A stretch of DNA of 64,000 bases, taken from assembly GCA_019313915.1 (NCBI GenBank), contig JAFDAJ010000003.1, positions 13,369 through 77,368 of the forward strand, given 5' to 3'. The notes under the pieces are model-generated. The model searched no databases. It was not told the DNA's origin and saw nothing but the letters and a program-made list of their open reading frames with translations. This DNA comes from Deltaproteobacteria bacterium. GTDB lineage: Bacteria; Myxococcota_A; Polyangia; Polyangiales; Houyiibacteriaceae. A program made the translations under genes and the position numbers. Of this stretch, positions 1 through 64,000 are shown piece after piece (position 1 is the first letter of the stretch; the number at the start of each line of letters is the position of its first letter).

Positions 1-485
1 AAGCCCGCGTCTCTAGCCGCCGTTGCGACATGGACGAATCTGTGAATGACGTCTCGGATCTCGCTTGCCTCGAGGGCGCGCGGGGCTGCCATGAGTCCCA
101 CCATGCCCCGCATCTTCACGGCGGACGCGGAGACGGGGCGACTGCTCGACATCCGAGTGCATTGGCGCCCAGGGTGGCTAATCTGCATCCAGAGGTGGTT
201 TCCTCCGCAGGTGCCGGCCGCGACCCAAGTCCGGAGCTCTTCGAGACCGCCGTTGCCATCGCACACGACGTTGCCCGGCCGCTCGAGGTACCGGCGGTCA
301 ACTTGCACATTGCCGGTGAGCAGAAGACCGGCGCCTCCTTCTGACCAACGCCGGTAAAGCGTTTCGTGACGCTCGGTGGCCCGGTCGTCGGCGTCCGCCA
401 GGCCTTCGGTCATCGCGGACTTGCAGAATCGGTTGGGAAGCGATGCGCCACAGGGGAGCGCGAGTGGTTGGGCGAGGGGCTCCAT
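1..485 (-). CDS. NADH:flavin oxidoreductase, Old Yellow Enzyme family (N-terminal part; 3' end runs off the window)
   Basis: Not in the ORF track because there is no stop inside the window. Hand translation from the ATG at 485 gives MEPLAQPLALPCGASLPNRFCKSAMTEGLAD..ETLYRRWSEGGAGLLLTGNVQVD..LWMQISHPGRQ..EIRDVIHRFVHVATAARDAGF, which matches conserved OYE/NemA-type blocks. Confidence 0.75.
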   Translation of the reverse strand, partial: MEPLAQPLALPCGASLPNRFCKSAMTEGLADADDRATERHETLYRRWSEGGAGLLLTGNVQVDRRYLERPGNVVCDGNGGLEELRTWVAAGTCGGNHLWMQISHPGRQCTRMSSSRPVSASAVKMRGMVGLMAAPRALEASEIRDVIHRFVHVATAARDAG

Positions 486-526
486 GGGACAGGAGCCTAA
501 CCGATCCCGGCAACACGCACGCGGTA

Positions 527-1078
527 TCAACTCCGGTCTGAGCCGCCGAGAAGCACCTTCATCAACGGACTGCCGTCGACCTTGGCGTCCTTCACGAGGG
601 CGTCGAGCAGCTGCTTTCCGAGTCGGGCGAGGTCCAGAAGCTCGCGAATGCGTTGCTCTTGGAACTGTGCCCTCGCCCGCTCTTCTGGCGCGTTTGCCTT
701 GTCCTTCAAGAACCCGATCGCGTCTTCCATGATGTCGATCGCGTCGAGGACCTCGACCCGTTCACGCTCGTTGAACACGCGGGAGATCATCTTCCAGAAG
801 TTGCCTTCGGCGGCGTAGTGATCGCGGCGCTCACCTTGAATCCAAACCTTCTTGACGACTCCCCAGCGCGTCAGCTCGTTCAGCGTCATCGAAACGGCGC
901 CGCTGCTGAGTTGGAGCCGGGCTTGGATCTCAGGAGCGCTGAGCGGCCGGTCGGACAGATACAAAATCGCCCACAGCCGCCCCATGTTGCGCTTGAACCC
1001 CCAGAACTCGATCAGGCGGCCGATCGAATCGCTGACCAGGACCTCGCTTTGCCAGAGCTCCTCTTCGCCGCGCGCCAC
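527..1078 (-). CDS. MarR/GbsR-type winged-helix transcriptional regulator
   Basis: 183-aa ORF with a wHTH-like segment LSAPEIQARLQLSSGAVSMTLNELTRWGVVKKV. It lies 41 nt upstream of the OYE gene and is co-directional with it. Confidence 0.65.
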   Translation of the reverse strand: MARGEEELWQSEVLVSDSIGRLIEFWGFKRNMGRLWAILYLSDRPLSAPEIQARLQLSSGAVSMTLNELTRWGVVKKVWIQGERRDHYAAEGNFWKMISRVFNERERVEVLDAIDIMEDAIGFLKDKANAPEERARAQFQEQRIRELLDLARLGKQLLDALVKDAKVDGSPLMKVLLGGSDRS

Positions 1079-1142
1079 GCTAGCGCCCTACCCCGAACCC
1101 CAACACTTGACCAGCCGCCCGCTCGCATCAAAGCTGCGGCGC

Positions 1143-1427
1143 ATGGAACGACCTACGTTCGAGGCCATGCTCGAAGCAGCACCTGGCATGGAGCGCGACG
1201 GTAGCGAATACACCGTCGCGGAGGACTACAACTTGTCCTTGTACATCGGCAAGCCGGGTCAAGCGATGGAGGTATCGGAGGTCGCGGGGCTGAGGCTCGA
1301 TGAGGCGTTCTGCGAAGCGACGTCCCGCGAGCACGGCACGGTCTACTACGTGGAGTACAGCAGCCTACACGGGCTCTGCGTGCGGCCACCGAGCGGAGGC
1401 GGCGGGCGGCGGACAGGTTTCTCATGA
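1143..1427 (+). CDS. hypothetical small protein (94 aa)
   Basis: Internal ATG of track ORF 852..1427. The sequence from MERPTFEAMLEAAPG onward looks protein-like, whereas the upstream part is Arg/Ser/Pro-rich shadow sequence antisense to the regulator. No recognisable family. Confidence 0.4.
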   Translation: MERPTFEAMLEAAPGMERDGSEYTVAEDYNLSLYIGKPGQAMEVSEVAGLRLDEAFCEATSREHGTVYYVEYSSLHGLCVRPPSGGGGRRTGFS

Positions 1428-1490
1428 TCCTGTAAGTCTCGTGGCCGGCTGGGGGTTTTGACGTAGGATGTAGGTCGGGGTTTACGGAAC

Positions 1491-2876
1491 GTGTCCGCAC
1501 GCATTCTTGTCTGTGACGACGAAGCCAGTTTGCGCGAGATGCTGCAGATCTTGCTGCGGCGTGAGGGCTATCGCGTCGACGTGGTAGACGGCGTGCACGC
1601 AGCGCGCGACCAACTCGGCAGCTGTGACCCTTACGACGTGGTCATCACCGACCTGGTGATGCCGGATGGCACAGGCATGGACGTGCTCGACGCAGTTCGG
1701 GCGCGCTCGGCCAACACGCAGACTCTGATGGTCACGGCTTTCGCGACCACCGAGCAGGCGGTCGAGGCGATGCGCAAAGGCGCGTACGACTACGTCCAAA
1801 AGCCGTTCAAGAATCACGAACTGCTGGCGACGCTCGAAAAGGCGCTCGAGAAGCGGGCGATCGTGGCGGAAAACGAGACACTGCGCGCAGAGGTCAAGGC
1901 GCGTTGGACCGAAGGTCAGCTGATCGGCAAGAGCCCAGCGATGGACCGGCTTCGCGACCTGATCAAGCGCGTGGCGAACGCAACGACGAGTGTCCTGATC
2001 ACCGGCGAAAGCGGCACCGGCAAAGAGATGGTCGCCCGCGCCCTGCACTTCCAAAGCCCCCGAGCCGAGGAGCCCTTCGTGGTGCTGAACTGCGGCGCAA
2101 TCCCGGAGAACCTCATCGAGAGCGAGCTCTTCGGTCATGTCAAGGGCGCGTTCACCGGCGCCATCGCCGCGAAGCAAGGACTCTTTCGGGCAGCCAACGG
2201 CGGTACGCTTTTCCTCGACGAGGTAGGCGAGCTTCCGCCGCCGCTGCAGGTGAAGCTGCTGCGTGTGCTTCAGGACCGAAAAGTCCGCCCGGTCGGTGGC
2301 AGCGCCGAGGTCGAGGTGGACGTTCGGGTCGTCGCGGCCACCAATCGCGACGTCGAGTCTGAAGTCGACGCAGGCACATTCCGCGAAGACCTCTTCTACC
2401 GCCTGAACGTCATCCGAATCGAGGTTCCAACGCTGCGGGAGCGGCCCGAGGATATCCCGGTGCTCGCCGGATACTTCCTCCAGAAGCACATGGCCCTGCA
2501 AGGCCGCCGGCTCGAGTTTTCGCCCGAGGCGATTCGCTGGCTGGCCCAGCAGTCGTACGCGGGCAACGTTCGTGAGCTCGAGAACATGGTCGAGCGCGGC
2601 GTGACGCTGGCGCCCGACAACACGGTGAACCGCGAGGACCTCGGTGACACCCATCCTTCGAAAAAGGCCCTCAATCTCTCCCGGATCCCTGAGGAAAACT
2701 TCGAGCTGGACGACTACCTCACCCAGGTTGAGAGGGAGCTTCTGCTTCGCGCACTCGATCAGGCCGGGGGCGTCCGCAAGAAGGCCGCCGAGCTGCTGGG
2801 CATGAGCTTCCGGCAGTTCCGATATCGTTTGGCAAAGCACATTGCGCCCGAAGTGGGCGACGCGGCCAACGATTGA
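1491..2876 (+). CDS. pilR: sigma54-dependent response regulator, NtrC family (PilR-like by context)
   Basis: The receiver domain has the phospho-acceptor context [13 protein letters not shown]. The AAA+ domain has Walker A GESGTGKE and the sigma54-contact loop GAFTGA. A C-terminal Fis-type HTH is present ([18 protein letters not shown]). Pilin genes and a -24/-12 promoter follow immediately. Confidence 0.85.
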
Positions 2877-2901
2877 TATACTGAGACTTGGAGGTTCTTC
2901 C

Positions 2902-3420
2902 TTGTTGCGTCATCCGCGGAGCGCTGGCTTCACCACGATTGAATTGCTGATTGGCGTCGCCATCGTTGGCATCCTGGCGGCCATCGCCGTCCCGACGTTC
3001 AAGAGCTACGTCTATCGAAGCCGGGTGACCGAAGCAGTGACCATCCTCAACGAGATCAAGACCCGGCAAGAGGCCTATCGAAGCCGATTCGGCAACTACG
3101 CGGCGGTCAACGGCACTGATTGGGGCGCATACACGCCGGCCGACATTCCGGGGGCTCAAGCGGTCGCATGGCCGAGCTCCCCGGCATGGGAGGCGCTCGG
3201 GCTCAGCTCGCCTGGTCAAGTCCGGTTTCGTTACGCGACGGTCGCAGGTCAGCCGGGCACGGCAACGCCAGCCAATAGCAATCTCGACCCGGACAAATTC
3301 TGGTATGCCGCGCAGGCCGAAGGTGACCTCAACGAGGACGGCACCACGTTCTTCCTCGAGGTCTACTCGGATTCGCGGATCATGTTCAACAGCGCCTCGG
3401 GCACCGGAGGATGGGAATGA
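2902..3420 (+). CDS. type IV pilin-like protein with prepilin N-terminal cleavage/methylation motif (paralogue 1)
   Basis: In-frame TTG at 2902, 8 nt after GGAGG. Short basic leader LLRHPRSA, then G|FTTIELLIGVAIVGILAAIAVP, the class III signal with E at +5. No Cys in the globular part. Confidence 0.8.
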   Translation: MLRHPRSAGFTTIELLIGVAIVGILAAIAVPTFKSYVYRSRVTEAVTILNEIKTRQEAYRSRFGNYAAVNGTDWGAYTPADIPGAQAVAWPSSPAWEALGLSSPGQVRFRYATVAGQPGTATPANSNLDPDKFWYAAQAEGDLNEDGTTFFLEVYSDSRIMFNSASGTGGWE

Positions 3421-3926
3421 AGAAGAACCAAGGCTTTACCGTGACCGAGCTGATGATCGCGGTGGTAATCATCGGTGTCTTGGCGACCTTGGCCATCCCG
3501 AGCTTCACCGGTTACATCTACAAGGCCCGCGTGACGGAAGCGTCGAATTTCTTGGGCGAGATCAAACAGCGTCAAGAGTCGTACCGGAGCGAGTTTGGGC
3601 AGTACTGCGCCATCGACGGAGATGACTGGGGCACCTACAACCCTTCGGGGGCTCCAGGCATCGACCCGGTCGCGTGGACCACGACCGCCGAGTGGCAGCA
3701 GCTCGGGGCGAGCCCCGACGGGCCAATTCGCTTCCGGTACGCGACGGTGGCGGGGTTTCCAGGGGTGGACCCACCGAGCGGAACCAATCTCGACAAAGAT
3801 GACCACTGGTTCGCAGCGCGGGCCCTGGGAGACCTAGACGAAGACGGCACGACCTTCTTCCTCGAAATCTACTCCCAAGCGAACCACATCTATAACAGTG
3901 CCACTGCACAAGGCGGCTGGGAGTGA
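3417..3926 (+). CDS. type IV pilin-like protein (paralogue 2, tandem duplicate of 2902..3420)
   Basis: Leader MKKNQ, then G|FTVTELMIAVVIIGVLATLAIP. About half of positions are identical to paralogue 1 in a gap-free alignment by eye. ATGA start/stop overlap at 3417-3420 (an alternative ATG at 3411). Confidence 0.8.
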   Translation: MKKNQGFTVTELMIAVVIIGVLATLAIPSFTGYIYKARVTEASNFLGEIKQRQESYRSEFGQYCAIDGDDWGTYNPSGAPGIDPVAWTTTAEWQQLGASPDGPIRFRYATVAGFPGVDPPSGTNLDKDDHWFAARALGDLDEDGTTFFLEIYSQANHIYNSATAQGGWE

Positions 3927-4036
3927 CAATTTTCGTCACCTTCGGGTGACAAGATCTGTCGCTCGGCGCCATTCATTGGCAGGCCGAGACCCGGATTTGT
4001 CAATAATTTCCGGTTAGCCGGGGGGTCCAGGAGAAT

Positions 4037-4053
4037 CGGCACGGCAGTTGCAG
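4037..4053 (+). promoter_or_regulatory. sigma54 (-24/-12) promoter upstream of the PilA-like gene
   Basis: cGGCACGgcagTTGCA. The GG at 4038-4039 and the GC at 4050-4051 are 12 nt apart, matching the consensus TGGCAC-N5-TTGCA. It lies about 60 nt upstream of the ATG at 4113 and downstream of a PilR-type activator gene. Confidence 0.7.
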
Positions 4054-4112
4054 TGTCTTAGGGCAACTCAGAATTAAGCGGGCAGTGGGCCCGGGGGAAA
4101 GGTAACTAAGAA

Positions 4113-4644
4113 ATGAACAAGCTACTGTCGAAGAAAGAGGGATTTACCCTCATCGAGCTGATGATCGTCGTCGCTATCATCGGCATTCTCGCCGCGATCG
4201 CGATTCCGGCATTCATCAACTACGTGAAGCGTTCGAAGACCTCGGAAGCGGGCGCGAACCTCAAGTCGATGTTCCAGGGCGCAGCCGCGTACTACGAGGC
4301 TGAGGGCCTCGACGCACTGCACGGTCGACGACGCGTTCCAGGACGGTGCTCCGTCCGACGCCAAGCGCACCATTAACTGGCAGGGTGAGACCAACGCGGC
4401 AGCATTCACCGCCGTCAACTTCGCACCGGCTGACCCGCTTTACTACGACTACAACATGGACGCGACGCCGAACGCCAGCGCCTGCGGAAACGGACCAAGC
4501 GACACGACTGTCTACACGTTCAGCGCAGTCGGCGATCTCGATGGCGATGGCACGACGTCGACCTTCCGTCTCGAAGCTGGCACCAACCCGGACAACTCGC
4601 TGTATCGCGCGCCGGGCATCAACAGCGTCCGACCGCTCGAGTAA
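4113..4644 (+). pseudogene. pilA: PilA-like major type IV pilin, reading frame interrupted by a 1-nt (+1) frameshift
   Basis: Track ORF 4113..4376 encodes MNKLLSKKE, then G|[55 protein letters not shown], followed by an Arg-rich nonsense tail. The +1 frame (open from 4228) reads ..[79 protein letters not shown] ending at 4644. The frames must join around 4300-4320. Confidence 0.75.
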
Positions 4645-4668
4645 TCGACCACGGCTAACAACTGGAAA

Positions 4669-4695
4669 GGCCGCGACATTTGTCGCGGCTTTTTC
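4669..4695 (+). terminator. rho-independent terminator after the PilA-like gene
   Basis: GGCCGCGACA-tt-TGTCGCGGC perfect stem followed by TTTTT, about 25 nt after the stop at 4644. Confidence 0.7.
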
Positions 4696-4736
4696 CGTTT
4701 AAGGGGCACCGTGCGCATTTGCGATATACTGCCGCT

Positions 4737-5579
4737 GTGCGGGTTCGGATCACTGCCATCGTGGTCATCATTGGAGTCGTGGCTGGGACCAGCTCGCTTC
4801 GCGGACGGGCGATGGACCACTACCTCGCGATGCAGGCCTACGAGGACATCTACTACCTGCCGCCGCCCGAGTGGTTGCAGGTGATGAGCCTGGGCCATCG
4901 ACATGCGCTCGCGGACCTGATTTGGCTTCGCGCCCTCATCTATTTCGGCGAGGAGTTCGAGCACAGGGGCGCCGTCAAGCATGTCTTCAACTACGGCGAA
5001 TCCATGCTGGCCCTCGACCCCGACTTCCAGCGTGTGTATCGGTGGATCGGCGTGGCAGGTGTCTACACGCCCACGGGCAGCCCGCGTGAGTTCATCGAGC
5101 GAGCGATCGCCGTGCTGCGCCGCGGCGTGGAGCGCTTTCCGGATGACGGCGACATGGCGTGGGACGCCGGCGCGACGATCACCTACGAGCTGCTGCCCAA
5201 CCTGCCTACAGATGACCCGGATCGCGAGCGCCTCCAAGCCGAGGGCAATGACTACATGATGGCAGCGGCTCGCCTCGGCGCGGGTCCGGCATGGCTCGTC
5301 CTCACCAACGCAACCTCGCTCCGGAAACTCGGAAAGAGGGATCGCGAGCTCCGACACCTCGAAGAGATGTATGCGGTGATCCGCAACCCGAAGGTGAAGG
5401 CGCAAATCGAAATCCGGCTGACCCAGCTTCGCAACCGCGCGTACGCAGAAGCCTTTCGGAGCGCGAACGAGGAGTTCGAGCTACGTCGAGTGGAAGAGTT
5501 TCCCTACATGCCGTCGACCCTCTATTTCTTCGTAGCCGACCCGATCGAAAGCATGATCGGCCTCGACGACGCCGGCTAG
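4737..5579 (+). CDS. membrane-anchored helical-repeat protein, function unknown
   Basis: The track ORF starts at 4680 inside the terminator. An in-frame GTG at 4737 gives (M)RVRITAIVVIIGVVAGTSSL, a signal anchor, followed by helical/TPR-like sequence (ADLIWLRALIYFGEEFE..). The start is uncertain. Confidence 0.55.
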   Translation: MRVRITAIVVIIGVVAGTSSLRGRAMDHYLAMQAYEDIYYLPPPEWLQVMSLGHRHALADLIWLRALIYFGEEFEHRGAVKHVFNYGESMLALDPDFQRVYRWIGVAGVYTPTGSPREFIERAIAVLRRGVERFPDDGDMAWDAGATITYELLPNLPTDDPDRERLQAEGNDYMMAAARLGAGPAWLVLTNATSLRKLGKRDRELRHLEEMYAVIRNPKVKAQIEIRLTQLRNRAYAEAFRSANEEFELRRVEEFPYMPSTLYFFVADPIESMIGLDDAG

Positions 5580-5633
5580 AGCTCTTGCAGACCTCTTGCC
5601 AAACCGATTGGAGCCCCGCACATTCCCGCGGCC

Positions 5634-6167
5634 TTGCCTCGCGGTCGTCCGAGATTGAGCTTGATCGAAGCGGCGCTTCTGCTGTGCCTCACCGGCATCG
5701 TGCTTGCGGTGTTCGTCCCGACGTTTCTAAGCCGAGTCCGCACCAACAAGGTGAATGAGGCTGCGGAGCTTCTCCAGGAGATGAGCGACCGCGCGGCTGC
5801 CTACTACGCAACCTCGTGGGACACGGGCAAGCGCCACTGTCTGCCTCCGAGCGCCGGCCCGACGCCTGCGACGCCTACGGTCGAGTTGGCGGAGGTCGAT
5901 TTCTTCGCGGACGGGCAGTCCGGCCACGCATCTTGGGAAGCGCTCGGCTTCCAGCCCGGCCGGCCGGTTCGCTTCAGTTACAGCTACACGCCTAGTCACG
6001 ATGGTTGCGAGCTGATCGGCGGCGACGAGTTGGTCTCTGTCACGTTTCGCGCTGAAGGCGATCTCGACGGTGACCTCGTACCGTCGACCTTCGAGCGACG
6101 AGCGACGCTCGACGCCGAGGGACTGAAACCGGCCGATGCTTTGCACGTGCACCAACGGACCGAATGA
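5634..6167 (+). CDS. divergent pilin-like protein with a non-canonical leader
   Basis: TTG start. The N-terminus (M)PRGRPR-LSLIEAALLLCLTGIVLAVFVPTFLSRVRTNKVNEAAELLQEMSDRAAAYYA runs parallel to the PilA-like N-terminus, including AAAYY. The C-terminal EGDLDGDLVPSTFERR matches the motif shared by the other three pilin-like proteins. Confidence 0.55.
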   Translation: MPRGRPRLSLIEAALLLCLTGIVLAVFVPTFLSRVRTNKVNEAAELLQEMSDRAAAYYATSWDTGKRHCLPPSAGPTPATPTVELAEVDFFADGQSGHASWEALGFQPGRPVRFSYSYTPSHDGCELIGGDELVSVTFRAEGDLDGDLVPSTFERRATLDAEGLKPADALHVHQRTE

Positions 6168-6183
6168 TCGCAGCGTTGCGAAC

Positions 6184-6993
6184 CTAGTCTGCTCGTCCGG
6201 ACGCGATGCGCGCCTCGGCATCGACGAGCGCAGTCACGATCTCCCCTGATGCTCGGCGAAGCGCCGGCGGCGCACGCTCTCCAAAGCGGTCCGGGTGAAG
6301 GTCTCGGACCAGCTTGCGAAGCGCGATTCGGGCGTCACGTCCTCCGGCGCCTTCCGGCAAGTCGAGGAGCGCATGTGCAGAGACCTGCTTGCGCATCTGT
6401 CGACGCTTTCGAAGCAGTAGCGGATAGGAGCCGCCCGCTTTCGGGGAGGCCGCACCCAACAACTTGAGCATCCACACGAAGCGATACCCTGCGAGGCCGC
6501 ACCCAGGGAGCGTCAACAGGTCCTCGGCCGGCACGCCGCGCCTCAACCAGAACAACACAGCCGTCTCCTCGGGTCGTAGCTCCGTGCCACGAAAGAGCGA
6601 CTCCCCCGCTTCGGTGAGGTGATACGTGGTGTTTCCGAGCCCGGATCGCACGCTTGCCGTATCCACCCCCTTGACCGCGGCCCGCATGGTTTGGAGCGCG
6701 ACGGTGCGCGCCGGAACCGGCTCGGCTAGCTTCCACCAGGTCGCTGCAGCGGGCGCCTGCACGAGGCGCAGGATGAGCCCTTCCCATGTGCACATCTGCA
6801 ACACGTTCTCGAACACGTGCCGATGCGAGGTCGCGACACGTCGGTCGATGTTGGCGCCCACGATCTGGCTCGACTCGAGCGAAATCGTCGCACGGCGTCC
6901 TTCGCCGTGAACGTGCAACGTGCCGCTAGCGCCCGCTCGGTCGAGACCGATCAGAACGCGGCAAACGGTCGTAGCGCTGGGAAGCGCGCGCAT
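6184..6993 (-). CDS. J-domain (DnaJ-like) protein with an N-terminal DUF4388-like domain
   Basis: The C-terminal segment ALLDLPEGAGGRDARIALRKLVRDLHPDRF carries the HPD signature of J domains. The N-terminus (LIGLDRAGASGTLHVHGEGRRATISLESSQIVGA) resembles the DUF4388 domains common in myxobacteria. Confidence 0.7.
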   Translation of the reverse strand: MRALPSATTVCRVLIGLDRAGASGTLHVHGEGRRATISLESSQIVGANIDRRVATSHRHVFENVLQMCTWEGLILRLVQAPAAATWWKLAEPVPARTVALQTMRAAVKGVDTASVRSGLGNTTYHLTEAGESLFRGTELRPEETAVLFWLRRGVPAEDLLTLPGCGLAGYRFVWMLKLLGAASPKAGGSYPLLLRKRRQMRKQVSAHALLDLPEGAGGRDARIALRKLVRDLHPDRFGERAPPALRRASGEIVTALVDAEARIASGRAD

Positions 6994-7032
6994 GACCCCC
7001 GGATATGCGATTCGCGGAGCGGTGGCTAGTTT

Positions 7033-7968
7033 TCAGCGTGACGCTGCGTAGCGAGGATCGCCGGGACGCAGAGCGAGGGCATTTCGGATTTGGGCGAACC
7101 GCGCGGACACCGACGTCGGTGCGACGCCATACCGCCGAGCGACCTCGGCCTGCGTGCAACCCGGGCGCTGTTCCACGACCGCAATCGCATATTCGAGCGC
7201 AGCGGCCAACACCTCGGGCTTGGTGACGCGAAGCTCGCAGTGCGCCTGCATGTCGGACCACAGCTGCGTCGCTCGTTCGATCTCGGCGCGGGAAAACCCT
7301 GCTTCGCCCATCTTGAGCTGAACGGTCTCTGCCACGCGGTCCCCCGAAGGTCGGCGGACGGTGGCGATTGCCGCAGGCGCGTCGGTTGCACCGCCCTCAA
7401 TCCATTCGACGAGCGCGCGATGGTCCGGATTGCACGGGCCCTTCTCTTGCGCGAGCTCGGCGAGTTGACGCGCTAGGTCGACGTCGCCGAGACGCGCAAC
7501 GCAATGGGCCAGTGAGCCGATGATCTCGTCGTGCTCAGGCTCGAGCTCATACGCACGGCGAAGGTGAGGCTCAGCGCCAACCGGGTCGTCGAGCGCGATA
7601 TCCATGAGGTGGCCCAGGTTGTGGTGGTACCAAGGCGTCTGCGGAGCGAGAGCAGATGCTTCTCGATACGAACGGACCGCCACTCGGTAATTGCCGAGAA
7701 GCGCGTGGCATAGCCCCATGAGCGCGTGAAGGATGTCGTCCTCGGCACAGTGGCCCAACACACGCCGCAGGTGTAACGCTGCCCTCCAAGGGTGGTCTTC
7801 GAGGAGAAGCTCAGCTAAGTGGCGGTGCGCAAACAGCGAGGCGTCGCTGCCCTCCTCCGCGACCAACGCCAACTGCGTCAGCAGACCCTCGGCGCGCTTG
7901 GACGACGCTTCGAGCGCTTCCTCAGCGCGCTCCCAAAGCTCTTCGACCGTGCTCGCCCGTTGATCCAT
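7033..7968 (-). CDS. TPR-repeat protein with a C-terminal HTH (TFIIB cyclin-repeat-like) segment
   Basis: 311-aa ORF with TPR-like helices in the N-terminal two thirds (ALMGLCHALLGNYRVAVRSYREASALAP..). The C-terminus reads KPEVLAAALEYAIAVVEQRPGCTQAEVARRYGVAPTSVSARFAQIRNAL. Confidence 0.65.
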   Translation of the reverse strand: MDQRASTVEELWERAEEALEASSKRAEGLLTQLALVAEEGSDASLFAHRHLAELLLEDHPWRAALHLRRVLGHCAEDDILHALMGLCHALLGNYRVAVRSYREASALAPQTPWYHHNLGHLMDIALDDPVGAEPHLRRAYELEPEHDEIIGSLAHCVARLGDVDLARQLAELAQEKGPCNPDHRALVEWIEGGATDAPAAIATVRRPSGDRVAETVQLKMGEAGFSRAEIERATQLWSDMQAHCELRVTKPEVLAAALEYAIAVVEQRPGCTQAEVARRYGVAPTSVSARFAQIRNALALRPGDPRYAASR

Positions 7969-8160
7969 TTGTATTCGTATAGTCGCTCACTTTTTTGAAC
8001 GCAAGACTCGTCCGTCTGGTGCCCATGCGGAGAACTGCGACGCCGCGTCCCGTGTCGGCACGCGCAGTCGTCCACTCGGACTCCACGAAACTGCACTTGG
8101 ACCGGGCTTGAGGTATGCTTCGGGCACTTGACCCTCCGCGGGTCGAGGGATAGCGAAAGC

Positions 8161-8646
8161 ATGATGCCTGAAGAATTCGACGAAAAGGGTTCCGGCGACC
8201 CCGATCGAGGGGAGCGAGAGCGGCGTTGGTCCGAAGGTGTCTTGCGCGACACGCTTCGAAAAGCCGTCGAGAAAGGCATCGAAGCTGGCGTGGGAACGCT
8301 CCGAAGCGCGGACAGCGCGCTTCGCGGGGTCACTCAAGACGGCAAGCTCCCCAAGGAACTGATCGGTTACGTCTTTGCCTCGGTTGACGAAACCAAGAAC
8401 GCCCTGGTTCGCGTGGTCGCCAAGGAAGTCCGCGACTTCCTCGAGGCCACTGATATTGCGGGCGAATTCTACAAAGCTCTGACTTCGCTGTCGTTCGAAG
8501 TGAAAACAGAGGTGCGTTTCATCCCCAATGATGCGGGCGGGGTTCGACCCCAGGTGAGAGCGCGCGCAGTGAGAAAGACCAAGCGGCGCAAAGGCGTAGT
8601 CGAGACCGAACAGATCATCCCGCCGGACGATACGGGCGAGACCTGA
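8161..8646 (+). CDS. hypothetical protein
   Basis: Track ORF 8128..8646. I prefer the ATG at 8161 (MMPEEFDEKG..), preceded by GAGGGA. The sequence is charged and helical with no recognisable family. Confidence 0.5.
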   Translation: MMPEEFDEKGSGDPDRGERERRWSEGVLRDTLRKAVEKGIEAGVGTLRSADSALRGVTQDGKLPKELIGYVFASVDETKNALVRVVAKEVRDFLEATDIAGEFYKALTSLSFEVKTEVRFIPNDAGGVRPQVRARAVRKTKRRKGVVETEQIIPPDDTGET

Positions 8647-8651
8647 GCGCT

Positions 8652-10193
8652 ATGACCTCACCCGGCAAAGTGTACCTGGTGGGTGCCGGCCCGGGCGATC
8701 CAGAGCTGATCACAGCGCGCGGGCTCCGGCGCTTACGCGAGGCGGACGTCGTTTTGTACGACGCGCTCGTGCATCCCGATCAATTGAGCGCGGCAAGGCC
8801 CGACGCAGAGCTCGTGTTCGTGGGCAAGCGCGCGGGCCGAGCCAGCGAGCGGCAGACCGAGATCAACCGCCAGCTCGCTCAGGCAGCGCGCGCGGGCAAG
8901 ACCGTCGTACGGCTCAAGGGAGGCGATCCTTACCTCTTTGGTCGCGGCTCCGAAGAAGCCGAGCTCCTAGCCTCCGAAGGGATCCCGTTCGAGGTGGTCC
9001 CCGGTGTGCCCTCTCCGCTTGCCGCCACCGCGTACGCGGGCCTGTCACTGACGCATCGCGAGCTCGCGTCGAGCGTCGCGTACGTCACAGCGACGGAGTC
9101 CGTCGAGAAGGACCGCACCGGCCACGACTGGTCGAAGCTCGCCACCGCCACACAGACGCTGGTCATCTTCATGGGGATGCGCAAGCTCGACTCGCTCATG
9201 AAGCTCCTGATCGAGCACGGGCGACCTGCCGACACGCCCGTGGCTGTCGTCCAGTGGGCGTCGCTGCCGAAGCAGCGCACGGTCACGGGGACGCTCTCCG
9301 ACATCCACCAGCGGGCGTCGGAAGCAGGGCTCGGCTTGCCCGCGCTCACGATCGTCGGCGACGTCGTGCGTTTGCGCGACCACCTGCGTTGGTTCGACAC
9401 CAAGCCCCTTTTCGGGAAGCGCATTCTCGTGACGCGCGCAGCTCACCAATCTGGGTCACTTGCCGCGCTGCTTCGCGACGAAGGCGCGCAGCCGATCTTG
9501 GCGCCGACCATCCGCATCGCGCCACCACTGGATTCCGGGCCGCTACGCGACGCGGTCACCCATCTGGATTGCTACGACTGGATTCTTTTCACGAGTGGCA
9601 ATTCCGTCGACGCAGTCTTCTCCTCGATCAGCGACGCCGGTCTCGACGTGAGGGCTTTGGCCGGAACGAAGGTGTGCGCCATTGGCGTCAAGACGCAACA
9701 AGCCCTGACGTCGCGCGGTATTCAAGCGGACCTGGTACCCGATGACGCCCGCGCCGAGGGGGTGGTCGCGGCGATGGTGCCGCTCCTCGCGGAGCGAACT
9801 CGCATCCTCCTCCCACGCGCTGAAGTGGCACGCGAAATTCTGCCGGAGTCTCTTCGTGAAGCGGGAGCGGAGGTCGATGTCGTCCCTGCCTATCAGAACC
9901 TTCCGCCTGAACACCAGGAGGCCGAACGCATCCGGCGCCTCGTCGACCCGGCCGAATGCGAGGCCATTCTGTTCACATCCTCTTCGACGGTGCAGAACTT
10001 GGTCGACGTGCTGGGCCAGGACGGCGCCGACCGCCTGAACGCGTTGGACCTCTTTTCCATTGGCCCCATCACGACCCATACGGCCGAACGCCTAGGCCTT
10101 CGCGTCGCAGCCACATCGCCCGAGCAGGCGATCGAATCCCTGGTCGCGACGGTACGTGCGTACTATGCCCCCCCGGGAGATGCCGATGCGTAG
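8652..10193 (+). CDS. cobA: bifunctional uroporphyrinogen-III C-methyltransferase / uroporphyrinogen-III synthase (CobA-HemD fusion)
   Basis: The N-terminus VYLVGAGPGDPELITARG..LKGGDPYLFGRG is the SUMT signature. The C-terminal ~250 aa (KRILVTRAAHQSGSL..ILFTSGNSV..ILFTSSSTV) has the two-lobed HemD pattern. Confidence 0.9.
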   Translation: MTSPGKVYLVGAGPGDPELITARGLRRLREADVVLYDALVHPDQLSAARPDAELVFVGKRAGRASERQTEINRQLAQAARAGKTVVRLKGGDPYLFGRGSEEAELLASEGIPFEVVPGVPSPLAATAYAGLSLTHRELASSVAYVTATESVEKDRTGHDWSKLATATQTLVIFMGMRKLDSLMKLLIEHGRPADTPVAVVQWASLPKQRTVTGTLSDIHQRASEAGLGLPALTIVGDVVRLRDHLRWFDTKPLFGKRILVTRAAHQSGSLAALLRDEGAQPILAPTIRIAPPLDSGPLRDAVTHLDCYDWILFTSGNSVDAVFSSISDAGLDVRALAGTKVCAIGVKTQQALTSRGIQADLVPDDARAEGVVAAMVPLLAERTRILLPRAEVAREILPESLREAGAEVDVVPAYQNLPPEHQEAERIRRLVDPAECEAILFTSSSTVQNLVDVLGQDGADRLNALDLFSIGPITTHTAERLGLRVAATSPEQAIESLVATVRAYYAPPGDADA

Positions 10194-10587
10194 GTTTTCA
10201 TGGTTGTGTGCCCTCTCGCTCCTTGGCCTCCTCGGCACAGCTTGCGGCGATCCCTGCGGCGACCCGGAGGACCGGCTGGTGCCTCTGAGCGAGCTTCCAT
10301 GCAACATGACGAACGCCGAGGGCGTGTGGGAGTCGCACCCGTTCCCGCCACTGGTGACCGAAGCCTGCAACTGGCTCGAGTTCCGAGGCTGCAGCACCTA
10401 CGAAATCGAGCACCCGCTCGGCAGGATCCCGAGCGACATCATTGGGTATATCTCGTTCGAAAAGGACGGCCGCCTCTCCACGCTGGGCTCGGGCAATAGC
10501 TTCGTCATTGAGGAAGCCGGCGACTCGACGGTGATCATCCGGAACACCCAGAACCAGTTGTTCTACCTCAGGCTCGTGCTCCAGTGA
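10186..10587 (+). CDS. putative lipoprotein
   Basis: ATG at 10186 gives MRRFSWLCALSLLGLLGTAC with a lipobox (LGTAC). It overlaps the cobA-hemD stop by 8 nt. Confidence 0.6.
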   Translation: MRRFSWLCALSLLGLLGTACGDPCGDPEDRLVPLSELPCNMTNAEGVWESHPFPPLVTEACNWLEFRGCSTYEIEHPLGRIPSDIIGYISFEKDGRLSTLGSGNSFVIEEAGDSTVIIRNTQNQLFYLRLVLQ

Positions 10588-10680
10588 CCCCCTAGCGGAT
10601 CGCGGCGGCCGGCCTTAGGTTGCGTAGATGCCAGGTTCACACCGGGCTGGGCGGGGTCACAGAAAGCGCTAGAATGGACT

Positions 10681-11013
10681 ATGGCCGAGAGGTTCGAGAA
10701 CGATGCCGGGACCACCACTGAGGTCAAACCGGAGAAAAAGCTCAAACGTCCACGGCTCTACCGGGTTCTTCTGCACAATGATGATTACACTACCAGGGAG
10801 TTTGTCGTTCAGGTTTTACACACCGTCTTTCACCGGGGCGAGCAAGATGCCATCCGCATCATGCTCCACGTTCACCACAACGGCGTGGGCGTTGCCGGGG
10901 TGTTCACCCGTGAGGTCGCAGAAACCAAGGTGCAACGGGTCGAACACCTGGCGCGAGAGCATGAGTTCCCGCTCCGTCTGACGATGGAGCCCGAAGAGGA
11001 GGAAGACGCGTAA
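10681..11013 (+). CDS. clpS: ATP-dependent Clp protease adaptor ClpS
   Basis: RLYRVLLHNDDYTTREFVVQVLHTVF..DAIRIMLHVHHNGVGVAGVF is the conserved ClpS core. It lies directly upstream of clpA. Confidence 0.9.
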   Translation: MAERFENDAGTTTEVKPEKKLKRPRLYRVLLHNDDYTTREFVVQVLHTVFHRGEQDAIRIMLHVHHNGVGVAGVFTREVAETKVQRVEHLAREHEFPLRLTMEPEEEEDA

Positions 11014-11015
11014 AC

Positions 11016-13313
11016 ATGGCCGGTCCTGTCATCCATAAAGAGCTCCAGGCGACCCTCCGCAAGGCATTCGACCAGGCGGAGTTGATGCGGCACGAATACG
11101 TGACGCTCGAGCACCTGCTCCTGGCCCTCATCGAAGACCCGAATGCCGCAAAGGCGCTACGGGTGTGTGGCGCCGACCTTCGCCGCCTGAGAAAGCAGCT
11201 CGAAGACTTCATGCGGGACCGCCTGTCACGCGTGCCTGAGGACGTCACCATCGAGCCCCGTCAAACGCTGGCGGTCGAGCGGGTCCTTCAGCGCGCCGCC
11301 ATTCATGCGATTTCATCCGAGATGAAGACCATCGACGGCAGCAACGTGCTCGTGCAGGTCCTCAAAGAAGAGGAATCGTACGCAGCGTTCGTGCTCCAAG
11401 AAGAGGGCGTGGGGCCATTCGATCTCAAGCGCTACATTTCACACGGGGTCGGAACCGACATCGTCCCTGGCGAAAGCGACGCCTACACCGAGACGGACTT
11501 CGACGAAGAGCAGGACGAATCGTCCGCAGGGCGTGACCCGCTCGAAGCGTTCGCGACCGATCTAATTGCCGAGGCGGCCGAGGGGCGCATCGACCCGTTG
11601 ATCGGCCGCGACGAAGAGCTCGACCGCACCATTCAGGTCTTGTGCCGCCGGCGCAAGAACAACCCCGTCTTCGTCGGCGAGCCGGGCGTGGGCAAGACGG
11701 CCATCGCCGAAGGGCTCGCGCGCCGGGTCCACGAGGGGCGCGTCCCAAAGGTACTCGAAGACGCCCAGATCTACTCGCTCGACATGGGCGCCCTACTCGC
11801 GGGGACCAAATTCCGCGGACAATTCGAGGAACGCCTCAAGGCGATCATGAAGCGCCTCCAGGAGCTGGACAATGCAGTCCTGTTCATCGATGAGATCCAC
11901 ACGATCGTTGGCGCCGGCGCTACGACGGGAAGCTCGATGGATGCGTCGAATATCCTCAAGCCTGCGCTGGCTTCCGGCAAGCTCCGCTGCCTCGGGTCGA
12001 CGACCTACACCGACTTCAAGCACCTCGATCGCGACCGGGCCCTGGCCCGCCGGTTCCAGAAGATCGATATCCACGAGCCTACCGTCGAAGACACCATCGA
12101 GATCCTCAAAGGCCTCCGGCAGTACTACGAGGAACACCACGACGTGAAGTACGACGACGAGGCACTCGAGGCGGCTGCACATCTCGCACAGAAGCACATT
12201 CTCGAACGGTTCTTACCGGACAAGGCGATCGACGTGATTGACGAGGCTGGCTCGCTCGAGCGCATGCGTCCCGAGGGCGAGCGCACGCATCAGATCACCG
12301 TCAGGGAAATCGAACGGGTCGTCAGCAAGATGGCGCGGGTTCCGGTCGAGTCCGTGAGCGCCAAGGAGCGCGACCAGCTCAAGGAGCTCGGCCCCGAGCT
12401 TCGCAAGGTCATCTTCGGCCAGGACGCCGCGATTGAAAAAGTCGTGAGCGCGATCACGCTGGCGCGGGCCGGGCTACGCGCCGATCACAAGCCAATCGGC
12501 TCTTTCTTGTTTGCTGGGCCCACCGGCGTCGGCAAGACGGAGCTAGCTCGACAGCTCGCCCGCGTGATGGGCGTCGAGCTCCTGCGATTCGACATGAGCG
12601 AGTACGGCGAGCGCCATTCGGTGTCGCGGTTGATCGGCGCCCCTCCGGGGTATGTCGGCTTCGACCAGGGCGGCCTGCTCACGGACGCAGTCCGCAAGCA
12701 CCCGCACGCGGTGGTGATTCTCGACGAGATCGAAAAAGCCCATGGAGATCTCTTCAATATCCTCTTGCAGGTGATGGACCATGCCAAGCTCACCGACAAC
12801 AATGGGCGCGAAGCCGACTTCCGCAACATCGTGCTCGTCATGACGACCAACGCGGGCGCATTCGAGGCGACCGAGAAAGTCGTCGGCTTTGGCGGCGGCG
12901 ACGAGCCCGCGGACTTCGCAACGGGTCGCACGCGACAGGCGATCGAGCGCATCTTCACTCCGGAGTTCCGAAACCGTCTCGACGCGTCGGTGTACTTCAG
13001 CGGGCTCGGCAGGGGGGTGATCCGCATGGTGGTCGACAAGGAAGTCGCCTTGCTCAGCGAGATGCTCGCCGAGAAGCAAGTCCGCCTGCAGCTCAGCGAC
13101 GCGGCGTGCGATTGGCTGGCCAAGCACGGCTACGATCCGCAGATGGGCGCGCGGCCGATGGCGCGCCTGGTCGAGCAAAAGCTCAAGAAGCCGCTCGCCG
13201 AGGCGATGGTCTTTGGCAGCCTGGCAGAAGGCGGGACAGCGTTGGCCGACGTCGATGACGGCGACATCGTTCTGACCTTCCACGAGACCAACGGCCCCCC
13301 GGCCGAGGCCTGA
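11016..13313 (+). CDS. clpA: ATP-dependent Clp protease ATP-binding subunit ClpA
   Basis: 765 aa with a Clp N domain and two AAA+ modules ([10 protein letters not shown] and [11 protein letters not shown]). There is no long middle coiled coil, so it is ClpA-type rather than ClpB-type. Confidence 0.95.
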
Positions 13314-13366
13314 GAGCAGAGTATCGCCACCCTGGCCTGCGTTGCGCTAGCCTACAGCGTCCCCTG

Positions 13367-14092
13367 ATGCCTGTGTACCTACTCGACGAGGAGCATTCGT
13401 TCCCAGCTCCCGAAGATGCCAACGAGGAAGGCATCGTGGCCGTCGGCGGCGACGTATCGCCCGAACGACTTCTCGTCGCATACCGCAACGGGATCTTCCC
13501 GTGGCCTGCTCGAGGATATCCGCTGCTCTGGTTCTCCCCGGATCCGCGGTTCGCGCTGACGCCTTCGCGTGCTCACGTGTCGCGCTCGTTGCGAAAAGTG
13601 ATCCGCAAGGAGCAGCTTCGTGTGACGGCGGACACCGCCTTCGATGATGTGATCACCGCATGCGCCGCCGTGCCTCGCCCGCACCAACATGGAACTTGGA
13701 TTACGCGCGAGCTTCAGGATGGTTATCGCGGCCTGCACGAGCTGGGATATGCACACAGCATCGAAGCGTGGCGCGACGATGAGCTGGTCGGCGGCCTCTA
13801 CGGCGTGGCGCTCGGGGGGACTTTCGCCGGAGAGTCGATGTTCGCCTCGGAACCCGACGCGTCGAAGGTCGCGTTCACCACCTTGCTCGGGCATCTGGCG
13901 ATGTGGGGGTTCCGAATCGTCGACTGCCAGGTGCACACAGAGCACCTCGCCCGGTTCGGCGCGACGATGTGGCCCCGGCAGCGCTTCCTCTCCGAATGGC
14001 GCGCAGCCGTCCGCATGCCCAACGTCATGGCTCCATGGCAGCTAACGCTGTCCCCTCGCGAGGCGCTGACACAGCTACAACCTGGTGTATGA
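13367..14092 (+). CDS. aat: leucyl/phenylalanyl-tRNA--protein transferase
   Basis: EEGIVAVGGDVSPERLLVAYRNGIFPWP..LLWFSPDPR..SIEAWRDDELVGGLYGVALGGTFAGESMF are typical Aat blocks. Confidence 0.9.
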   Translation: MPVYLLDEEHSFPAPEDANEEGIVAVGGDVSPERLLVAYRNGIFPWPARGYPLLWFSPDPRFALTPSRAHVSRSLRKVIRKEQLRVTADTAFDDVITACAAVPRPHQHGTWITRELQDGYRGLHELGYAHSIEAWRDDELVGGLYGVALGGTFAGESMFASEPDASKVAFTTLLGHLAMWGFRIVDCQVHTEHLARFGATMWPRQRFLSEWRAAVRMPNVMAPWQLTLSPREALTQLQPGV

Positions 14093-14103
14093 TGTAGGGT
14101 GAG

Positions 14104-16119
14104 ATGAAGGCGAAGTTATTCTCGATTTGGGTGCTCACGCTGCTGGTTTGCGGGCTCGCGACGACACTCTCCGCCTTCGCCCAGGCCGAGCCCGCGGGCG
14201 GAAACGATGCTGGGACCGACGCCGGGACCGAGAACGAGACCGGAGGGCACACAGAGGCTGACGCGGACGCCGGCAGCGAAGAGCCGCCCGTTGAGGCTGC
14301 CTCCGACGCCAAGCGCATCGTGCGCATCCGCCAAGTCATCGAGAGCGACAATCAGCATCTGCGCTGGCTTCGAAGCGAGCTCCGGTCCCGGACCGAGTGG
14401 CACAAGGGACTGGCGGCGGAAATGGGCGACGTCGCCGAGGAGGGCAACGAGAAAAAGGAACAGCTCGAAGCGCTCGACGCGGATCCAGAGTCAGACCCGG
14501 CAGAGGTCAGCGCGCTGCGGGCCGAGCTCCAGGAGCTCGAGGAGGACTACGACCTCTTCGACACGCAGACCGACCTCGCGCTCACGGGCGAGAAGACTGT
14601 CCGCGAGCAAATCGAGGCCCTGGAAGAAAAGATCGCGAAGGAGGAACGTGCGCTCGGCGAGTTGACCGGCGAAATCGAAATCGAGCTGCCCGCGGCAGCT
14701 GCGCCAATCGCCGAGGCCAAGCCGGCGGAAGCAGGAAAGCCTCCCCCTGTTCCAATACCGTTCCCAGTGCCGATTCCCGCCGCGCAGCCCTCGCGCGAGG
14801 AGACGAAGAGCTCGTCCTCGATGACTGCCGCGCAGCTCGAGGCGCACGAGGCGCTCGAGCAGGAAGAGCGGCAAGTCCAGATCGCGAAGATCGCGCTTTC
14901 TGAGTTCGTCGAAAGGAAGCGTGCACTCGAGGAGCAGATCGAGTTCGAGGAGGGCCTCGCGGAGACCCACGTCAAAGAGCTCGACAACTTGAAGCGCGCA
15001 CTCGCGGCGTTCGAAGCTCGCCTGCAGAAATATCGCGAGACCGACGCGCCAAGCGAGAAGATCGAGCGGCTGGAGCGCGGGATCCGCCGGATCAGCGGGA
15101 TCCTCGAGGAATCGCACGACGGCGAGGACGCGCGCGCCGCGTATATCAAGTCGCTACACGAGCGGCACGCCCGCCTCGACGAAGAGCAACTGAGTGTCAC
15201 GGCGGATGTCGATGAACAGGAGCAAGCGGCCGAGAAGGCGCGCCGGCGCATTTTCTGGCTCGAGAGCCCGGTGCACCCCCGAAACGTCGCGTATTGGGCC
15301 AAGGACCGCGGTCCGCGCATGCTGCTCGTCATCGTCGCGGCTCTCTTTCTGCTCCTGGTCGTACGGTTTAGCGCGCGGGGAATCTCGCGGGCGCTGGTCG
15401 GCAGACGCCGCGGCGCTCGGAGCGGCGGCACGGGACGCGCGGACACGTTGGCCTTCAGCTTCCAAAGCGTGCTTCGCGTCATCATCGTGGCGCTCGCGGT
15501 GATGCTCGTGTTGCAGGAGGCCGGCGTCGACATCGCGACCGTGCTCGGCGGAGCGGCGATCCTCGGCGTTGCGCTCGCCTTTGGCGCGCAGGACATGATG
15601 AAGGACTACTTCTCGGGCTTCTTGATTCTGCTCGAGGACCAATACCAGCTCGGTGACCTCATCACCGTTAGCGGCATCACGGGAACCGTCGAATCGGTCA
15701 ACATGCGAGTGACCGTGTTGCGTGATCTCGAGGGCCGCGTGCACTTCGTTCCCAACGGCAGCATCGATCAGGTCACCAACCGAACCTACGGCTGGGGCCG
15801 TCCGGTCTTCGAGGTTCCCGTCGGGTACACCGAAGACGTCGATAGAGTGATAGAGACGCTCGTCGACATCGCCAAGGAGCTCAGTCAGGACCCGGACTGG
15901 GAGGGCTCGATCATCGGGGACCCGGACATGCTCGGCGTCGACAAGCTCACCGACTACGGAGTGGTCATCAAGTTCATGGTGAAGACCCAGCCCGACAAGC
16001 TGTTCGCGGTGCGGCGAGAAATGCTGCGTCGGATCGTCAAGCGGTTCAACGAGCTGGGGATTCAGATCACGGTGCCGCAGCGGATGTTGGTGCGCGGCAA
16101 CGACCCCCCGCAAGGCTAA
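14104..16119 (+). CDS. mechanosensitive ion channel, MscS family (MscK-like, long N-terminal coiled-coil domain)
   Basis: Signal peptide, then ~350 aa of acidic coiled coil, TM helices, and the MscS core GAQDMMKDYFSGFLILLEDQYQLGDLITVSGITGTVESVNMRVTVLRDLEGRVHFVPNG. Confidence 0.85.
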   Translation: MKAKLFSIWVLTLLVCGLATTLSAFAQAEPAGGNDAGTDAGTENETGGHTEADADAGSEEPPVEAASDAKRIVRIRQVIESDNQHLRWLRSELRSRTEWHKGLAAEMGDVAEEGNEKKEQLEALDADPESDPAEVSALRAELQELEEDYDLFDTQTDLALTGEKTVREQIEALEEKIAKEERALGELTGEIEIELPAAAAPIAEAKPAEAGKPPPVPIPFPVPIPAAQPSREETKSSSSMTAAQLEAHEALEQEERQVQIAKIALSEFVERKRALEEQIEFEEGLAETHVKELDNLKRALAAFEARLQKYRETDAPSEKIERLERGIRRISGILEESHDGEDARAAYIKSLHERHARLDEEQLSVTADVDEQEQAAEKARRRIFWLESPVHPRNVAYWAKDRGPRMLLVIVAALFLLLVVRFSARGISRALVGRRRGARSGGTGRADTLAFSFQSVLRVIIVALAVMLVLQEAGVDIATVLGGAAILGVALAFGAQDMMKDYFSGFLILLEDQYQLGDLITVSGITGTVESVNMRVTVLRDLEGRVHFVPNGSIDQVTNRTYGWGRPVFEVPVGYTEDVDRVIETLVDIAKELSQDPDWEGSIIGDPDMLGVDKLTDYGVVIKFMVKTQPDKLFAVRREMLRRIVKRFNELGIQITVPQRMLVRGNDPPQG

Positions 16120-16141
16120 CCGGTCATTCAGCAAGCCGGAT

Positions 16142-18172
16142 TCACGGACAGCGGGTTTCGAGATCGCGCGCGATGGCCACGACCCAGGGATCGCGAGCGC
16201 TCTCGTCGTGCTCCAGCAGTCGCGCAATGTGAGCCTTGGCGGCGACGCGTGCGGACTCGTCGCCGGTTCGCAACGCGAGCTCGATCGCGACCAACGAAGT
16301 GTCGCGAGTCTCCTCGGCGTACGCCGCCCAGTCGAGCGCTTCGCGGGCCTCGGGCTCGTCGCATGCCGCCATCGCAGCCATCGCGCGGTAGAGTTCGATC
16401 GAAGTGAAGCCCGGATAGATCTCTGCCGCCTCGGATAACAACCGATACGCTCGCCGGGCCGCCTCGCGTTCGTCATCGGTCCTGCACATGCGAACGCCGG
16501 CGCGCGCGCCGTCTCGAACGAGTGGGCGAAGCAATCGAAGGCCTTGGATCCAGCCTTGAATCGCCTTGGAGTTCTGGTGATGGCCGACTCGACGTGCTTC
16601 GAGGTCGATGTCCTCGTCCGAAACGCCCGGGTCGAGCAGGCGGCCGATTCGGTAACCGGGCCCTATGACTCGGAGCGGCTGCAATGAGGGTGCAATCCCC
16701 TGGTGCAGGAACAGCGACTGGCGGTCTTGGACCTGGCCGAGCCGCCATTGCGGAGAGCGCCACAGGAACTCGACGGCAGCACTTTGACCGGCTCGGGTGT
16801 GATCGACCACGACAGTGTCGACCTCGTAGGTCTGAAGGATCTCGTTCAGGGCCATCGGGTCGCTGAAGCTGTTCGTCACCTTGCGAATGAACTCGGGCCC
16901 GTAGAACGGCACACGGCCGTCGACGAGGAAGCGGCCGCCGGGGACCGCAAACATCAGGGGCCAACTGTCTTGAATCGGCGCGAGGATCCGAGGTTGCTCT
17001 ACGTTCTCGTTGATGACATCGGCAGCGGCGAAGGCGTGCCCGAGCCTTGGCTCGCTGAACCCGAACGGCACGAACGGCTCGAGGCGGGGGGACACCAGCA
17101 TCGCCCAGACAAAGGAGAGGCCAGCAACCACGGTCACGGCACGACGCGAACCTCGAATCCACTCGAGTTGCGCCAAACCGGCCGCAATGAACGGCGCGGT
17201 GAACAGTAGCTGATGCGCAACGAAGCGTATCGAGCGAAACGCCATGATGCTGACCACGACGCAGAACACGCCATACGCGAGACCAAAGCGGCCGGAGCGG
17301 GTGACCGGGCGCATGGTGGCCAAGACGAGGAGAATCGCCACCACGGGTCCGATCAGCAGGTAGAGTGGGTGCGAGGGCGACCAAGGCCCCCACTCGGTGA
17401 CGACGTCGCGGTACTCGGGGCGGAGCACATGGGCCACTGCGTCGGTGACGATGTCGATGCCGAAAGGGGTGCAGGCCGTCGCGAGCATTTGCAGGGCAAG
17501 CAGAGCCACCATGGAGGTAAATGCGGCCGTGCGAATCGAGAACGCCAGAAACAACACGGTGACGAGCAGGCCCAGCAAATGTGATCCGTGCATGTTGACC
17601 CACACGACGTGCATGAGGCCGAGCCCAAAGACGACCCACCGCTTGGCGCGGGGCGAGGCACGCTCCGAGTACAAGACACTGATCCCCAGCAACAAGACAG
17701 CAGGAAGCACCAGACCGACGATCTGCGGACGCACCGTGAACCGAATCCGCGCCAGCGGCGCGAAGAAGATCAAGACCGCGGCCGCGACGGGCGCTGCCAG
17801 CGCTGCGCCCTGTGCCAGCCGGTGTGCGAGAACGACGAGGACGTAGCCAAGCGCCGCGAGCAACAGGCACTTGATTAGGATGAGCGCGATCGGGCCAAAG
17901 TGATCGTAGATGAGCCACGTGACGATGTCGTAGCCCCACTCGTAGTTGCTCCACGGCTGGGGTGTCGGCTTCCAGAAGGAGAACAGGTCGACGGCCGGGA
18001 CGCGGCCAAGCTCCGCAATCTGGCGCCCCTGGGCGAGATGCCCGTAGGCGTCGACGTTGTAGAGCGGAAACGCGCCAACGAGGAAAAAGGCGGCCGCACA
18101 GCCCCACGCACTCCAAGCCAGAACCGTCCGCGACACCACGCTAGTGTTGGTCAGACCCGGGCGCGGGGTCAA
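16142..18172 (-). CDS. polytopic integral membrane protein with a C-terminal TPR-like domain
   Basis: 676 aa. More than 10 hydrophobic helices in the first ~400 aa, a soluble middle region, and a helical-repeat C-terminus. Last gene of a tightly packed minus-strand block. Confidence 0.7.
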   Translation of the reverse strand: MTPRPGLTNTSVVSRTVLAWSAWGCAAAFFLVGAFPLYNVDAYGHLAQGRQIAELGRVPAVDLFSFWKPTPQPWSNYEWGYDIVTWLIYDHFGPIALILIKCLLLAALGYVLVVLAHRLAQGAALAAPVAAAVLIFFAPLARIRFTVRPQIVGLVLPAVLLLGISVLYSERASPRAKRWVVFGLGLMHVVWVNMHGSHLLGLLVTVLFLAFSIRTAAFTSMVALLALQMLATACTPFGIDIVTDAVAHVLRPEYRDVVTEWGPWSPSHPLYLLIGPVVAILLVLATMRPVTRSGRFGLAYGVFCVVVSIMAFRSIRFVAHQLLFTAPFIAAGLAQLEWIRGSRRAVTVVAGLSFVWAMLVSPRLEPFVPFGFSEPRLGHAFAAADVINENVEQPRILAPIQDSWPLMFAVPGGRFLVDGRVPFYGPEFIRKVTNSFSDPMALNEILQTYEVDTVVVDHTRAGQSAAVEFLWRSPQWRLGQVQDRQSLFLHQGIAPSLQPLRVIGPGYRIGRLLDPGVSDEDIDLEARRVGHHQNSKAIQGWIQGLRLLRPLVRDGARAGVRMCRTDDEREAARRAYRLLSEAAEIYPGFTSIELYRAMAAMAACDEPEAREALDWAAYAEETRDTSLVAIELALRTGDESARVAAKAHIARLLEHDESARDPWVVAIARDLETRCP

Positions 18173-18175
18173 ACT

Positions 18176-19006
18176 TCACTCAGGTGTGCGAAAAATGATC
18201 ATCCCGACGTCCGGGCCGAGCAGCTCGAGCGGAAACACGCCGTAGACCTGGAGCTCCCCCTGAAGACGCACTTTCGCGGTGTAGCCGGTGGGCGAGGCGG
18301 CAAGCGCCTTGGCGCGGGCGATGGGGTCTCGAACCAGGGCATCGATCTCCGGGGGCGTGTCCCAGTGGAAGAGGCGCTTTCCCTTGTAGGCGTACACCCA
18401 GACCGGGGCGCCTTCCTTCTGTTCGACCCGAAACTGGCGACTCAGGCGCTGAGCCAGGCGCGACAACGGGATGCCCGCAAGAACGGCTCCAACCACCCGG
18501 TCATCCCGAACGGACGGCGCGGCGAACAGGATCGACCAAGAGGACGGTGCGTTGGGATCCTTCGCATAGAACTCCCCGAGCCCGGTGGTGGTGGTCCCTC
18601 CGAGGGCTTCCCGGACTACGTCGAAGCGCGTTTTGAAATCCTGCCCCTTCATCCGATCCGGCTCCCGATCCCGGGCAATGACCAGCCCATCGACCCCGAC
18701 AGCTGCCAAGAACGACATCGGAGACGCAACGAATTCGTCAATACCTTTCCTAGGTTGCTGGAGAATTCTCAAAGCGGATCGCACTTGTGATTCCCGCGCG
18801 GCCGGGTCGGTGACCGCGAAGCCCGGAGCGAGCTTCTGCGCAGCCTTCACGACGCCCGCCTGATGCTGCGCGAGGTCCTGCTCAACCAGCGCCTGAACCC
18901 GCGGACGGTCGACATCCTGGATTTGTCGCTCGGTGCGCTCCACGGCAGCGGTGTTTTCGCAAGCCGCGAGCGCCGTGATGCTCAGTAGAACGATCCCCCA
19001 GCGCAT
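18176..19006 (-). CDS. lipoprotein, possibly Cache/PDC-like ligand-binding fold
   Basis: MRWGIVLLSITALAAC has a lipobox. Its stop is 3 nt from the start of the downstream membrane-protein gene. The fold suggestion is only an impression. Confidence 0.6.
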   Translation of the reverse strand: MRWGIVLLSITALAACENTAAVERTERQIQDVDRPRVQALVEQDLAQHQAGVVKAAQKLAPGFAVTDPAARESQVRSALRILQQPRKGIDEFVASPMSFLAAVGVDGLVIARDREPDRMKGQDFKTRFDVVREALGGTTTTGLGEFYAKDPNAPSSWSILFAAPSVRDDRVVGAVLAGIPLSRLAQRLSRQFRVEQKEGAPVWVYAYKGKRLFHWDTPPEIDALVRDPIARAKALAASPTGYTAKVRLQGELQVYGVFPLELLGPDVGMIIFRTPE

Positions 19007-19024
19007 GAGGCCAGTGTAACAGCG

Positions 19025-20440
19025 TCACCCCGTAAAGCGACTACGTCGCCACGGGGCTAGGCGCCAGCGTCGGTGCCCGAAGCGCCACACACCACTTAGC
19101 AACAGCAACGCCAGTACCCATCCGACCTGCCCCCGCCCGTGCCCTGGCCCGCGGACGGAGCACCCGCTACTCCCGCTCGACGTTTGCGCCTGCTGGTCGA
19201 ACTGCCCAGTCGGATTCCGTCGCTTGTTCACGGCCTCATAGCGCTCCTGCAGCGCCGCAGCGCGCTCCTCCGGCGTCACCGAAGGATGCCCGTCCGGTAG
19301 ATTCGCCCCGATGTCATCGAATGCGACCAGCTTCACCGTCGGCTTGTCCGGATGCCGGCCCTCCGACGGGCTCTGCCAGCGCATGAAGATTCCCCCGTCC
19401 GGATGGCCGGAGATGTCGAGCCAGTTCGGCACGCCGGGGTCCCGGTGTGCCAGCACGTATCGAATGATGCCGTCGTCGTCGGGCGTCGATTGGAACCAGT
19501 TGAGCGAGGTCTGGCGGGTTTGATAGTCGATTGACTCGACCCAGAGGTTCCCGAGCTGAATCCCTCCGTGAATGACCGAGGGCTCCGGCGTCTCGATGAT
19601 CAGCGCCTCGTCTTCATCGAGCGAGTACCGCCCTGCACTACTCACCGCGCTTGGCACTCCGGCCCCCGGGATACCGAACGCACCTGGATCCGGTTCGTTG
19701 ACGTCGTTGAGCGGCCAACCGTCGCGGGATGCCTGCATCCTGGCCGGAATGGTAGAGAGGCGAAGCGCGAGCCCCGCCATGTCCGACACAAACTCGTCGG
19801 GGGTGAGGTGCGGCACCGGCCCGCTCATTGGGCCTGCGATGACTTCGACCTGCACGCTGGCTTCGGTCTCGTTGTTCCAATCATAGAACCCGTTACGTAG
19901 GATGAAGCGCTGCGCGCCCGGCTTGAGCTCCATCCAATTGCCCTCCTGCGGCGTCGCGCTGAGGATAATCTCGTAGCTCCCGTCGGCCTCGACGATCAGG
20001 TCTTCCGAAGTCATGAAGGCCTCACCACCAAACGGGTTGTCAAACACTTGCATGCTGACGTAAGGCACCGTCCCCCGCTTGCCATAAATCCGGTACGTGT
20101 ACTCCGCGCTGATTGGCGCCACGTTGATGTACGTGAAGTCGGGATTGTCGAAGCCCACCTTGCACGCGACGCTTGGACAACGCGAGACATGCGGATTCGC
20201 TTCGTTGTGATCGTCGGTCGCCGGCGCGTTCTGCATCTCAATCAGACGAATGATGTGCCGGAACCCCTCCGCCCGATCGGTGCCGTCCTCCGAGGTCCGG
20301 TTGAGCACGAGCTCGCGCGAAGTCTGAAGGGCGTCGAGAAAGCCCTGGAACGCAGCGTCGCTGTCCTGGGCGCGGGCGATGGGGGAAGAGAGGAGGCACG
20401 CCAACGCGGCCACGGCCAGGAAACAAGAAAAGCGATTCAT
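19025..20440 (-). CDS. secreted protein (possibly DUF1214-like) with a MYXO-CTERM-like C-terminal sorting tail
   Basis: Signal peptide MNRFSCFLAVAALACLLSSPIARA. The C-terminus is ..SSGSSGCSVRG..VGWVLALLLLSGVWRFGHRRWR: a Cys, a hydrophobic helix, then a basic cluster. The start overlaps the upstream stop by 4 nt. Confidence 0.7.
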   Translation of the reverse strand: MNRFSCFLAVAALACLLSSPIARAQDSDAAFQGFLDALQTSRELVLNRTSEDGTDRAEGFRHIIRLIEMQNAPATDDHNEANPHVSRCPSVACKVGFDNPDFTYINVAPISAEYTYRIYGKRGTVPYVSMQVFDNPFGGEAFMTSEDLIVEADGSYEIILSATPQEGNWMELKPGAQRFILRNGFYDWNNETEASVQVEVIAGPMSGPVPHLTPDEFVSDMAGLALRLSTIPARMQASRDGWPLNDVNEPDPGAFGIPGAGVPSAVSSAGRYSLDEDEALIIETPEPSVIHGGIQLGNLWVESIDYQTRQTSLNWFQSTPDDDGIIRYVLAHRDPGVPNWLDISGHPDGGIFMRWQSPSEGRHPDKPTVKLVAFDDIGANLPDGHPSVTPEERAAALQERYEAVNKRRNPTGQFDQQAQTSSGSSGCSVRGPGHGRGQVGWVLALLLLSGVWRFGHRRWRLAPWRRSRFTG

Positions 20441-22293
20441 GAAGACCTCCTGGAGGGAGTTCTAGCGGGAGGCCCGCCGAAACGCGAATCGCCCAACCTA
20501 ACAGCCGAACCTTCCCCCGTGCGAATCGGGGAGCCGTCTCCCATTTTCGCCCAGGACCGCTCCTCTTCGAGAAACTGAAGCGGGTCCATCTCCGGTTTCA
20601 CTTTCTCGTAGATGGTCGGAAACGCGCCGTCCGCCGCGTACCTCTCCCGCATCTCGCGCCAAAGGGCATGGTCGAACATCTCCGTGAACTCCGCTTCGGT
20701 GCTGAAGACGTCGCAGTACGTGTGAAGAAACCCGCCGAGCGACCGCGCCTTCTGCTCGAGCGCGCGAACCCTGGTCACAGCGGGGAATCGCGCATCGCCT
20801 TCTCTCACACGCTGAGGAAATCCGTAGATCCCGATGTCGAGGAAGGCCGTGGTTTCGGCCTTGCCCGAGTAGCCTTTGCCGAGATTGCCGGGGAGCCTCA
20901 CGAGCCCACCGTGGTCGATGACCTTGCATGGATACGCGAGCAGCGGATAGATCTCGAAAGCGTCGTGCACGTGCCTGACCATCTCGGCAAAGTGCTCCGC
21001 CGGGAAAGCATACTCCTGCCAGACTTGCTGACGAATCGTATTCTCTCGCTCCGCCTCCGGCCGCGTGCCTTTGAGGAAGGTCGTATTGGGCGGCAGCATC
21101 CACCCCATCGTGTACCGAAACCAAGGTTCGTTCGCTGTCGGAAGGATCTGCGCCAGGCACATGCACATGCTGCGGTCGTGGCGCATCAGATAGTGGTACA
21201 TGGGCACCAGCTCTTCGTGGTGCCGGCCCTCCCCGAGCTCGAGCATCCCTTCGACATGCTTGTAAAAGAGAGGCTTGTAGTAGCGGCCGACCGCGTTAAC
21301 CGGAAGCTTCCCGGCTCGCACCTCATCCAAGGTCGCTAGGTGCCCCTCCATGATGACCGCACGGTCCTTGCCGAAGATGAGGGTCTCGACGAAGTGGGGC
21401 GGCTCCTCTTCGGTGACCAGGCGGCGATACTCTTCGGCATAGGCGTCGAGCGAGTAGAACGGACGATACACCAGCCGAACGTGCGAGGGAGCGGGGATTA
21501 CGCGCACCTCGAGCGCCACGAGGAGCCCAAGCGTCCCATGGCTCCATGGGAGCGCCCTAAAGAGGTCCGCGTGCTCGTTATCCGCAGTAGCCCGCACGAG
21601 CTCGCCCTCGGCCGTCACGATCTCGTACGCCGTCACCGTATCGTGCACGAGCCCGCACACGTGGGAGTGGGTCGTCATGCCGAGCGCCATCACGAGGCCC
21701 CCGAGGGTTGCGTCCTTCATCTCGATGGTAGCCTCGAGCTGGAGTCCCATCTGATCGAGGTGCCACGCGACGTCTCCCACGGTGGCGAACGGCTCGAGTC
21801 TCACGACGCCCCGGCTTTCATCTACCTCGAGGATCGCGGTGAGATCGTGCATACGAATGGTTTGGGAGTGCGACTTGTCGGCGACGCGAGTGTTGAGTGA
21901 AGCGGCGCCCTTGCGGTCGGTTCGAAGCGGCTTCTGCGCCCAGCTCTCACCGCGCTTTCGTGCCACAGCGTAGCGCTTCACATCAGACATCACGCGGGTG
22001 ACGCGCCGGTCATGGTCGTCCGGCGCGCTCGGCTTCGTGACGAGTGCCCTTGCTTTATCCACCGCGGTAGCCAGCGTGCCCAATGGAAGGGCGACACCGA
22101 TGATAACCAGCTCGCGGTGCTCGTCGGCCCAGCGTTTTGCCGCTTCGATTGGTCTTTTTAGGTTCACTAGAGCTCTCCTTAGTGATCGTGCTGCTACCTG
22201 ATGGCCAACCCACAGGCCAGTAGCATCCCACACGCGGGCCGCCAGCGGGGCCGAAGCCCAGTGGCGACGGAGTCGCTCTACGTGGGTGGACAA
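20437..22293 (-). CDS. FAD-dependent oxidoreductase homologous to eukaryotic DHCR24/DWF1 (delta24-sterol reductase-like)
   Basis: N-terminal TM helix followed by blocks I recognise from DHCR24: ILEVDESRGVVRLEPFATVGDV, DATLGGLVMALGMTTHSHVCGL, DLFRALPWSHGTLGLLVALEVRVIPA, YYKPLFYKHVE, FRYTMGWMLPP, FLDIGIYGFP, AFPTIYEKV. Confidence 0.8.
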   Translation of the reverse strand: MSTHVERLRRHWASAPLAARVWDATGLWVGHQVAARSLRRALVNLKRPIEAAKRWADEHRELVIIGVALPLGTLATAVDKARALVTKPSAPDDHDRRVTRVMSDVKRYAVARKRGESWAQKPLRTDRKGAASLNTRVADKSHSQTIRMHDLTAILEVDESRGVVRLEPFATVGDVAWHLDQMGLQLEATIEMKDATLGGLVMALGMTTHSHVCGLVHDTVTAYEIVTAEGELVRATADNEHADLFRALPWSHGTLGLLVALEVRVIPAPSHVRLVYRPFYSLDAYAEEYRRLVTEEEPPHFVETLIFGKDRAVIMEGHLATLDEVRAGKLPVNAVGRYYKPLFYKHVEGMLELGEGRHHEELVPMYHYLMRHDRSMCMCLAQILPTANEPWFRYTMGWMLPPNTTFLKGTRPEAERENTIRQQVWQEYAFPAEHFAEMVRHVHDAFEIYPLLAYPCKVIDHGGLVRLPGNLGKGYSGKAETTAFLDIGIYGFPQRVREGDARFPAVTRVRALEQKARSLGGFLHTYCDVFSTEAEFTEMFDHALWREMRERYAADGAFPTIYEKVKPEMDPLQFLEEERSWAKMGDGSPIRTGEGSAVRLGDSRFGGPPARTPSRRSS

Positions 22294-22329
22294 CCCTCTG
22301 CCCTGGCCTTACCCGTGTCCATAGGAGGC

Positions 22330-22914
22330 ATGACGATGTCCGAGCACGTGCGCGAAATCCGCCCCGCCGCTTCAACGCAACCAACGATCACCGCGCTCGA
22401 CCTCCGCATGATGTCGCGAGATGAGGTGGTGGCTCTCTATCATCGGCTCGAAGCACCGGCCTTCGAAGAGATGCACGGCGAGTTTGCGGCGTCATTGCTC
22501 GACCAGGGGACCGCCCGTGGCTACTTACTCAGCGCGTTTGCGGTGCACGCGAGGGGTCGCTGGCTTTGCAAAGCGTTCGAGCCCACCGGACCGAAGCAGG
22601 GTCACGGCTACAACAGCTTCATGACCCCGCGCGGAGCGCGACGCTCGGCGAGGATGCGAACTCACCTCGGACCTTCCAAGTTGCCCAACGACACGAACGA
22701 CGCGTTCCATCTCGAGTACGCGGATTTCAACGACTTCCAACGTGGCGGCCCCGGAGGGGCACTCTTGCACACGATGTTCGACGAGGTCCGCAAGGTGGGC
22801 CCGGGCCTCTACCTCGGCATTGGTCGCGTGGGTTTCACCAAGAAGGCACGCACGGACCTCCACCCCTTCATCCTAGAAGGCCCAGTTGCCCCGTTCATGA
22901 GCGCAAAGCTCTAA
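22330..22914 (+). CDS. hypothetical protein, tentatively GXWXG/DUF4334-like
   Basis: ATG at 22330 preceded by AGGAGG (22323-22328). The track ORF start at 22201 lies antisense to the neighbouring gene. The C-terminal FDEVRKVGPGLYLGIGRVGF..HPFILEGP is reminiscent of DUF4334. Confidence 0.55.
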   Translation: MTMSEHVREIRPAASTQPTITALDLRMMSRDEVVALYHRLEAPAFEEMHGEFAASLLDQGTARGYLLSAFAVHARGRWLCKAFEPTGPKQGHGYNSFMTPRGARRSARMRTHLGPSKLPNDTNDAFHLEYADFNDFQRGGPGGALLHTMFDEVRKVGPGLYLGIGRVGFTKKARTDLHPFILEGPVAPFMSAKL

Positions 22915-24077
22915 CCCCCTGAGCAGAAGTGCTCGTAGTCGATGTAATCGGTGATCGTGGGGTGATCGCCGCAGACCGGGCAGTCCTTGTTGCGTCGCAG
23001 CTTGAATGTACGGAACTCCATTTGCAGCGAGTCGTACTGTAGAAGCCGACCGACCAAGGGGTCGCCGCGTTCGAGAACGATTTTCACCGCCTCGGTTGCC
23101 TGGAGGGTGCCGATGGCGCCGGGGAGGACGCCGAGGACGCCAGCCTCTGCGCATGACGGCGCGAGATGCGGCGGTGGCGGCTCAGGATACAAGCAGCGGT
23201 AGCATGGACCCTGGCGCGGCCAGAACGTCGTGACTTGGCCGTCGAAGCGGAAGATCGACCCGTGCACGACGGGAATGTCCTTCCACACGCTGGCGTCGTT
23301 GACGAGGTAGCGCGTCGCGAAATTGTCGAGGCCGTCGACGATGACGTCCCAGTCTTGATCGAAGATACGATCGACGTTCTGGCGCGTGAGGCGCTCGTCG
23401 AATGCGATGACATTCACGTCGGGGTTGAGGTTCTCGATCGTGCGTTTTCCGCTCAGGACCTTCGACTGGCCCACGCGATCGAGACCATGCAGGATCTGGC
23501 GCTGCAGGTTGGACTCATCCACCGTGTCGCCGTCGATGATGCCGATGGTGCCTACGCCCGCAGCGGCGAGGTAGAGCGCCGCCGGTGAGCCGAGCCCCCC
23601 GGCGCCGAGCAACAGCACCCGGCCTTGCAGCAACTTCGCCTGGCCCTGCTCGCCCACTTCAGGCAGCAATAGATGCCGCGAGTAGCGGTTCAGCTGCGCG
23701 TCAGTGAATGCAAACGGCTGCGTCGTTGGGAAGCCTTGGTCCTTCCACTGATTGAAACCCGGGTTTGCCGACTCGACGTTGGTGTAGCCGAGGTCTTGCA
23801 GAACCTTGGCCGCAAACGCGGAGCGGATCCCCGCGGCACAAATCGTGACGATCTTCACGTCCTTGTCGGGCAGCCTCGAGCCGGCCTGCATCTCGAGAAA
23901 GCCTCGCGGAATGTGAATCGCGCCCGGAATGTGACCCTGCCGCCACTCATCCTTTTCGCGCACATCGACGAGAATCGAATCGTCGCCCGCGTCGAGACGG
24001 TCCTTCAGGTCCTCGAGGGAGACCTGCCGAATGGCGGCCTTCACCTCTTGGAGCAAGTCAGCATATGTCTTTGCCAT
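22911..24077 (-). CDS. moeB: rhodanese-ThiF/MoeB fusion (sulfur-carrier adenylyltransferase/sulfurtransferase)
   Basis: N-terminal rhodanese (LVDVREKDEWRQGHIPGAIHIP..ICAAGIRS). This is followed by ThiF/MoeB (NRYSRHLLLPEVGEQGQAKLLQGRVLLLGAGGLGSPAALYLAAAGVGTIGIIDGDTVDESNLQRQ) with CxxC..CPVC zinc motifs. I prefer the ATG at 24077 over the TTG at 24086. Confidence 0.88.
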   Translation of the reverse strand: MAKTYADLLQEVKAAIRQVSLEDLKDRLDAGDDSILVDVREKDEWRQGHIPGAIHIPRGFLEMQAGSRLPDKDVKIVTICAAGIRSAFAAKVLQDLGYTNVESANPGFNQWKDQGFPTTQPFAFTDAQLNRYSRHLLLPEVGEQGQAKLLQGRVLLLGAGGLGSPAALYLAAAGVGTIGIIDGDTVDESNLQRQILHGLDRVGQSKVLSGKRTIENLNPDVNVIAFDERLTRQNVDRIFDQDWDVIVDGLDNFATRYLVNDASVWKDIPVVHGSIFRFDGQVTTFWPRQGPCYRCLYPEPPPPHLAPSCAEAGVLGVLPGAIGTLQATEAVKIVLERGDPLVGRLLQYDSLQMEFRTFKLRRNKDCPVCGDHPTITDYIDYEHFCSGG

Positions 24078-24084
24078 GCACGCC

Positions 24085-24112
24085 AATATGTAACTTTGGG
24101 CTTTTTCGTCAA
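24085..24112 (-). promoter_or_regulatory. possible sigma70-type promoter giving a near-leaderless moeB-like transcript
   Basis: On the minus strand, TTGACG (24112-24107), a 16-nt spacer, then CATATT (24090-24085). The ATG at 24077 is only 7 nt past the -10 element. The intergenic DNA is locally AT-rich. Pattern match only. Confidence 0.3.
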
Positions 24113-24187
24113 GGCTAACGGGGCTTTAGCTCATATACCGCGGTTTTCACATCGGTTTTGTCGGGTACTCTGTCCGGAGCTCAAAAG

Positions 24188-24706
24188 CTAGGCCGCCGGC
24201 CGGAGGACGCCCTGGTCGAGGGCGTACCCTTCGAGAGCCCTTCGGAGCCGCGTCCGGCCGCGGTGGAGGCGGGACATCACGGTGCCCACGGGGCACTCCA
24301 ACTGGTCTGCGGCGTCCTGGTACGAGAGATCGTGGACGTCCACCATCTCGACGGCTTCACGAAACTCTGGCCGGAGGCCGCGCAAGGCGGCAACCACTTC
24401 GTCGCCAAATCCATCGTGCGGGGCGCGCGTGCTCACACGGCTCGCACTTCGCAGCTCGTCGAGCGCCTCCCGCTCCCGCTTCTTCTTCCGATAGTGGTTG
24501 ATGTACGTATTGAACAGAATACGGTGTGTCCATGCCCGCGCGTTGGTGCCCGGGCGGAAGCTCGCGCGCGCTTGCCACGCGCGAATCAGGGTTTCCTGAA
24601 CGAGGTCGTCGGCAAGGGCGGTGCCTCGAGCCAACCGAAGGGCGCTCCGGGAAAGCTCGGGCACGCACGGTAGGATTTCTTCGTTGTAGTGTTCTTGGTT
24701 CTGCAT
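24188..24706 (-). CDS. ECF-type RNA polymerase sigma factor (sigma-70 family)
   Basis: Region 2 reads DLVQETLIRAWQARASFRPGTNARAWTHRILFNTYINHYRK. Region 4 reads LRPEFREAVEMVDVHDLSYQDAADQLECPVGTVMSRLHRGRTRLRRAL. ATG at 24706 (MQNQEHY) is preceded by GGAGA. Confidence 0.85.
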   Translation of the reverse strand: MQNQEHYNEEILPCVPELSRSALRLARGTALADDLVQETLIRAWQARASFRPGTNARAWTHRILFNTYINHYRKKKREREALDELRSASRVSTRAPHDGFGDEVVAALRGLRPEFREAVEMVDVHDLSYQDAADQLECPVGTVMSRLHRGRTRLRRALEGYALDQGVLRPAA

Positions 24707-24850
24707 CGAGATGGTCTCCACCCCGACTCCAATGCAACGGCAATGCCAGCCCGGAAAACCCAAGAATTTCGTGCCTGGCTCGAACGGCGCGGCGCCACCT
24801 TGTCGCCCGGGTGACACGGTGTCGTGTCAAGCTGTCGCCTGGCCGTCCGC

Positions 24851-26362
24851 TCAGTGGCCCTGCTGGCGGGCCAGCACGACGGGCACCGCATCCGCCACTT
24901 CGGACGCGATTAGACCGCGGTCACCGACCGAAGCTTCGACGCCGGCAAGGGCATGCAAGAGTGCGCCAGCAATCGCCGCATCGATGGGCGCAAGGGTCAT
25001 CCCAAGTGCGCCAACCACCCCGCTCAGGACGTCGCCCGTCCCTGCAACACCAAGCGCCGGGGTTCCCTCTGCGCACACCCGAAGGTCGTCCGCTCCCGCA
25101 ACGATGCTGCGAGCGCCCTTCAAAATGACGACTTGCCCCGACTCGTTCGCTAGCGCTTCGGCGACCGCGTAGCGGTTGGCTTGCACGTCGGCAGTCGATT
25201 GGCCCAGCAGACGCCCCGCTTCACCCGGATGTGGTGTGAGGATTCGCGGCGCGGCGGCCGCTTTCAAGGACGAGAGACCGTCCTCCGCGACATGGGTAAG
25301 ACCGTCAGCGTCGATGACGGTGGGAACTGGCGCATGCAGCGCGAAGGCGCGCGCTCACGTACGTCCGAGGTCGTCCAGTCCCATCCCCGGTCCCAATACG
25401 ACTGCGCGCTTCCCCTCGCACAGAGACTCGACGGCGGCTTGGTCCGCTTGGTCGGGAAGCGCGATCGTCATCAACTCGATCACCTTCTCTTCGAGCGCAG
25501 CCCGCGCATCGGAGCGAGCACCGATCGTGACGAGCCCCGCGCCAGCCCGAAACGCGGCCCGGCCGGCAAGGACCGCCGCGCCAGTCTTTCCCGGCGCGCC
25601 GCCAATGACGAGCAAGTGTCCGTTGGTCCCCTTGTGTGCATCGCCAGCACGCGGCGCGATGAGCGCACCAAGGTCGTCTCTCGTCCACATGCTCGCCGCC
25701 GGAGAGCTTTCGATGGGGATGCCGATGTCGGCCACCCTCACTTCACCTGCATACTCCACGCCGGGATACTGATGAAGGCCGCGCTTGTGGCCTGCGAAAG
25801 TGACCGTCAACGCGGCGTGTGGCGCGACGCCGAAGATCGCGCCGGTGTCTGCGTCGAGCCCGCTGGGCAGATCCAATGCCACTAGAGGAGCCGCCGCACC
25901 GTCCATCGCAGCAATGACATCCGCGTAGCCACCCGTGATCGGCCGGTCGAGCCCCGTCCCAAAGAGGCCGTCGACGACGAGCGTTGCATTCGCCAGATGC
26001 TTACCGATCGACGCGGCGTCGTCCGGGGAGATCTCCGCGGTCTCGATACCGAGCTCGCCAAGAAGCGCCCAGTTGGTTTGCGCGTCGCCGCCCAAACGGG
26101 ACACGTCCCCAACCAGAACCGCCACCGGCCGGTGTCCGAGCAATGTGAGGCGCCTCGCAATCACCCACGCGTCGCCGCCGTTTTGGCCGGGCCCACCAAT
26201 GAGGACGACGCGGCCGAGTCGCTCGCCAAACAGCTGGCAAATCGCATGGGTTGCACCGCGCCCGGCGTTCTCCATCAACACCAGGCCGAGCACGCCGAAC
26301 TCATCCATGGCCGCGCGATCGACATCGCGCGACTCCTCGCGTGTAAAAAGCCGCTGCACCAT
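24851..26362 (-). pseudogene. nnr: bifunctional NAD(P)H-hydrate repair enzyme Nnr (YjeF_N epimerase + YjeF_C dehydratase), interrupted by an in-frame TGA
   Basis: Track ORFs 25355..26362 and 24851..25267 are in the same frame (start-to-start 1095 nt). The first ends ..VVLGPGMGLDDLGRT*. The 29 codons after the TGA read ARAFALHAPVPTVIDADGLTHVAEDGLSS and run into ..ILTPHPGEAGRLLG..GTGDVLSG, a continuous YjeF_C domain. Confidence 0.7.
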
Positions 26363-26384
26363 CGGATTATGCCTTTAAACCGGC

Positions 26385-26870
26385 TTGGGCACACCTTATG
26401 CTCCGCCCATGGACGCAAAGGCCCCCTCCGAGTCCTTCACCGAAATGACCGAGCTGGTTCTGCCGCAACACACCAATGCGATCGGCACGGCATTCGGCGG
26501 CGTGATCATGAGTTGGATCGACATTTGCTGCTCGATCGCCGCGATGCGACATTGCGGGCGCGTGTCCGTCACCGCGCGCATCGACGCGCTGGAGTTCAAG
26601 GCGCCGATCAAAGTCGGCGACGTGGTTCGGTTGACCGCGCGCCTCAACGCCGCGTTTACGAGCTCGATGGAAATCGGCGTCCGGGTGGAGCACGAGCACA
26701 CGAAAACCGGCAAGCGCTCGCTGTGCGCCAATGCTCGCGCGACCTTCGTCAACCTCGGAGAAGACGGAAAGCCCTGCCCCGTCCCGTCCCTTCTCGCTGA
26801 AACCGACGAAGATCGCCGCCTGGCGGCCGAGGCTGCCGAGCGACGCAACGAACGGCGTTCGGCGGGGTGA
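26385..26870 (+). CDS. acyl-CoA thioesterase (hotdog fold, YciA-like)
   Basis: ELVLPQHTNAIGTAFGGVIMSWIDICCSIAAMRH..VTARIDALEFKAPIKVGDVV is the typical acyl-CoA hydrolase pattern. Confidence 0.85.
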   Translation: MGTPYAPPMDAKAPSESFTEMTELVLPQHTNAIGTAFGGVIMSWIDICCSIAAMRHCGRVSVTARIDALEFKAPIKVGDVVRLTARLNAAFTSSMEIGVRVEHEHTKTGKRSLCANARATFVNLGEDGKPCPVPSLLAETDEDRRLAAEAAERRNERRSAG

Positions 26871-27682
26871 CATCGATGCCCCGTCTCCCAAGAGCCCACC
26901 TGTTTGAGTTCAATGATCGTGATTGGGTTCCCGAGAGCTTGCGCGACACGATTATCGAGACGCTGAGCCGTTCGCTCGATTGGGGTGGTTTCCTTCGGCC
27001 ATTGGCGCCCATCATCGATGGCTTCCTTTCTGAGTCTGGGACGCACGACGTGCTCGACCTTTGCGCGGGGGCGGGCGGGCCTGCGGTCATCCTGAGTCAC
27101 GAAGCGGAGCGCTTAGGGCTCCACCCTCCCCGCTTCCTGATTACCGATCTGTTTCCCCGGATCCCCATGTGGACACGCGCCAAGCAAGAGCGACCAGACA
27201 GCATCGACTTCATCGGAGAGCCGGTGGACGCAACCAGCATTCCGGCATCCCTGTCCGAGGGTCGCGCGCGCATCATCGTCAACGCCTTTCATCATTTTCG
27301 GCCGGCTCTTGCGGGCGCCATTCTCCGCGACGCGGTCGTCAATCGAGCACCGGTCTTCATCTCTGAATCGTTCGAACGTGACCCAAGGGGCGCGCTTCCC
27401 CTCATCCCGATCGGAATCCCTTCGCTCCTTGCCACCCCACTGCTCTCGCCCCGAGACCGGCTTGCAAAGGCGGTGTGGACCTGGCTGACTCCCATCGGCC
27501 TTGCAGCCGGAACGTGGGACGCGCTGGTCAGCACGCTGCGTGTTTACTCCGAACGAGACCTGCGCGAGCTCATCGCTCCCTTTGGCGAGGGTTACGAATG
27601 GACCTACGGAACCTACGACTACCCGTTCGGAGGCCGAGGATGCTACTTCCATGGCCTTCCCTCGAGTGAGGATCGGACCTAG
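26867..27682 (+). CDS. putative class I SAM-dependent methyltransferase-like protein
   Basis: 271 aa with a glycine-rich motif VLDLCAGAGGP. It overlaps the thioesterase stop by 4 nt. Weak assignment. Confidence 0.5.
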   Translation: MTSMPRLPRAHLFEFNDRDWVPESLRDTIIETLSRSLDWGGFLRPLAPIIDGFLSESGTHDVLDLCAGAGGPAVILSHEAERLGLHPPRFLITDLFPRIPMWTRAKQERPDSIDFIGEPVDATSIPASLSEGRARIIVNAFHHFRPALAGAILRDAVVNRAPVFISESFERDPRGALPLIPIGIPSLLATPLLSPRDRLAKAVWTWLTPIGLAAGTWDALVSTLRVYSERDLRELIAPFGEGYEWTYGTYDYPFGGRGCYFHGLPSSEDRT

Positions 27683-27696
27683 TTACCCGGCGGCAG

Positions 27697-28680
27697 GTGC
27701 AAATGGACGAAGAACGGACGAACTCAGAGGGGCTCGAAGGCCTCCAACTCGACGCCGAATCGATACCTTCCGCTCAGGAGGTCAACGCCAGGCGAAGCGA
27801 AGCGACGGCAGAGCTTCAGGACGAAGTGAATTCGCTCGAACAGCAGCTTGGCCCCGAGGCAGACCCTCTGAGCGGCGAGGCCATGAAGAAGAGGGCGCTC
27901 CGTCGATACGTTCGCGAAGAAGCGCTCAAGCCCTATCAAGCCGAGTTGATCAAGATGCAGCAGCATCTCGAGAAGAGCGGCACTCGGATGGTGATCTTGT
28001 TCGAGGGACGTGACGCGGCTGGCAAGGGCGGAACCATTCGACGGGTGACGCGGTACATGAACGAGAAGCACTACCGTGTGGTCGCCCTCGGCAAGCCCAC
28101 CGAGCACGAACGGACTCAATGGTTCTTCCAGAAGTACATCCAACACTTTCCGCGTGCAGGCGAGGTCGTCCTCTTCGATCGCAGCTGGTACAACCGAGCG
28201 ATGGTGGAACCGGTGTTCGAGTTCTGTTCCGACAAGGAATACAAGAACTTCATGCGAGGCGTCACCGGATTCGAGAAGGATCTCGTGCGCCAGGGAACGG
28301 TCCTGATCAAGCTCTACTTCAGCGTCACGAAGGAGGAGCAGAATCGGCGTTTCGAGCGTCGCAAGGCGGACCCGCTTCGCCAGTGGAAGCTGAGTGAGGT
28401 GGATGTGCAGGCCCAAGAGCGCTGGGACGACTTCACCAACGTGAAGTACGAAATGCTCAAACGGACCCACACGACGCATGCGCCATGGAAGATCATTCGC
28501 TCGAACGACAAGCATCTGGCGCGAATCAACGCGATCAAGATCATCCTGAACTCGGTTGCCTACGAGCGGCTCGACGACACGCTCGACTTCGTCCCCGACC
28601 CGAACGTTGTGATTTCGGGTTCGAGGGAGCTCGAGATGATGGAGGCTCAACGCCTCGGCAGCGGGAAATTCCTGGCGTAG
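27697..28680 (+). CDS. ppk2: polyphosphate kinase 2
   Basis: VILFEGRDAAGKGGTIRRV (Walker A), FFQKYIQHFPRAGEVVLFDRSWYNRA and LRQWKLSEVD are hallmark PPK2 blocks. Confidence 0.9.
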   Translation: MQMDEERTNSEGLEGLQLDAESIPSAQEVNARRSEATAELQDEVNSLEQQLGPEADPLSGEAMKKRALRRYVREEALKPYQAELIKMQQHLEKSGTRMVILFEGRDAAGKGGTIRRVTRYMNEKHYRVVALGKPTEHERTQWFFQKYIQHFPRAGEVVLFDRSWYNRAMVEPVFEFCSDKEYKNFMRGVTGFEKDLVRQGTVLIKLYFSVTKEEQNRRFERRKADPLRQWKLSEVDVQAQERWDDFTNVKYEMLKRTHTTHAPWKIIRSNDKHLARINAIKIILNSVAYERLDDTLDFVPDPNVVISGSRELEMMEAQRLGSGKFLA

Positions 28681-28698
28681 CAGTCTCCGCTCGAATCC

Positions 28699-30714
28699 CT
28701 ACGGCGTATACCAGATCGGCGATGTCCACGCGCGCTCTTGAATCGTCAGCTCCACCGGCGGCAGGCAGCAGCGCGCCTCGTGCTCCGTCAGCAGGTCGGT
28801 GTTTTCACATGCGACGTCGGCACAGGCTGTGCGGTTCAGGCCGACCACGGGATCGCAACAATCACTGTCCAAGTTCGTAGTGGGGTTCTCGCAGTCGTAT
28901 CCGTTCTCCAAACACTGCCGTACGCTCCACCTGCAAGTCGGGTTCTCCAGGACCCGTAGGTAGTAGTAAGCGCGCTGAGAGGGGTCAAAGTCCTCGTCGA
29001 CCCAGCGGTGGCACAACGAAGCGTGCCCGGTGCCCTGTGACTCACAGGTCGCGAGGTCTACCCCGGCACCGTTGTCGGCGTCGGGCGTCACGTCAGTGAC
29101 ACGGGTTTGCACCTCTCCGCCGTCATCCAACCATCCTTTGATGATCTGCACGCGCTGCAGCGGCGTGCCCGGACGCCCCTCCGTCCCCGGGTCCTGTCGC
29201 GCGAATGCTACGAAGATGGGAACTGCGGAGGCTTCGGGCTGCGAGGGAAGCTCTCTGCCCATCGGCACCCCACTCTCATAGCCCTCGCTCTCGAGTGACG
29301 CGCGGTCGCAGATGTCCTCAGGATAGCTCCAGCCTGCGAAAAACCGAGGAACGATCCGGGGCCCGCTAGTTCCAAACGTCTCTTTGCGCACCACGGCGTC
29401 AAAGATCGCTTCGCGAGAGTTTTCCTCGGCCCACACCCCGGCCAAGCCTCCTGATCCAAAGTAGGGATCGTCGACGAGGCCCTGTTCCAACGGATCTGCA
29501 GACACTTGGACCCGCGACACCGCATCGCCGTTGCCCGGATGGTCGTATTCTGCCACCGCGCCGGGGTTCGCCATGTGTGCGTCCGTCCCGGCGATGACGG
29601 CGTACCGGAATGGGTTCACACCGAAGTCTCGTTCGAGCTCCATGCCGCGCCCGAAGGCGTCTCGCGCAAAGCCTCCTGCAACGGGAGCGCCGATGACGTC
29701 GAGCGACAGCGCGGTGAAGTTCGGGTACGGAAACTCCTCGAACCCACAAAACTCGTCTGGCGCGCCCAAGCTCCTGGCGCACTCCGAGGAACCTTTCTGC
29801 TGATAGATCTCGATCGCAGGCTCCATCACGGCGCGCTCACGCAAATACTCGGCATCGAGCGGAAGGTCCTCTTTTCCGCTCCGTTGGAAGTACGTTCCGG
29901 CCGAAAGGTTCGTGTTGTGCGCGAGGGTGATGACATCACATCCAGTGCCCGCATCGATGCAATCGTCGCGAAGCATCTGCCACATGGCCTCTGGCCTCTT
30001 GGCGTTGAATGGGTCCGGCGGAACGCTAGGCACGGTAGCGCTACGAAAAACGACGTTCCGATGCATGTTGTTGCCACCCGGGCTGGCCGTCCACTCGAAC
30101 GCGACGAAGCTGGTGAAGTTACACGCCGGACTCTGATCGTTCGCCTCGTTGGCTGCCGCCTGTACGTCAAGCCACACTTCCTTGCCAGCCTCGATGCAGT
30201 CTTCGCCGGCGTCGCCGCACAAGGCCGGATGATCCCCACTGAAGGTAAAGGGCAGAACGAGCGTCAGGAACGCGCCTTCTGGGTCCGTGCGAAACTGCTG
30301 GCACTCCGGGTGCGCGTACGCGACCGAATCTGGATCTCGACACAAGGCGACTGACCCAAAGTGTGCGGAGTGGTCTGTTGCCGCGGCGAAATCGAGTGGG
30401 CGCTCTAGTTGCAACGTGCGAAGGGCGTTTCCGTCTTCGTCATACGGCGTAATGTCGATCCGATTGCCCCGAGCGAACTCGTAGGCCGTACGAGGCCCGA
30501 GCCGCGTTCCCGAAAGATTCGCGTCGTAGGAAAGAGACGTGTGGACATGCAGATCACCGAACAACGGCTGGCGGAGAGCGTCGAAGTCGTCGCAGTGCCC
30601 AACGCCAGGTGGTCGAACCCCGGCATCACCGTTAGAGCAAGCTGCGAATATCGTCGAGAAGAGTAAGGCGCAAGACGCCGTGCGTGTCGTTCCTGCCTTC
30701 ATCAGTTTGGTCAC
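28699..30714 (-). CDS. DUF3604-family metal-dependent (PHP-like) protein, lipoprotein signal
   Basis: CALLFSTIFAAC has a lipobox, followed by FGDLHVHTSLSYDA, typical of DUF3604. GTG at 30714 overlaps the prkA stop (GTGA). An alternative ATG at 30702 exists. Confidence 0.8.
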   Translation of the reverse strand: MTKLMKAGTTRTASCALLFSTIFAACSNGDAGVRPPGVGHCDDFDALRQPLFGDLHVHTSLSYDANLSGTRLGPRTAYEFARGNRIDITPYDEDGNALRTLQLERPLDFAAATDHSAHFGSVALCRDPDSVAYAHPECQQFRTDPEGAFLTLVLPFTFSGDHPALCGDAGEDCIEAGKEVWLDVQAAANEANDQSPACNFTSFVAFEWTASPGGNNMHRNVVFRSATVPSVPPDPFNAKRPEAMWQMLRDDCIDAGTGCDVITLAHNTNLSAGTYFQRSGKEDLPLDAEYLRERAVMEPAIEIYQQKGSSECARSLGAPDEFCGFEEFPYPNFTALSLDVIGAPVAGGFARDAFGRGMELERDFGVNPFRYAVIAGTDAHMANPGAVAEYDHPGNGDAVSRVQVSADPLEQGLVDDPYFGSGGLAGVWAEENSREAIFDAVVRKETFGTSGPRIVPRFFAGWSYPEDICDRASLESEGYESGVPMGRELPSQPEASAVPIFVAFARQDPGTEGRPGTPLQRVQIIKGWLDDGGEVQTRVTDVTPDADNGAGVDLATCESQGTGHASLCHRWVDEDFDPSQRAYYYLRVLENPTCRWSVRQCLENGYDCENPTTNLDSDCCDPVVGLNRTACADVACENTDLLTEHEARCCLPPVELTIQERAWTSPIWYTP

Positions 30715-32960
30715 TCGCGATACCGGGCGTCGACTAGGGCTCCGAGGGCGACCTTTGCGCTGGAGCGTTCGTACCCATAGACGCCGACCAGGACCTGCAG
30801 CGCCTGTTGCGCCGCTTCCCGCTGGTCTTCGTCGAGCGTGTCGTCGTCCTCCAACATGGCGACGATCGCTTGGCCGATTTCGCCAACCTGGCCGCGCCGA
30901 TCGTCGAAGTAGGCCTGCCGTAACTGCTCGATGTACCGCGGAAATAGCGCTTCGTAGTCAACGTCCTGCTCAGGATGGTCGATCGCCCATGCGGCGATGC
31001 CGCTAAGTAGCTCGTTGCGGAACCCTTGCGCGTCGTCGGCGCCCAACTTCTCTTCGACGCTTTTCATCAGGTCGACATCCGCATCTTCGTCCTGGCCTGT
31101 GACGGGGTTGAAGAGCCGTTCCTTCTTCACCCAGTGCGAGACGTGCGTCACGTAGCGTTCGAAGAGCCCGAGATGGCTACGCTCGTCGATCAATCCGCTA
31201 GCCGCGCGGAGCTCGCTCTCGACGATGTCGAGCCATCGTTCTTTGACGACGTCCACGAACGCGCGGTGGTCGCGGTAGGCGCCGTCGGGCTGCTCCTTCA
31301 GGAACTCGTAGTCATCGCGATCGCAGAAGTACCCGAGACGACTCAAGAACGTCACCGGCGAAACGCACGGCTCGTCGAAGTCGGCTGCCGCGTCGAGAAG
31401 GAGCATTCGGATCTCTCGTGGCGAGGCCCCGTTGATGCCTTCGTAGTCCGAGGACATCGAGCCTTGCAGCTCGACCTGTTCGATACCGCCAGCAAGGATC
31501 TTCCCTTGGTCGGCGTCGAATCGCGCCGGCACCAGACCGTCGGCCAGAAGATCCGCTTTTTCCAGCGGCGTTAGCGATGCGGCGACCGTCCCGAGGTCGC
31601 TGTCCGCAAACTGTGACGCGTCCGGCTTCCGGAGGCGCGTGAGCACTGACCAAAGTGCGGCGACGTACGTCGTGTGAGGCGCGACGTGCTTTGGAATCTG
31701 CGGAATGATCTGACCATCGTAGATTTCGCGCTCGCGATGGACGTCGAGGAGATACGGCATGCGAATCCGAACCATACGGCCGCGGAAGGAATTATACTCG
31801 GGGTGCTGGCGAAACGCGCTCAAGTGAAGCTCGTTCGAGCTTCCGAGCATCACGGCATTGATCGGCAGATTCGACATCTCCAGCGAGACCTCGCCGTTCT
31901 CGATCGCCAGGAGCAGGTACTTCCATGCCTCGATAGGGCGCTTGAGCAAATCGCTGAACTCGACGATGCCCCCGGACGCGTCCACCAGCTCGCCATAGGG
32001 CTCGAACAGCGTCAGCGCGCTCAGCGATGCGGGCAGGGAGTCGATTGACCGGTCCGCGGTGATCTGACGCTCCGACGCATCGACCGACATCTGCGGCCCG
32101 ATGGTCACCGCCCCGACGCGGTAGCGCCGCGAAATGTAAAAGCGCTCGACCTGAATGTGCGCGAGGACCCGCTCGAGGTCGCCGCGGTACGTAGTGAGGA
32201 GAGCCTGGAATATCTGTTGGTTCTTGCGGCCGAGCTGGCCGGTCCAAACCCAGTCCGGCGCCGCCTCCGAAAGACTCGCCCCTTCGTAGACGGTCGCGAT
32301 CAGACGCTGCCGCACATCCCGAGGCAACAACAGCATCGGATGCTCTCGAACCGAGCTCTGGAGCTTGGCGATGATCCGTTCGTCGGGAAGGTGCGCAAAG
32401 GAGTCGCCCTGGCCGAGCTCGTCGGCCGACGTCGCGAACCCGATCCCTGCCCCCTCACGCACGCGAGGGAAGATCCACGAAAACCGATAGAGCGCGCCGT
32501 CCTCGGTGTCTGAATAGGCCTCGAGCCCCCGCATCAAACAGGCAACGAATGTCGATTTCGCACTGCCGTTGGGCCCGTGCAGCATGACCAGGCGGTTCGC
32601 ACGCCCTTCCCGCTCGAACCCGTCGAGGATCCGATAGAACGCCTCCTGCGCCGCTTCGTTACCCGCGAGCCGATCGCGAAGCTTCAGCTCGGCTTGATGT
32701 CCGCTGTTGTCGAGCCCGAACTCGAGGTCGAAGAGTTTCCAGCGCTTGATCTTCCCCGTGGACCGCTCGACTTCGTACGAGCCGAAGAAGTCCATGCAGT
32801 CTTTGAGGTACCTTCCCGCGTCTCGAGTGTACCGGCGCGGATTGCCTTGAACGAGGTCCAAGTACTCGCCGAACGAAAGCACTCGCTTCTGGGCCTCGAA
32901 CCGCGCTTTGATCTCCCCACGAATCGTCTCTAGCGCAGTCTTGAGTCCCCCCTCGCTCAT
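30711..32960 (-). CDS. prkA: PrkA-family serine protein kinase (AAA+ N-domain)
   Basis: VLSFGEYLDLVQGNPRRYTRDAGRYLKDCMDFFG..LVMLHGPNGSAKSTFVACL (Walker A), then a long PrkA C-terminal region. 749 aa. Confidence 0.88.
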   Translation of the reverse strand: MSEGGLKTALETIRGEIKARFEAQKRVLSFGEYLDLVQGNPRRYTRDAGRYLKDCMDFFGSYEVERSTGKIKRWKLFDLEFGLDNSGHQAELKLRDRLAGNEAAQEAFYRILDGFEREGRANRLVMLHGPNGSAKSTFVACLMRGLEAYSDTEDGALYRFSWIFPRVREGAGIGFATSADELGQGDSFAHLPDERIIAKLQSSVREHPMLLLPRDVRQRLIATVYEGASLSEAAPDWVWTGQLGRKNQQIFQALLTTYRGDLERVLAHIQVERFYISRRYRVGAVTIGPQMSVDASERQITADRSIDSLPASLSALTLFEPYGELVDASGGIVEFSDLLKRPIEAWKYLLLAIENGEVSLEMSNLPINAVMLGSSNELHLSAFRQHPEYNSFRGRMVRIRMPYLLDVHREREIYDGQIIPQIPKHVAPHTTYVAALWSVLTRLRKPDASQFADSDLGTVAASLTPLEKADLLADGLVPARFDADQGKILAGGIEQVELQGSMSSDYEGINGASPREIRMLLLDAAADFDEPCVSPVTFLSRLGYFCDRDDYEFLKEQPDGAYRDHRAFVDVVKERWLDIVESELRAASGLIDERSHLGLFERYVTHVSHWVKKERLFNPVTGQDEDADVDLMKSVEEKLGADDAQGFRNELLSGIAAWAIDHPEQDVDYEALFPRYIEQLRQAYFDDRRGQVGEIGQAIVAMLEDDDTLDEDQREAAQQALQVLVGVYGYERSSAKVALGALVDARYRE

Positions 32961-32961
32961 C

Positions 32962-33501
32962 TCATTCCACCTTGAGTTGCATCGTCACCGTTCGCTTCTC
33001 GAGGATACAGTTTTCTTCTGTGCACATGGCAAAGGAAACGTCACAGGTCACTTCGTGGTCGCCTGCCGCCGAAGGCTCGAGCGCCGCAAGGAAGCGAACC
33101 TTGTCCTCGCCGAACTCCTTTGCGTCGTCTTTGACGAGTTCGTTCTTCTTCAGCGCCACCCCGGGAGCCGCCTTCAGGTCGACCCGGATCGGGTATTCCT
33201 GGTTGACGTGCCAATCACCGCGTCCCTCTAGGGCGATCTCCACCTCGCCCGTCTTGCCGATCGTGTACCCGGGTTGGGTTGGCGTGACCGCAAGCAGGAA
33301 CGAGCCGGTTTCGATCGTCGGTCCCGCAGGCTCGTCGGACTTTTCTGCGTCGGCTGGGACTTTAGCCGCCGCATGCTCGTGCTGGTGCTTGGTGTGGTCG
33401 TGTTCATTGGCCTTGGGCGCCGGCGCACCACGCTCGCAACCCACTAGGGCGACGGTGAACCAAAGGATCGAAAGTAGGGGCCAAATACGCATCTGCATCA
33501 C
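32962..33501 (-). CDS. lipoprotein with a His-rich linker and a DsbD-N/DsbC-like domain
   Basis: LLSILWFTVALVGC has a lipobox. The linker is NEHDHTKHQHEH. The domain reads GDWHVNQEYPIRV..VSFAMCTEENCILEKRTV, resembling the thiol:disulfide interchange DsbD alpha domain. Its stop is 1 nt from the prkA ATG. Confidence 0.55.
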   Translation of the reverse strand: MMQMRIWPLLSILWFTVALVGCERGAPAPKANEHDHTKHQHEHAAAKVPADAEKSDEPAGPTIETGSFLLAVTPTQPGYTIGKTGEVEIALEGRGDWHVNQEYPIRVDLKAAPGVALKKNELVKDDAKEFGEDKVRFLAALEPSAAGDHEVTCDVSFAMCTEENCILEKRTVTMQLKVE

Positions 33502-33548
33502 TCCTTATTTAGTCTACGCTGTGGGCCAAGGTTACGTCGAAATCCAAG

Positions 33549-34094
33549 CTAGGGCTCGACCACCTCGACCTCGGTGTGGGAGTCCCTCGCCGGCCGGCGA
33601 AGGAAAAACTGGATCTTGTCGCGAACCGCACCCGAATCTGGCGAGAAGTGCCAGTGGGCGGTGGGCTCCGGCAGCTCCGGGCTGGCCTCCCATTTGATGA
33701 ACGCGACGAACGGGTTGTGCAGGATTCGATCCTCGTTGACGCGGACGCTCTGGTGCCCCGGCTCGTCATCCCGGACACGCAGCACGATTTCCTTCGAGGA
33801 GCTTCCTTTGAGCCACTCCTCGACCCTGACGGTGAGCCGATAGGCCGATCGCCGTTTGACGAGGTCCGAGCTCAGCGATTCGACGCGCACGACCACGATG
33901 AGGTCCGCCCTCCCCACACGCCGCTCGAAGGCCCCGCTCCACTCCCCCTCGACGATGACGGGGGCTTCGACGAGATCCACCGCATTGTCGAACAGCGAGG
34001 CGTCCGACGCCTGATAGTCGGTCGTGGGCGCATTGGATGACGCGCCGGCACAGCCAACTCCCCAGCAAATGATAGCTGCGATCAGCACACGCAC
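33549..34094 (-). CDS. putative lipoprotein
   Basis: The track ORF start at 34172 overlaps the upstream gene. An in-frame GTG at 34094 gives (M)RVLIAAIICWGVGC with a lipobox. Confidence 0.5.
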   Translation of the reverse strand: MRVLIAAIICWGVGCAGASSNAPTTDYQASDASLFDNAVDLVEAPVIVEGEWSGAFERRVGRADLIVVVRVESLSSDLVKRRSAYRLTVRVEEWLKGSSSKEIVLRVRDDEPGHQSVRVNEDRILHNPFVAFIKWEASPELPEPTAHWHFSPDSGAVRDKIQFFLRRPARDSHTEVEVVEP

Positions 34095-34104
34095 GGCACC
34101 GATT

Positions 34105-35184
34105 CTAGCACGCCCGCGCAGACGCCAACGCCGCCTCGTCGAGGGCCTCGCCCCAGAGCCGGACGAGGTCATCGGCGAGCGGCGCCCTCAGCGTCATGGG
34201 CTCGTGTTGGGTGGGGTGCATGAACTCCAGCTCGTAGGCATGGAGAGCGTGGCGGTCGTGACCGAGCCGTTGGCGAAGCTCGTCGGTCATCCCGGTCTCG
34301 ATGTAGTCGAGGAAGGGCTGAGAGCCCTCCGGGCCGTAGAGTTTGTCGCCAATGATCGGAAAGCCGATCGCGCTCAAGTGTACCCGCAGTTGGTGCTGTC
34401 GGCCGCTCTCCGGGGCCAGTGACACCAAGGTGGCGTCGTCCCGGCGCGCGACGACCCGATAGCGCGTGACCGATGGATAGCCCTCTCCCTTGGGGGTCAC
34501 CTCCATCAAGATGTGTAGCCCCTCCTTGGCCCGATCCAGTGGGAGATCGATCCTGCCTTCGTCATCGGGCATGACCCCGCGCACGATGGCGAGGTACCGC
34601 TTGCTCACCCGGCGGTTCTCAAAACCGATCTTGAGATCGCGCTCGGCGGCGCGGGTACGGCCGCACAGCAGCAGCCCGCTGGTCTCGCGGTCGAGTCGAT
34701 GGGCGATCTGCGGGGCGTCCGGCCCAAACCTCTGCCGGAGGAGGTAGGTAAGCGTATTCTTGTGATAGGTGGCCGACGGATGCACGGGAAGGCCCGAGGG
34801 CTTGTCGACTGCCAAAACGGCCTCGTCCTCGTATATGACGTCGAAGTAGAGCGGAACATGGGGCTCCTCGAAAGGAGGTCGCACCAACACGACGTGCTCG
34901 CCGGCCCGCACACGTTCACTTGGGCGCCGGCGCGTGCCGTCCGCTCGATAGGCGCAGGATCGCACGACTTCCTGGGCGCGCGTCCGCGAAAGCCTCGGGA
35001 TCCGATGCTGGATGAATCGGTCCAGGCGCTGGCCCGCATGCTCGGGCGCGACAGGAAACGTCAGGATGATCGAAGCCGGATCGCAACCCGGTGGGAGCGG
35101 AGCCTGTGGGCGTCTAGGCGGCCTTGACAACCTTACCCGAGCGGATGCAGCGCGTACACGCAGAGACGCGGCGGACCTGGCCAT
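34105..35184 (-). CDS. RluA-family 23S rRNA pseudouridine synthase (RluC/RluD-like)
   Basis: S4-like segment GQRLDRFIQHRIPRLSRTRAQEVV, then the catalytic motif HRLDRETSGLLL. All candidate starts (35184, 35157, 35136) overlap the 3' end of rpmB, so the start is uncertain. Confidence 0.8.
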   Translation of the reverse strand: MARSAASLRVRAASARVRLSRPPRRPQAPLPPGCDPASIILTFPVAPEHAGQRLDRFIQHRIPRLSRTRAQEVVRSCAYRADGTRRRPSERVRAGEHVVLVRPPFEEPHVPLYFDVIYEDEAVLAVDKPSGLPVHPSATYHKNTLTYLLRQRFGPDAPQIAHRLDRETSGLLLCGRTRAAERDLKIGFENRRVSKRYLAIVRGVMPDDEGRIDLPLDRAKEGLHILMEVTPKGEGYPSVTRYRVVARRDDATLVSLAPESGRQHQLRVHLSAIGFPIIGDKLYGPEGSQPFLDYIETGMTDELRQRLGHDRHALHAYELEFMHPTQHEPMTLRAPLADDLVRLWGEALDEAALASARAC

Positions 35185-35305
35185 CGATCACCGCTCGAAT
35201 CGACTGCAGGTTGGGCTGCTGCCACTTCCTGGTCTTGATGTTCGAGTGGCTCACCTTGTGAGCTTTGTGGCGGTTCTTACCGCAGAAATCACATGTCTGT
35301 GCCAT
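35114..35305 (-). CDS. rpmB: 50S ribosomal protein L28
   Basis: ATG at 35305 gives MAQTCDFCGKNRHKAHKVSHSNIKTRKWQQPNLQSIRAVIDGQVRRVSACTRCIRSGKV (63 aa), the typical L28 sequence. Confidence 0.9.
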   Translation of the reverse strand: MAQTCDFCGKNRHKAHKVSHSNIKTRKWQQPNLQSIRAVIDGQVRRVSACTRCIRSGKVVKAA

Positions 35306-35365
35306 GGCCGGTTTCCGAGTTCTGAAGGAGTCGCGATGTAGCATTGCTCTTGGGGCGTCGCAACA

Positions 35366-37447
35366 ATGCCGCCTCGCCCCAGGCGGCGATCAACGATAAA
35401 ACCAAGCTGGATGCGAGCGGCGGGCGCAATCACTGGGCTTTTGGTGCTCGGGACTTTTGTAATTCCGGGTACCTACGGCGCAAAAACGGAGCTCATCTCA
35501 GAAGCTCAGTGGGCCACTGGTGTTCGCTCGGTCTCCCCTGGAGAGCTCGATGCGGGATCGGCAACGCTGGCCGGGCGGATCTACGATGAAGGGGGTCGTC
35601 CCCTCGCAGGAGCGACCGTATCCCTCGCGGGGAGCGGGTTCTGGCCGGCACGCTCGGTTCGAAGCGGGGCGGACGGGCGCTTCTATTGGCCTCAGATCCC
35701 GGCGGGCATCTATGAGCTTCGGGCCTCCAAGGGTAGGCTCGTCGCCCCACCGGTCGAGGGGCTGATCCTGGATGCGGGGGCTCGGCGCGCGTTCGGGATA
35801 CAGCTCGGCAGAGGGTGGACCCTGGCCGGACGGGTCGTGGATGCGCACAGCGGCCGCGCGATCCGTGACGCCGAAGTGACAATAGCCACGGGCGTGCTCG
35901 GGCTGCACACGCGGCGGACTCGGAGCGACGACGGCGGACAATTCGAGCTCACAGGGATCGTCGGTGACGAGCATAGCTTGTACGTCGGAGCGGACGGATA
36001 CGTCGCAGCCGGTCCCTTGCGGCATAGTGAAACGGAGCCGCCTATGACGGTGCGGCTCGAACGCGCGTCTACCATCGAAGGTCGCGTCGTCGACGAGCGA
36101 GGGTGGGCGCTCGAGGGTGTGCTCATCCGCGCCTTTGGTGAGGGAGACCTGCGCGCCGCGTCCCCTGGTGCGACCGACTCGCTCGGGGTCACCTCCGGGC
36201 CAGTCCCGCCGATCTCGGCCGGGGGAAGCGGAGCGCTCGCGTTCGTTCAGCAGGTGACCACCAGCCGAGACGGAGCGTTCGTCTTGTCGAGTCTTCGTCC
36301 TGGCCCGTACACGATCACAGCGAGCCATGACGACTTTGCACCAGCCGAGTCCGAACGTCTGCAGGTGGGTCCGGGCAGGACGCGCGCGGGCGTCGATATC
36401 GTCATGCGCTCGGGCGCTGAGCTTGCAGGCCGCGTGGTGGACGAGCGCGGCAACGGCCTCGAAGGGATCCCGGTCGAGCTTCGAGCGTCCACAGAGCGCG
36501 TGCCGCGGATGTCGGTGACCGCGTCCGATGGCTCGTTTTCGTTTCGTGGCGTGCGCGGTGGCGTAAGCGTCACGGCCCTGCCCTACGATCTGCCTCCGGC
36601 CCGTGAGTCGCTCGATGTCGGAGATGAGGAGCTCGTCACCATCGAGCTCGCATTATCGAGAGCGCTCTACACGCTGCGCGGGAGGGTCGTCGACGAAGGC
36701 GGGTTCGGGGTGGGCGGCGCGCTGCTCACCGTCTCGGCCAAGAGCCCTCAGACGCCGATTCGGCGGACCGCCAAGTCGGATGCCGATGGGAGCTTCTCTG
36801 TCCCTGCCCTGCCCGAGCCACCGTTCGACCTCAGCGCCGAGCACCCAGGGTTCAGCCAGGCGATCCTCGCCGACATCGACAGCATGGACGACGTCCGCGT
36901 CGTGATGTCGGCTGGAGTCACGTTCCTCGGTGAGGTGCTCGACGACTGGACCGGCGACGCGCTGGGAAGCGTGCAAGTGCGCCTCGACGGACCCGCCAAG
37001 CGAGACACCATGACCCGAAGCGACGGCACCTTCGTGTTCCGGCGCACACCAACCGGCACGTACGACATCTCCTTCTCGCACCCGAGCTACGAGCCGCAGA
37101 GTCGCCGGGTCGTGCTCGAGCCCCCGCACTACGTTGACCGCCCGCAGGAGCTCGCCACGGTCCGCTTGGGGCCCGGTGGCACCGTCGTGGGCGAGGTTCT
37201 GGACGCGCTGAGCGACCCCGTCTCGAACGCGGAGGTGACGTGGGGCGACCCGCCGAGGTGGGAGCGTGCCACGCTCAGCGACGCTCACGGCGAATTTCGA
37301 TTGCGCGGCGTCCCGGCGGGATCGGTCTGGATCACCGCGCGACACCCGGTCGCCGGTGAGGATTGGACGGTGGACCCCATCACCGTGAGGCCGCTCGAAA
37401 CATCGCCCGGGGCAGTCGTACGCTTGCCCAATTCGATCGATGAGTGA
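35366..37447 (+). CDS. secreted protein built from ~8 carboxypeptidase-regulatory-like (prealbumin-fold) repeats
   Basis: Signal anchor AITGLLVLGTFVIPGTYG, then a recurring ~85-aa unit G(R/E)V(V/L)D..G.(P/A)L.GA.V......DG.F.....P.G.Y.(L/I). The true start may be the internal M at about 35411. Confidence 0.75.
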   Translation: MPPRPRRRSTIKPSWMRAAGAITGLLVLGTFVIPGTYGAKTELISEAQWATGVRSVSPGELDAGSATLAGRIYDEGGRPLAGATVSLAGSGFWPARSVRSGADGRFYWPQIPAGIYELRASKGRLVAPPVEGLILDAGARRAFGIQLGRGWTLAGRVVDAHSGRAIRDAEVTIATGVLGLHTRRTRSDDGGQFELTGIVGDEHSLYVGADGYVAAGPLRHSETEPPMTVRLERASTIEGRVVDERGWALEGVLIRAFGEGDLRAASPGATDSLGVTSGPVPPISAGGSGALAFVQQVTTSRDGAFVLSSLRPGPYTITASHDDFAPAESERLQVGPGRTRAGVDIVMRSGAELAGRVVDERGNGLEGIPVELRASTERVPRMSVTASDGSFSFRGVRGGVSVTALPYDLPPARESLDVGDEELVTIELALSRALYTLRGRVVDEGGFGVGGALLTVSAKSPQTPIRRTAKSDADGSFSVPALPEPPFDLSAEHPGFSQAILADIDSMDDVRVVMSAGVTFLGEVLDDWTGDALGSVQVRLDGPAKRDTMTRSDGTFVFRRTPTGTYDISFSHPSYEPQSRRVVLEPPHYVDRPQELATVRLGPGGTVVGEVLDALSDPVSNAEVTWGDPPRWERATLSDAHGEFRLRGVPAGSVWITARHPVAGEDWTVDPITVRPLETSPGAVVRLPNSIDE

Positions 37448-37480
37448 CGAAACCCTCGCTGCGCCGTACGCTGAGATGAG

Positions 37481-38392
37481 ATGGCGGACTCCTGGATTCG
37501 AAACCTGCGCGATGCCGGCGACATCCTGAAGCGCGCGCGCAGTCCCGTGGAGCTCGCCAAAGCGCTGGTTCCCAATCAGTGGTTGGCGCGCAAAGTGCTC
37601 AACGACGAGGCCCCGGCGGCATCCAGCGCCTCCCCCACCGAAATCGCCCAAGCCCTGCGCAAGCTCCGGAACCAGTTGAAGACCGAGGCCCTCGACGAAG
37701 ACGGTCAGGTTGACTACGCAAAGCTTCGAAGCTCGCCGACATTCGCCGAGATGAAGAGGACCAGCGGGCTACTGCAAGCGATCGATCCCGGCGAGATGAC
37801 CGACGACGCCACGCGCACTGCGTTTTGGATCAACCTCTACAACGTGCTCGCCATCCACGGCGTGCTCGCGCTTGGGATTAGGGCGTCGGTCATGGAGGTC
37901 CCCTCTTTCTTCGGCGTGGTCGCGTATCGCGTGGGCGACCTCGTGCTCACCCTCGACGAAATCGAGAATGGCGTTCTCCGGCGCAATGCGCCCCACCCAG
38001 CGACCAGCTCGCGTTTGTTCGACGACGACGACCCACGGCTCGCGCTGTGTCCGTCCTACGTCGATCCGCGGATTCATGCCGCGCTGGTGTGCGCATCGAC
38101 GAGCTGTCCACCGGTGGCTTTCTACGAGGCCTCAAAGCTAGACGCCCAGCTCGAGCTCGCGGCGCTCAATTACGTCGCAACCGACGTCGAGGTCGACGAC
38201 GCGAATCGGATGGTCCGGATCCCGATCACGTTTCGCTACTACGAGAGTGACTTCGGTCGAGCTGCTGGAGTGCGCTTGTTTCTCGTCGAGCACGCGCGGG
38301 GGGCCCAGCGGGAGGCATTGGAGGCCGCGTTCGAAGACGGCTACGAGCTCGACTATCATCGATATGATTGGTCGCTTAATTCGATGGCTTGA
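37481..38392 (+). CDS. DUF547 domain-containing protein
   Basis: TRTAFWINLYNVLAIHGVL..NGVLRRN..RIHAALVCASTSCPPV..YDWSLN are the characteristic DUF547 blocks. Confidence 0.8.
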   Translation: MADSWIRNLRDAGDILKRARSPVELAKALVPNQWLARKVLNDEAPAASSASPTEIAQALRKLRNQLKTEALDEDGQVDYAKLRSSPTFAEMKRTSGLLQAIDPGEMTDDATRTAFWINLYNVLAIHGVLALGIRASVMEVPSFFGVVAYRVGDLVLTLDEIENGVLRRNAPHPATSSRLFDDDDPRLALCPSYVDPRIHAALVCASTSCPPVAFYEASKLDAQLELAALNYVATDVEVDDANRMVRIPITFRYYESDFGRAAGVRLFLVEHARGAQREALEAAFEDGYELDYHRYDWSLNSMA

Positions 38393-38561
38393 AGCGCATC
38401 TGAATCGGCCTTCCGTCTTCAAGGCCGCTAAACACGGTCAGGTTGTTAGGCTGCATCTTCGTACAAGCCGTTGTTACGCGCACCCGATGCGTGCCCACGC
38501 CCAACAACGCAGAACCTGCGCGCTGGCGCCTGAGATTCCTCTGCAAGATCGGCATTCCGCC

Positions 38562-38577
38562 TGGCACGCCTGATGCA
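38562..38577 (+). promoter_or_regulatory. candidate sigma54 (-24/-12) promoter
   Basis: TGGCACgcctgaTGCA, with GG and GC 12 nt apart. It lies ~50 nt upstream of the ATG at 38629. There is one mismatch to TTGCA, and no cognate activator gene is adjacent. Confidence 0.4.
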
Positions 38578-38628
38578 TAGGTAGGTAACCCCACCTAGTC
38601 GGGCACTGAGCTGGAGCGGGAGGTGATC

Positions 38629-39006
38629 ATGCGGTACTTCGTTGGCTTTGCGTGTGTCGTCGTCGTGCTGGTAGCGTCGCCTCTGAGCGCTAGCGCACAA
38701 GCCGGTGAGGAAGGCACGGCGGCTGAGCCTAGTGCGGAACAGTCCGTGCAATCGACTCAGCCGACCCGATCGCGGCTCGAGCGCTGGCACCCCGAAGCCT
38801 TCGTTGACCCAGCGTTACAACTGGGGGTCGATTCTGCCGGTCTGGAGGTGACGCCAACTGGGCCGCTGACCGCCGAAGAGCTCCAGCGCCAGGAGGAGGA
38901 GGCGGCGGCGCGTAAGAGGCGAGTGGGCATCGGGGTCGGCGTCTCCGTTGCGCTTGTCCTGGCTGCCCTTCTTGCGGGCTTTGTCGTGGCGGTGGGGTCG
39001 ATGTAG
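38629..39006 (+). CDS. small secreted/membrane-anchored protein, function unknown
   Basis: GGGAGG, 6 nt, then ATG. MRYFVGFACVVVVLVASPLSASA is a signal peptide. The middle is acidic, and the C-terminus has a TM helix (GIGVGVSVALVLAALLAGFVVAVG). Confidence 0.5.
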   Translation: MRYFVGFACVVVVLVASPLSASAQAGEEGTAAEPSAEQSVQSTQPTRSRLERWHPEAFVDPALQLGVDSAGLEVTPTGPLTAEELQRQEEEAAARKRRVGIGVGVSVALVLAALLAGFVVAVGSM

Positions 39007-39413
39007 CCTGGCAGGAGCGCTGCGGGAATCGTGTTCTGAAGGGGGTATGTCCCCGCAGCGGGTTCAGTGGGACCTGGCACAATCGCGACTCGTGTTCTGA
39101 GCAATGTGCGAGGCGGGGTCGTTCGGGGTGCTAACAACCTGACTCACGTTGACGTGCCGCGCCTGCCCGCCCACGACTACGCGGAAACGAAAAAGAATAA
39201 ACCTTCTTCTCGATTCTGCTTGACAGTTTTTGCGGACGGCTCGGTTCGCTTCTCAGATCCTCGCCCAAGGGCGGATCGCTGGGGCGCACAGTGGGGCGGA
39301 TCCTTCCTTGCGAGTTCTTTGATTCAAACTTCAGATCTAGTTCGTCCTTGACCGCAAATCGGCTGCTAGGGGATCGAACTCCGGTTTTGGACCCTCGTGG
39401 TAGCGTGCTGTTC

Positions 39414-40481
39414 ATGATGAATGCGTCCTCACTTCAGCTCATCAACAAGCACCAACTCGTCCGCGACTTCTCATCGTTGGTCGACAAGGACCGGCGCGAC
39501 ACCGCCACGATGCTCGTCTACGTCGCGGAGATCGATCGGCGAAAGTTATACCTCGAGCATGCGTGCCCCTCGATGTTTGCCTTCTGTACGAAGCGCTTTC
39601 ACATGTCGGAAGCGGTTGCGGCGAGACGGATCCGAGCAGGTCGCGCGACCTGTCGTTTTCCCTGCATTTTTGACATGATTGCGCGAGGTGAGTTGCACTT
39701 GAGCGGTGTTCATCAGCTGGCCGGACATCTCACCGAGGACAATCACCAGGAGGTCCTTCAACGCGCCAAGCACAGGAGCATGCGTGAGATCGAGAAACTG
39801 ATCGCGGAGATTTCACCGAAGCCTGATGTGCCTGCGTCGGTTCGCGCTCTGCCCATCCGGCGAGTTCAATCTACCCCAAAAATGTTGGAGGACATCCCCG
39901 CCGCCCACCCGATCGCGGGACAGAGACCTGCGATCGAAAGGCTGGGTGTGAGCTCTGCTCCCTCTCAGGGCAGCAAGTTGGCCGCTGGCGGGTCGAAGCC
40001 AAACTCTCGAGTCACTCCCCTTTCTCCGCGGCGCTACAAAATTCAAGTCACGATCGGACAGGAGGGCCGGGACAAGCTCTCCGAGCTTCAGGATCTGCTG
40101 AGTCATCAGATTCCAGACGGCGACCTGGCGGCGATCCTCGATCGAGCGTTGGACGCGTTACTGGTCGAAACGCGGAAGAAGAAGGCCTCCTTCACGGAGA
40201 ACCCGCGTTCCGTTCGCAAAAGAAGCAACCGCAAGGGTCGCGCGATTCCCGCACAGATTCGACGCGAGGTGTTTGAGCGGGACCAGGGCCGATGTGTCTT
40301 CGTTGACGCGTGTGGTCGGCGATGCCTGTCGGGGTGGCAGGTTGAGTTCCATCATGTCGTGCCGTACGCGAGGGGCGGGTCGCACGGCGCGGACAACATC
40401 GAGCTTCGCTGTAGGGCTCACAATCAATATGAAGCGGAGCTCGAGTACGGGGCGAGGTTCATGGCGTCGCGACGGAATTGA
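39414..40481 (+). CDS. HNH endonuclease (DUF222-like N-terminal region)
   Basis: The C-terminus RCVFVDACGRRCLSGWQVEFHHVVPYARGGSHGADNIELRCRAHNQYEAE has the HNH signature plus a Cys-rich zinc site. ATG at 39414 (MMNASSLQL..). Confidence 0.85.
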   Translation: MMNASSLQLINKHQLVRDFSSLVDKDRRDTATMLVYVAEIDRRKLYLEHACPSMFAFCTKRFHMSEAVAARRIRAGRATCRFPCIFDMIARGELHLSGVHQLAGHLTEDNHQEVLQRAKHRSMREIEKLIAEISPKPDVPASVRALPIRRVQSTPKMLEDIPAAHPIAGQRPAIERLGVSSAPSQGSKLAAGGSKPNSRVTPLSPRRYKIQVTIGQEGRDKLSELQDLLSHQIPDGDLAAILDRALDALLVETRKKKASFTENPRSVRKRSNRKGRAIPAQIRREVFERDQGRCVFVDACGRRCLSGWQVEFHHVVPYARGGSHGADNIELRCRAHNQYEAELEYGARFMASRRN

Positions 40482-40562
40482 GCGTCGGGGCTAGTCTCCG
40501 CGAAGGCTCCAGGAGGCTCTGACTCGGTGGCTATGAAGGACTGACGCGAGAGGGTACGCTCC

Positions 40563-40997
40563 GTGGGTATGTATGCTTATCTATCCCTAGCTTTGCTGGG
40601 GTGTGCGCTCTTGGCGTTTGCGCCCAGCGCGTTGGCCCATGAACCGGCGACTTCGGCGGTGTCTCTCCAATACCAAACTGCCCCTGAGCCAACCCAAAGC
40701 AAGGAGCGGAGAGCGCACGCCGGGATGGCTTCGAGCTCTGTTGGAATCCTGCTCAGCACCGTGGGAATCATCGTGGGCGCGGCGTTGGTGAGCCTCCCGG
40801 ATTGTCGCTGGGTTGGGGGGGACTACTGCAGGCCGGTGCAAGGTGCCGAAAAGAAAAGAACGGCAGGCAAGGCATTGCTGGTCATCAGCCCCCTTGCCCT
40901 CGGCGCATCCATCTACGGCCTCGTTCGCTCCAGGCGCACCCGTGACGAGGGCAACCCCCAAATGCAGGAGCCGCGCAAGCGGGCGTCCTGGCGGTGA
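40563..40997 (+). CDS. hypothetical membrane protein
   Basis: Signal peptide YAYLSLALLGCALLAFAPSALA plus two further hydrophobic helices. No family recognised. Confidence 0.45.
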   Translation: MGMYAYLSLALLGCALLAFAPSALAHEPATSAVSLQYQTAPEPTQSKERRAHAGMASSSVGILLSTVGIIVGAALVSLPDCRWVGGDYCRPVQGAEKKRTAGKALLVISPLALGASIYGLVRSRRTRDEGNPQMQEPRKRASWR

Positions 40998-41057
40998 CTC
41001 TGAATCCGCCGGCGGCGCACGGCGCTGAGGAGAAGAACTTCGACGACTTGGCTTGCG

Positions 41058-42380
41058 CTAACGATGGCGGAGCAGCTGACGGTCGGTTCTGGCGTCTATG
41101 GCGTAGAGCACTCGTGTGACCGCCTTGTATGCTGCGTAGCGCAAGGGCTCGGGAGGCCACGACCATGCTCTCCTGGCGAGAGCGCTCTCGCACTCGTGGG
41201 CGCAACCGAGGACTCGATCGGACAGCATCGCGCCGATCAGAGTCGCCTGCGCGACGCCATGCCCCGCATACCCGAAACCGTAGTGGATGTTCTCCTGGTC
41301 GCCGGTCACGCCGATCATCGGTAAGAAGTCCAGCCCGAGCCCAATCCAGCCACCCCAAAAACGCTCCACGGAAACCCCTTCGAGCTGGGGAAACCTCTGC
41401 CTGAAGGCGGTCTCGATGGTCTCGAATGCTGCCGGATCGTAGCCCGGTGCGAGCTTGCTGCCGTACGCGTAACGAACGACTCTCGAACCCCCGATGATCG
41501 TGTTGCGCGCGCTGAGCCGGTAGCTCTCGAGCACTTCGTGGGACGTATAGATTCCCTCCCGGCCGTTCCAGTCGACAGCGGCGAGCTGGCTGGCGCTGAG
41601 TGGCTCGGTTTCGAATAGGGAGACGCGCAGGGGCACAACCTTGCGCGGCATGACCTCGATGGACCGGGAGTAGGCATTCGTCGCAACGACCGCGGAATCT
41701 GCGATGACCACACCGCCTTCGGATCGCACGCGAACCGGCTTGCCCTCGTCGATCGATTGAACGGGGGAGTGCTCGTGAAGTCGAACCCCGGCGTCGATTG
41801 CAGCTTGGCGAAGCCCGGTCACGTATTGGCCTGGGTCCAGCACCCCACCTCGCTGTTCGAGCACCCCGCAGTGAAAGGCCCGGGGCAACCCGCGCTCACG
41901 CATCTCATCGCCGCAGAGGAACCGGACGTGACCCCCAAGACGCGACGCCGTAGCAGCTGCCTCGCGCAGCCGTTTCTCGTGCTTGGGATGCACGGCGGCG
42001 AGGATGTTGCCGTTGGGTTCGTAGCCGCACTCGATGCCTAGATGCTCGACGACGTGCTCGGTGTACTCGACCGCTTGGTCCGCGAACTGCACCAGCGCTT
42101 GCGCCCGTTGCTCCCCGAACATCCGCAACAACGTCGGCAGGTCTTTGCCGATCGTCGGCGTGAGATGACCAGCGTTGCAACCGCTCGCGCCCGCGCCAGC
42201 GAAGTCTTGCTCGAGCACGAGGACGTCAACACCTTGCTCGCGGAGCGACAGCGCCGCTGAAAGACCCGTGTAACCAGCACCGATGACGACGACATCCGCA
42301 CGCTGCTCTCCTTGAAGCGGAGGACAGGGCTCATCCGGCTCACGAATCCAGGCACCGATCTCCTCGAATGGAAAGGTCAT
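41058..42380 (-). CDS. FAD-dependent oxidoreductase (DAO/glycine-oxidase-like family)
   Basis: N-terminal dinucleotide fold ADVVVIGAGYTGLSAALSLREQGVDVLVLE. Length (440 aa) and overall pattern fit the DAO family. Confidence 0.85.
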   Translation of the reverse strand: MTFPFEEIGAWIREPDEPCPPLQGEQRADVVVIGAGYTGLSAALSLREQGVDVLVLEQDFAGAGASGCNAGHLTPTIGKDLPTLLRMFGEQRAQALVQFADQAVEYTEHVVEHLGIECGYEPNGNILAAVHPKHEKRLREAAATASRLGGHVRFLCGDEMRERGLPRAFHCGVLEQRGGVLDPGQYVTGLRQAAIDAGVRLHEHSPVQSIDEGKPVRVRSEGGVVIADSAVVATNAYSRSIEVMPRKVVPLRVSLFETEPLSASQLAAVDWNGREGIYTSHEVLESYRLSARNTIIGGSRVVRYAYGSKLAPGYDPAAFETIETAFRQRFPQLEGVSVERFWGGWIGLGLDFLPMIGVTGDQENIHYGFGYAGHGVAQATLIGAMLSDRVLGCAHECESALARRAWSWPPEPLRYAAYKAVTRVLYAIDARTDRQLLRHR

Positions 42381-42483
42381 CTCATCCGCAAGCGACCATA
42401 CAACATCAGATGAAGCAAGCTCGCTCGCTCGCTGGGCGTCAGTGACAGCGTCGCGCTGCCGGCACCGAACAGAAGAGCACCCT

Positions 42484-42598
42484 CGGGCCTCGGGGCCCGG
42501 GGTGTAGATCTCAGGCCCGGGGCCCGAGACCCGGGGCCCGAGGCCCGAGGTGTAGAGTTCAGGCCCGAGACCCGGGGCCCGAGGTGTAGAACTCAGGC
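42484..42598. repeat. GC-rich degenerate tandem repeat (three ~31-48-nt units) with hairpin potential
   Basis: The core GGCCCGrGGTGTAGAnnTCAGGC occurs at 42494, 42542 and 42576. The sub-repeat GGCCCGAGACCCGGGGCCCGAGG occurs at 42521 and 42562. A near-perfect inverted repeat TCTCAGGCCCgGGGCCCGAGA lies at 42509-42529. The region is intergenic. Confidence 0.65.
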
Positions 42599-42621
42599 GT
42601 AACGCGTCGGCAGTGCTGGGG

Positions 42622-43497
42622 TCAGTGAGCGGCCGGCGCCCAGCACTCCCCCTCTTTGACCACGCGCCCTTCTCTCTCGAGCTTGATCAGGTGCGCCTCG
42701 AGCGAGAGAAGAGCCAGAGGCCACAGGGCCTTGGGAGTGTCGTCGTACGCGCTCGCGACCAAGTGCCGCGGCCTCGACGCCTTCCCGCGCGCGTCGAGGG
42801 CATCGAGCACTTTGCGCTCGCGCATCAAACGGTGCTCGATGTAGAAGTTCAGGATCGCTTGCGGCTCTTCGATCAAGTCGCCGTGTGCCGGCAGCAGGCC
42901 GGCGGGTTCGAGCGCGGACATCTTTCTAAGCGACTCGAGGTAGAGGAGCATGTCCCCATCTGTCGGCTCTACGACGATGGTACCGACTGAGGCGACCATA
43001 TCGCCCGCGATCATGATGCTCGTCGCCTCGTCGATGAAGCACAGATGCCCGGGCGCATGACCCGGGGTGTGAAGCGCAGTCAAGGCTGTCGGAGTCGGTC
43101 CTTCGAGCTGGATGCGTTCGCCGTCTTGAATCGAGCGGTCGATCTCGACGATGCCGTCGAGGCGCTGTGCCGTCATGGCGTGGGCCCAAAGGGGCAGCTG
43201 TAGGCGTTCCCGGAGCGCCATCGCGCCGCCGACGTGATCGGGATGATGGTGGGTTGCGAGTATCGCCACGGGCTCGATGCCCCGCAAACGGGCGGCCTGG
43301 ACCCACTGGACCATGGCGTCCTGCTCTTCGCGATAGGGGGTGGCTGGCTCGACGATCACCGCCTCTTTCGTGCCGACCAGGAAGGTATTGGTCTGGGTGG
43401 CCGGAGGCAACGTCGGCGTACGCACGGGGAGCATTTGAATCGTCGGCGCAACGTTCCGTACGCGATCAGCGACGGACTCTGGGCCGGACGGTTTCAT
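42622..43497 (-). CDS. MBL-fold metallo-hydrolase (glyoxalase II-like)
   Basis: ILATHHHPDHVGG metal motif and TPGHAPGHLCF. ATG at 43497 lies 4 nt after the upstream stop; the alternative GTG at 43509 overlaps that stop by 8 nt. Confidence 0.85.
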   Translation of the reverse strand: MKPSGPESVADRVRNVAPTIQMLPVRTPTLPPATQTNTFLVGTKEAVIVEPATPYREEQDAMVQWVQAARLRGIEPVAILATHHHPDHVGGAMALRERLQLPLWAHAMTAQRLDGIVEIDRSIQDGERIQLEGPTPTALTALHTPGHAPGHLCFIDEATSIMIAGDMVASVGTIVVEPTDGDMLLYLESLRKMSALEPAGLLPAHGDLIEEPQAILNFYIEHRLMRERKVLDALDARGKASRPRHLVASAYDDTPKALWPLALLSLEAHLIKLEREGRVVKEGECWAPAAH

Positions 43498-43501
43498 CCG
43501 C

Positions 43502-44230
43502 CTAGCCACTCACGAGTTCGAGATCGTCGAGCTCCAACTCTTGCTCAGGCGCGATCGCGTGGATCATCGAGACGGGGCCACTCGGATAGAAGCGGGCACG
43601 AGGCTCTTCGAGCAAGCACTCCACCCGACCTTCGCTTCGCAGACTCGGATCACCGAGTTGATGCATGCACACGCGAACGATCGACTTCACCGTTTCGAAG
43701 ACACCCCAGCCGTCGCGGGCTGAAGAGACCAGCTCGGGAATGCCTTCGGGCACGCCGAGGCGCTCGCTGAGCTCCCCGACGTCTAGGATGCCCGCCAGGT
43801 CGCGCTTGTTGTATTGAACGACCATTGGGATTCGGTCCGGGTCGGTCCCGTCCTGCCGAAGGTTGTAGTCGAGGTTACGAATCGCGTAGTTGTTTCCCTC
43901 GATCGCGTCGGCTTGGCTGTCGATGACGAGCACGACGCCGTCGACGTTCCGGAGCACCATTTGGCGCGTCGAGTCCTGAGCGATTTGCCCGGGGACGGAG
44001 ATCAGATGAAGACGCACGGTGTACCCGCGGAACTCGCCGAGGTGCAGCGGCAGAAAGTCCAGGAAGAGCGTTCGCTCTGCCTCGGTGTTCACCGATACGA
44101 GCTTGCCCCGCGACTCCGGCCGTGCCTGCGCGTGGATGGTCTCGAGATTGGTGGTCTTGCCCCCGAGCCCGACGCCGTAGTAGACGATCTTGAGCGTGAT
44201 TTCACGCTGCGCGTGGTGAACCAGCGGCAT
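43502..44230 (-). CDS. MglA-family Ras-like small GTPase with a ~45-aa C-terminal extension
   Basis: REITLKIVYYGVGLGGKTTNL (P-loop), ERTLFLDFLPL, HLISVPGQ (MglA-type G3 lacking Asp) and QYNKRDL (G4) are closely parallel to M. xanthus MglA as I recall it. The extra acidic tail ends ELELDDLELVSG. Confidence 0.85.
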   Translation of the reverse strand: MPLVHHAQREITLKIVYYGVGLGGKTTNLETIHAQARPESRGKLVSVNTEAERTLFLDFLPLHLGEFRGYTVRLHLISVPGQIAQDSTRQMVLRNVDGVVLVIDSQADAIEGNNYAIRNLDYNLRQDGTDPDRIPMVVQYNKRDLAGILDVGELSERLGVPEGIPELVSSARDGWGVFETVKSIVRVCMHQLGDPSLRSEGRVECLLEEPRARFYPSGPVSMIHAIAPEQELELDDLELVSG

Positions 44231-44289
44231 GATTTGGGACTACCTGGGTGCCCGCCAAGCGTCAAGAAGCCGGCAAATACGCAGCGGCT

Positions 44290-46386
44290 TCATCCAGCAT
44301 CTTCGCGGACGGCCGCATTGCGTTCCCAGCGCTCTACGGCGGCGCGTGCAGGCGCGTGCTCCGGCGCGGATAGATCCGGATCCACCCCAATAATACGATC
44401 TGCCAGATCGCCGGCGCGCTTAAGGAGGGCCCGATCCCGGGCGGGATTCGCGAACTGTAGGCCGCTCGCCCCAGACTGGCGATACCCAAAAAGGTGACCA
44501 GGGCCTCGAAGCTCGAAATCCCGCTCTGCCAGGCGGAAGCCATCGTCGGTGTCGCACAGCACTTGAAGACGCGCCTCCGCTTCGGTGGACAGCGGCTCGC
44601 CGAACGTGAGCAAGCAAGCGCTTCGCTGACCTGCACGCCCGACGCGCCCCCGAAGCTGATGAAGCTGAGCGAGCCCAAAGCGCTCGGCCTGCTCGACGAC
44701 GATGATGTTCGCGGCCGGGACGTCGACGCCGACTTCCAACACGGTGGTTCCGACCAGCACCTGGAGCTCGCCCTCTCGAAACGCCTGCATCAGCGCGCGA
44801 CGCTCTTCACCGGGAAGCCGCCCGTGAATCTGTCCTACGCGGCCGCCTCCAAACTGCGCCGTCATTTCGTCGAACACTCGGTCGACGCCCACGAGTTCGT
44901 CCGAAGAAGAGATCGCGGGACACACTACGAATGCTCTGCCCTCCGCTTCGAGCGCCCGTTCGATCTGGCGAAACACCGTGGCGCGTTGGGCACGCGAAAT
45001 CATCTTAGTCGTGGCCGGCACTCGCCCGGGCGGCTTGGCGTCGATCGTCGTGAGTTCGAGCCCCGCGTAGAGAACCAGAGCAAGGCTTCGGGGAATCGGT
45101 GTTGCTGTCATGACGAGAAGATGTGGCCGCCGGGTCGATCCGCGGGTGCCGAGGCGGAGGCGCTGTGCGACGCCAAAGCGGTGCTGTTCATCGACGATGA
45201 CCAACCCGAGGTCGGCAAAGCGAACCTCTCCGCTCAGAAGCGCGTGCGTGCCCAGGATGACATCGACGGCTCCAGTGGCCATGCGGTCGAGCATCGAACG
45301 GCGCTGATCTTTGCTCAACGCGCCGGTGAAAACGCCGAGACGGAGACCGAGCTCCTCGGCCGTGGGCCTCAGTGTGTCCGCGTGCTGGTCGGCGAGGAGC
45401 TCGGTGGGAGCCAAGAACACGGTCTGTGCGGCACCGGCCGCGACCTGCGCGCAGGCCACCATCGCGACCGCGGTCTTGCCACATCCGACGTCGCCCTGCA
45501 GCAAACGGCGCATCGGTGTTTCGCTCGTCAGCGCGCCGCTCACCTCGGTAACGGCCCTTTGCTGTGCTTCGGTCAGCTCAAAAGGGAAAGCACCGCATGC
45601 CGACTGCACCGCGGGCTCGATTTCGAATGGCCGAGCCACACCGCCGCGCTCCGAAGCCCGGCGAGACCGTAGCGCTAGCTCCCACAGTACGAGCTCTTCG
45701 AGCGCCAGCCTTCCGTGTGCCGGTGTGGGCTGCTCCGCTTCGGACTCTTCGTCGAACGTCGCAGGGTCAGGAACGTGAATGGCAGCAAGCGCCTCTCCTA
45801 CGGCGCCCACGCCAACCTCCGCGCGCAGCGCAGGCGGAATCAGATCGGGGACCTCCGCAACGGCGCGGTCGACCGCCTTGCGCACCGCGCGCCGGAGGGT
45901 CTTGCGACGAACACCCGGAATCTCCGGATAGCGGGGCTCGATCGCCCCCGGCGTGTCAGCAGCAAGCGTCTCGGGGTGCGCGATTGTCGCCGTGCCGCGA
46001 TAGTCGTGGACCCGTCCCGCGACTCGAACGGTCTCCCCTTCCACGAAGCGCCTCGCAAGCCCAGGGATCGACTGAAACCAAACCAGTTTCAGCTCGCGGT
46101 AACCATCGTGCTCGGATGTCTCGTCCATCGGCTCGAGCCGGGCCTCAAACCCCATGCGGCCGCCGCGCGGAAAGGAACGCGCCCTTCGAACCACACCTTC
46201 GACGACCACATAGTCGCCGTCCTGCAGCGTATGGATCGGCGCCGGTCGACGTTGATCGTCGTACCCTCGTGGCAACAGCCATAAAAGGTCCCCGACGGAC
46301 TCGTACCCTCGTTTGCGGAGATGGGCGCCCGTCGCGGGTCCGATCCCGGGCAAGGTTTCGATAGGATGATCGAGCAGTGTGGGCAC
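44290..46386 (-). CDS. recG: ATP-dependent DNA helicase RecG
   Basis: Wedge/OB N-domain, then helicase motifs LLQGDVGCGKT, VIVDEQHRFG and MTATPIPR. GTG at 46386 gives (M)PTLLDHPIETLPGIGP, parallel to the E. coli RecG N-terminus. The track start at 46569 lies inside greA. Confidence 0.9.
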   Translation of the reverse strand: MPTLLDHPIETLPGIGPATGAHLRKRGYESVGDLLWLLPRGYDDQRRPAPIHTLQDGDYVVVEGVVRRARSFPRGGRMGFEARLEPMDETSEHDGYRELKLVWFQSIPGLARRFVEGETVRVAGRVHDYRGTATIAHPETLAADTPGAIEPRYPEIPGVRRKTLRRAVRKAVDRAVAEVPDLIPPALRAEVGVGAVGEALAAIHVPDPATFDEESEAEQPTPAHGRLALEELVLWELALRSRRASERGGVARPFEIEPAVQSACGAFPFELTEAQQRAVTEVSGALTSETPMRRLLQGDVGCGKTAVAMVACAQVAAGAAQTVFLAPTELLADQHADTLRPTAEELGLRLGVFTGALSKDQRRSMLDRMATGAVDVILGTHALLSGEVRFADLGLVIVDEQHRFGVAQRLRLGTRGSTRRPHLLVMTATPIPRSLALVLYAGLELTTIDAKPPGRVPATTKMISRAQRATVFRQIERALEAEGRAFVVCPAISSSDELVGVDRVFDEMTAQFGGGRVGQIHGRLPGEERRALMQAFREGELQVLVGTTVLEVGVDVPAANIIVVEQAERFGLAQLHQLRGRVGRAGQRSACLLTFGEPLSTEAEARLQVLCDTDDGFRLAERDFELRGPGHLFGYRQSGASGLQFANPARDRALLKRAGDLADRIIGVDPDLSAPEHAPARAAVERWERNAAVREDAG

Positions 46387-46417
46387 CGATGCTCGCTCCC
46401 CGGGGTTGAGGCTCCCG

Positions 46418-46888
46418 TCAATCCCAGCGGACGTCACTGACTTCGTAAGTGCGAACGCCGCCCGGAGTTTGGACTCGCACCTCATCGCCGACTTCCTTGC
46501 CGACGATAGCGCGCGCCACGGGAGAGGTGATCGAGATCTTGCCCTGCTGGATGTCTGACTCGTCAGCACCGACCAACCGGTATGTAACGATCTTGCCGTT
46601 GTCCATGTCTTCGAGCTCGACGAAGGCGCCGAACTTCACCCTGTCGCCACCGAGCGTCGAAGGATCGATGACGTCCGCGCGCGAGAGCCTGTCTTCGATC
46701 TCCGCGATGCGCGCCTCGCACATTCCCTGCTTGTCTTTGGCAGCGTGGTACTCGGCGTTCTCCTTGAGATCACCGTGATCGCGGGCGATCCCGATCTCCT
46801 GGGAGATCTGCGGCCGCTCCGCTTTGAGCGCGGCGAGCTCGACGGTGAGAGCAGCGTGCCCATCGGGGGTCATCGGAACCCGGTCCAT
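46418..46888 (-). CDS. greA: transcription elongation factor GreA
   Basis: MDRVPMTPDGHAAL..DHGDLKENAEYHAAKDKQ..ISITSPVARA is the typical GreA sequence (156 aa). Confidence 0.9.
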   Translation of the reverse strand: MDRVPMTPDGHAALTVELAALKAERPQISQEIGIARDHGDLKENAEYHAAKDKQGMCEARIAEIEDRLSRADVIDPSTLGGDRVKFGAFVELEDMDNGKIVTYRLVGADESDIQQGKISITSPVARAIVGKEVGDEVRVQTPGGVRTYEVSDVRWD

Positions 46889-46930
46889 CCTACCCTCGTA
46901 AACTGTGCCCGGAAAGTTGGCAACCCAAAG

Positions 46931-50290
<3,360 letters not shown>

Positions 50291-50371
50291 CGAATCAGTT
50301 CAACCTGGACGTTCGCGCGGGCTTACCAGAGCCCCCAGGGACCCGCAACCGGGAACGGCTCACCTCGGAGA

Positions 50372-50839
50372 TCAGCGGCCGAGGGCACCGATGATCGCAT
50401 CACCGCGGGCGCCCTGCGGACGCAATCTAGCCCGTCGGCCGACCTCGGACACGATCTCCAGCTCCACCCACAGAACCGTCCGGCTCGACATCCAGGGAAA
50501 CTTGCGGCCCCACTCGACGAAGAGCACTGCTCCCTCTTCGATCAGCTCATCGACGCCCAGCTCCTCGAGCTCTGCCTCGCCGGCAAGCCTGTAGAAGTCC
50601 GCATGGGCGACCCGAAGGCGTCCTTCGTACTGGTGCACCAGCGCGAACGTCGGACTGGTCACGGCCCTCTCCTCCGTCACCCCGAGCCCATGAACGGCGC
50701 CACGTATGAAGGTCGTCTTACCGGCACCTAGCCCGCCCTCGAGCCCAATCACGTCGCCACCCTCGAGTACGGCCGCAAGGGACCGCGCGAGGGCGAGCGT
50801 ATCGGCTTCGCTCTGCAGCTCGATCTCCAACATGCACAA
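50372..50839 (-). CDS. tsaE: tRNA threonylcarbamoyladenosine biosynthesis ATPase TsaE
   Basis: LEGGLGAGKTTFIRG (P-loop), SPTFALVHQY and HADFYRL are the typical YjeE/TsaE blocks. Confidence 0.85.
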   Translation of the reverse strand: MCMLEIELQSEADTLALARSLAAVLEGGDVIGLEGGLGAGKTTFIRGAVHGLGVTEERAVTSPTFALVHQYEGRLRVAHADFYRLAGEAELEELGVDELIEEGAVLFVEWGRKFPWMSSRTVLWVELEIVSEVGRRARLRPQGARGDAIIGALGR

Positions 50840-50890
50840 GCCCTGTCACATGACAGGGCCCCACGCACGCTCGCCCAACTGAGAACCGGC

Positions 50891-53800
50891 TCAGACCTTG
50901 ATCTGGATACCGAGCTGCTCGCGGAGGCGGAAGTAGCTCTCCGAGATACTGTAGATCACGATCTCCCTGACCTTGTCGCGCGGAGCGAGGTCGGCCGTGG
51001 ACTCGGATGCGATTTGCTGCGTCATGCGAACAGCCGTATCGACGTCGTCGCACAGAAGCAGACCGGCCCGAAGTGCGGTGACCTCTGTCGCCTGCATCCA
51101 TCGCTTGATGTCCGCCCGACCACCTGCATCGACGAACTTGCGAACGACCTGCTTGAGCACGTCGAGGCGCGCCTGGTCCATGTGCTTTGCCAACTGCTTT
51201 GCAGTGGACTCCACGCTGGCGTCGCCGCCTCCCATGCCGACGACGCGCATGGCTGCCAGCAGGAGCGTCCTAAGCTCGGTGTGCGAGCTGTACATCGTGC
51301 GGATGAAGTGCTCGCCGCGATAGTACGTCAGGTGACGTCCGCACACGAACGCGAGGTCGACCGGACGGTAGCCCGACAGCAGCGTGTAGCCGGTGATGAT
51401 CGCCGGTGGGTTACTGCGTGACTCGTCTCGGAGCGCACCCGACAGCTCCTTCTGAATGAAGAGGCGTACCGGGATGGACACGTTGAGCACGTCCTGTGCC
51501 AGCTTGAACTGCCGCGCGAGCGCGAGGCTCGGGTTGGCGAGGTCTTCGGGCTTACGCTTGTGCAGGTTGAGCTTCCTGTCCGTCAGCGCCTGCGATGCTC
51601 GAACCGCCGGGGCAATCACCTCCATGATCTTGGAGATGTAGATGTCCTGGTCAGAGTGCATCAGGTCCTTGACCCAGTTCTCGTTGCTGAGCCGTGTCTT
51701 CGGCTGGATCTCGCGATCCTGCCTGTACTGCTGGTAGAATTTCTGCTGCTCCTCGTCCGCCTTCTGGAAATAGGTCAGCGTCCGCGCGATACACCACGCC
51801 TTGTCGTAGGCGCGCGCGTCGAAGTACAGCTTGTACAGAGCCCGATACGAGTCGAGCCGGTTCGGGTCGGCTGCGAGAAGCCACTGGTGCTCCGCGATGG
51901 CCTCCTCCGTCTTGTCCGGCATCGTCGCGTAGAGCTCTGCAAGAATCTCGTGCTCGACGGCGTTATCCGGCTTGAGCCCAGCGGCCATCTGGAACGACTC
52001 CGCCGCAGCGTCGAAGTTCCGCTGACGGTCGCGATAGATGATCCCGAGCGTGTGCCAGAGGTTGTGCTCGAGGTCCGTGTTGCCCTGGTTGATGATGCGG
52101 TGAAGCATCTTGCGGTACGCCCGCTCGAGCGCCTTCCAATCTTTGCGCTCGTTGAGCAGCTTGTTGACCGCCTCGAAAGGCTTTAGTTGCGTGCTGTCGA
52201 GGTCGAGGGCTTCATTGAACCGCTCGAGGGCCGCATCTTCGTCCTCGAGCTTGTCGCGAAGGACGACGCCGATGGTGTAGGTGTACTTGGCCTTGGCTGC
52301 GTCGCGCTCCTCGAGCCCGCAGACGCGCTCGATGATGTCGATGGCCTCGGACCAGCGCTCCGCAGCTTGGTAGGCCACCAAGAGCTTGTGAAGCACCACG
52401 TGGTTGTCGGGTTCGAGGTCGAGCGACTCGGTGAACGCCTCGGCGGCGGCATCGGAATCCTTGAGTTTCTCGTGCCAGAGATCACCGAGCTCGACCAGAA
52501 GCGCTGCCCGAACCGACGGCTCGTCGGCCACATCGAGGATCCGCTTCTTGTATTGAACCACCGAGTCCCAGTCGCCCTCTGCCGTCTGCAGCGCAACCAT
52601 CGCTTCGAGAGCGGGCACGAAGTGCGTGTCCTCCTCGAGCGACTTGTCGAACATGTTGCGCGCCTTCTTGTCCTCACCCTGCTCCCGCTTGACGACACCA
52701 AGCCGATAGAAGACCTCCGTGATCTCGTCGCGACCGAGCGCATCACGATGTTGGACTAGCAGCAACTGGTGGTACTTGAACGCGTCATCCCATTGCTCCG
52801 CTCGGAAGTAGCTTCCAGCCAAACCCTTGAGCGTGTGCGAATCGTCGTTGTCGAGCTCGTAGGCCCGCTCGTAAGCGCTGACCGCTGCAGCGGCGTGACC
52901 GAGCTTGGTCGCCGTCTCACCCAGCATCGACGCGAGTCGATGTTGCTCGTCGCTGTCGCGTTTGTCCGACCGCTGAACCAAAAGCTGAAGCAGCGGGAAC
53001 GCATCCGCATGCCGGTCATGTGCAACGTACGAATCGACAAGCGGCAACAAGGCCTCCTCGTTGTCCGGATCGGCAGCAGACGCCGCCTCGAAGGCCTGAA
53101 CGGAGCCCGCCTCGTCGTCGAGCCTCTCGGCGCGAATGCGGCCGAGCTCGACGAGACGGGCGCCCCGAATCCGGTCGTTCTCGGTGTGTTCGATCTCGAG
53201 ACCGAGTATGCGAGCAGCCGCCACCCAGTCGCCCGAATCGACGTGTATGCTCCGCATGGCCTCGAGCGACGGCAGATGCGCCGCGTCCAAGTCGATCGCC
53301 GCCTGGAACTGCTCCAACGCCGAGACGCGATCCCCGAGCTCTCGGTCGAGGATACGGCCCATGCGGTGCTTGAGCGCCACCTGATCGGCCGGGTCGTCGA
53401 GGACCACGGCGAGTTGACCCATCATGTCCAGCGCCGCGGAGTAGTCGCCCTTGCGCTCGTACAACTTCGTCAGCGCCTGCAGGCTAAACACATCTTGCTC
53501 GTTGAGATTGAGCGCGTTTAGGTAGCTGTCGATCGCCTGCTCGACGTCGTCTTTGTGCGCGGCATACAGCTGGCCGAGCTCCCGAAAAATGCGAGCCCGT
53601 TCCTCGTTGTCCGAAGTCGCGTTCGCGTGGCGGTCGTAGGTGCGCACCAGGTCGTCCCAGCGCTGCATCGTCCGGTAGAGTTGCTCGAGCTGACACAACG
53701 CTTCGTCGTGCAGCGGGTCGATATCCAAGACCTGCTCCAGACGCTCCGCCGCATTCTCCGGCTTGTGGAACTCCTGCTCCCACATCTGGGCGAGACGCGT

Positions 53801-56800
53801 CAGAATCTCGATTCGCTCGCGCTCGGTCGCGACGATTTCATACTCCCGCTCGAGGATGCCAATCAAATCCTGATAGCGGCCATCCTGAGCGTACAAACGC
53901 TCCAAACCTCGAAGTGCGCTGAGGTCCGACGGCGCTAGCGCGGCCGCCTTCTCGTAATTCTCGACGGCGGCCTTCGGGTCGTTGAAGCGCTCCTCGTAGG
54001 CCTCCGCGACCTGCAGCAGCGCTGACACGACGCTGTCCGTATCCTCGACGGCCTCTGCTTTGCGTTCGAGGATATTCAGCAGCTTGTTGGAGCGGCCGTC
54101 CTCGCGGTAGATGCGTTCCAGGGCTTGCAAGGCACCGACGTGCTTTGCCTGCAGGTGCAATGCCCGGCGGTAATAGTCCTCCGCCTCTTGCCGCATCGCG
54201 AAGCGGTCGTCGGCCAGGTCGCCCATGCGGACGTACGTATCGGCTTTGACCTCGTCATCACTGCTGAGCTCTACGAGCTTTGCGAGCGCCTGGGCGAGCT
54301 TGTCCCACTGCTGGGTGGTTTCGTACAAATCGCCGAGCTGCCACCAAGCCTTGGCGTTGCCTGGGTCGAGCGCTCGAATTTGCTCGTAGTAGGGAATTGC
54401 GTACTCGGGATGTCCGAGATCCTGCCCGTACCACTTCGCGCAGCAGAGGCAGATGGCGATCTGGGTTTCCGGCTCGTGCCCCTCTTGCAACACCTGATTG
54501 GCGGACGTGAGAAGCTCGTTCCACTTGTCGTGCGCCGCGGTCACGCGTTCGAGGTCCACAGCCGTGTTCTTGTTCCCGAAGTCCTCGGTCCAAGCGATGT
54601 AGAGCGTGTGGTACGCCTGCTCGCCGTCTCCCAGCTGCTCCTCGTACACCCTGGCAGCCGCGCGCAAGAGCTCGATGCGCTCGTCACGATCGTCAGTGCT
54701 TTCGATGCGGGTGACGTACAGGTCGATCAGCTCGTCCCATCGCTCCGCCTCTTTGTGCAGTGCCTGCAACTCGGAGAATGCGTACTCGTGCATCGGGTCG
54801 ACATCGAGGATGCGGCCGAATGCGGCCGCGGCGCCGTCCTTGTTACCGACCTCGCTCTCCCACAGCTCGGTAACCGAGACGAGCTGGCGAATCTTCTCCT
54901 GCGGATCCACGAGCGCTTGCGCACGCTGCTCCATGACATCGATCGCGTCCTCCCATGCGTTCTCATCACGATGGATGAGCTCGAGCGAGTCCAGCGCTTC
55001 GAAGAAGGCAGGATCGACGGTCAGAACGTTACGATATGCCTCGACCGCCTCGCCCGGCTGCTGAAGCTCGCTCCCGTAGATGTGCCCTAGCTGCATGTAG
55101 ACCGTGACGAGATCGGCGTCCTCGAGGGTCGCCGCGCCGACGTCGATGATCCGATGCAAGGTATCGGCGCGCTCTCGCGATTGGCCGCCCGCCCGGTGAA
55201 TCTCCGCGATGCTGAACAGGGCGTACGTGTTGCCCGGGTCGATATCGAGCACCCGCTCCCAGTTCTCGATCGCGTTGCGCTCGCGCTCCAGCTTCTCGTA
55301 CCAAACCCTTGCGAGGTCCGAGTACACCTGAATGCAGAAGGTATCGTCGTCGGCAATCGCAGCCTCGCGTTCGAGGACGTCGACGAGGTCGCGCCAGTTG
55401 CCCTGCGACGCGTAGATGTCGCCGAGCGCGTTGAGCGCCTCCGGGTCCTCGCCGCGAAGGTCGAGGACTCGCTGCCACAGGCCGATGGCCTTTTCCGGAT
55501 CCCGGAGCCGGTTCGACGACAGCTTGGCCATCCGCGCGAACACATCGGCCTGTTGCGAGTCACCAAGCGCAATGCTCAGCTCTTTCTCGAAGCTCGCGAA
55601 GAGCTCGGGCCAGCGCTCGAGGTTGGCGTAGATGCCCTGCAGCGCCTGAATCGTCTCGGCGTGCTCGGAGTCGTGATCGTCGAGCAGCTTGGTGAAGACC
55701 TCGACGGCGTCCTCGGTACAACCAAGCCGCTGCTCGAGCACCACGCCGAGGCGGTAGTGGAGGTCGATCAGCTCCGATCCGTTGTTCGAACCTTCGATTC
55801 GCTTTCGAAGCACCTGTGCCAGCGCCCGGTGCGCCCCGTGCTCGGTGTAGATACGATCGAGCGCTTTGAGGGCGTCTTCATCGTGGTCGTCGACACCCAG
55901 CACGAATCGATACGTTTCCTCGGCGCGCTCCAAGTCGTGGAGCTGCTCCTCGTACACCTTGGCAAGACGGCGGCCGAGCTCCGCTTTGCTGAGCGGGTCC
56001 CCGGTGTGCTGAATGCCGTTTGCGTACGTGGTGGCCAGTTGGGTCCAACCGTCGACGATCGCCGAGAGGCGCTCCGCCTCGCCGAGCGAATGGTCGTGGC
56101 TCGGATCTTCGAGCAAAGCCTTCTGCATCCACTGAAACGCGCGACCATGATCATCGGCCTTGTCTTCGGCAATCTCGGCAAGCCTGTGCATCATGACGAC
56201 GCGCTCAATCGGATCGCTCTGATGCTCGACTTGGACCTCCTGCACGCTCAGCAGCTGCCCCCAGTTGCCCTGCATGCGGTAGAGCGGCTCGAGCACTTCA
56301 CCGATCTCCAGCGGCCGCACGCCGCTCGAAAACAGGTCTTCGAGTGCCGAGACCGCCGGCGAGAACTCGGGCGCAGCCGCGAGAATCTCGCGATACTGCG
56401 CGATGGCGGAATCCATATTGCCAAGCTGATTCTGAAACACCTGTCCGGTCCGGAACTGTAGGTTCAGGACGTCCTCGGGCGTGGTCGCAACCGCAGCTTC
56501 CATTTGAAGCGTCGCCGCCAGGTCGTCCCAGCGCTCGGTCTGTTCGTAGAGGCGGTCGAGCGCCTCGATGGCGCTGACATCCGCAGAGTCCACGTCGACG
56601 ACAAACTGGTAGCGCGAAATCGCCGCGTCGACGTCGTCCAGCTGAACCTCATTGATCACCGCCGAGCGCTTGGATAGATGAACGACGTCTTCCGGCGATT
56701 CTTCACGCATTCTCAGCACTTCGGCATCATAACGCGAAGCCGCTTCATGCCAGCTGCCCGTTTGCTCAGCGAGGCGCTCCAGCGATGAGAGCGTGAGCTC

Positions 56801-59800
56801 GTTGTGCGTGTCGAGCGGAAGGGCCCGAACGAAGGCACCGAAGGCCGCAGGCGGATCTTCGAGCTGAATCTCGTAGATCTCCGCCAGCTGCTGGAGCATC
56901 TCTACGCGCTCCGTCGAATCCTCGGTGAAGCGAATCTGCACCTCGCGGACGTCGGTCAGCTTTCGATACTCGCCGGCGGCGAGGTAGACCTGCTCGAGCG
57001 CCTCGGCCGCGGCCAAAGGTTCGACGGCGTCGTTGGTCATCGTGGTTAGCGCGTCGAGCGTCTGCGGATGGCTCGGGGCCTCCCCGAGGATGTCACGGTA
57101 AATCTCGATCGCCTGCGTCGGGTCCTCGAGGTGCCGTCGCCACAGCTCGCCGATGCGGAAGCGAAGCTCGGTGCGCGCGTCTTCTTCGGCTACCAGCTCC
57201 GATTGGCGCTCCAGCACCTGTAGAAGGTCCCGCCACTGCGCGGTGGTTTCGAACAGCCCGTCCAAGTGGCCGAGCGCCGCCAGGTCATCGGGATCGATCT
57301 CGAGAACGCGCTGGTACACGTCGATCGCCTTGTCCGAATCGTCGAGCTGCGCCTCGTACACGCGGCCCATCGCGGTGAAGAGTTCCTTGCGAGCGTCCGG
57401 ATCGGCGACGACCTCGGCTTTGCGCTCGTATGTCTCGAGCAGCGAGGACCACTTGCCGAGTTGTGTCTGCAGTTCGATCAAACGATCGAGTGACTCCAGG
57501 TCGCCCGGATCGATCTCGAGCACCTGTTGGTGAACAGCAATCGCGTCGGAAGGCTTGTCGAGAATGTCCTCGTAGATAGCAGCCGCCTTGACGAGCTGGT
57601 CGCGCTGGTCGGTCGGCGACGGCACCATGCGCGCCTTGCGGCGGTAGATACCGGCTAGGTCTTCGTAGCGCTCGGCCTGCTGGAACAATCGCTCCAAGGC
57701 ATCGGCCGAATGGTGATGCTCTTCGTCGATCTCGAGAACCTTCTGGTAGTGCTCGACGGCACGGTCGAGCTGGCCGAGGTCTTCCTCTCGGATCTCCGCT
57801 GCGCGAAGCAGGAGCGCGATGGCGAGCTGCGGGTCGTCCAGGGACGCCACCGTTTTCTCGTACACGCCGGCGAGCGCGTCGGACGCGCCCACGGCCGCGC
57901 TGATCCGCTCCAGCTCCTCCTTGGACTTCGGGTGGCCCGGATCTTCCCCGAACGCGCGCGCGTAGCTCTCGAAGGCGCCTTGCAGGTCGCTCAGCGAGAA
58001 CTCCTGCAGCTTGGCGATCTCGTTGAACAGAGCGAGGCGCCGCTCGGGCGAGGTCGCATGGTGCGCTTGGATCTCGAAGACGTCGACGAGCCGCGCGGAC
58101 GCCCCACCATCCTTGTAGATGGGTTCGAGAATGTCAGCGACGGCCGCCTGGTGCTCGGGCGACTCCAGCAGGCGCTCGAGAGCGCCCAGCGCAGCCGGAT
58201 TGCTGGCGTCGTTGGCCAGTACATCACGGTAGATTTCAACAGCCGCGTCGGTCGACCCCATTCGCTCTTCGCGAATTTCCGCGAGACGAAGGAGAAGGAG
58301 CGTTTGCTCGTGCGGATCGTCGTGCATCGACAACTGGCGTTCGACGTTGTCGACGAGATCGCTCCACAGTCCCTGCCTAGCGAGCAGATCGTCGAGCGCG
58401 CCCAACGCGCCGAGGTGGGTCGGATCGAGCTCTAGAATCTCGTTCTGCAGCGCGATCGCCTGATCGGCTTCGTCCAAGAGGTCCGAATGCGTTCGAGCCA
58501 TCTCGGCGAGCACGCCGATCTTGTCATCGGGATCCGCATGCGCCTCGACGCAAGCCCGAAGGACGCCAACGAGCTCGTGCCAACGTTGCGCGCCGCGGTA
58601 GAGCGCATCGAGGGCGCCGAGCACCTCGAAGTCCCCGGCATCCACCTCGAGCACTTTGCGGTACGCCGAAACCGCAGCCTCCACGTTCTGAAGCTGTGCT
58701 TCGTGAATCTGCGCGGTCTTGATCCAAAGCGACCGGCTCAGCGAAACGTCTTCCACGTTCGCGGCAAGGTCACCGGTAAGCTCTGCGACGGCCTCGAAAA
58801 GCTCATGCTCGTTTGCCAGCATCTCGAGACGCTGCAACGTGCCAGGGTCCGACGGCATCTCACGGAAGGCCTCGCACAGCGAAACGAAGCCCCGCTCGGT
58901 GTCGCCGATCTGCTGGAAGTACGTGTCCGCAACGCGCGTGAGCAACTGAAGCTTTTGTCGAGGCTCTCTGCTGAATCGGTGCTGAACTCGAAGAGCGTTG
59001 ACGTAGGGACCCCAGTCTTCGCTCATCTCGTAGAGCGGCTCGAGGACCTGCGATGCTTCAGCGGCCACCTCGTCGTCATCGAGCAACTGCTCGAGCTGCG
59101 CCTTTGCGCCATCGTGCTCGGCAATGAGCGACAGCACCTCGCGATATAGATCCACCGCGCGCGACTTGTCCTGCAGCTGCGATTCGCAAACGCGGCCCAA
59201 TCGGAACTTGAGCGCAGCGAGCTCTTCGTGGCTCTCTGGGTTGGCCTCGATGCGTCGCTCGAGAAGCTGCCCGAGCTCCTGCCAGCGCGACTCATTTTCG
59301 TAAAGCTGCTCCAGGTCGCGGCAGGCGTCGACCTGCTCGACCCCGTACTCGTCGATGATGCCCTCGAACGCTTCGATGGCCTTATCGGTGTCGTTCAGCG
59401 CTTCGGCGAAGAGCTGAGCGCGTCGATACGCGATCTCGAGGCGGACTTCCGGGTCCTGCTCCAGCTCGATCCGCCGGGCGTAGACGTCTAGCAGCTCTCG
59501 GAATCGCTCCGTTCGGGAGTACAGGTCGCCGAGCGCGCTGATCGCGGCCAGGTTGTCGCTTTCGAGCTCGTAGACGAGCCGGAACTGATCGATTGCGTCA
59601 TCGATTCGATCGAGCTGGGCCAACGTCTGGCCGTAACTCAGGCGAATCGGGACAGCCTGATGTGGATCGGCAACCGCTGCGATCGCCGACTCGAAGCCGG
59701 ACACCAATCGGTCCCAGCCGTTCATCTCTTCGGCCAGTCGCTCGACGTCCGCGCGAGCCTCGTCGTGCGTCGGCGCCAGCGAGAATGCCTCCAGGTAGCG

Positions 59801-60943
59801 CTCGAACGCCACCTCCGGCTGCCTCAAACGCTCTTCGAACACGCGGCCGATCTTGCCGAGAAGCTCGACCTTCGACCCGTCGTCCGCAGCATGCGCAAAT
59901 CGCACCTCGAGGACCGAAACCAGCTTGCGCGCGTCGTGCGCCTCTTCGTAAATCGGCGTCAGCGCCTCGGCAGCCTGCACGTTGTCGGGATCAGCGCCGA
60001 GGATTTTCTCGTACACACGGGCCGCCCGGTCGGGCTTGCCCTTCTTGTCCTCCCAAAGTCGCGCGGCCCTGAATAGCAGCGGAATGCGTTCGTCAGGCCC
60101 GGTCTCCTGCGCTTCGGCCTGGCGCTCGACGATTCGAATCAACTCGTCCCACTTTTCATTGGCAGCGTAAAACGTCTCGAGCTCGTCCCAAGCGCCGAGC
60201 GAAACGTAGCGGCGCTTGAGTTGTTCCTGCGCCCGGCGATCGGATGGATCCAGCTCGAGTAACTTCTTGAAGGCCCCGATGGCCCCTTCGTCGTTGCCAA
60301 TTTTGTCGGCGTAAATCATGCCGAGCTTCTGAAGCTGCTGCTTCATCGACGTGACGTCTGTATCGCTCGCGACGAGCGTCTCCAAGACCTCTGCAAGCGG
60401 CTCCCACTCGCGTGCGCGCTCATAGAGTTGCGCGAGGTTTTCGAGCGCGTTCGGATTCTCCGAATCACCCTGGAGAACTTTCTGCCAAAGCTCGATGCAC
60501 ACATCCGGCTTGCGCAGGCGTTGCGTGGCGAGCTCGGCCATTTCGCTGTAGCGAATCAACCGATCGTCTTCGGGAAGAAGGTCGACCTCGCGCTGCATCG
60601 TGCGAATGAGTTTCTCCCAATCGCGGCGCTTCTCGTACATCTGCTTGAGGCGTTCGATCGCGTCGACATCCCCCGCGTCGTGCTCGAGCAGGTGCTCGAA
60701 GCACTTGATCGCCTCGGCCTGGTTGCTCGATCGCTCCAGATAGAGGGTCCCGGCCTGACGGAACAGTTCCACCTTCTGCGCCGGCGACTGAAGCAACTCA
60801 GCCTTCTTCATGATGGAACGGATCATGTCCGACCATCGCTTCTGCTGCTCGAACTTCGCGATAGCGTCGTCGAGCTTTTCGAGCTCGGCGAGCTCGCCCG
60901 CCGTCAGCTCACGAACCTCATCCCCCGATTGTTCTTCCGACAT
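50891..60943 (-). CDS. giant (3350-aa) TPR-repeat protein with a non-TPR C-terminal domain; AgmK/GltI-like by architecture and context
   Basis: A single uninterrupted 10-kb ORF. About 3000 aa show a recurring ~70-80-aa double-helical-hairpin unit (..A(I/V)..Y..(V/I)L..DP.N..AL..L..LY....(R/E)W..L..). The last 275 aa have no such periodicity. No signal peptide or TM helix. Confidence 0.85.
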   Translation of the reverse strand: MSEEQSGDEVRELTAGELAELEKLDDAIAKFEQQKRWSDMIRSIMKKAELLQSPAQKVELFRQAGTLYLERSSNQAEAIKCFEHLLEHDAGDVDAIERLKQMYEKRRDWEKLIRTMQREVDLLPEDDRLIRYSEMAELATQRLRKPDVCIELWQKVLQGDSENPNALENLAQLYERAREWEPLAEVLETLVASDTDVTSMKQQLQKLGMIYADKIGNDEGAIGAFKKLLELDPSDRRAQEQLKRRYVSLGAWDELETFYAANEKWDELIRIVERQAEAQETGPDERIPLLFRAARLWEDKKGKPDRAARVYEKILGADPDNVQAAEALTPIYEEAHDARKLVSVLEVRFAHAADDGSKVELLGKIGRVFEERLRQPEVAFERYLEAFSLAPTHDEARADVERLAEEMNGWDRLVSGFESAIAAVADPHQAVPIRLSYGQTLAQLDRIDDAIDQFRLVYELESDNLAAISALGDLYSRTERFRELLDVYARRIELEQDPEVRLEIAYRRAQLFAEALNDTDKAIEAFEGIIDEYGVEQVDACRDLEQLYENESRWQELGQLLERRIEANPESHEELAALKFRLGRVCESQLQDKSRAVDLYREVLSLIAEHDGAKAQLEQLLDDDEVAAEASQVLEPLYEMSEDWGPYVNALRVQHRFSREPRQKLQLLTRVADTYFQQIGDTERGFVSLCEAFREMPSDPGTLQRLEMLANEHELFEAVAELTGDLAANVEDVSLSRSLWIKTAQIHEAQLQNVEAAVSAYRKVLEVDAGDFEVLGALDALYRGAQRWHELVGVLRACVEAHADPDDKIGVLAEMARTHSDLLDEADQAIALQNEILELDPTHLGALGALDDLLARQGLWSDLVDNVERQLSMHDDPHEQTLLLLRLAEIREERMGSTDAAVEIYRDVLANDASNPAALGALERLLESPEHQAAVADILEPIYKDGGASARLVDVFEIQAHHATSPERRLALFNEIAKLQEFSLSDLQGAFESYARAFGEDPGHPKSKEELERISAAVGASDALAGVYEKTVASLDDPQLAIALLLRAAEIREEDLGQLDRAVEHYQKVLEIDEEHHHSADALERLFQQAERYEDLAGIYRRKARMVPSPTDQRDQLVKAAAIYEDILDKPSDAIAVHQQVLEIDPGDLESLDRLIELQTQLGKWSSLLETYERKAEVVADPDARKELFTAMGRVYEAQLDDSDKAIDVYQRVLEIDPDDLAALGHLDGLFETTAQWRDLLQVLERQSELVAEEDARTELRFRIGELWRRHLEDPTQAIEIYRDILGEAPSHPQTLDALTTMTNDAVEPLAAAEALEQVYLAAGEYRKLTDVREVQIRFTEDSTERVEMLQQLAEIYEIQLEDPPAAFGAFVRALPLDTHNELTLSSLERLAEQTGSWHEAASRYDAEVLRMREESPEDVVHLSKRSAVINEVQLDDVDAAISRYQFVVDVDSADVSAIEALDRLYEQTERWDDLAATLQMEAAVATTPEDVLNLQFRTGQVFQNQLGNMDSAIAQYREILAAAPEFSPAVSALEDLFSSGVRPLEIGEVLEPLYRMQGNWGQLLSVQEVQVEHQSDPIERVVMMHRLAEIAEDKADDHGRAFQWMQKALLEDPSHDHSLGEAERLSAIVDGWTQLATTYANGIQHTGDPLSKAELGRRLAKVYEEQLHDLERAEETYRFVLGVDDHDEDALKALDRIYTEHGAHRALAQVLRKRIEGSNNGSELIDLHYRLGVVLEQRLGCTEDAVEVFTKLLDDHDSEHAETIQALQGIYANLERWPELFASFEKELSIALGDSQQADVFARMAKLSSNRLRDPEKAIGLWQRVLDLRGEDPEALNALGDIYASQGNWRDLVDVLEREAAIADDDTFCIQVYSDLARVWYEKLERERNAIENWERVLDIDPGNTYALFSIAEIHRAGGQSRERADTLHRIIDVGAATLEDADLVTVYMQLGHIYGSELQQPGEAVEAYRNVLTVDPAFFEALDSLELIHRDENAWEDAIDVMEQRAQALVDPQEKIRQLVSVTELWESEVGNKDGAAAAFGRILDVDPMHEYAFSELQALHKEAERWDELIDLYVTRIESTDDRDERIELLRAAARVYEEQLGDGEQAYHTLYIAWTEDFGNKNTAVDLERVTAAHDKWNELLTSANQVLQEGHEPETQIAICLCCAKWYGQDLGHPEYAIPYYEQIRALDPGNAKAWWQLGDLYETTQQWDKLAQALAKLVELSSDDEVKADTYVRMGDLADDRFAMRQEAEDYYRRALHLQAKHVGALQALERIYREDGRSNKLLNILERKAEAVEDTDSVVSALLQVAEAYEERFNDPKAAVENYEKAAALAPSDLSALRGLERLYAQDGRYQDLIGILEREYEIVATERERIEILTRLAQMWEQEFHKPENAAERLEQVLDIDPLHDEALCQLEQLYRTMQRWDDLVRTYDRHANATSDNEERARIFRELGQLYAAHKDDVEQAIDSYLNALNLNEQDVFSLQALTKLYERKGDYSAALDMMGQLAVVLDDPADQVALKHRMGRILDRELGDRVSALEQFQAAIDLDAAHLPSLEAMRSIHVDSGDWVAAARILGLEIEHTENDRIRGARLVELGRIRAERLDDEAGSVQAFEAASAADPDNEEALLPLVDSYVAHDRHADAFPLLQLLVQRSDKRDSDEQHRLASMLGETATKLGHAAAAVSAYERAYELDNDDSHTLKGLAGSYFRAEQWDDAFKYHQLLLVQHRDALGRDEITEVFYRLGVVKREQGEDKKARNMFDKSLEEDTHFVPALEAMVALQTAEGDWDSVVQYKKRILDVADEPSVRAALLVELGDLWHEKLKDSDAAAEAFTESLDLEPDNHVVLHKLLVAYQAAERWSEAIDIIERVCGLEERDAAKAKYTYTIGVVLRDKLEDEDAALERFNEALDLDSTQLKPFEAVNKLLNERKDWKALERAYRKMLHRIINQGNTDLEHNLWHTLGIIYRDRQRNFDAAAESFQMAAGLKPDNAVEHEILAELYATMPDKTEEAIAEHQWLLAADPNRLDSYRALYKLYFDARAYDKAWCIARTLTYFQKADEEQQKFYQQYRQDREIQPKTRLSNENWVKDLMHSDQDIYISKIMEVIAPAVRASQALTDRKLNLHKRKPEDLANPSLALARQFKLAQDVLNVSIPVRLFIQKELSGALRDESRSNPPAIITGYTLLSGYRPVDLAFVCGRHLTYYRGEHFIRTMYSSHTELRTLLLAAMRVVGMGGGDASVESTAKQLAKHMDQARLDVLKQVVRKFVDAGGRADIKRWMQATEVTALRAGLLLCDDVDTAVRMTQQIASESTADLAPRDKVREIVIYSISESYFRLREQLGIQIKV

Positions 60944-60958
60944 CTTGCCTCAGCCCCC

Positions 60959-61828
60959 CTACGGCGATTCGGTTCTCAATTCTGCGAGACGGTCTCGCGC
61001 AGCCTTCACGTAATGCTCGGGCGCATCCGTGCCCGCCATCATCACGTACTTGTCGAGGTAGCGTTTGGCTTCCTCGTCGTTGCCCTGAAGGGCATACGTC
61101 CAACCGAGCGAAAACAACGCGTCGCTCATGCCCGGCACGATGCCAAGCGCAGCCTGAAACTCGGCAATGGCCTCGTCGTACTTGCGCTGCTGCTGGTACA
61201 CGGTGCCCACGAGGTGATGAATGTTCGCCTCCTCTTCAGTCCCGGGCATAGCGACCTTGAGCCCCTCGTTCAGCACCTGCGCGGCCTGATCCGGATAGCG
61301 CAGGTCTGCGTACAGGCGCCCGAGCGCCGAGTAGGACGGCAAGAACCGCGGACCGGTCTTGATCGCATCGGTGTACTGGTGAAGCGCGTTCTGCGGATCT
61401 TCGAGCTCCTCGCTGCAACGACCCAACTTGAAGTGCGCCTTGAACAACGACGGATCGAGCTCGAGCGCCTTGGTGAACGCCGTCTGTGCGCCCTTCCAGT
61501 CTTCGAGCTCTATCAGCACGGTTCCGAGCTTCTCGTGGTAGCCCGCCATGTCGGGGCTCGCGACGATCGCTCGTTCGAGCGCCTCACGCGCAGCCGAGAA
61601 CGACCTCAGCTCGACCTGAACGATGGCGAGGTTGAAGTACGCCTGATGATTGGTGGGATCGATCGCGCCGGCCTTCTCCAGGCTCTGGGCGGCTTCGTTG
61701 AAGCGCTTCATCTGCGCGAGCTCGACCCCGGCATTCATCTCGTTCATCGACTCCACGCGGGCGCGTGAACAATTACCGCCCATGAGGATTAGCCCCACCA
61801 ATACAACCCCGAACATGTGAGCACGCAT
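60959..61828 (-). CDS. TPR-repeat protein with an N-terminal signal/anchor (envelope)
   Basis: MRAHMFGVVLVGLILMGGNCS is a hydrophobic N-terminus with a non-canonical lipobox, followed by ~6 TPR units. Its stop is 15 nt upstream of the giant TPR gene. Confidence 0.75.
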   Translation of the reverse strand: MRAHMFGVVLVGLILMGGNCSRARVESMNEMNAGVELAQMKRFNEAAQSLEKAGAIDPTNHQAYFNLAIVQVELRSFSAAREALERAIVASPDMAGYHEKLGTVLIELEDWKGAQTAFTKALELDPSLFKAHFKLGRCSEELEDPQNALHQYTDAIKTGPRFLPSYSALGRLYADLRYPDQAAQVLNEGLKVAMPGTEEEANIHHLVGTVYQQQRKYDEAIAEFQAALGIVPGMSDALFSLGWTYALQGNDEEAKRYLDKYVMMAGTDAPEHYVKAARDRLAELRTESP

Positions 61829-62036
61829 GCTTGCCTCCTACGCTTGGAAATTCACAAGCACTTCAATCCTACAGCATTTGTCGCACAGCCAACAATAGTA
61901 AACAGAGCTCTTTTTTCAGCTGTTTCACCCTTTTTGGCCAGTTTCAGACCACCGCGTCTGCCCTGAACGTGGGAACAGGCCCTGGAAAGCAGGGATATCA
62001 GAGGGAAATCTCGCTTTTCGGTTCGCGACCCGGAGG

Positions 62037-64000
62037 TCACTGGCCCGCTGCGTCGAGCAGGAACGGATAGTTTACAACCACCACGCCACCACCGTCGGGC
62101 GCCGGGAAGGTCCACCGTCGAACCGCTCTCACGATGCAGCTTTCGACCGCCTCGTTTCGCAGGCTGGAGCTCCCGACCATGGCCGACTGCACCGAGCCCG
62201 TGGGCGAAATGACGAACTTCGTCGTAACCCGGCCTTGTAGGTCGGGCCGCGCGTTGAGCTGCTGCTCGTAGCAGAACTTCACCTCGTTGATGTGGCGTCG
62301 CACCACGCGCCGGATGACTTCCTTCGACAGGGAGCCCCGAACTTCCGCGCCGCCGCTGCGAACCTGTGGCACGCCTCCGGCGCGGCCGCGGAATCCGCCG
62401 GCCCCACGACCGTAGCCGCCCTCGCCTGCGCCTCGGCCGCCACCGCGACCAATCGTTCCGAAGTTACCCATGCCAATCGTGCCCTGCCCGAGACCGCCGC
62501 CACCGCGACCGGTACCGCGCAGCCCGAGACCGCCAAAGCCGAAATTCTGACCGATGTCGTTCCCCGCCATTGCGCCGAGCGCGCTGGTCGGATCATTGCC
62601 AAGCGCGAAGTCCGCGCCGTAAGGCGACGTGGGCGCATTGAACGAACCCATCATCGATTTGAGTGTGCCGATGACGCCCGCGGTTTTCGCCTGATCTTCG
62701 GCTTGCTCGCGTGCCATGACCGGGTCGGGGTTGTCTTCCGGACCCTGGATGCCGTACTTGTTCTTGTTCTTCTCGGACTTCTCGTCACCCATCTGACCTT
62801 GTTCGCCCTCGTGAGCCTTGCCCGTGCCACCGCCCGACGAATCGTCGCCGTTGAGCCACTCCGGTTCCGGCTCTTCGAGCTCTTCGGGCTCCATGAGGAA
62901 CTGGATCAGGCGCGAGTCGGTGCTCAGCAAGTCTGACGAGAGCCCCCGCGGACGCGGCGGCTGGAAGTAGAACATCGTCAGCACGAGGCTCGCGAAAAGC
63001 GCCGCTCCGGCAACGTAGATCATCGGTCGGACGTCGATCTTCGAGTGGGACGATGAAGGTGAAGTCGCGGTGCTTCATGCGAACCGAGCCGCCTTCAGGC
63101 ACCGGGAACTCCATTGCGCCCTGGACCGTCGAGCTCGGCTGGAAATCGCCTTGACCGCGCATCAGGTCGAACGACCGCGTCTGATCGCCGATCGTTGCTT
63201 CGCCCGTTGCGCCCTCAGGAATAATTGCCGCAACGCCCGCGCCTTGCGCGACGCACAGCGGCATTCGATCGACGCCGATCGCATCATGGCCGAGCACGAA
63301 GTCGACGTCTTCGCCGTTGGGCTCGCCCACATAGTAATCGCGAGGCGGAGTCAGGTAGTCGACGTTGAGAACATTTCGATCGCCCCAGATGACCGACACC
63401 TCTATCGCGCGCTCGTTGGTCTCGATCTCGTGGGATGGAAGCGCTGCGGTTGTCGCCACGATGCCATACTCTGGCCCTTCCTCTGGCGCGCCATGTGCGA
63501 ACGGCGTGCGCGACTTGCGCTTGGCGCCAGCGTCGAACGGATTGAACTTTGGCCCCGACTCGTCTTCCTTCGCAGTAACCTTGGGCACGGCTTTGGCCCG
63601 TGGCTCCGACTGTTCGTCGAGCATCGCGGCCATAGCGCGTTCGTCCACGACGGGAGTCGCACGCCCGGCGCCCACGGCCATCGCGACTGGCGGACTCGAG
63701 GCTACCGCCACCGTCCCGGTGATGATGTCGAGGTGCAACCGCTTGTTGCCGATCTGCACCTGGTCCCCGGTCTGCAACTTCCGCTTGTTGATCTTCTCGC
63801 CATTGACGAGCGTGCCCGACGCAGAACCGAGGTCGATGATGAACACCTCTCCCGGTGCAGTCACCTCGATTACCGCATGCATGCGGCTGACCTTCTCGTC
63901 ATCGAGGCGAATGTCGCTCGTCTGCAGACGACCGATCTTGATGATCTCTTGGCTCAGCGTTTCGGTGCTCAGCAACGCGTCCCCGTCATAGACAGAAAAC
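62037..64000 (-). pseudogene. FHA / TM / Gly-rich / TonB-C-like (AgmX/PglI-type; GltG-like) protein, 5' end outside the window, frame broken by a 1-nt shift near 63047-63049
   Basis: The frame from the window edge has an FHA domain (IIKIGRLQTSDIRLDDEKVSRMHAVIE..FIIDLGSASGTLVNGEKI) up to ..KHRDFTFIV, then Arg-rich nonsense. The +1 frame continues HSKIDVRPMIYVAGAALFASLVLTMFYF (TM), an acidic region, a G/R-rich region, and GSLSKEVIRRVVRRHINEVKFCYEQQL..VNYPFLL (TonB-C-like AgmX/PglI tail). Confidence 0.75.

Follow-up and report, generated by a model that had tools for sequence, protein, structure and literature searches.

A DHCR24/DWF1-family reductase gene in a variable chromosomal slot of uncultured Myxococcota

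The reductase gene and its surroundings

The window, by which we mean the whole 64-kb stretch of DNA analysed, carries a genuine and intact bacterial relative of the eukaryotic delta24-sterol reductase (Table 1). The open reading frame lies on the minus strand, from a TTG codon at 22293 to the stop codon at 20437-20439, and encodes 618 aa; its coordinates and length are exactly those of the first-pass annotation. The length of the protein was, however, probably over-called by 42 aa. Since every homologue begins with a methionine aligned to V43 of this ORF, the GTG codon at 22167 is preceded by an AAGGAG Shine-Dalgarno motif at 7 nt, and positions 22168-22293 fall within a divergent spacer, translation probably starts at this GTG and yields 576 aa. 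The spacer measures 169 bp (22168-22336) and leads to a divergent 192-aa gene that has a GGAGG motif 8 nt before its ATG (22337) and no Pfam match.

Table 1 Features of the reductase locus, in coordinates of the window
Feature	Position	Strand	Remarks
Polytopic membrane protein, 676 aa	16142..18172	-	~9 hydrophobic segments and a soluble C-terminal region; last co-directional gene
Lipoprotein, 276 aa	18176..19006	-	Lipobox LAAC; downstream and co-directional; conserved core synteny, not reductase-specific
Secreted DUF1214-like protein, 471 aa	19025..20440	-	Signal peptide; core homologous to PDB 6ANS; Gly-Cys-Ser / hydrophobic / Arg-rich C-terminal tail
DHCR24/DWF1-family FAD-dependent reductase, 576 aa	20437..22167	-	Helix at aa 19-37; PCMH-type FAD domain; DHCR24-specific C-terminal domain
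Reductase ORF upstream extension, 42 codons from TTG 22293	22168..22293	-	Probably untranslated; holds the reductase ribosome-binding site
Shine-Dalgarno AAGGAG of the reductase	22175..22180	-	7 nt upstream of GTG 22167
Conserved ~192-aa gene	22337..22914	+	Divergent from the reductase; blastn conservation with L027, L032, L047 and L048

The reductase is followed by three co-directional genes with gaps of 3-18 nt, except at the first junction, where the start of the DUF1214-like gene overlaps the reductase stop by 4 nt. The products of all three bear export or membrane signals. The C-terminus of the 471-aa DUF1214-like protein contains SSGSSGCSVRGPGHGRGQVGWVLALLLLSGVWRFGHRRWRL; no NCBIfam model matches this protein at E <= 0.05, and its close homologues are named MYXO-CTERM domain-containing by JGI and NCBI. 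Its tail is of the MYXO-CTERM type, and the protein may be anchored in this way.

Pfam scans of ~47 ORFs of the window detected neither a cyclase nor a squalene epoxidase, and likewise no P450, ERG4/24, Rieske-type SdmA or GGR-type Bsr; a tblastn search with an unverified human lanosterol synthase sequence gave no match in the window at E <= 1. The 64 kb thus hold no other sterol-pathway gene, as noted in the first-pass annotation, and no triterpenoid or isoprenoid pathway gene either.

Family membership and position among bacterial homologues

The reductase was compared with human DHCR24 and Arabidopsis DWF1, the reference sequences being confirmed by exact-sequence look-up (DHC24_HUMAN, DIM_ARATH). 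In BLASTP it is 36% identical to the human protein over 509 aa (E 9e-99, 298 bits), in an alignment that pairs aa 17-523 of the 576-aa form with human residues 30-510 and includes the N-terminal hydrophobic segment, and 32% identical to DWF1 over 546 aa (E 3e-80, 251 bits); the two eukaryotic proteins are themselves 40% identical. The DHCR24/DWF1 family (KEGG K09828, EC 1.3.1.72) is that of the delta24-sterol reductases. The AlphaFold model is confident (pLDDT 87.9, pTM 0.86) and shows a two-domain VAO/PCMH fold and a disordered C-terminal tail of ~30 aa. The single N-terminal TM helix of the first-pass annotation corresponds to a segment at aa 19-37 of the 576-aa form, of only moderate hydrophobicity on the Kyte-Doolittle scale (mean 1.65), which aligns with the human N-terminal hydrophobic region and is modelled as a helix at 18-43.

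It could be argued that the protein only looks like DHCR24 and is in fact an alkyl-DHAP synthase or some generic FAD oxidase of the VAO/PCMH type. Pfam detects nothing but the shared FAD_binding_4 module (aa 144-235 of the 618-aa ORF, E 2.3e-13), the NCBIfam matches (GlcD, lactone oxidases, DprE1) are all partial and far under the cut-offs, and a fold search with the model retrieves cytokinin oxidase, DprE1 and GalLDH. Yet these structural matches are 13-15% identical and reflect the shared fold only, alkyl-DHAP synthase reaches 13.8 bits (E 0.12) and the best solved VAO-type enzyme 27 bits against the 298 bits of human DHCR24, and the C-terminal domain aligns with DHCR24/DWF1 throughout. This alternative is refuted by the sequence comparison and deserves practically no credence. 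Because the DHCR24 match lies far above any VAO-type match, the first-pass view of a DHCR24/DWF1 homologue that is more than a generic FAD_binding_4 oxidase can be maintained, and the protein is neither an alkyl-DHAP synthase nor a VAO-type oxidase. Seven desmosterolosis sites of human DHCR24, at which substitutions inactivate the enzyme (R94, R103, E191, N294, K306, Y471, E480), are all identical in the window protein (R85, R94, E182, N291, K303, Y484, E493), and 82 alignment columns are both conserved and identical between its clade and the canonical DHCR24s. By sequence, then, the window protein is a member of the DHCR24/DWF1 family. With human DHCR24 (seladin-1) and plant DWF1/DIM it shares near-full-length homology, the N-terminal membrane helix and the PCMH FAD domain; it differs from them in being bacterial, in six clade-specific switches, in its disordered C-terminal tail and in the lack of an adjacent sterol pathway.

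The phylogeny (neighbour joining, 200 bootstraps, methanotroph DHCR24 sequences left out) places the window protein in an all-bacterial group, clade B (bootstrap 99.5%), made up mostly of uncultured Myxococcota MAGs together with Spirochaetes and Actinomycetota. The Nannocystaceae enzymes, including that of Enhygromyxa salina, form with invertebrate DHCR24-type proteins a clade of their own (bootstrap 100%) outside of which the window protein falls, and neither the human nor the plant branch belongs to clade B. Myxococcota/Polyangiales MAGs supply the closest homologues, which, together with the MYXO-CTERM names given to close homologues of the neighbouring gene, marks the host as a Myxococcota-type bacterium; the clade extends to Spirochaeta isovalerica (56% identity), Actinomycetota and Aureispira, and FA_hydroxylase-DHCR24 fusion proteins (P0129, P0436) occur in a neighbouring clade. 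Six otherwise conserved DHCR24 positions are switched in the window clade, among them human F336/W337 of the RSIFWE motif, which became C/M, and the clade reads RH[DE]RSMCM and GFLHTY[CV]D where canonical enzymes have RHTRSIFW and GFQMLYAD. These switches could reflect a different substrate pocket.

The first-pass annotation had regarded DHCR24 homologues as rare in bacteria, which is overstated: homologue searches found hundreds of bacterial and metagenomic family members, and several cases were already published. Methylococcus capsulatus and other methanotrophs have DHCR24-family proteins (Desmond & Gribaldo 2009, PMC2817430; PMC10202945), that of M. capsulatus being reported to branch with Metazoa and choanoflagellates (PMC2817430). 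Homologues exist in many OSC-bearing methanotrophs and in Nannocystis, and several Methylocaldum genomes have the gene immediately beside CYP51 and OSC not far away on the same contig (PMC10202945 Supplementary Data 1). The motif scan that recovered the window clade retrieved no methanotroph homologues. The C-24 reductases described from Nannocystaceae such as E. salina (Lee et al. 2023, PMC10202945; Lee & Welander 2025, PMC12004948) belong to the family and the phylum of the window protein and have its architecture and its set of conserved residues; identity to the E. salina "Delta(24)-sterol reductase" is 42% over ~530 aa. Nevertheless, they group with the invertebrate DHCR24-type proteins, whereas the hosts of the window clade are uncultured Polyangiales-type MAGs and its members bear their own motifs. 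On sequence grounds, the window protein is a family member and not a demonstrated orthologue of these canonical bacterial enzymes. Bacterial DHCR24 homologues as such are not novel; this one belongs to a separate, uncharacterised clade found mainly in uncultured Polyangiales-type Myxococcota.

A possible functional counterpart is Bsr, the C-24 sterol reductase on which Polyangiaceae and Sandaracinaceae in fact rely (PMC12004948); the reaction proposed for the window protein, in which FAD serves to saturate the C-24 double bond of a sterol, is the same. Bsr is non-homologous, with a geranylgeranyl-reductase (GGR) fold and a YxWxFP motif, and the FAD_binding_4 module and VAO/PCMH fold of the window protein, which lacks the GGR fold, rule out that it is a Bsr. 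The existence of Bsr means that a Polyangiales-type sterol producer needs no DHCR24-type enzyme, which makes the role of the window clade less obvious.

Gene neighbourhoods in related genomes

The compact arrangement in the window, with four co-directional genes, gaps of 3-18 nt, a 4-nt overlap at the first junction and export or membrane signals in all three downstream products, invites the hypothesis that the reductase and the three envelope proteins form one functional unit. This is very improbable in view of the related loci. A block made up of ThiF, the DUF1214-like gene, the 276-aa gene (in some cases also the 664-aa gene), Aat and ClpA is found in L047, L048 and L049 without the reductase; the lipoprotein gene itself is present without it in L048 and L049, and in L048 a 664-aa gene takes the position of the 676-aa gene of the window. 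Among the reductase-bearing loci, only L027 and L032 were found to have the 276-aa gene, there encoded on the other strand; none has the 676-aa gene. Moreover, the closest relatives of the reductase (90% identity, L006 and L007) have entirely different neighbours, namely DUF1571, MFS and SDR genes. The reductase is thus an accessory gene, carried by some relatives and not by others, and its slot is variable while the chromosomal block around it is conserved, and the 192-aa gene marks one edge of this slot.

Of the window genes, only the DUF1214-like gene accompanies the reductase elsewhere: it adjoins it in seven independent genomes, the window included, and in both gene orders. The first-pass annotation had suggested that the partners of the enzyme may be the downstream envelope proteins, and this holds in part. 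It is borne out for the DUF1214-like protein; the lipoprotein and the membrane protein, which belong to the core synteny conserved without the reductase (L047-L049), are largely refuted as functional partners.

The most frequent neighbour families in other genomes are absent from this window. They are an orthologous SDR and a Sulfotransfer_3 sulfotransferase, which lie beside the reductase in eight independent genomes. The only solved relatives of the sulfotransferase are 2ZQ5 (E 1e-56) and 2Z6V (E 1e-52), which correspond to the mycobacterial lipid sulfotransferases Stf1 and Stf9, from a family that includes the sulfomenaquinone enzyme Stf3. In some genomes the cluster is extended by genes for a rubredoxin, an epoxide isomerase of the StyC type, a PF10118 protein and a 570-aa protein. 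A Rieske oxygenase encoded near the cluster of L008 is GbcA-like, which is uninformative as to a sterol or a non-sterol substrate.

Candidate function and substrates

The protein is a predicted membrane-anchored flavoenzyme with one N-terminal helix, a PCMH-type FAD domain and a DHCR24-specific cap domain. By homology, its FAD, reduced by NADPH, would serve to saturate a C=C bond of a lipid within the terminal isoprenoid unit, most likely the delta24 bond of a sterol side chain. The gene may serve as an accessory lipid-tailoring gene in this lineage, with the translationally coupled DUF1214-like protein as its putative partner here and the SDR and the sulfotransferase in other genomes.

That the enzyme is a FAD-dependent side-chain reductase acting on a sterol is the interpretation that we somewhat favor. 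It is linked to sterols by three observations. In L035 and L039, whose reductases are 75-79% identical to the window protein, the genes directly upstream of the reductase and divergent from it are a genuine CYP51, with M. capsulatus CYP51 as its best PDB match (E 7e-134), and then a TetR gene. The cluster of L001 and L020 comprises 3beta-HSD-type enzymes, an FA_hydroxylase, a TetR gene and a ferredoxin reductase, and its reductase is immediately preceded by a gene whose closest similarity is to the triterpenoid-associated HpnA and SdmB. The third link is provided by the FA_hydroxylase-DHCR24 fusions. Against a sterol speak the lack of pathway genes in the window, the lack of any oxidosqualene cyclase in 765 kb (the window and 46 related loci), and the restriction of the CYP51 adjacency to a single lineage, L035 and L039 being two near-identical MAGs; moreover, mycobacteria not known to make sterols have CYP51 as well. 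The six switched positions, the position outside the E. salina clade and the presence in clade B of Actinomycetota and of Spirochaeta isovalerica point in the same direction. The latter is an obligate anaerobe and therefore unable to epoxidise squalene.

Within the sterol interpretation, the substrate could be scavenged from prey or from the environment, perhaps by means of the putatively surface-anchored DUF1214-like protein, and then saturated and conjugated. The patchy distribution of an accessory reductase with no linked cyclase, the secreted or surface nature of its partner and the occurrence of the clade in an anaerobe unable to make sterols de novo, as well as in predatory Myxococcota and Aureispira, are consistent with such an acquisition. 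So are the TetR regulators found near the reductase or, in L035, directly adjacent to it, as regulators of this family are typical of steroid-responsive operons. Coxiella and Legionella have sterol reductases but no known cyclase, and CBU1206 of Coxiella burnetii was reportedly described as a delta24 sterol reductase by Gilk et al. in J Bacteriol in 2010. By its description, CBU1206 offers a precedent for a DHCR24-family reductase that works on acquired sterols without a sterol cyclase, but Coxiella lives as a pathogen inside cells, and the origin of its gene is presumably eukaryotic. Scavenging nevertheless seems unlikely, as the L035 and L039 loci, with CYP51 beside the reductase, rather suggest that 14-methyl sterols are the starting point of a biosynthesis, DUF1214-like proteins are not known to bind sterols (6ANS, their solved homologue, being uncharacterised), and many Myxococcota MAGs carry both Osc and Cyp51 (PMC12004948).

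Alternatively, the same chemistry could be directed at a non-sterol substrate, such as a polyprenyl or quinone tail, another terpenoid or some other isoprenoid or alkenyl lipid. Saturation would then be one step toward a hydroxylated, sulfated lipid, the rest being done by the SDR, the sulfotransferase and sometimes the rubredoxin, PF10118 and styrene-oxide-isomerase-like genes. The commonest neighbours, the Sulfotransfer_3 and orthologous SDR genes of the eight independent genomes, are indeed not sterol enzymes, and the solved relatives of the sulfotransferase, Stf1 and Stf9, agree with this explanation. The same is true of the extended cluster with its StyC-like epoxide isomerase, rubredoxin and PF10118 protein, of the anaerobic spirochaete and the Actinomycetota in the clade, of the lack of a cyclase at any locus and of the six motif switches relative to canonical DHCR24. 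In the GGR family, moreover, enzymes that reduce sterol side chains can be closely related to menaquinone reductases (PMC12004948), a kinship that provides a precedent for substrate switching between these lipid classes. The CYP51 adjacency of L035/L039 and the HpnA/SdmB-like and FA_hydroxylase neighbours in L001, however, rather suggest triterpenoids. All the characterised members of the DHCR24/DWF1 family, to our knowledge, act on sterols, and a non-sterol substrate is possible but the less probable option.

Whichever lipid is concerned, it may tentatively be proposed, with more doubt than conviction, that the reductase and its DUF1214-like neighbour are the remnant or the minimal form of an undescribed lipid-tailoring cluster of uncultured Myxococcota. 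Its members would be the DHCR24-type reductase, the SDR, the sulfotransferase and the secreted DUF1214-like protein, joined in some genomes by the rubredoxin, the PF10118 protein, the StyC-like isomerase and the 570-aa protein. The lipid made by such a cluster, a sterol or another isoprenoid, would be sulfated and modified in its side chain, and the cell would handle it at its surface. In that case it would be the first sterol-sulfate-type pathway in bacteria other than gut Bacteroides, and would place the DUF1214 family in a functional context for the first time.

Identity and start of the reductase gene

The only Pfam match of the window reductase is FAD_binding_4, its NCBIfam matches are partial and far under the cut-offs, and a PDB sequence search with it retrieved generic VAO-type proteins at no more than 27 bits. 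The first-pass annotation had recognised it as a homologue of DHCR24/DWF1, and this is borne out by BLASTP: human DHCR24 aligns over 509 aa at 36% identity (E = 9e-99), starting within the N-terminal hydrophobic helix, and Arabidopsis DWF1 over 546 aa at 32% (E = 3e-80). Both reference sequences were confirmed by exact-sequence look-up (DHC24_HUMAN and DIM_ARATH). Since the human and Arabidopsis enzymes are themselves only 40% identical, the window protein lies well within the divergence range of the family. An identity as alkyl-DHAP synthase or another VAO-type oxidase was ruled out by the weak PDB sequence scores (13.8 bits for alkyl-DHAP synthase). The clade of the window protein and the canonical DHCR24s share the same conserved residue in 82 alignment columns, and a switch is seen at only six conserved positions (human C91R, F336C, W337M, G346A, L470T and Y490W). 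The window reductase also keeps all seven residues compared at sites of desmosterolosis mutations. Its AlphaFold model (pLDDT 87.9, pTM 0.86) is confident apart from a disordered C-terminal tail and shows a two-domain fold of the VAO/PCMH type. Among solved structures, cytokinin oxidase, DprE1 and GalLDH come closest to it, with 13-15% identity, and neither the PDB sequence search nor the structure comparison found a solved DHCR24-type structure. The window protein thus truly belongs to the DHCR24/DWF1 family and is intact, and by homology it can be predicted with good confidence to carry out the FAD-mediated saturation of a side-chain C=C bond.

The 618-aa open reading frame of the first-pass annotation is present; it lies on the minus strand and has a TTG start. 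Its homologues measure about 540-590 aa, and each of them starts with a methionine aligned to V43. The codon of V43 is a GTG with an AAGGAG Shine-Dalgarno motif 7 nt upstream, and the 126 nt that precede it are part of the divergent spacer in front of a conserved gene on the opposite strand. The reductase is therefore most likely a protein of 576 aa. Promoter and terminator scans around the gene gave matches at chance level only.

Coordinates of the reductase gene and other features of the window
Feature	Position	Strand	Length	Remarks
Reductase, first call	20437-22293	minus	618 aa	TTG start
Reductase, most likely extent	20437-22167	minus	576 aa	GTG start
DUF1214-like protein	19025-20440	minus	471 aa	Co-directional downstream of reductase; start overlaps reductase stop by 4 nt; signal peptide, weak DUF1214 match, MYXO-CTERM-like tail
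Lipoprotein			276 aa	Co-directional, downstream of reductase
Membrane protein			676 aa	Co-directional, downstream of reductase; ~9 hydrophobic segments
Conserved gene, no Pfam match	22337-22914	plus	~192 aa	Divergent from reductase, in the apparent intergenic region upstream
Nnr/YjeF (YjeF_N + Carb_kinase)	24851-26362	minus	335 + 138 aa	Frameshift near 25355
DUF3604 protein	28699-30714	minus		~6.5 kb from reductase
TsaE	50372-50839
Giant ORF	50891-60943	minus	3350 aa	Nearly all TPR repeats; between the TsaE and 289-aa TPR genes
TPR gene	60959-61828		289 aa

A second clade of bacterial DHCR24-type proteins

A large-database search with the reductase retrieved 316 relatives, the best ~85 of which (71-91% identity) come from Myxococcota, Polyangiales or "Deltaproteobacteria" MAGs and often carry the JGI label "delta24-sterol reductase". 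An exhaustive search of representative proteins gave 196 clusters (50% identity level) at E <= 1e-30. A profile made from neighbouring bacterial-looking representatives retrieved named sequences of Enhygromyxa salina, Nannocystis and Paraliomyxa, as well as invertebrate DHCR24-type proteins 53-58% identical to the group reference P0123. The phylogeny is a neighbour-joining tree (200 bootstraps) of representatives that are mostly anonymous metagenome proteins, among which sequences from Coxiella, Legionella and methanotrophs were not located. The window protein branches among uncultured Myxococcota in a core clade (bootstrap 100) that is itself nested in an all-bacterial clade, here called clade B (bootstrap 99.5), which further includes a Nannocystales MAG, Spirochaeta isovalerica, the isolate DTSAM18 and Actinomycetota (Marmoricola). 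The Nannocystaceae enzymes and the invertebrate proteins make up another clade (bootstrap 100). A scan of species-representative genomes with two clade-specific peptide motifs, which recovered the window clade only and no Enhygromyxa, Methylococcus or Coxiella, yielded 41 loci, nearly all from uncultured Myxococcota and the rest from Spirochaetes, one Aureispira and one Actinomycetota MAG. Comparison of the match lists of both groups found no contig carrying both a window-clade and a Nannocystaceae-type reductase.

Gilk et al. reportedly described a functional DHCR24 homologue in Coxiella in 2010. Desmond & Gribaldo (2009) found a homologue in Methylococcus capsulatus (PMC2817430), and Lee et al. 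2023 (Supplementary Data 1) include C-24 reductase homologues in Nannocystis and dozens of OSC-bearing methanotrophs (PMC10202945); several Methylocaldum genomes have the gene immediately next to CYP51 and OSC near on the same contig (PMC10202945). The canonical enzyme is also published for E. salina and other Nannocystaceae; Sandaracinus and Minicystis are without it and use Bsr, a geranylgeranyl-reductase-type enzyme, instead (PMC12004948). A myxobacterial DHCR24 homologue is thus not new in itself, and the window reductase represents no new enzyme type. It is 42% identical to the canonical E. salina enzyme and belongs to a different clade and, as judged from the alignments and tree, clade B stands apart from the bacterial C-24 reductases published so far. 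Uncultured Myxococcota, Spirochaetes and Actinomycetota are thereby shown to have a DHCR24-type clade of their own, the second one and separate in the phylogeny.

Within the other clade, the canonical C-24 reductases of Nannocystaceae (P0373, P0376 and P0354) group with proteins of amphioxus, Daphnia, a springtail, Ciona and a nematode (P0426, P0434, P0422, P0441 and P0421; 54-56% identity to P0123) at a bootstrap of 100. This grouping would fit a transfer of the gene between animals and bacteria, an idea put forward earlier for the M. capsulatus enzyme.

A variable slot and a recurrent gene cluster

The gene content of the window, as scanned with Pfam over ~47 ORFs, is housekeeping and regulatory (including ClpA/ClpS, Aat, MscS, ThiF-rhodanese, an ECF sigma factor, Nnr/YjeF, PPK2, PrkA, CarB, RecG, CysG-HemD, pilins and the giant TPR protein). 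As the first-pass annotation had claimed, no other sterol-pathway gene is found among these ORFs, nor any triterpenoid or isoprenoid pathway gene; the window has no tRNA genes or Rfam matches either.

The same annotation had proposed that the partners of the reductase may be the downstream envelope proteins. Three related loci (L047-L049) share the window's block of ECF sigma, ThiF, DUF1214-like, 276-aa, Aat, ClpA, ClpS and CysG genes, with a 664-aa gene in L048, and the reductase is absent from the 17-kb stretches around the block in all three. In the window it is placed between the divergent 192-aa gene and the DUF1214-like gene. In L027 the reductase and DUF1214 genes are inverted together, L032 has the reductase and no DUF1214 gene, and the neighbours of the closest reductase relatives (L006 and L007; 90% identity) are unrelated (DUF1571, MFS and SDR genes). 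Because the block occurs without the reductase and its closest relatives have unrelated neighbours, the reductase is an accessory gene in a variable slot, and the lipoprotein and polytopic membrane protein belong to the core synteny and are not its partners. A four-gene envelope operon as a functional unit was rejected, as the block of L047-L049 exists without the reductase. The part of the proposal that holds concerns the DUF1214-like gene, which adjoins the reductase in seven independent genomes or contigs (the window, L001/L020, L008/L050, L024, L027, L051 and L052) and in both gene orders; the L001/L020 protein is 27% identical. The 471-aa window protein is clearly homologous to PDB 6ANS, an uncharacterised entry (E = 3e-42), and its close homologues carry MYXO-CTERM or DUF1214 annotation; a literature search on DUF1214/DUF1254 function found nothing useful.

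The 192-aa gene marks one edge of the slot and is conserved at 73-79% DNA identity in L027, L032, L047 and L048. In L047 (1636-7908), the slot between ThiF and the DUF1214-like gene is occupied by genes for a CarboxypepD_reg protein, an FMO-like flavin monooxygenase and a PF10118 "Metal_hydrol" protein, without the reductase, and is therefore a hotspot of accessory genes, most of which are redox genes.

When the two genes closest to the reductase on either side are tallied over 36 non-redundant loci, Sulfotransfer_3 comes out as the most frequent family. An orthologous SDR (~274 aa) and a Sulfotransfer_3 protein (~420 aa) flank the reductase in eight independent genomes (L001/L020, L002, L008/L050, L030, L031, L036, L051 and L052), a count in which L051 has the SDR only, its contig ending at the expected sulfotransferase position, and the L052 sulfotransferase is partial (43% identity). 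Neither has a homologue anywhere in the 64-kb window. L001/L020, L008/L050 and L052 have the full set of reductase, SDR, sulfotransferase and DUF1214-like genes, as L051 probably does. L008/L050 and L051 further encode a rubredoxin, a PF10118 protein, a StyC-like epoxide isomerase (SOI; 104 bits, under the cut-off of 150) and a 570-aa protein without assigned function; the recurring cluster, at 3370-12430 of L050 and also in L008, L051 and L052, comprises these together with the four genes. Its content suggests a pathway in which a lipid is epoxidised or hydroxylated, isomerised, taken through redox steps and sulfated. A Rieske oxygenase near the L008/L050 cluster, considered as a candidate SdmA or KshA, proved to be GbcA/carnitine-monooxygenase-like instead (SdmA 31.6 bits against a cut-off of 600). 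We found no description of the reductase/SDR/sulfotransferase/DUF1214 cluster in the searchable literature, nor any paper linking Myxococcota sterols with sulfotransferases, and this recurrent cluster is the part that merits follow-up.

Substrate of the clade and minor features

A sterol is the most likely substrate, at moderate confidence. In two Myxococcota MAGs (L035 and L039), reductases 75-79% identical to the window protein have a bona fide CYP51 gene, with a TetR gene after it, directly upstream in divergent orientation; the best PDB matches of this CYP51 are those of M. capsulatus (E = 7e-134) and M. tuberculosis (E = 9e-112). This unit is the only direct link of the clade to a sterol enzyme. 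The L001/L020 reductase stands amid two 3beta-HSD-type genes and FA_hydroxylase, ferredoxin reductase and TetR genes, with SDRs, sulfotransferases, a GMC oxidoreductase and an aldehyde dehydrogenase also nearby. The gene just upstream of it is closest to HpnA and SdmB, under their cut-offs, and the FA_hydroxylase of L001 has no solved relative and a weak OlsE-like match only. The neighbouring clade also holds FA_hydroxylase-DHCR24 fusions (metagenome proteins P0129 and P0436, 732-786 aa) whose FA_hydroxylase domain is of the ERG3/ERG25 family. Nevertheless, a tblastn search with an unverified human lanosterol synthase sequence found no cyclase in the 765 kb of the window and 46 related loci, the CYP51 adjacency is confined to one lineage, and clade B includes Actinomycetota and S. 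isovalerica, an anaerobe. The motif switches of the clade could also change the substrate pocket. Another isoprenoid lipid is a serious, if less probable, candidate. The only solved relatives of the sulfotransferase are 2ZQ5 and 2Z6V, the mycobacterial Stf1 and Stf9, whose family transfers sulfate to lipids other than sterols, a menaquinone derivative among them. The SDR is of the generic classical kind, with 7alpha-HSDH and FabG among its top matches and gives no pointer to the substrate. None of the MAG accessions of our loci matched the Osc/Cyp51-bearing MAGs in one supplementary file of PMC12004948.

Bacterial sterol synthesis, in Myxococcota above all, is relevant to the debates over how eukaryotic sterols arose and how sterane biomarkers should be read. 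The clade is an accessory gene whose usual links are to sulfotransferase, SDR and DUF1214 genes and not to the core sterol pathway. If it acts on sterols, more bacteria saturate, and probably conjugate, sterol side chains, and the clade must count when cholesterol-type lipids are predicted in MAGs from C-24 reductase homologues. Should its substrates be other isoprenoids, sterol metabolism is over-predicted wherever metagenome proteins are automatically labelled "delta24-sterol reductase" (K09828).

The CYP51 unit (7354-11737 in L035, and also in L039) is compact: a 199-aa gene without assigned function, CYP51 and TetR share one strand, the clade-B reductase adjoins them divergently, and the genes around the unit are unrelated. 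Homologues of the window's DUF3604 protein (31-34% identity) lie no more than a few kb from the reductase in L010, L031 and L044; the gene may be a weak recurrent neighbour or a coincidence. Finally, the bifunctional Nnr/YjeF gene is a single gene in the relatives L048 and L049 (504-505 aa), and its split copy in the window must be a pseudogene or the product of an error in the assembly.
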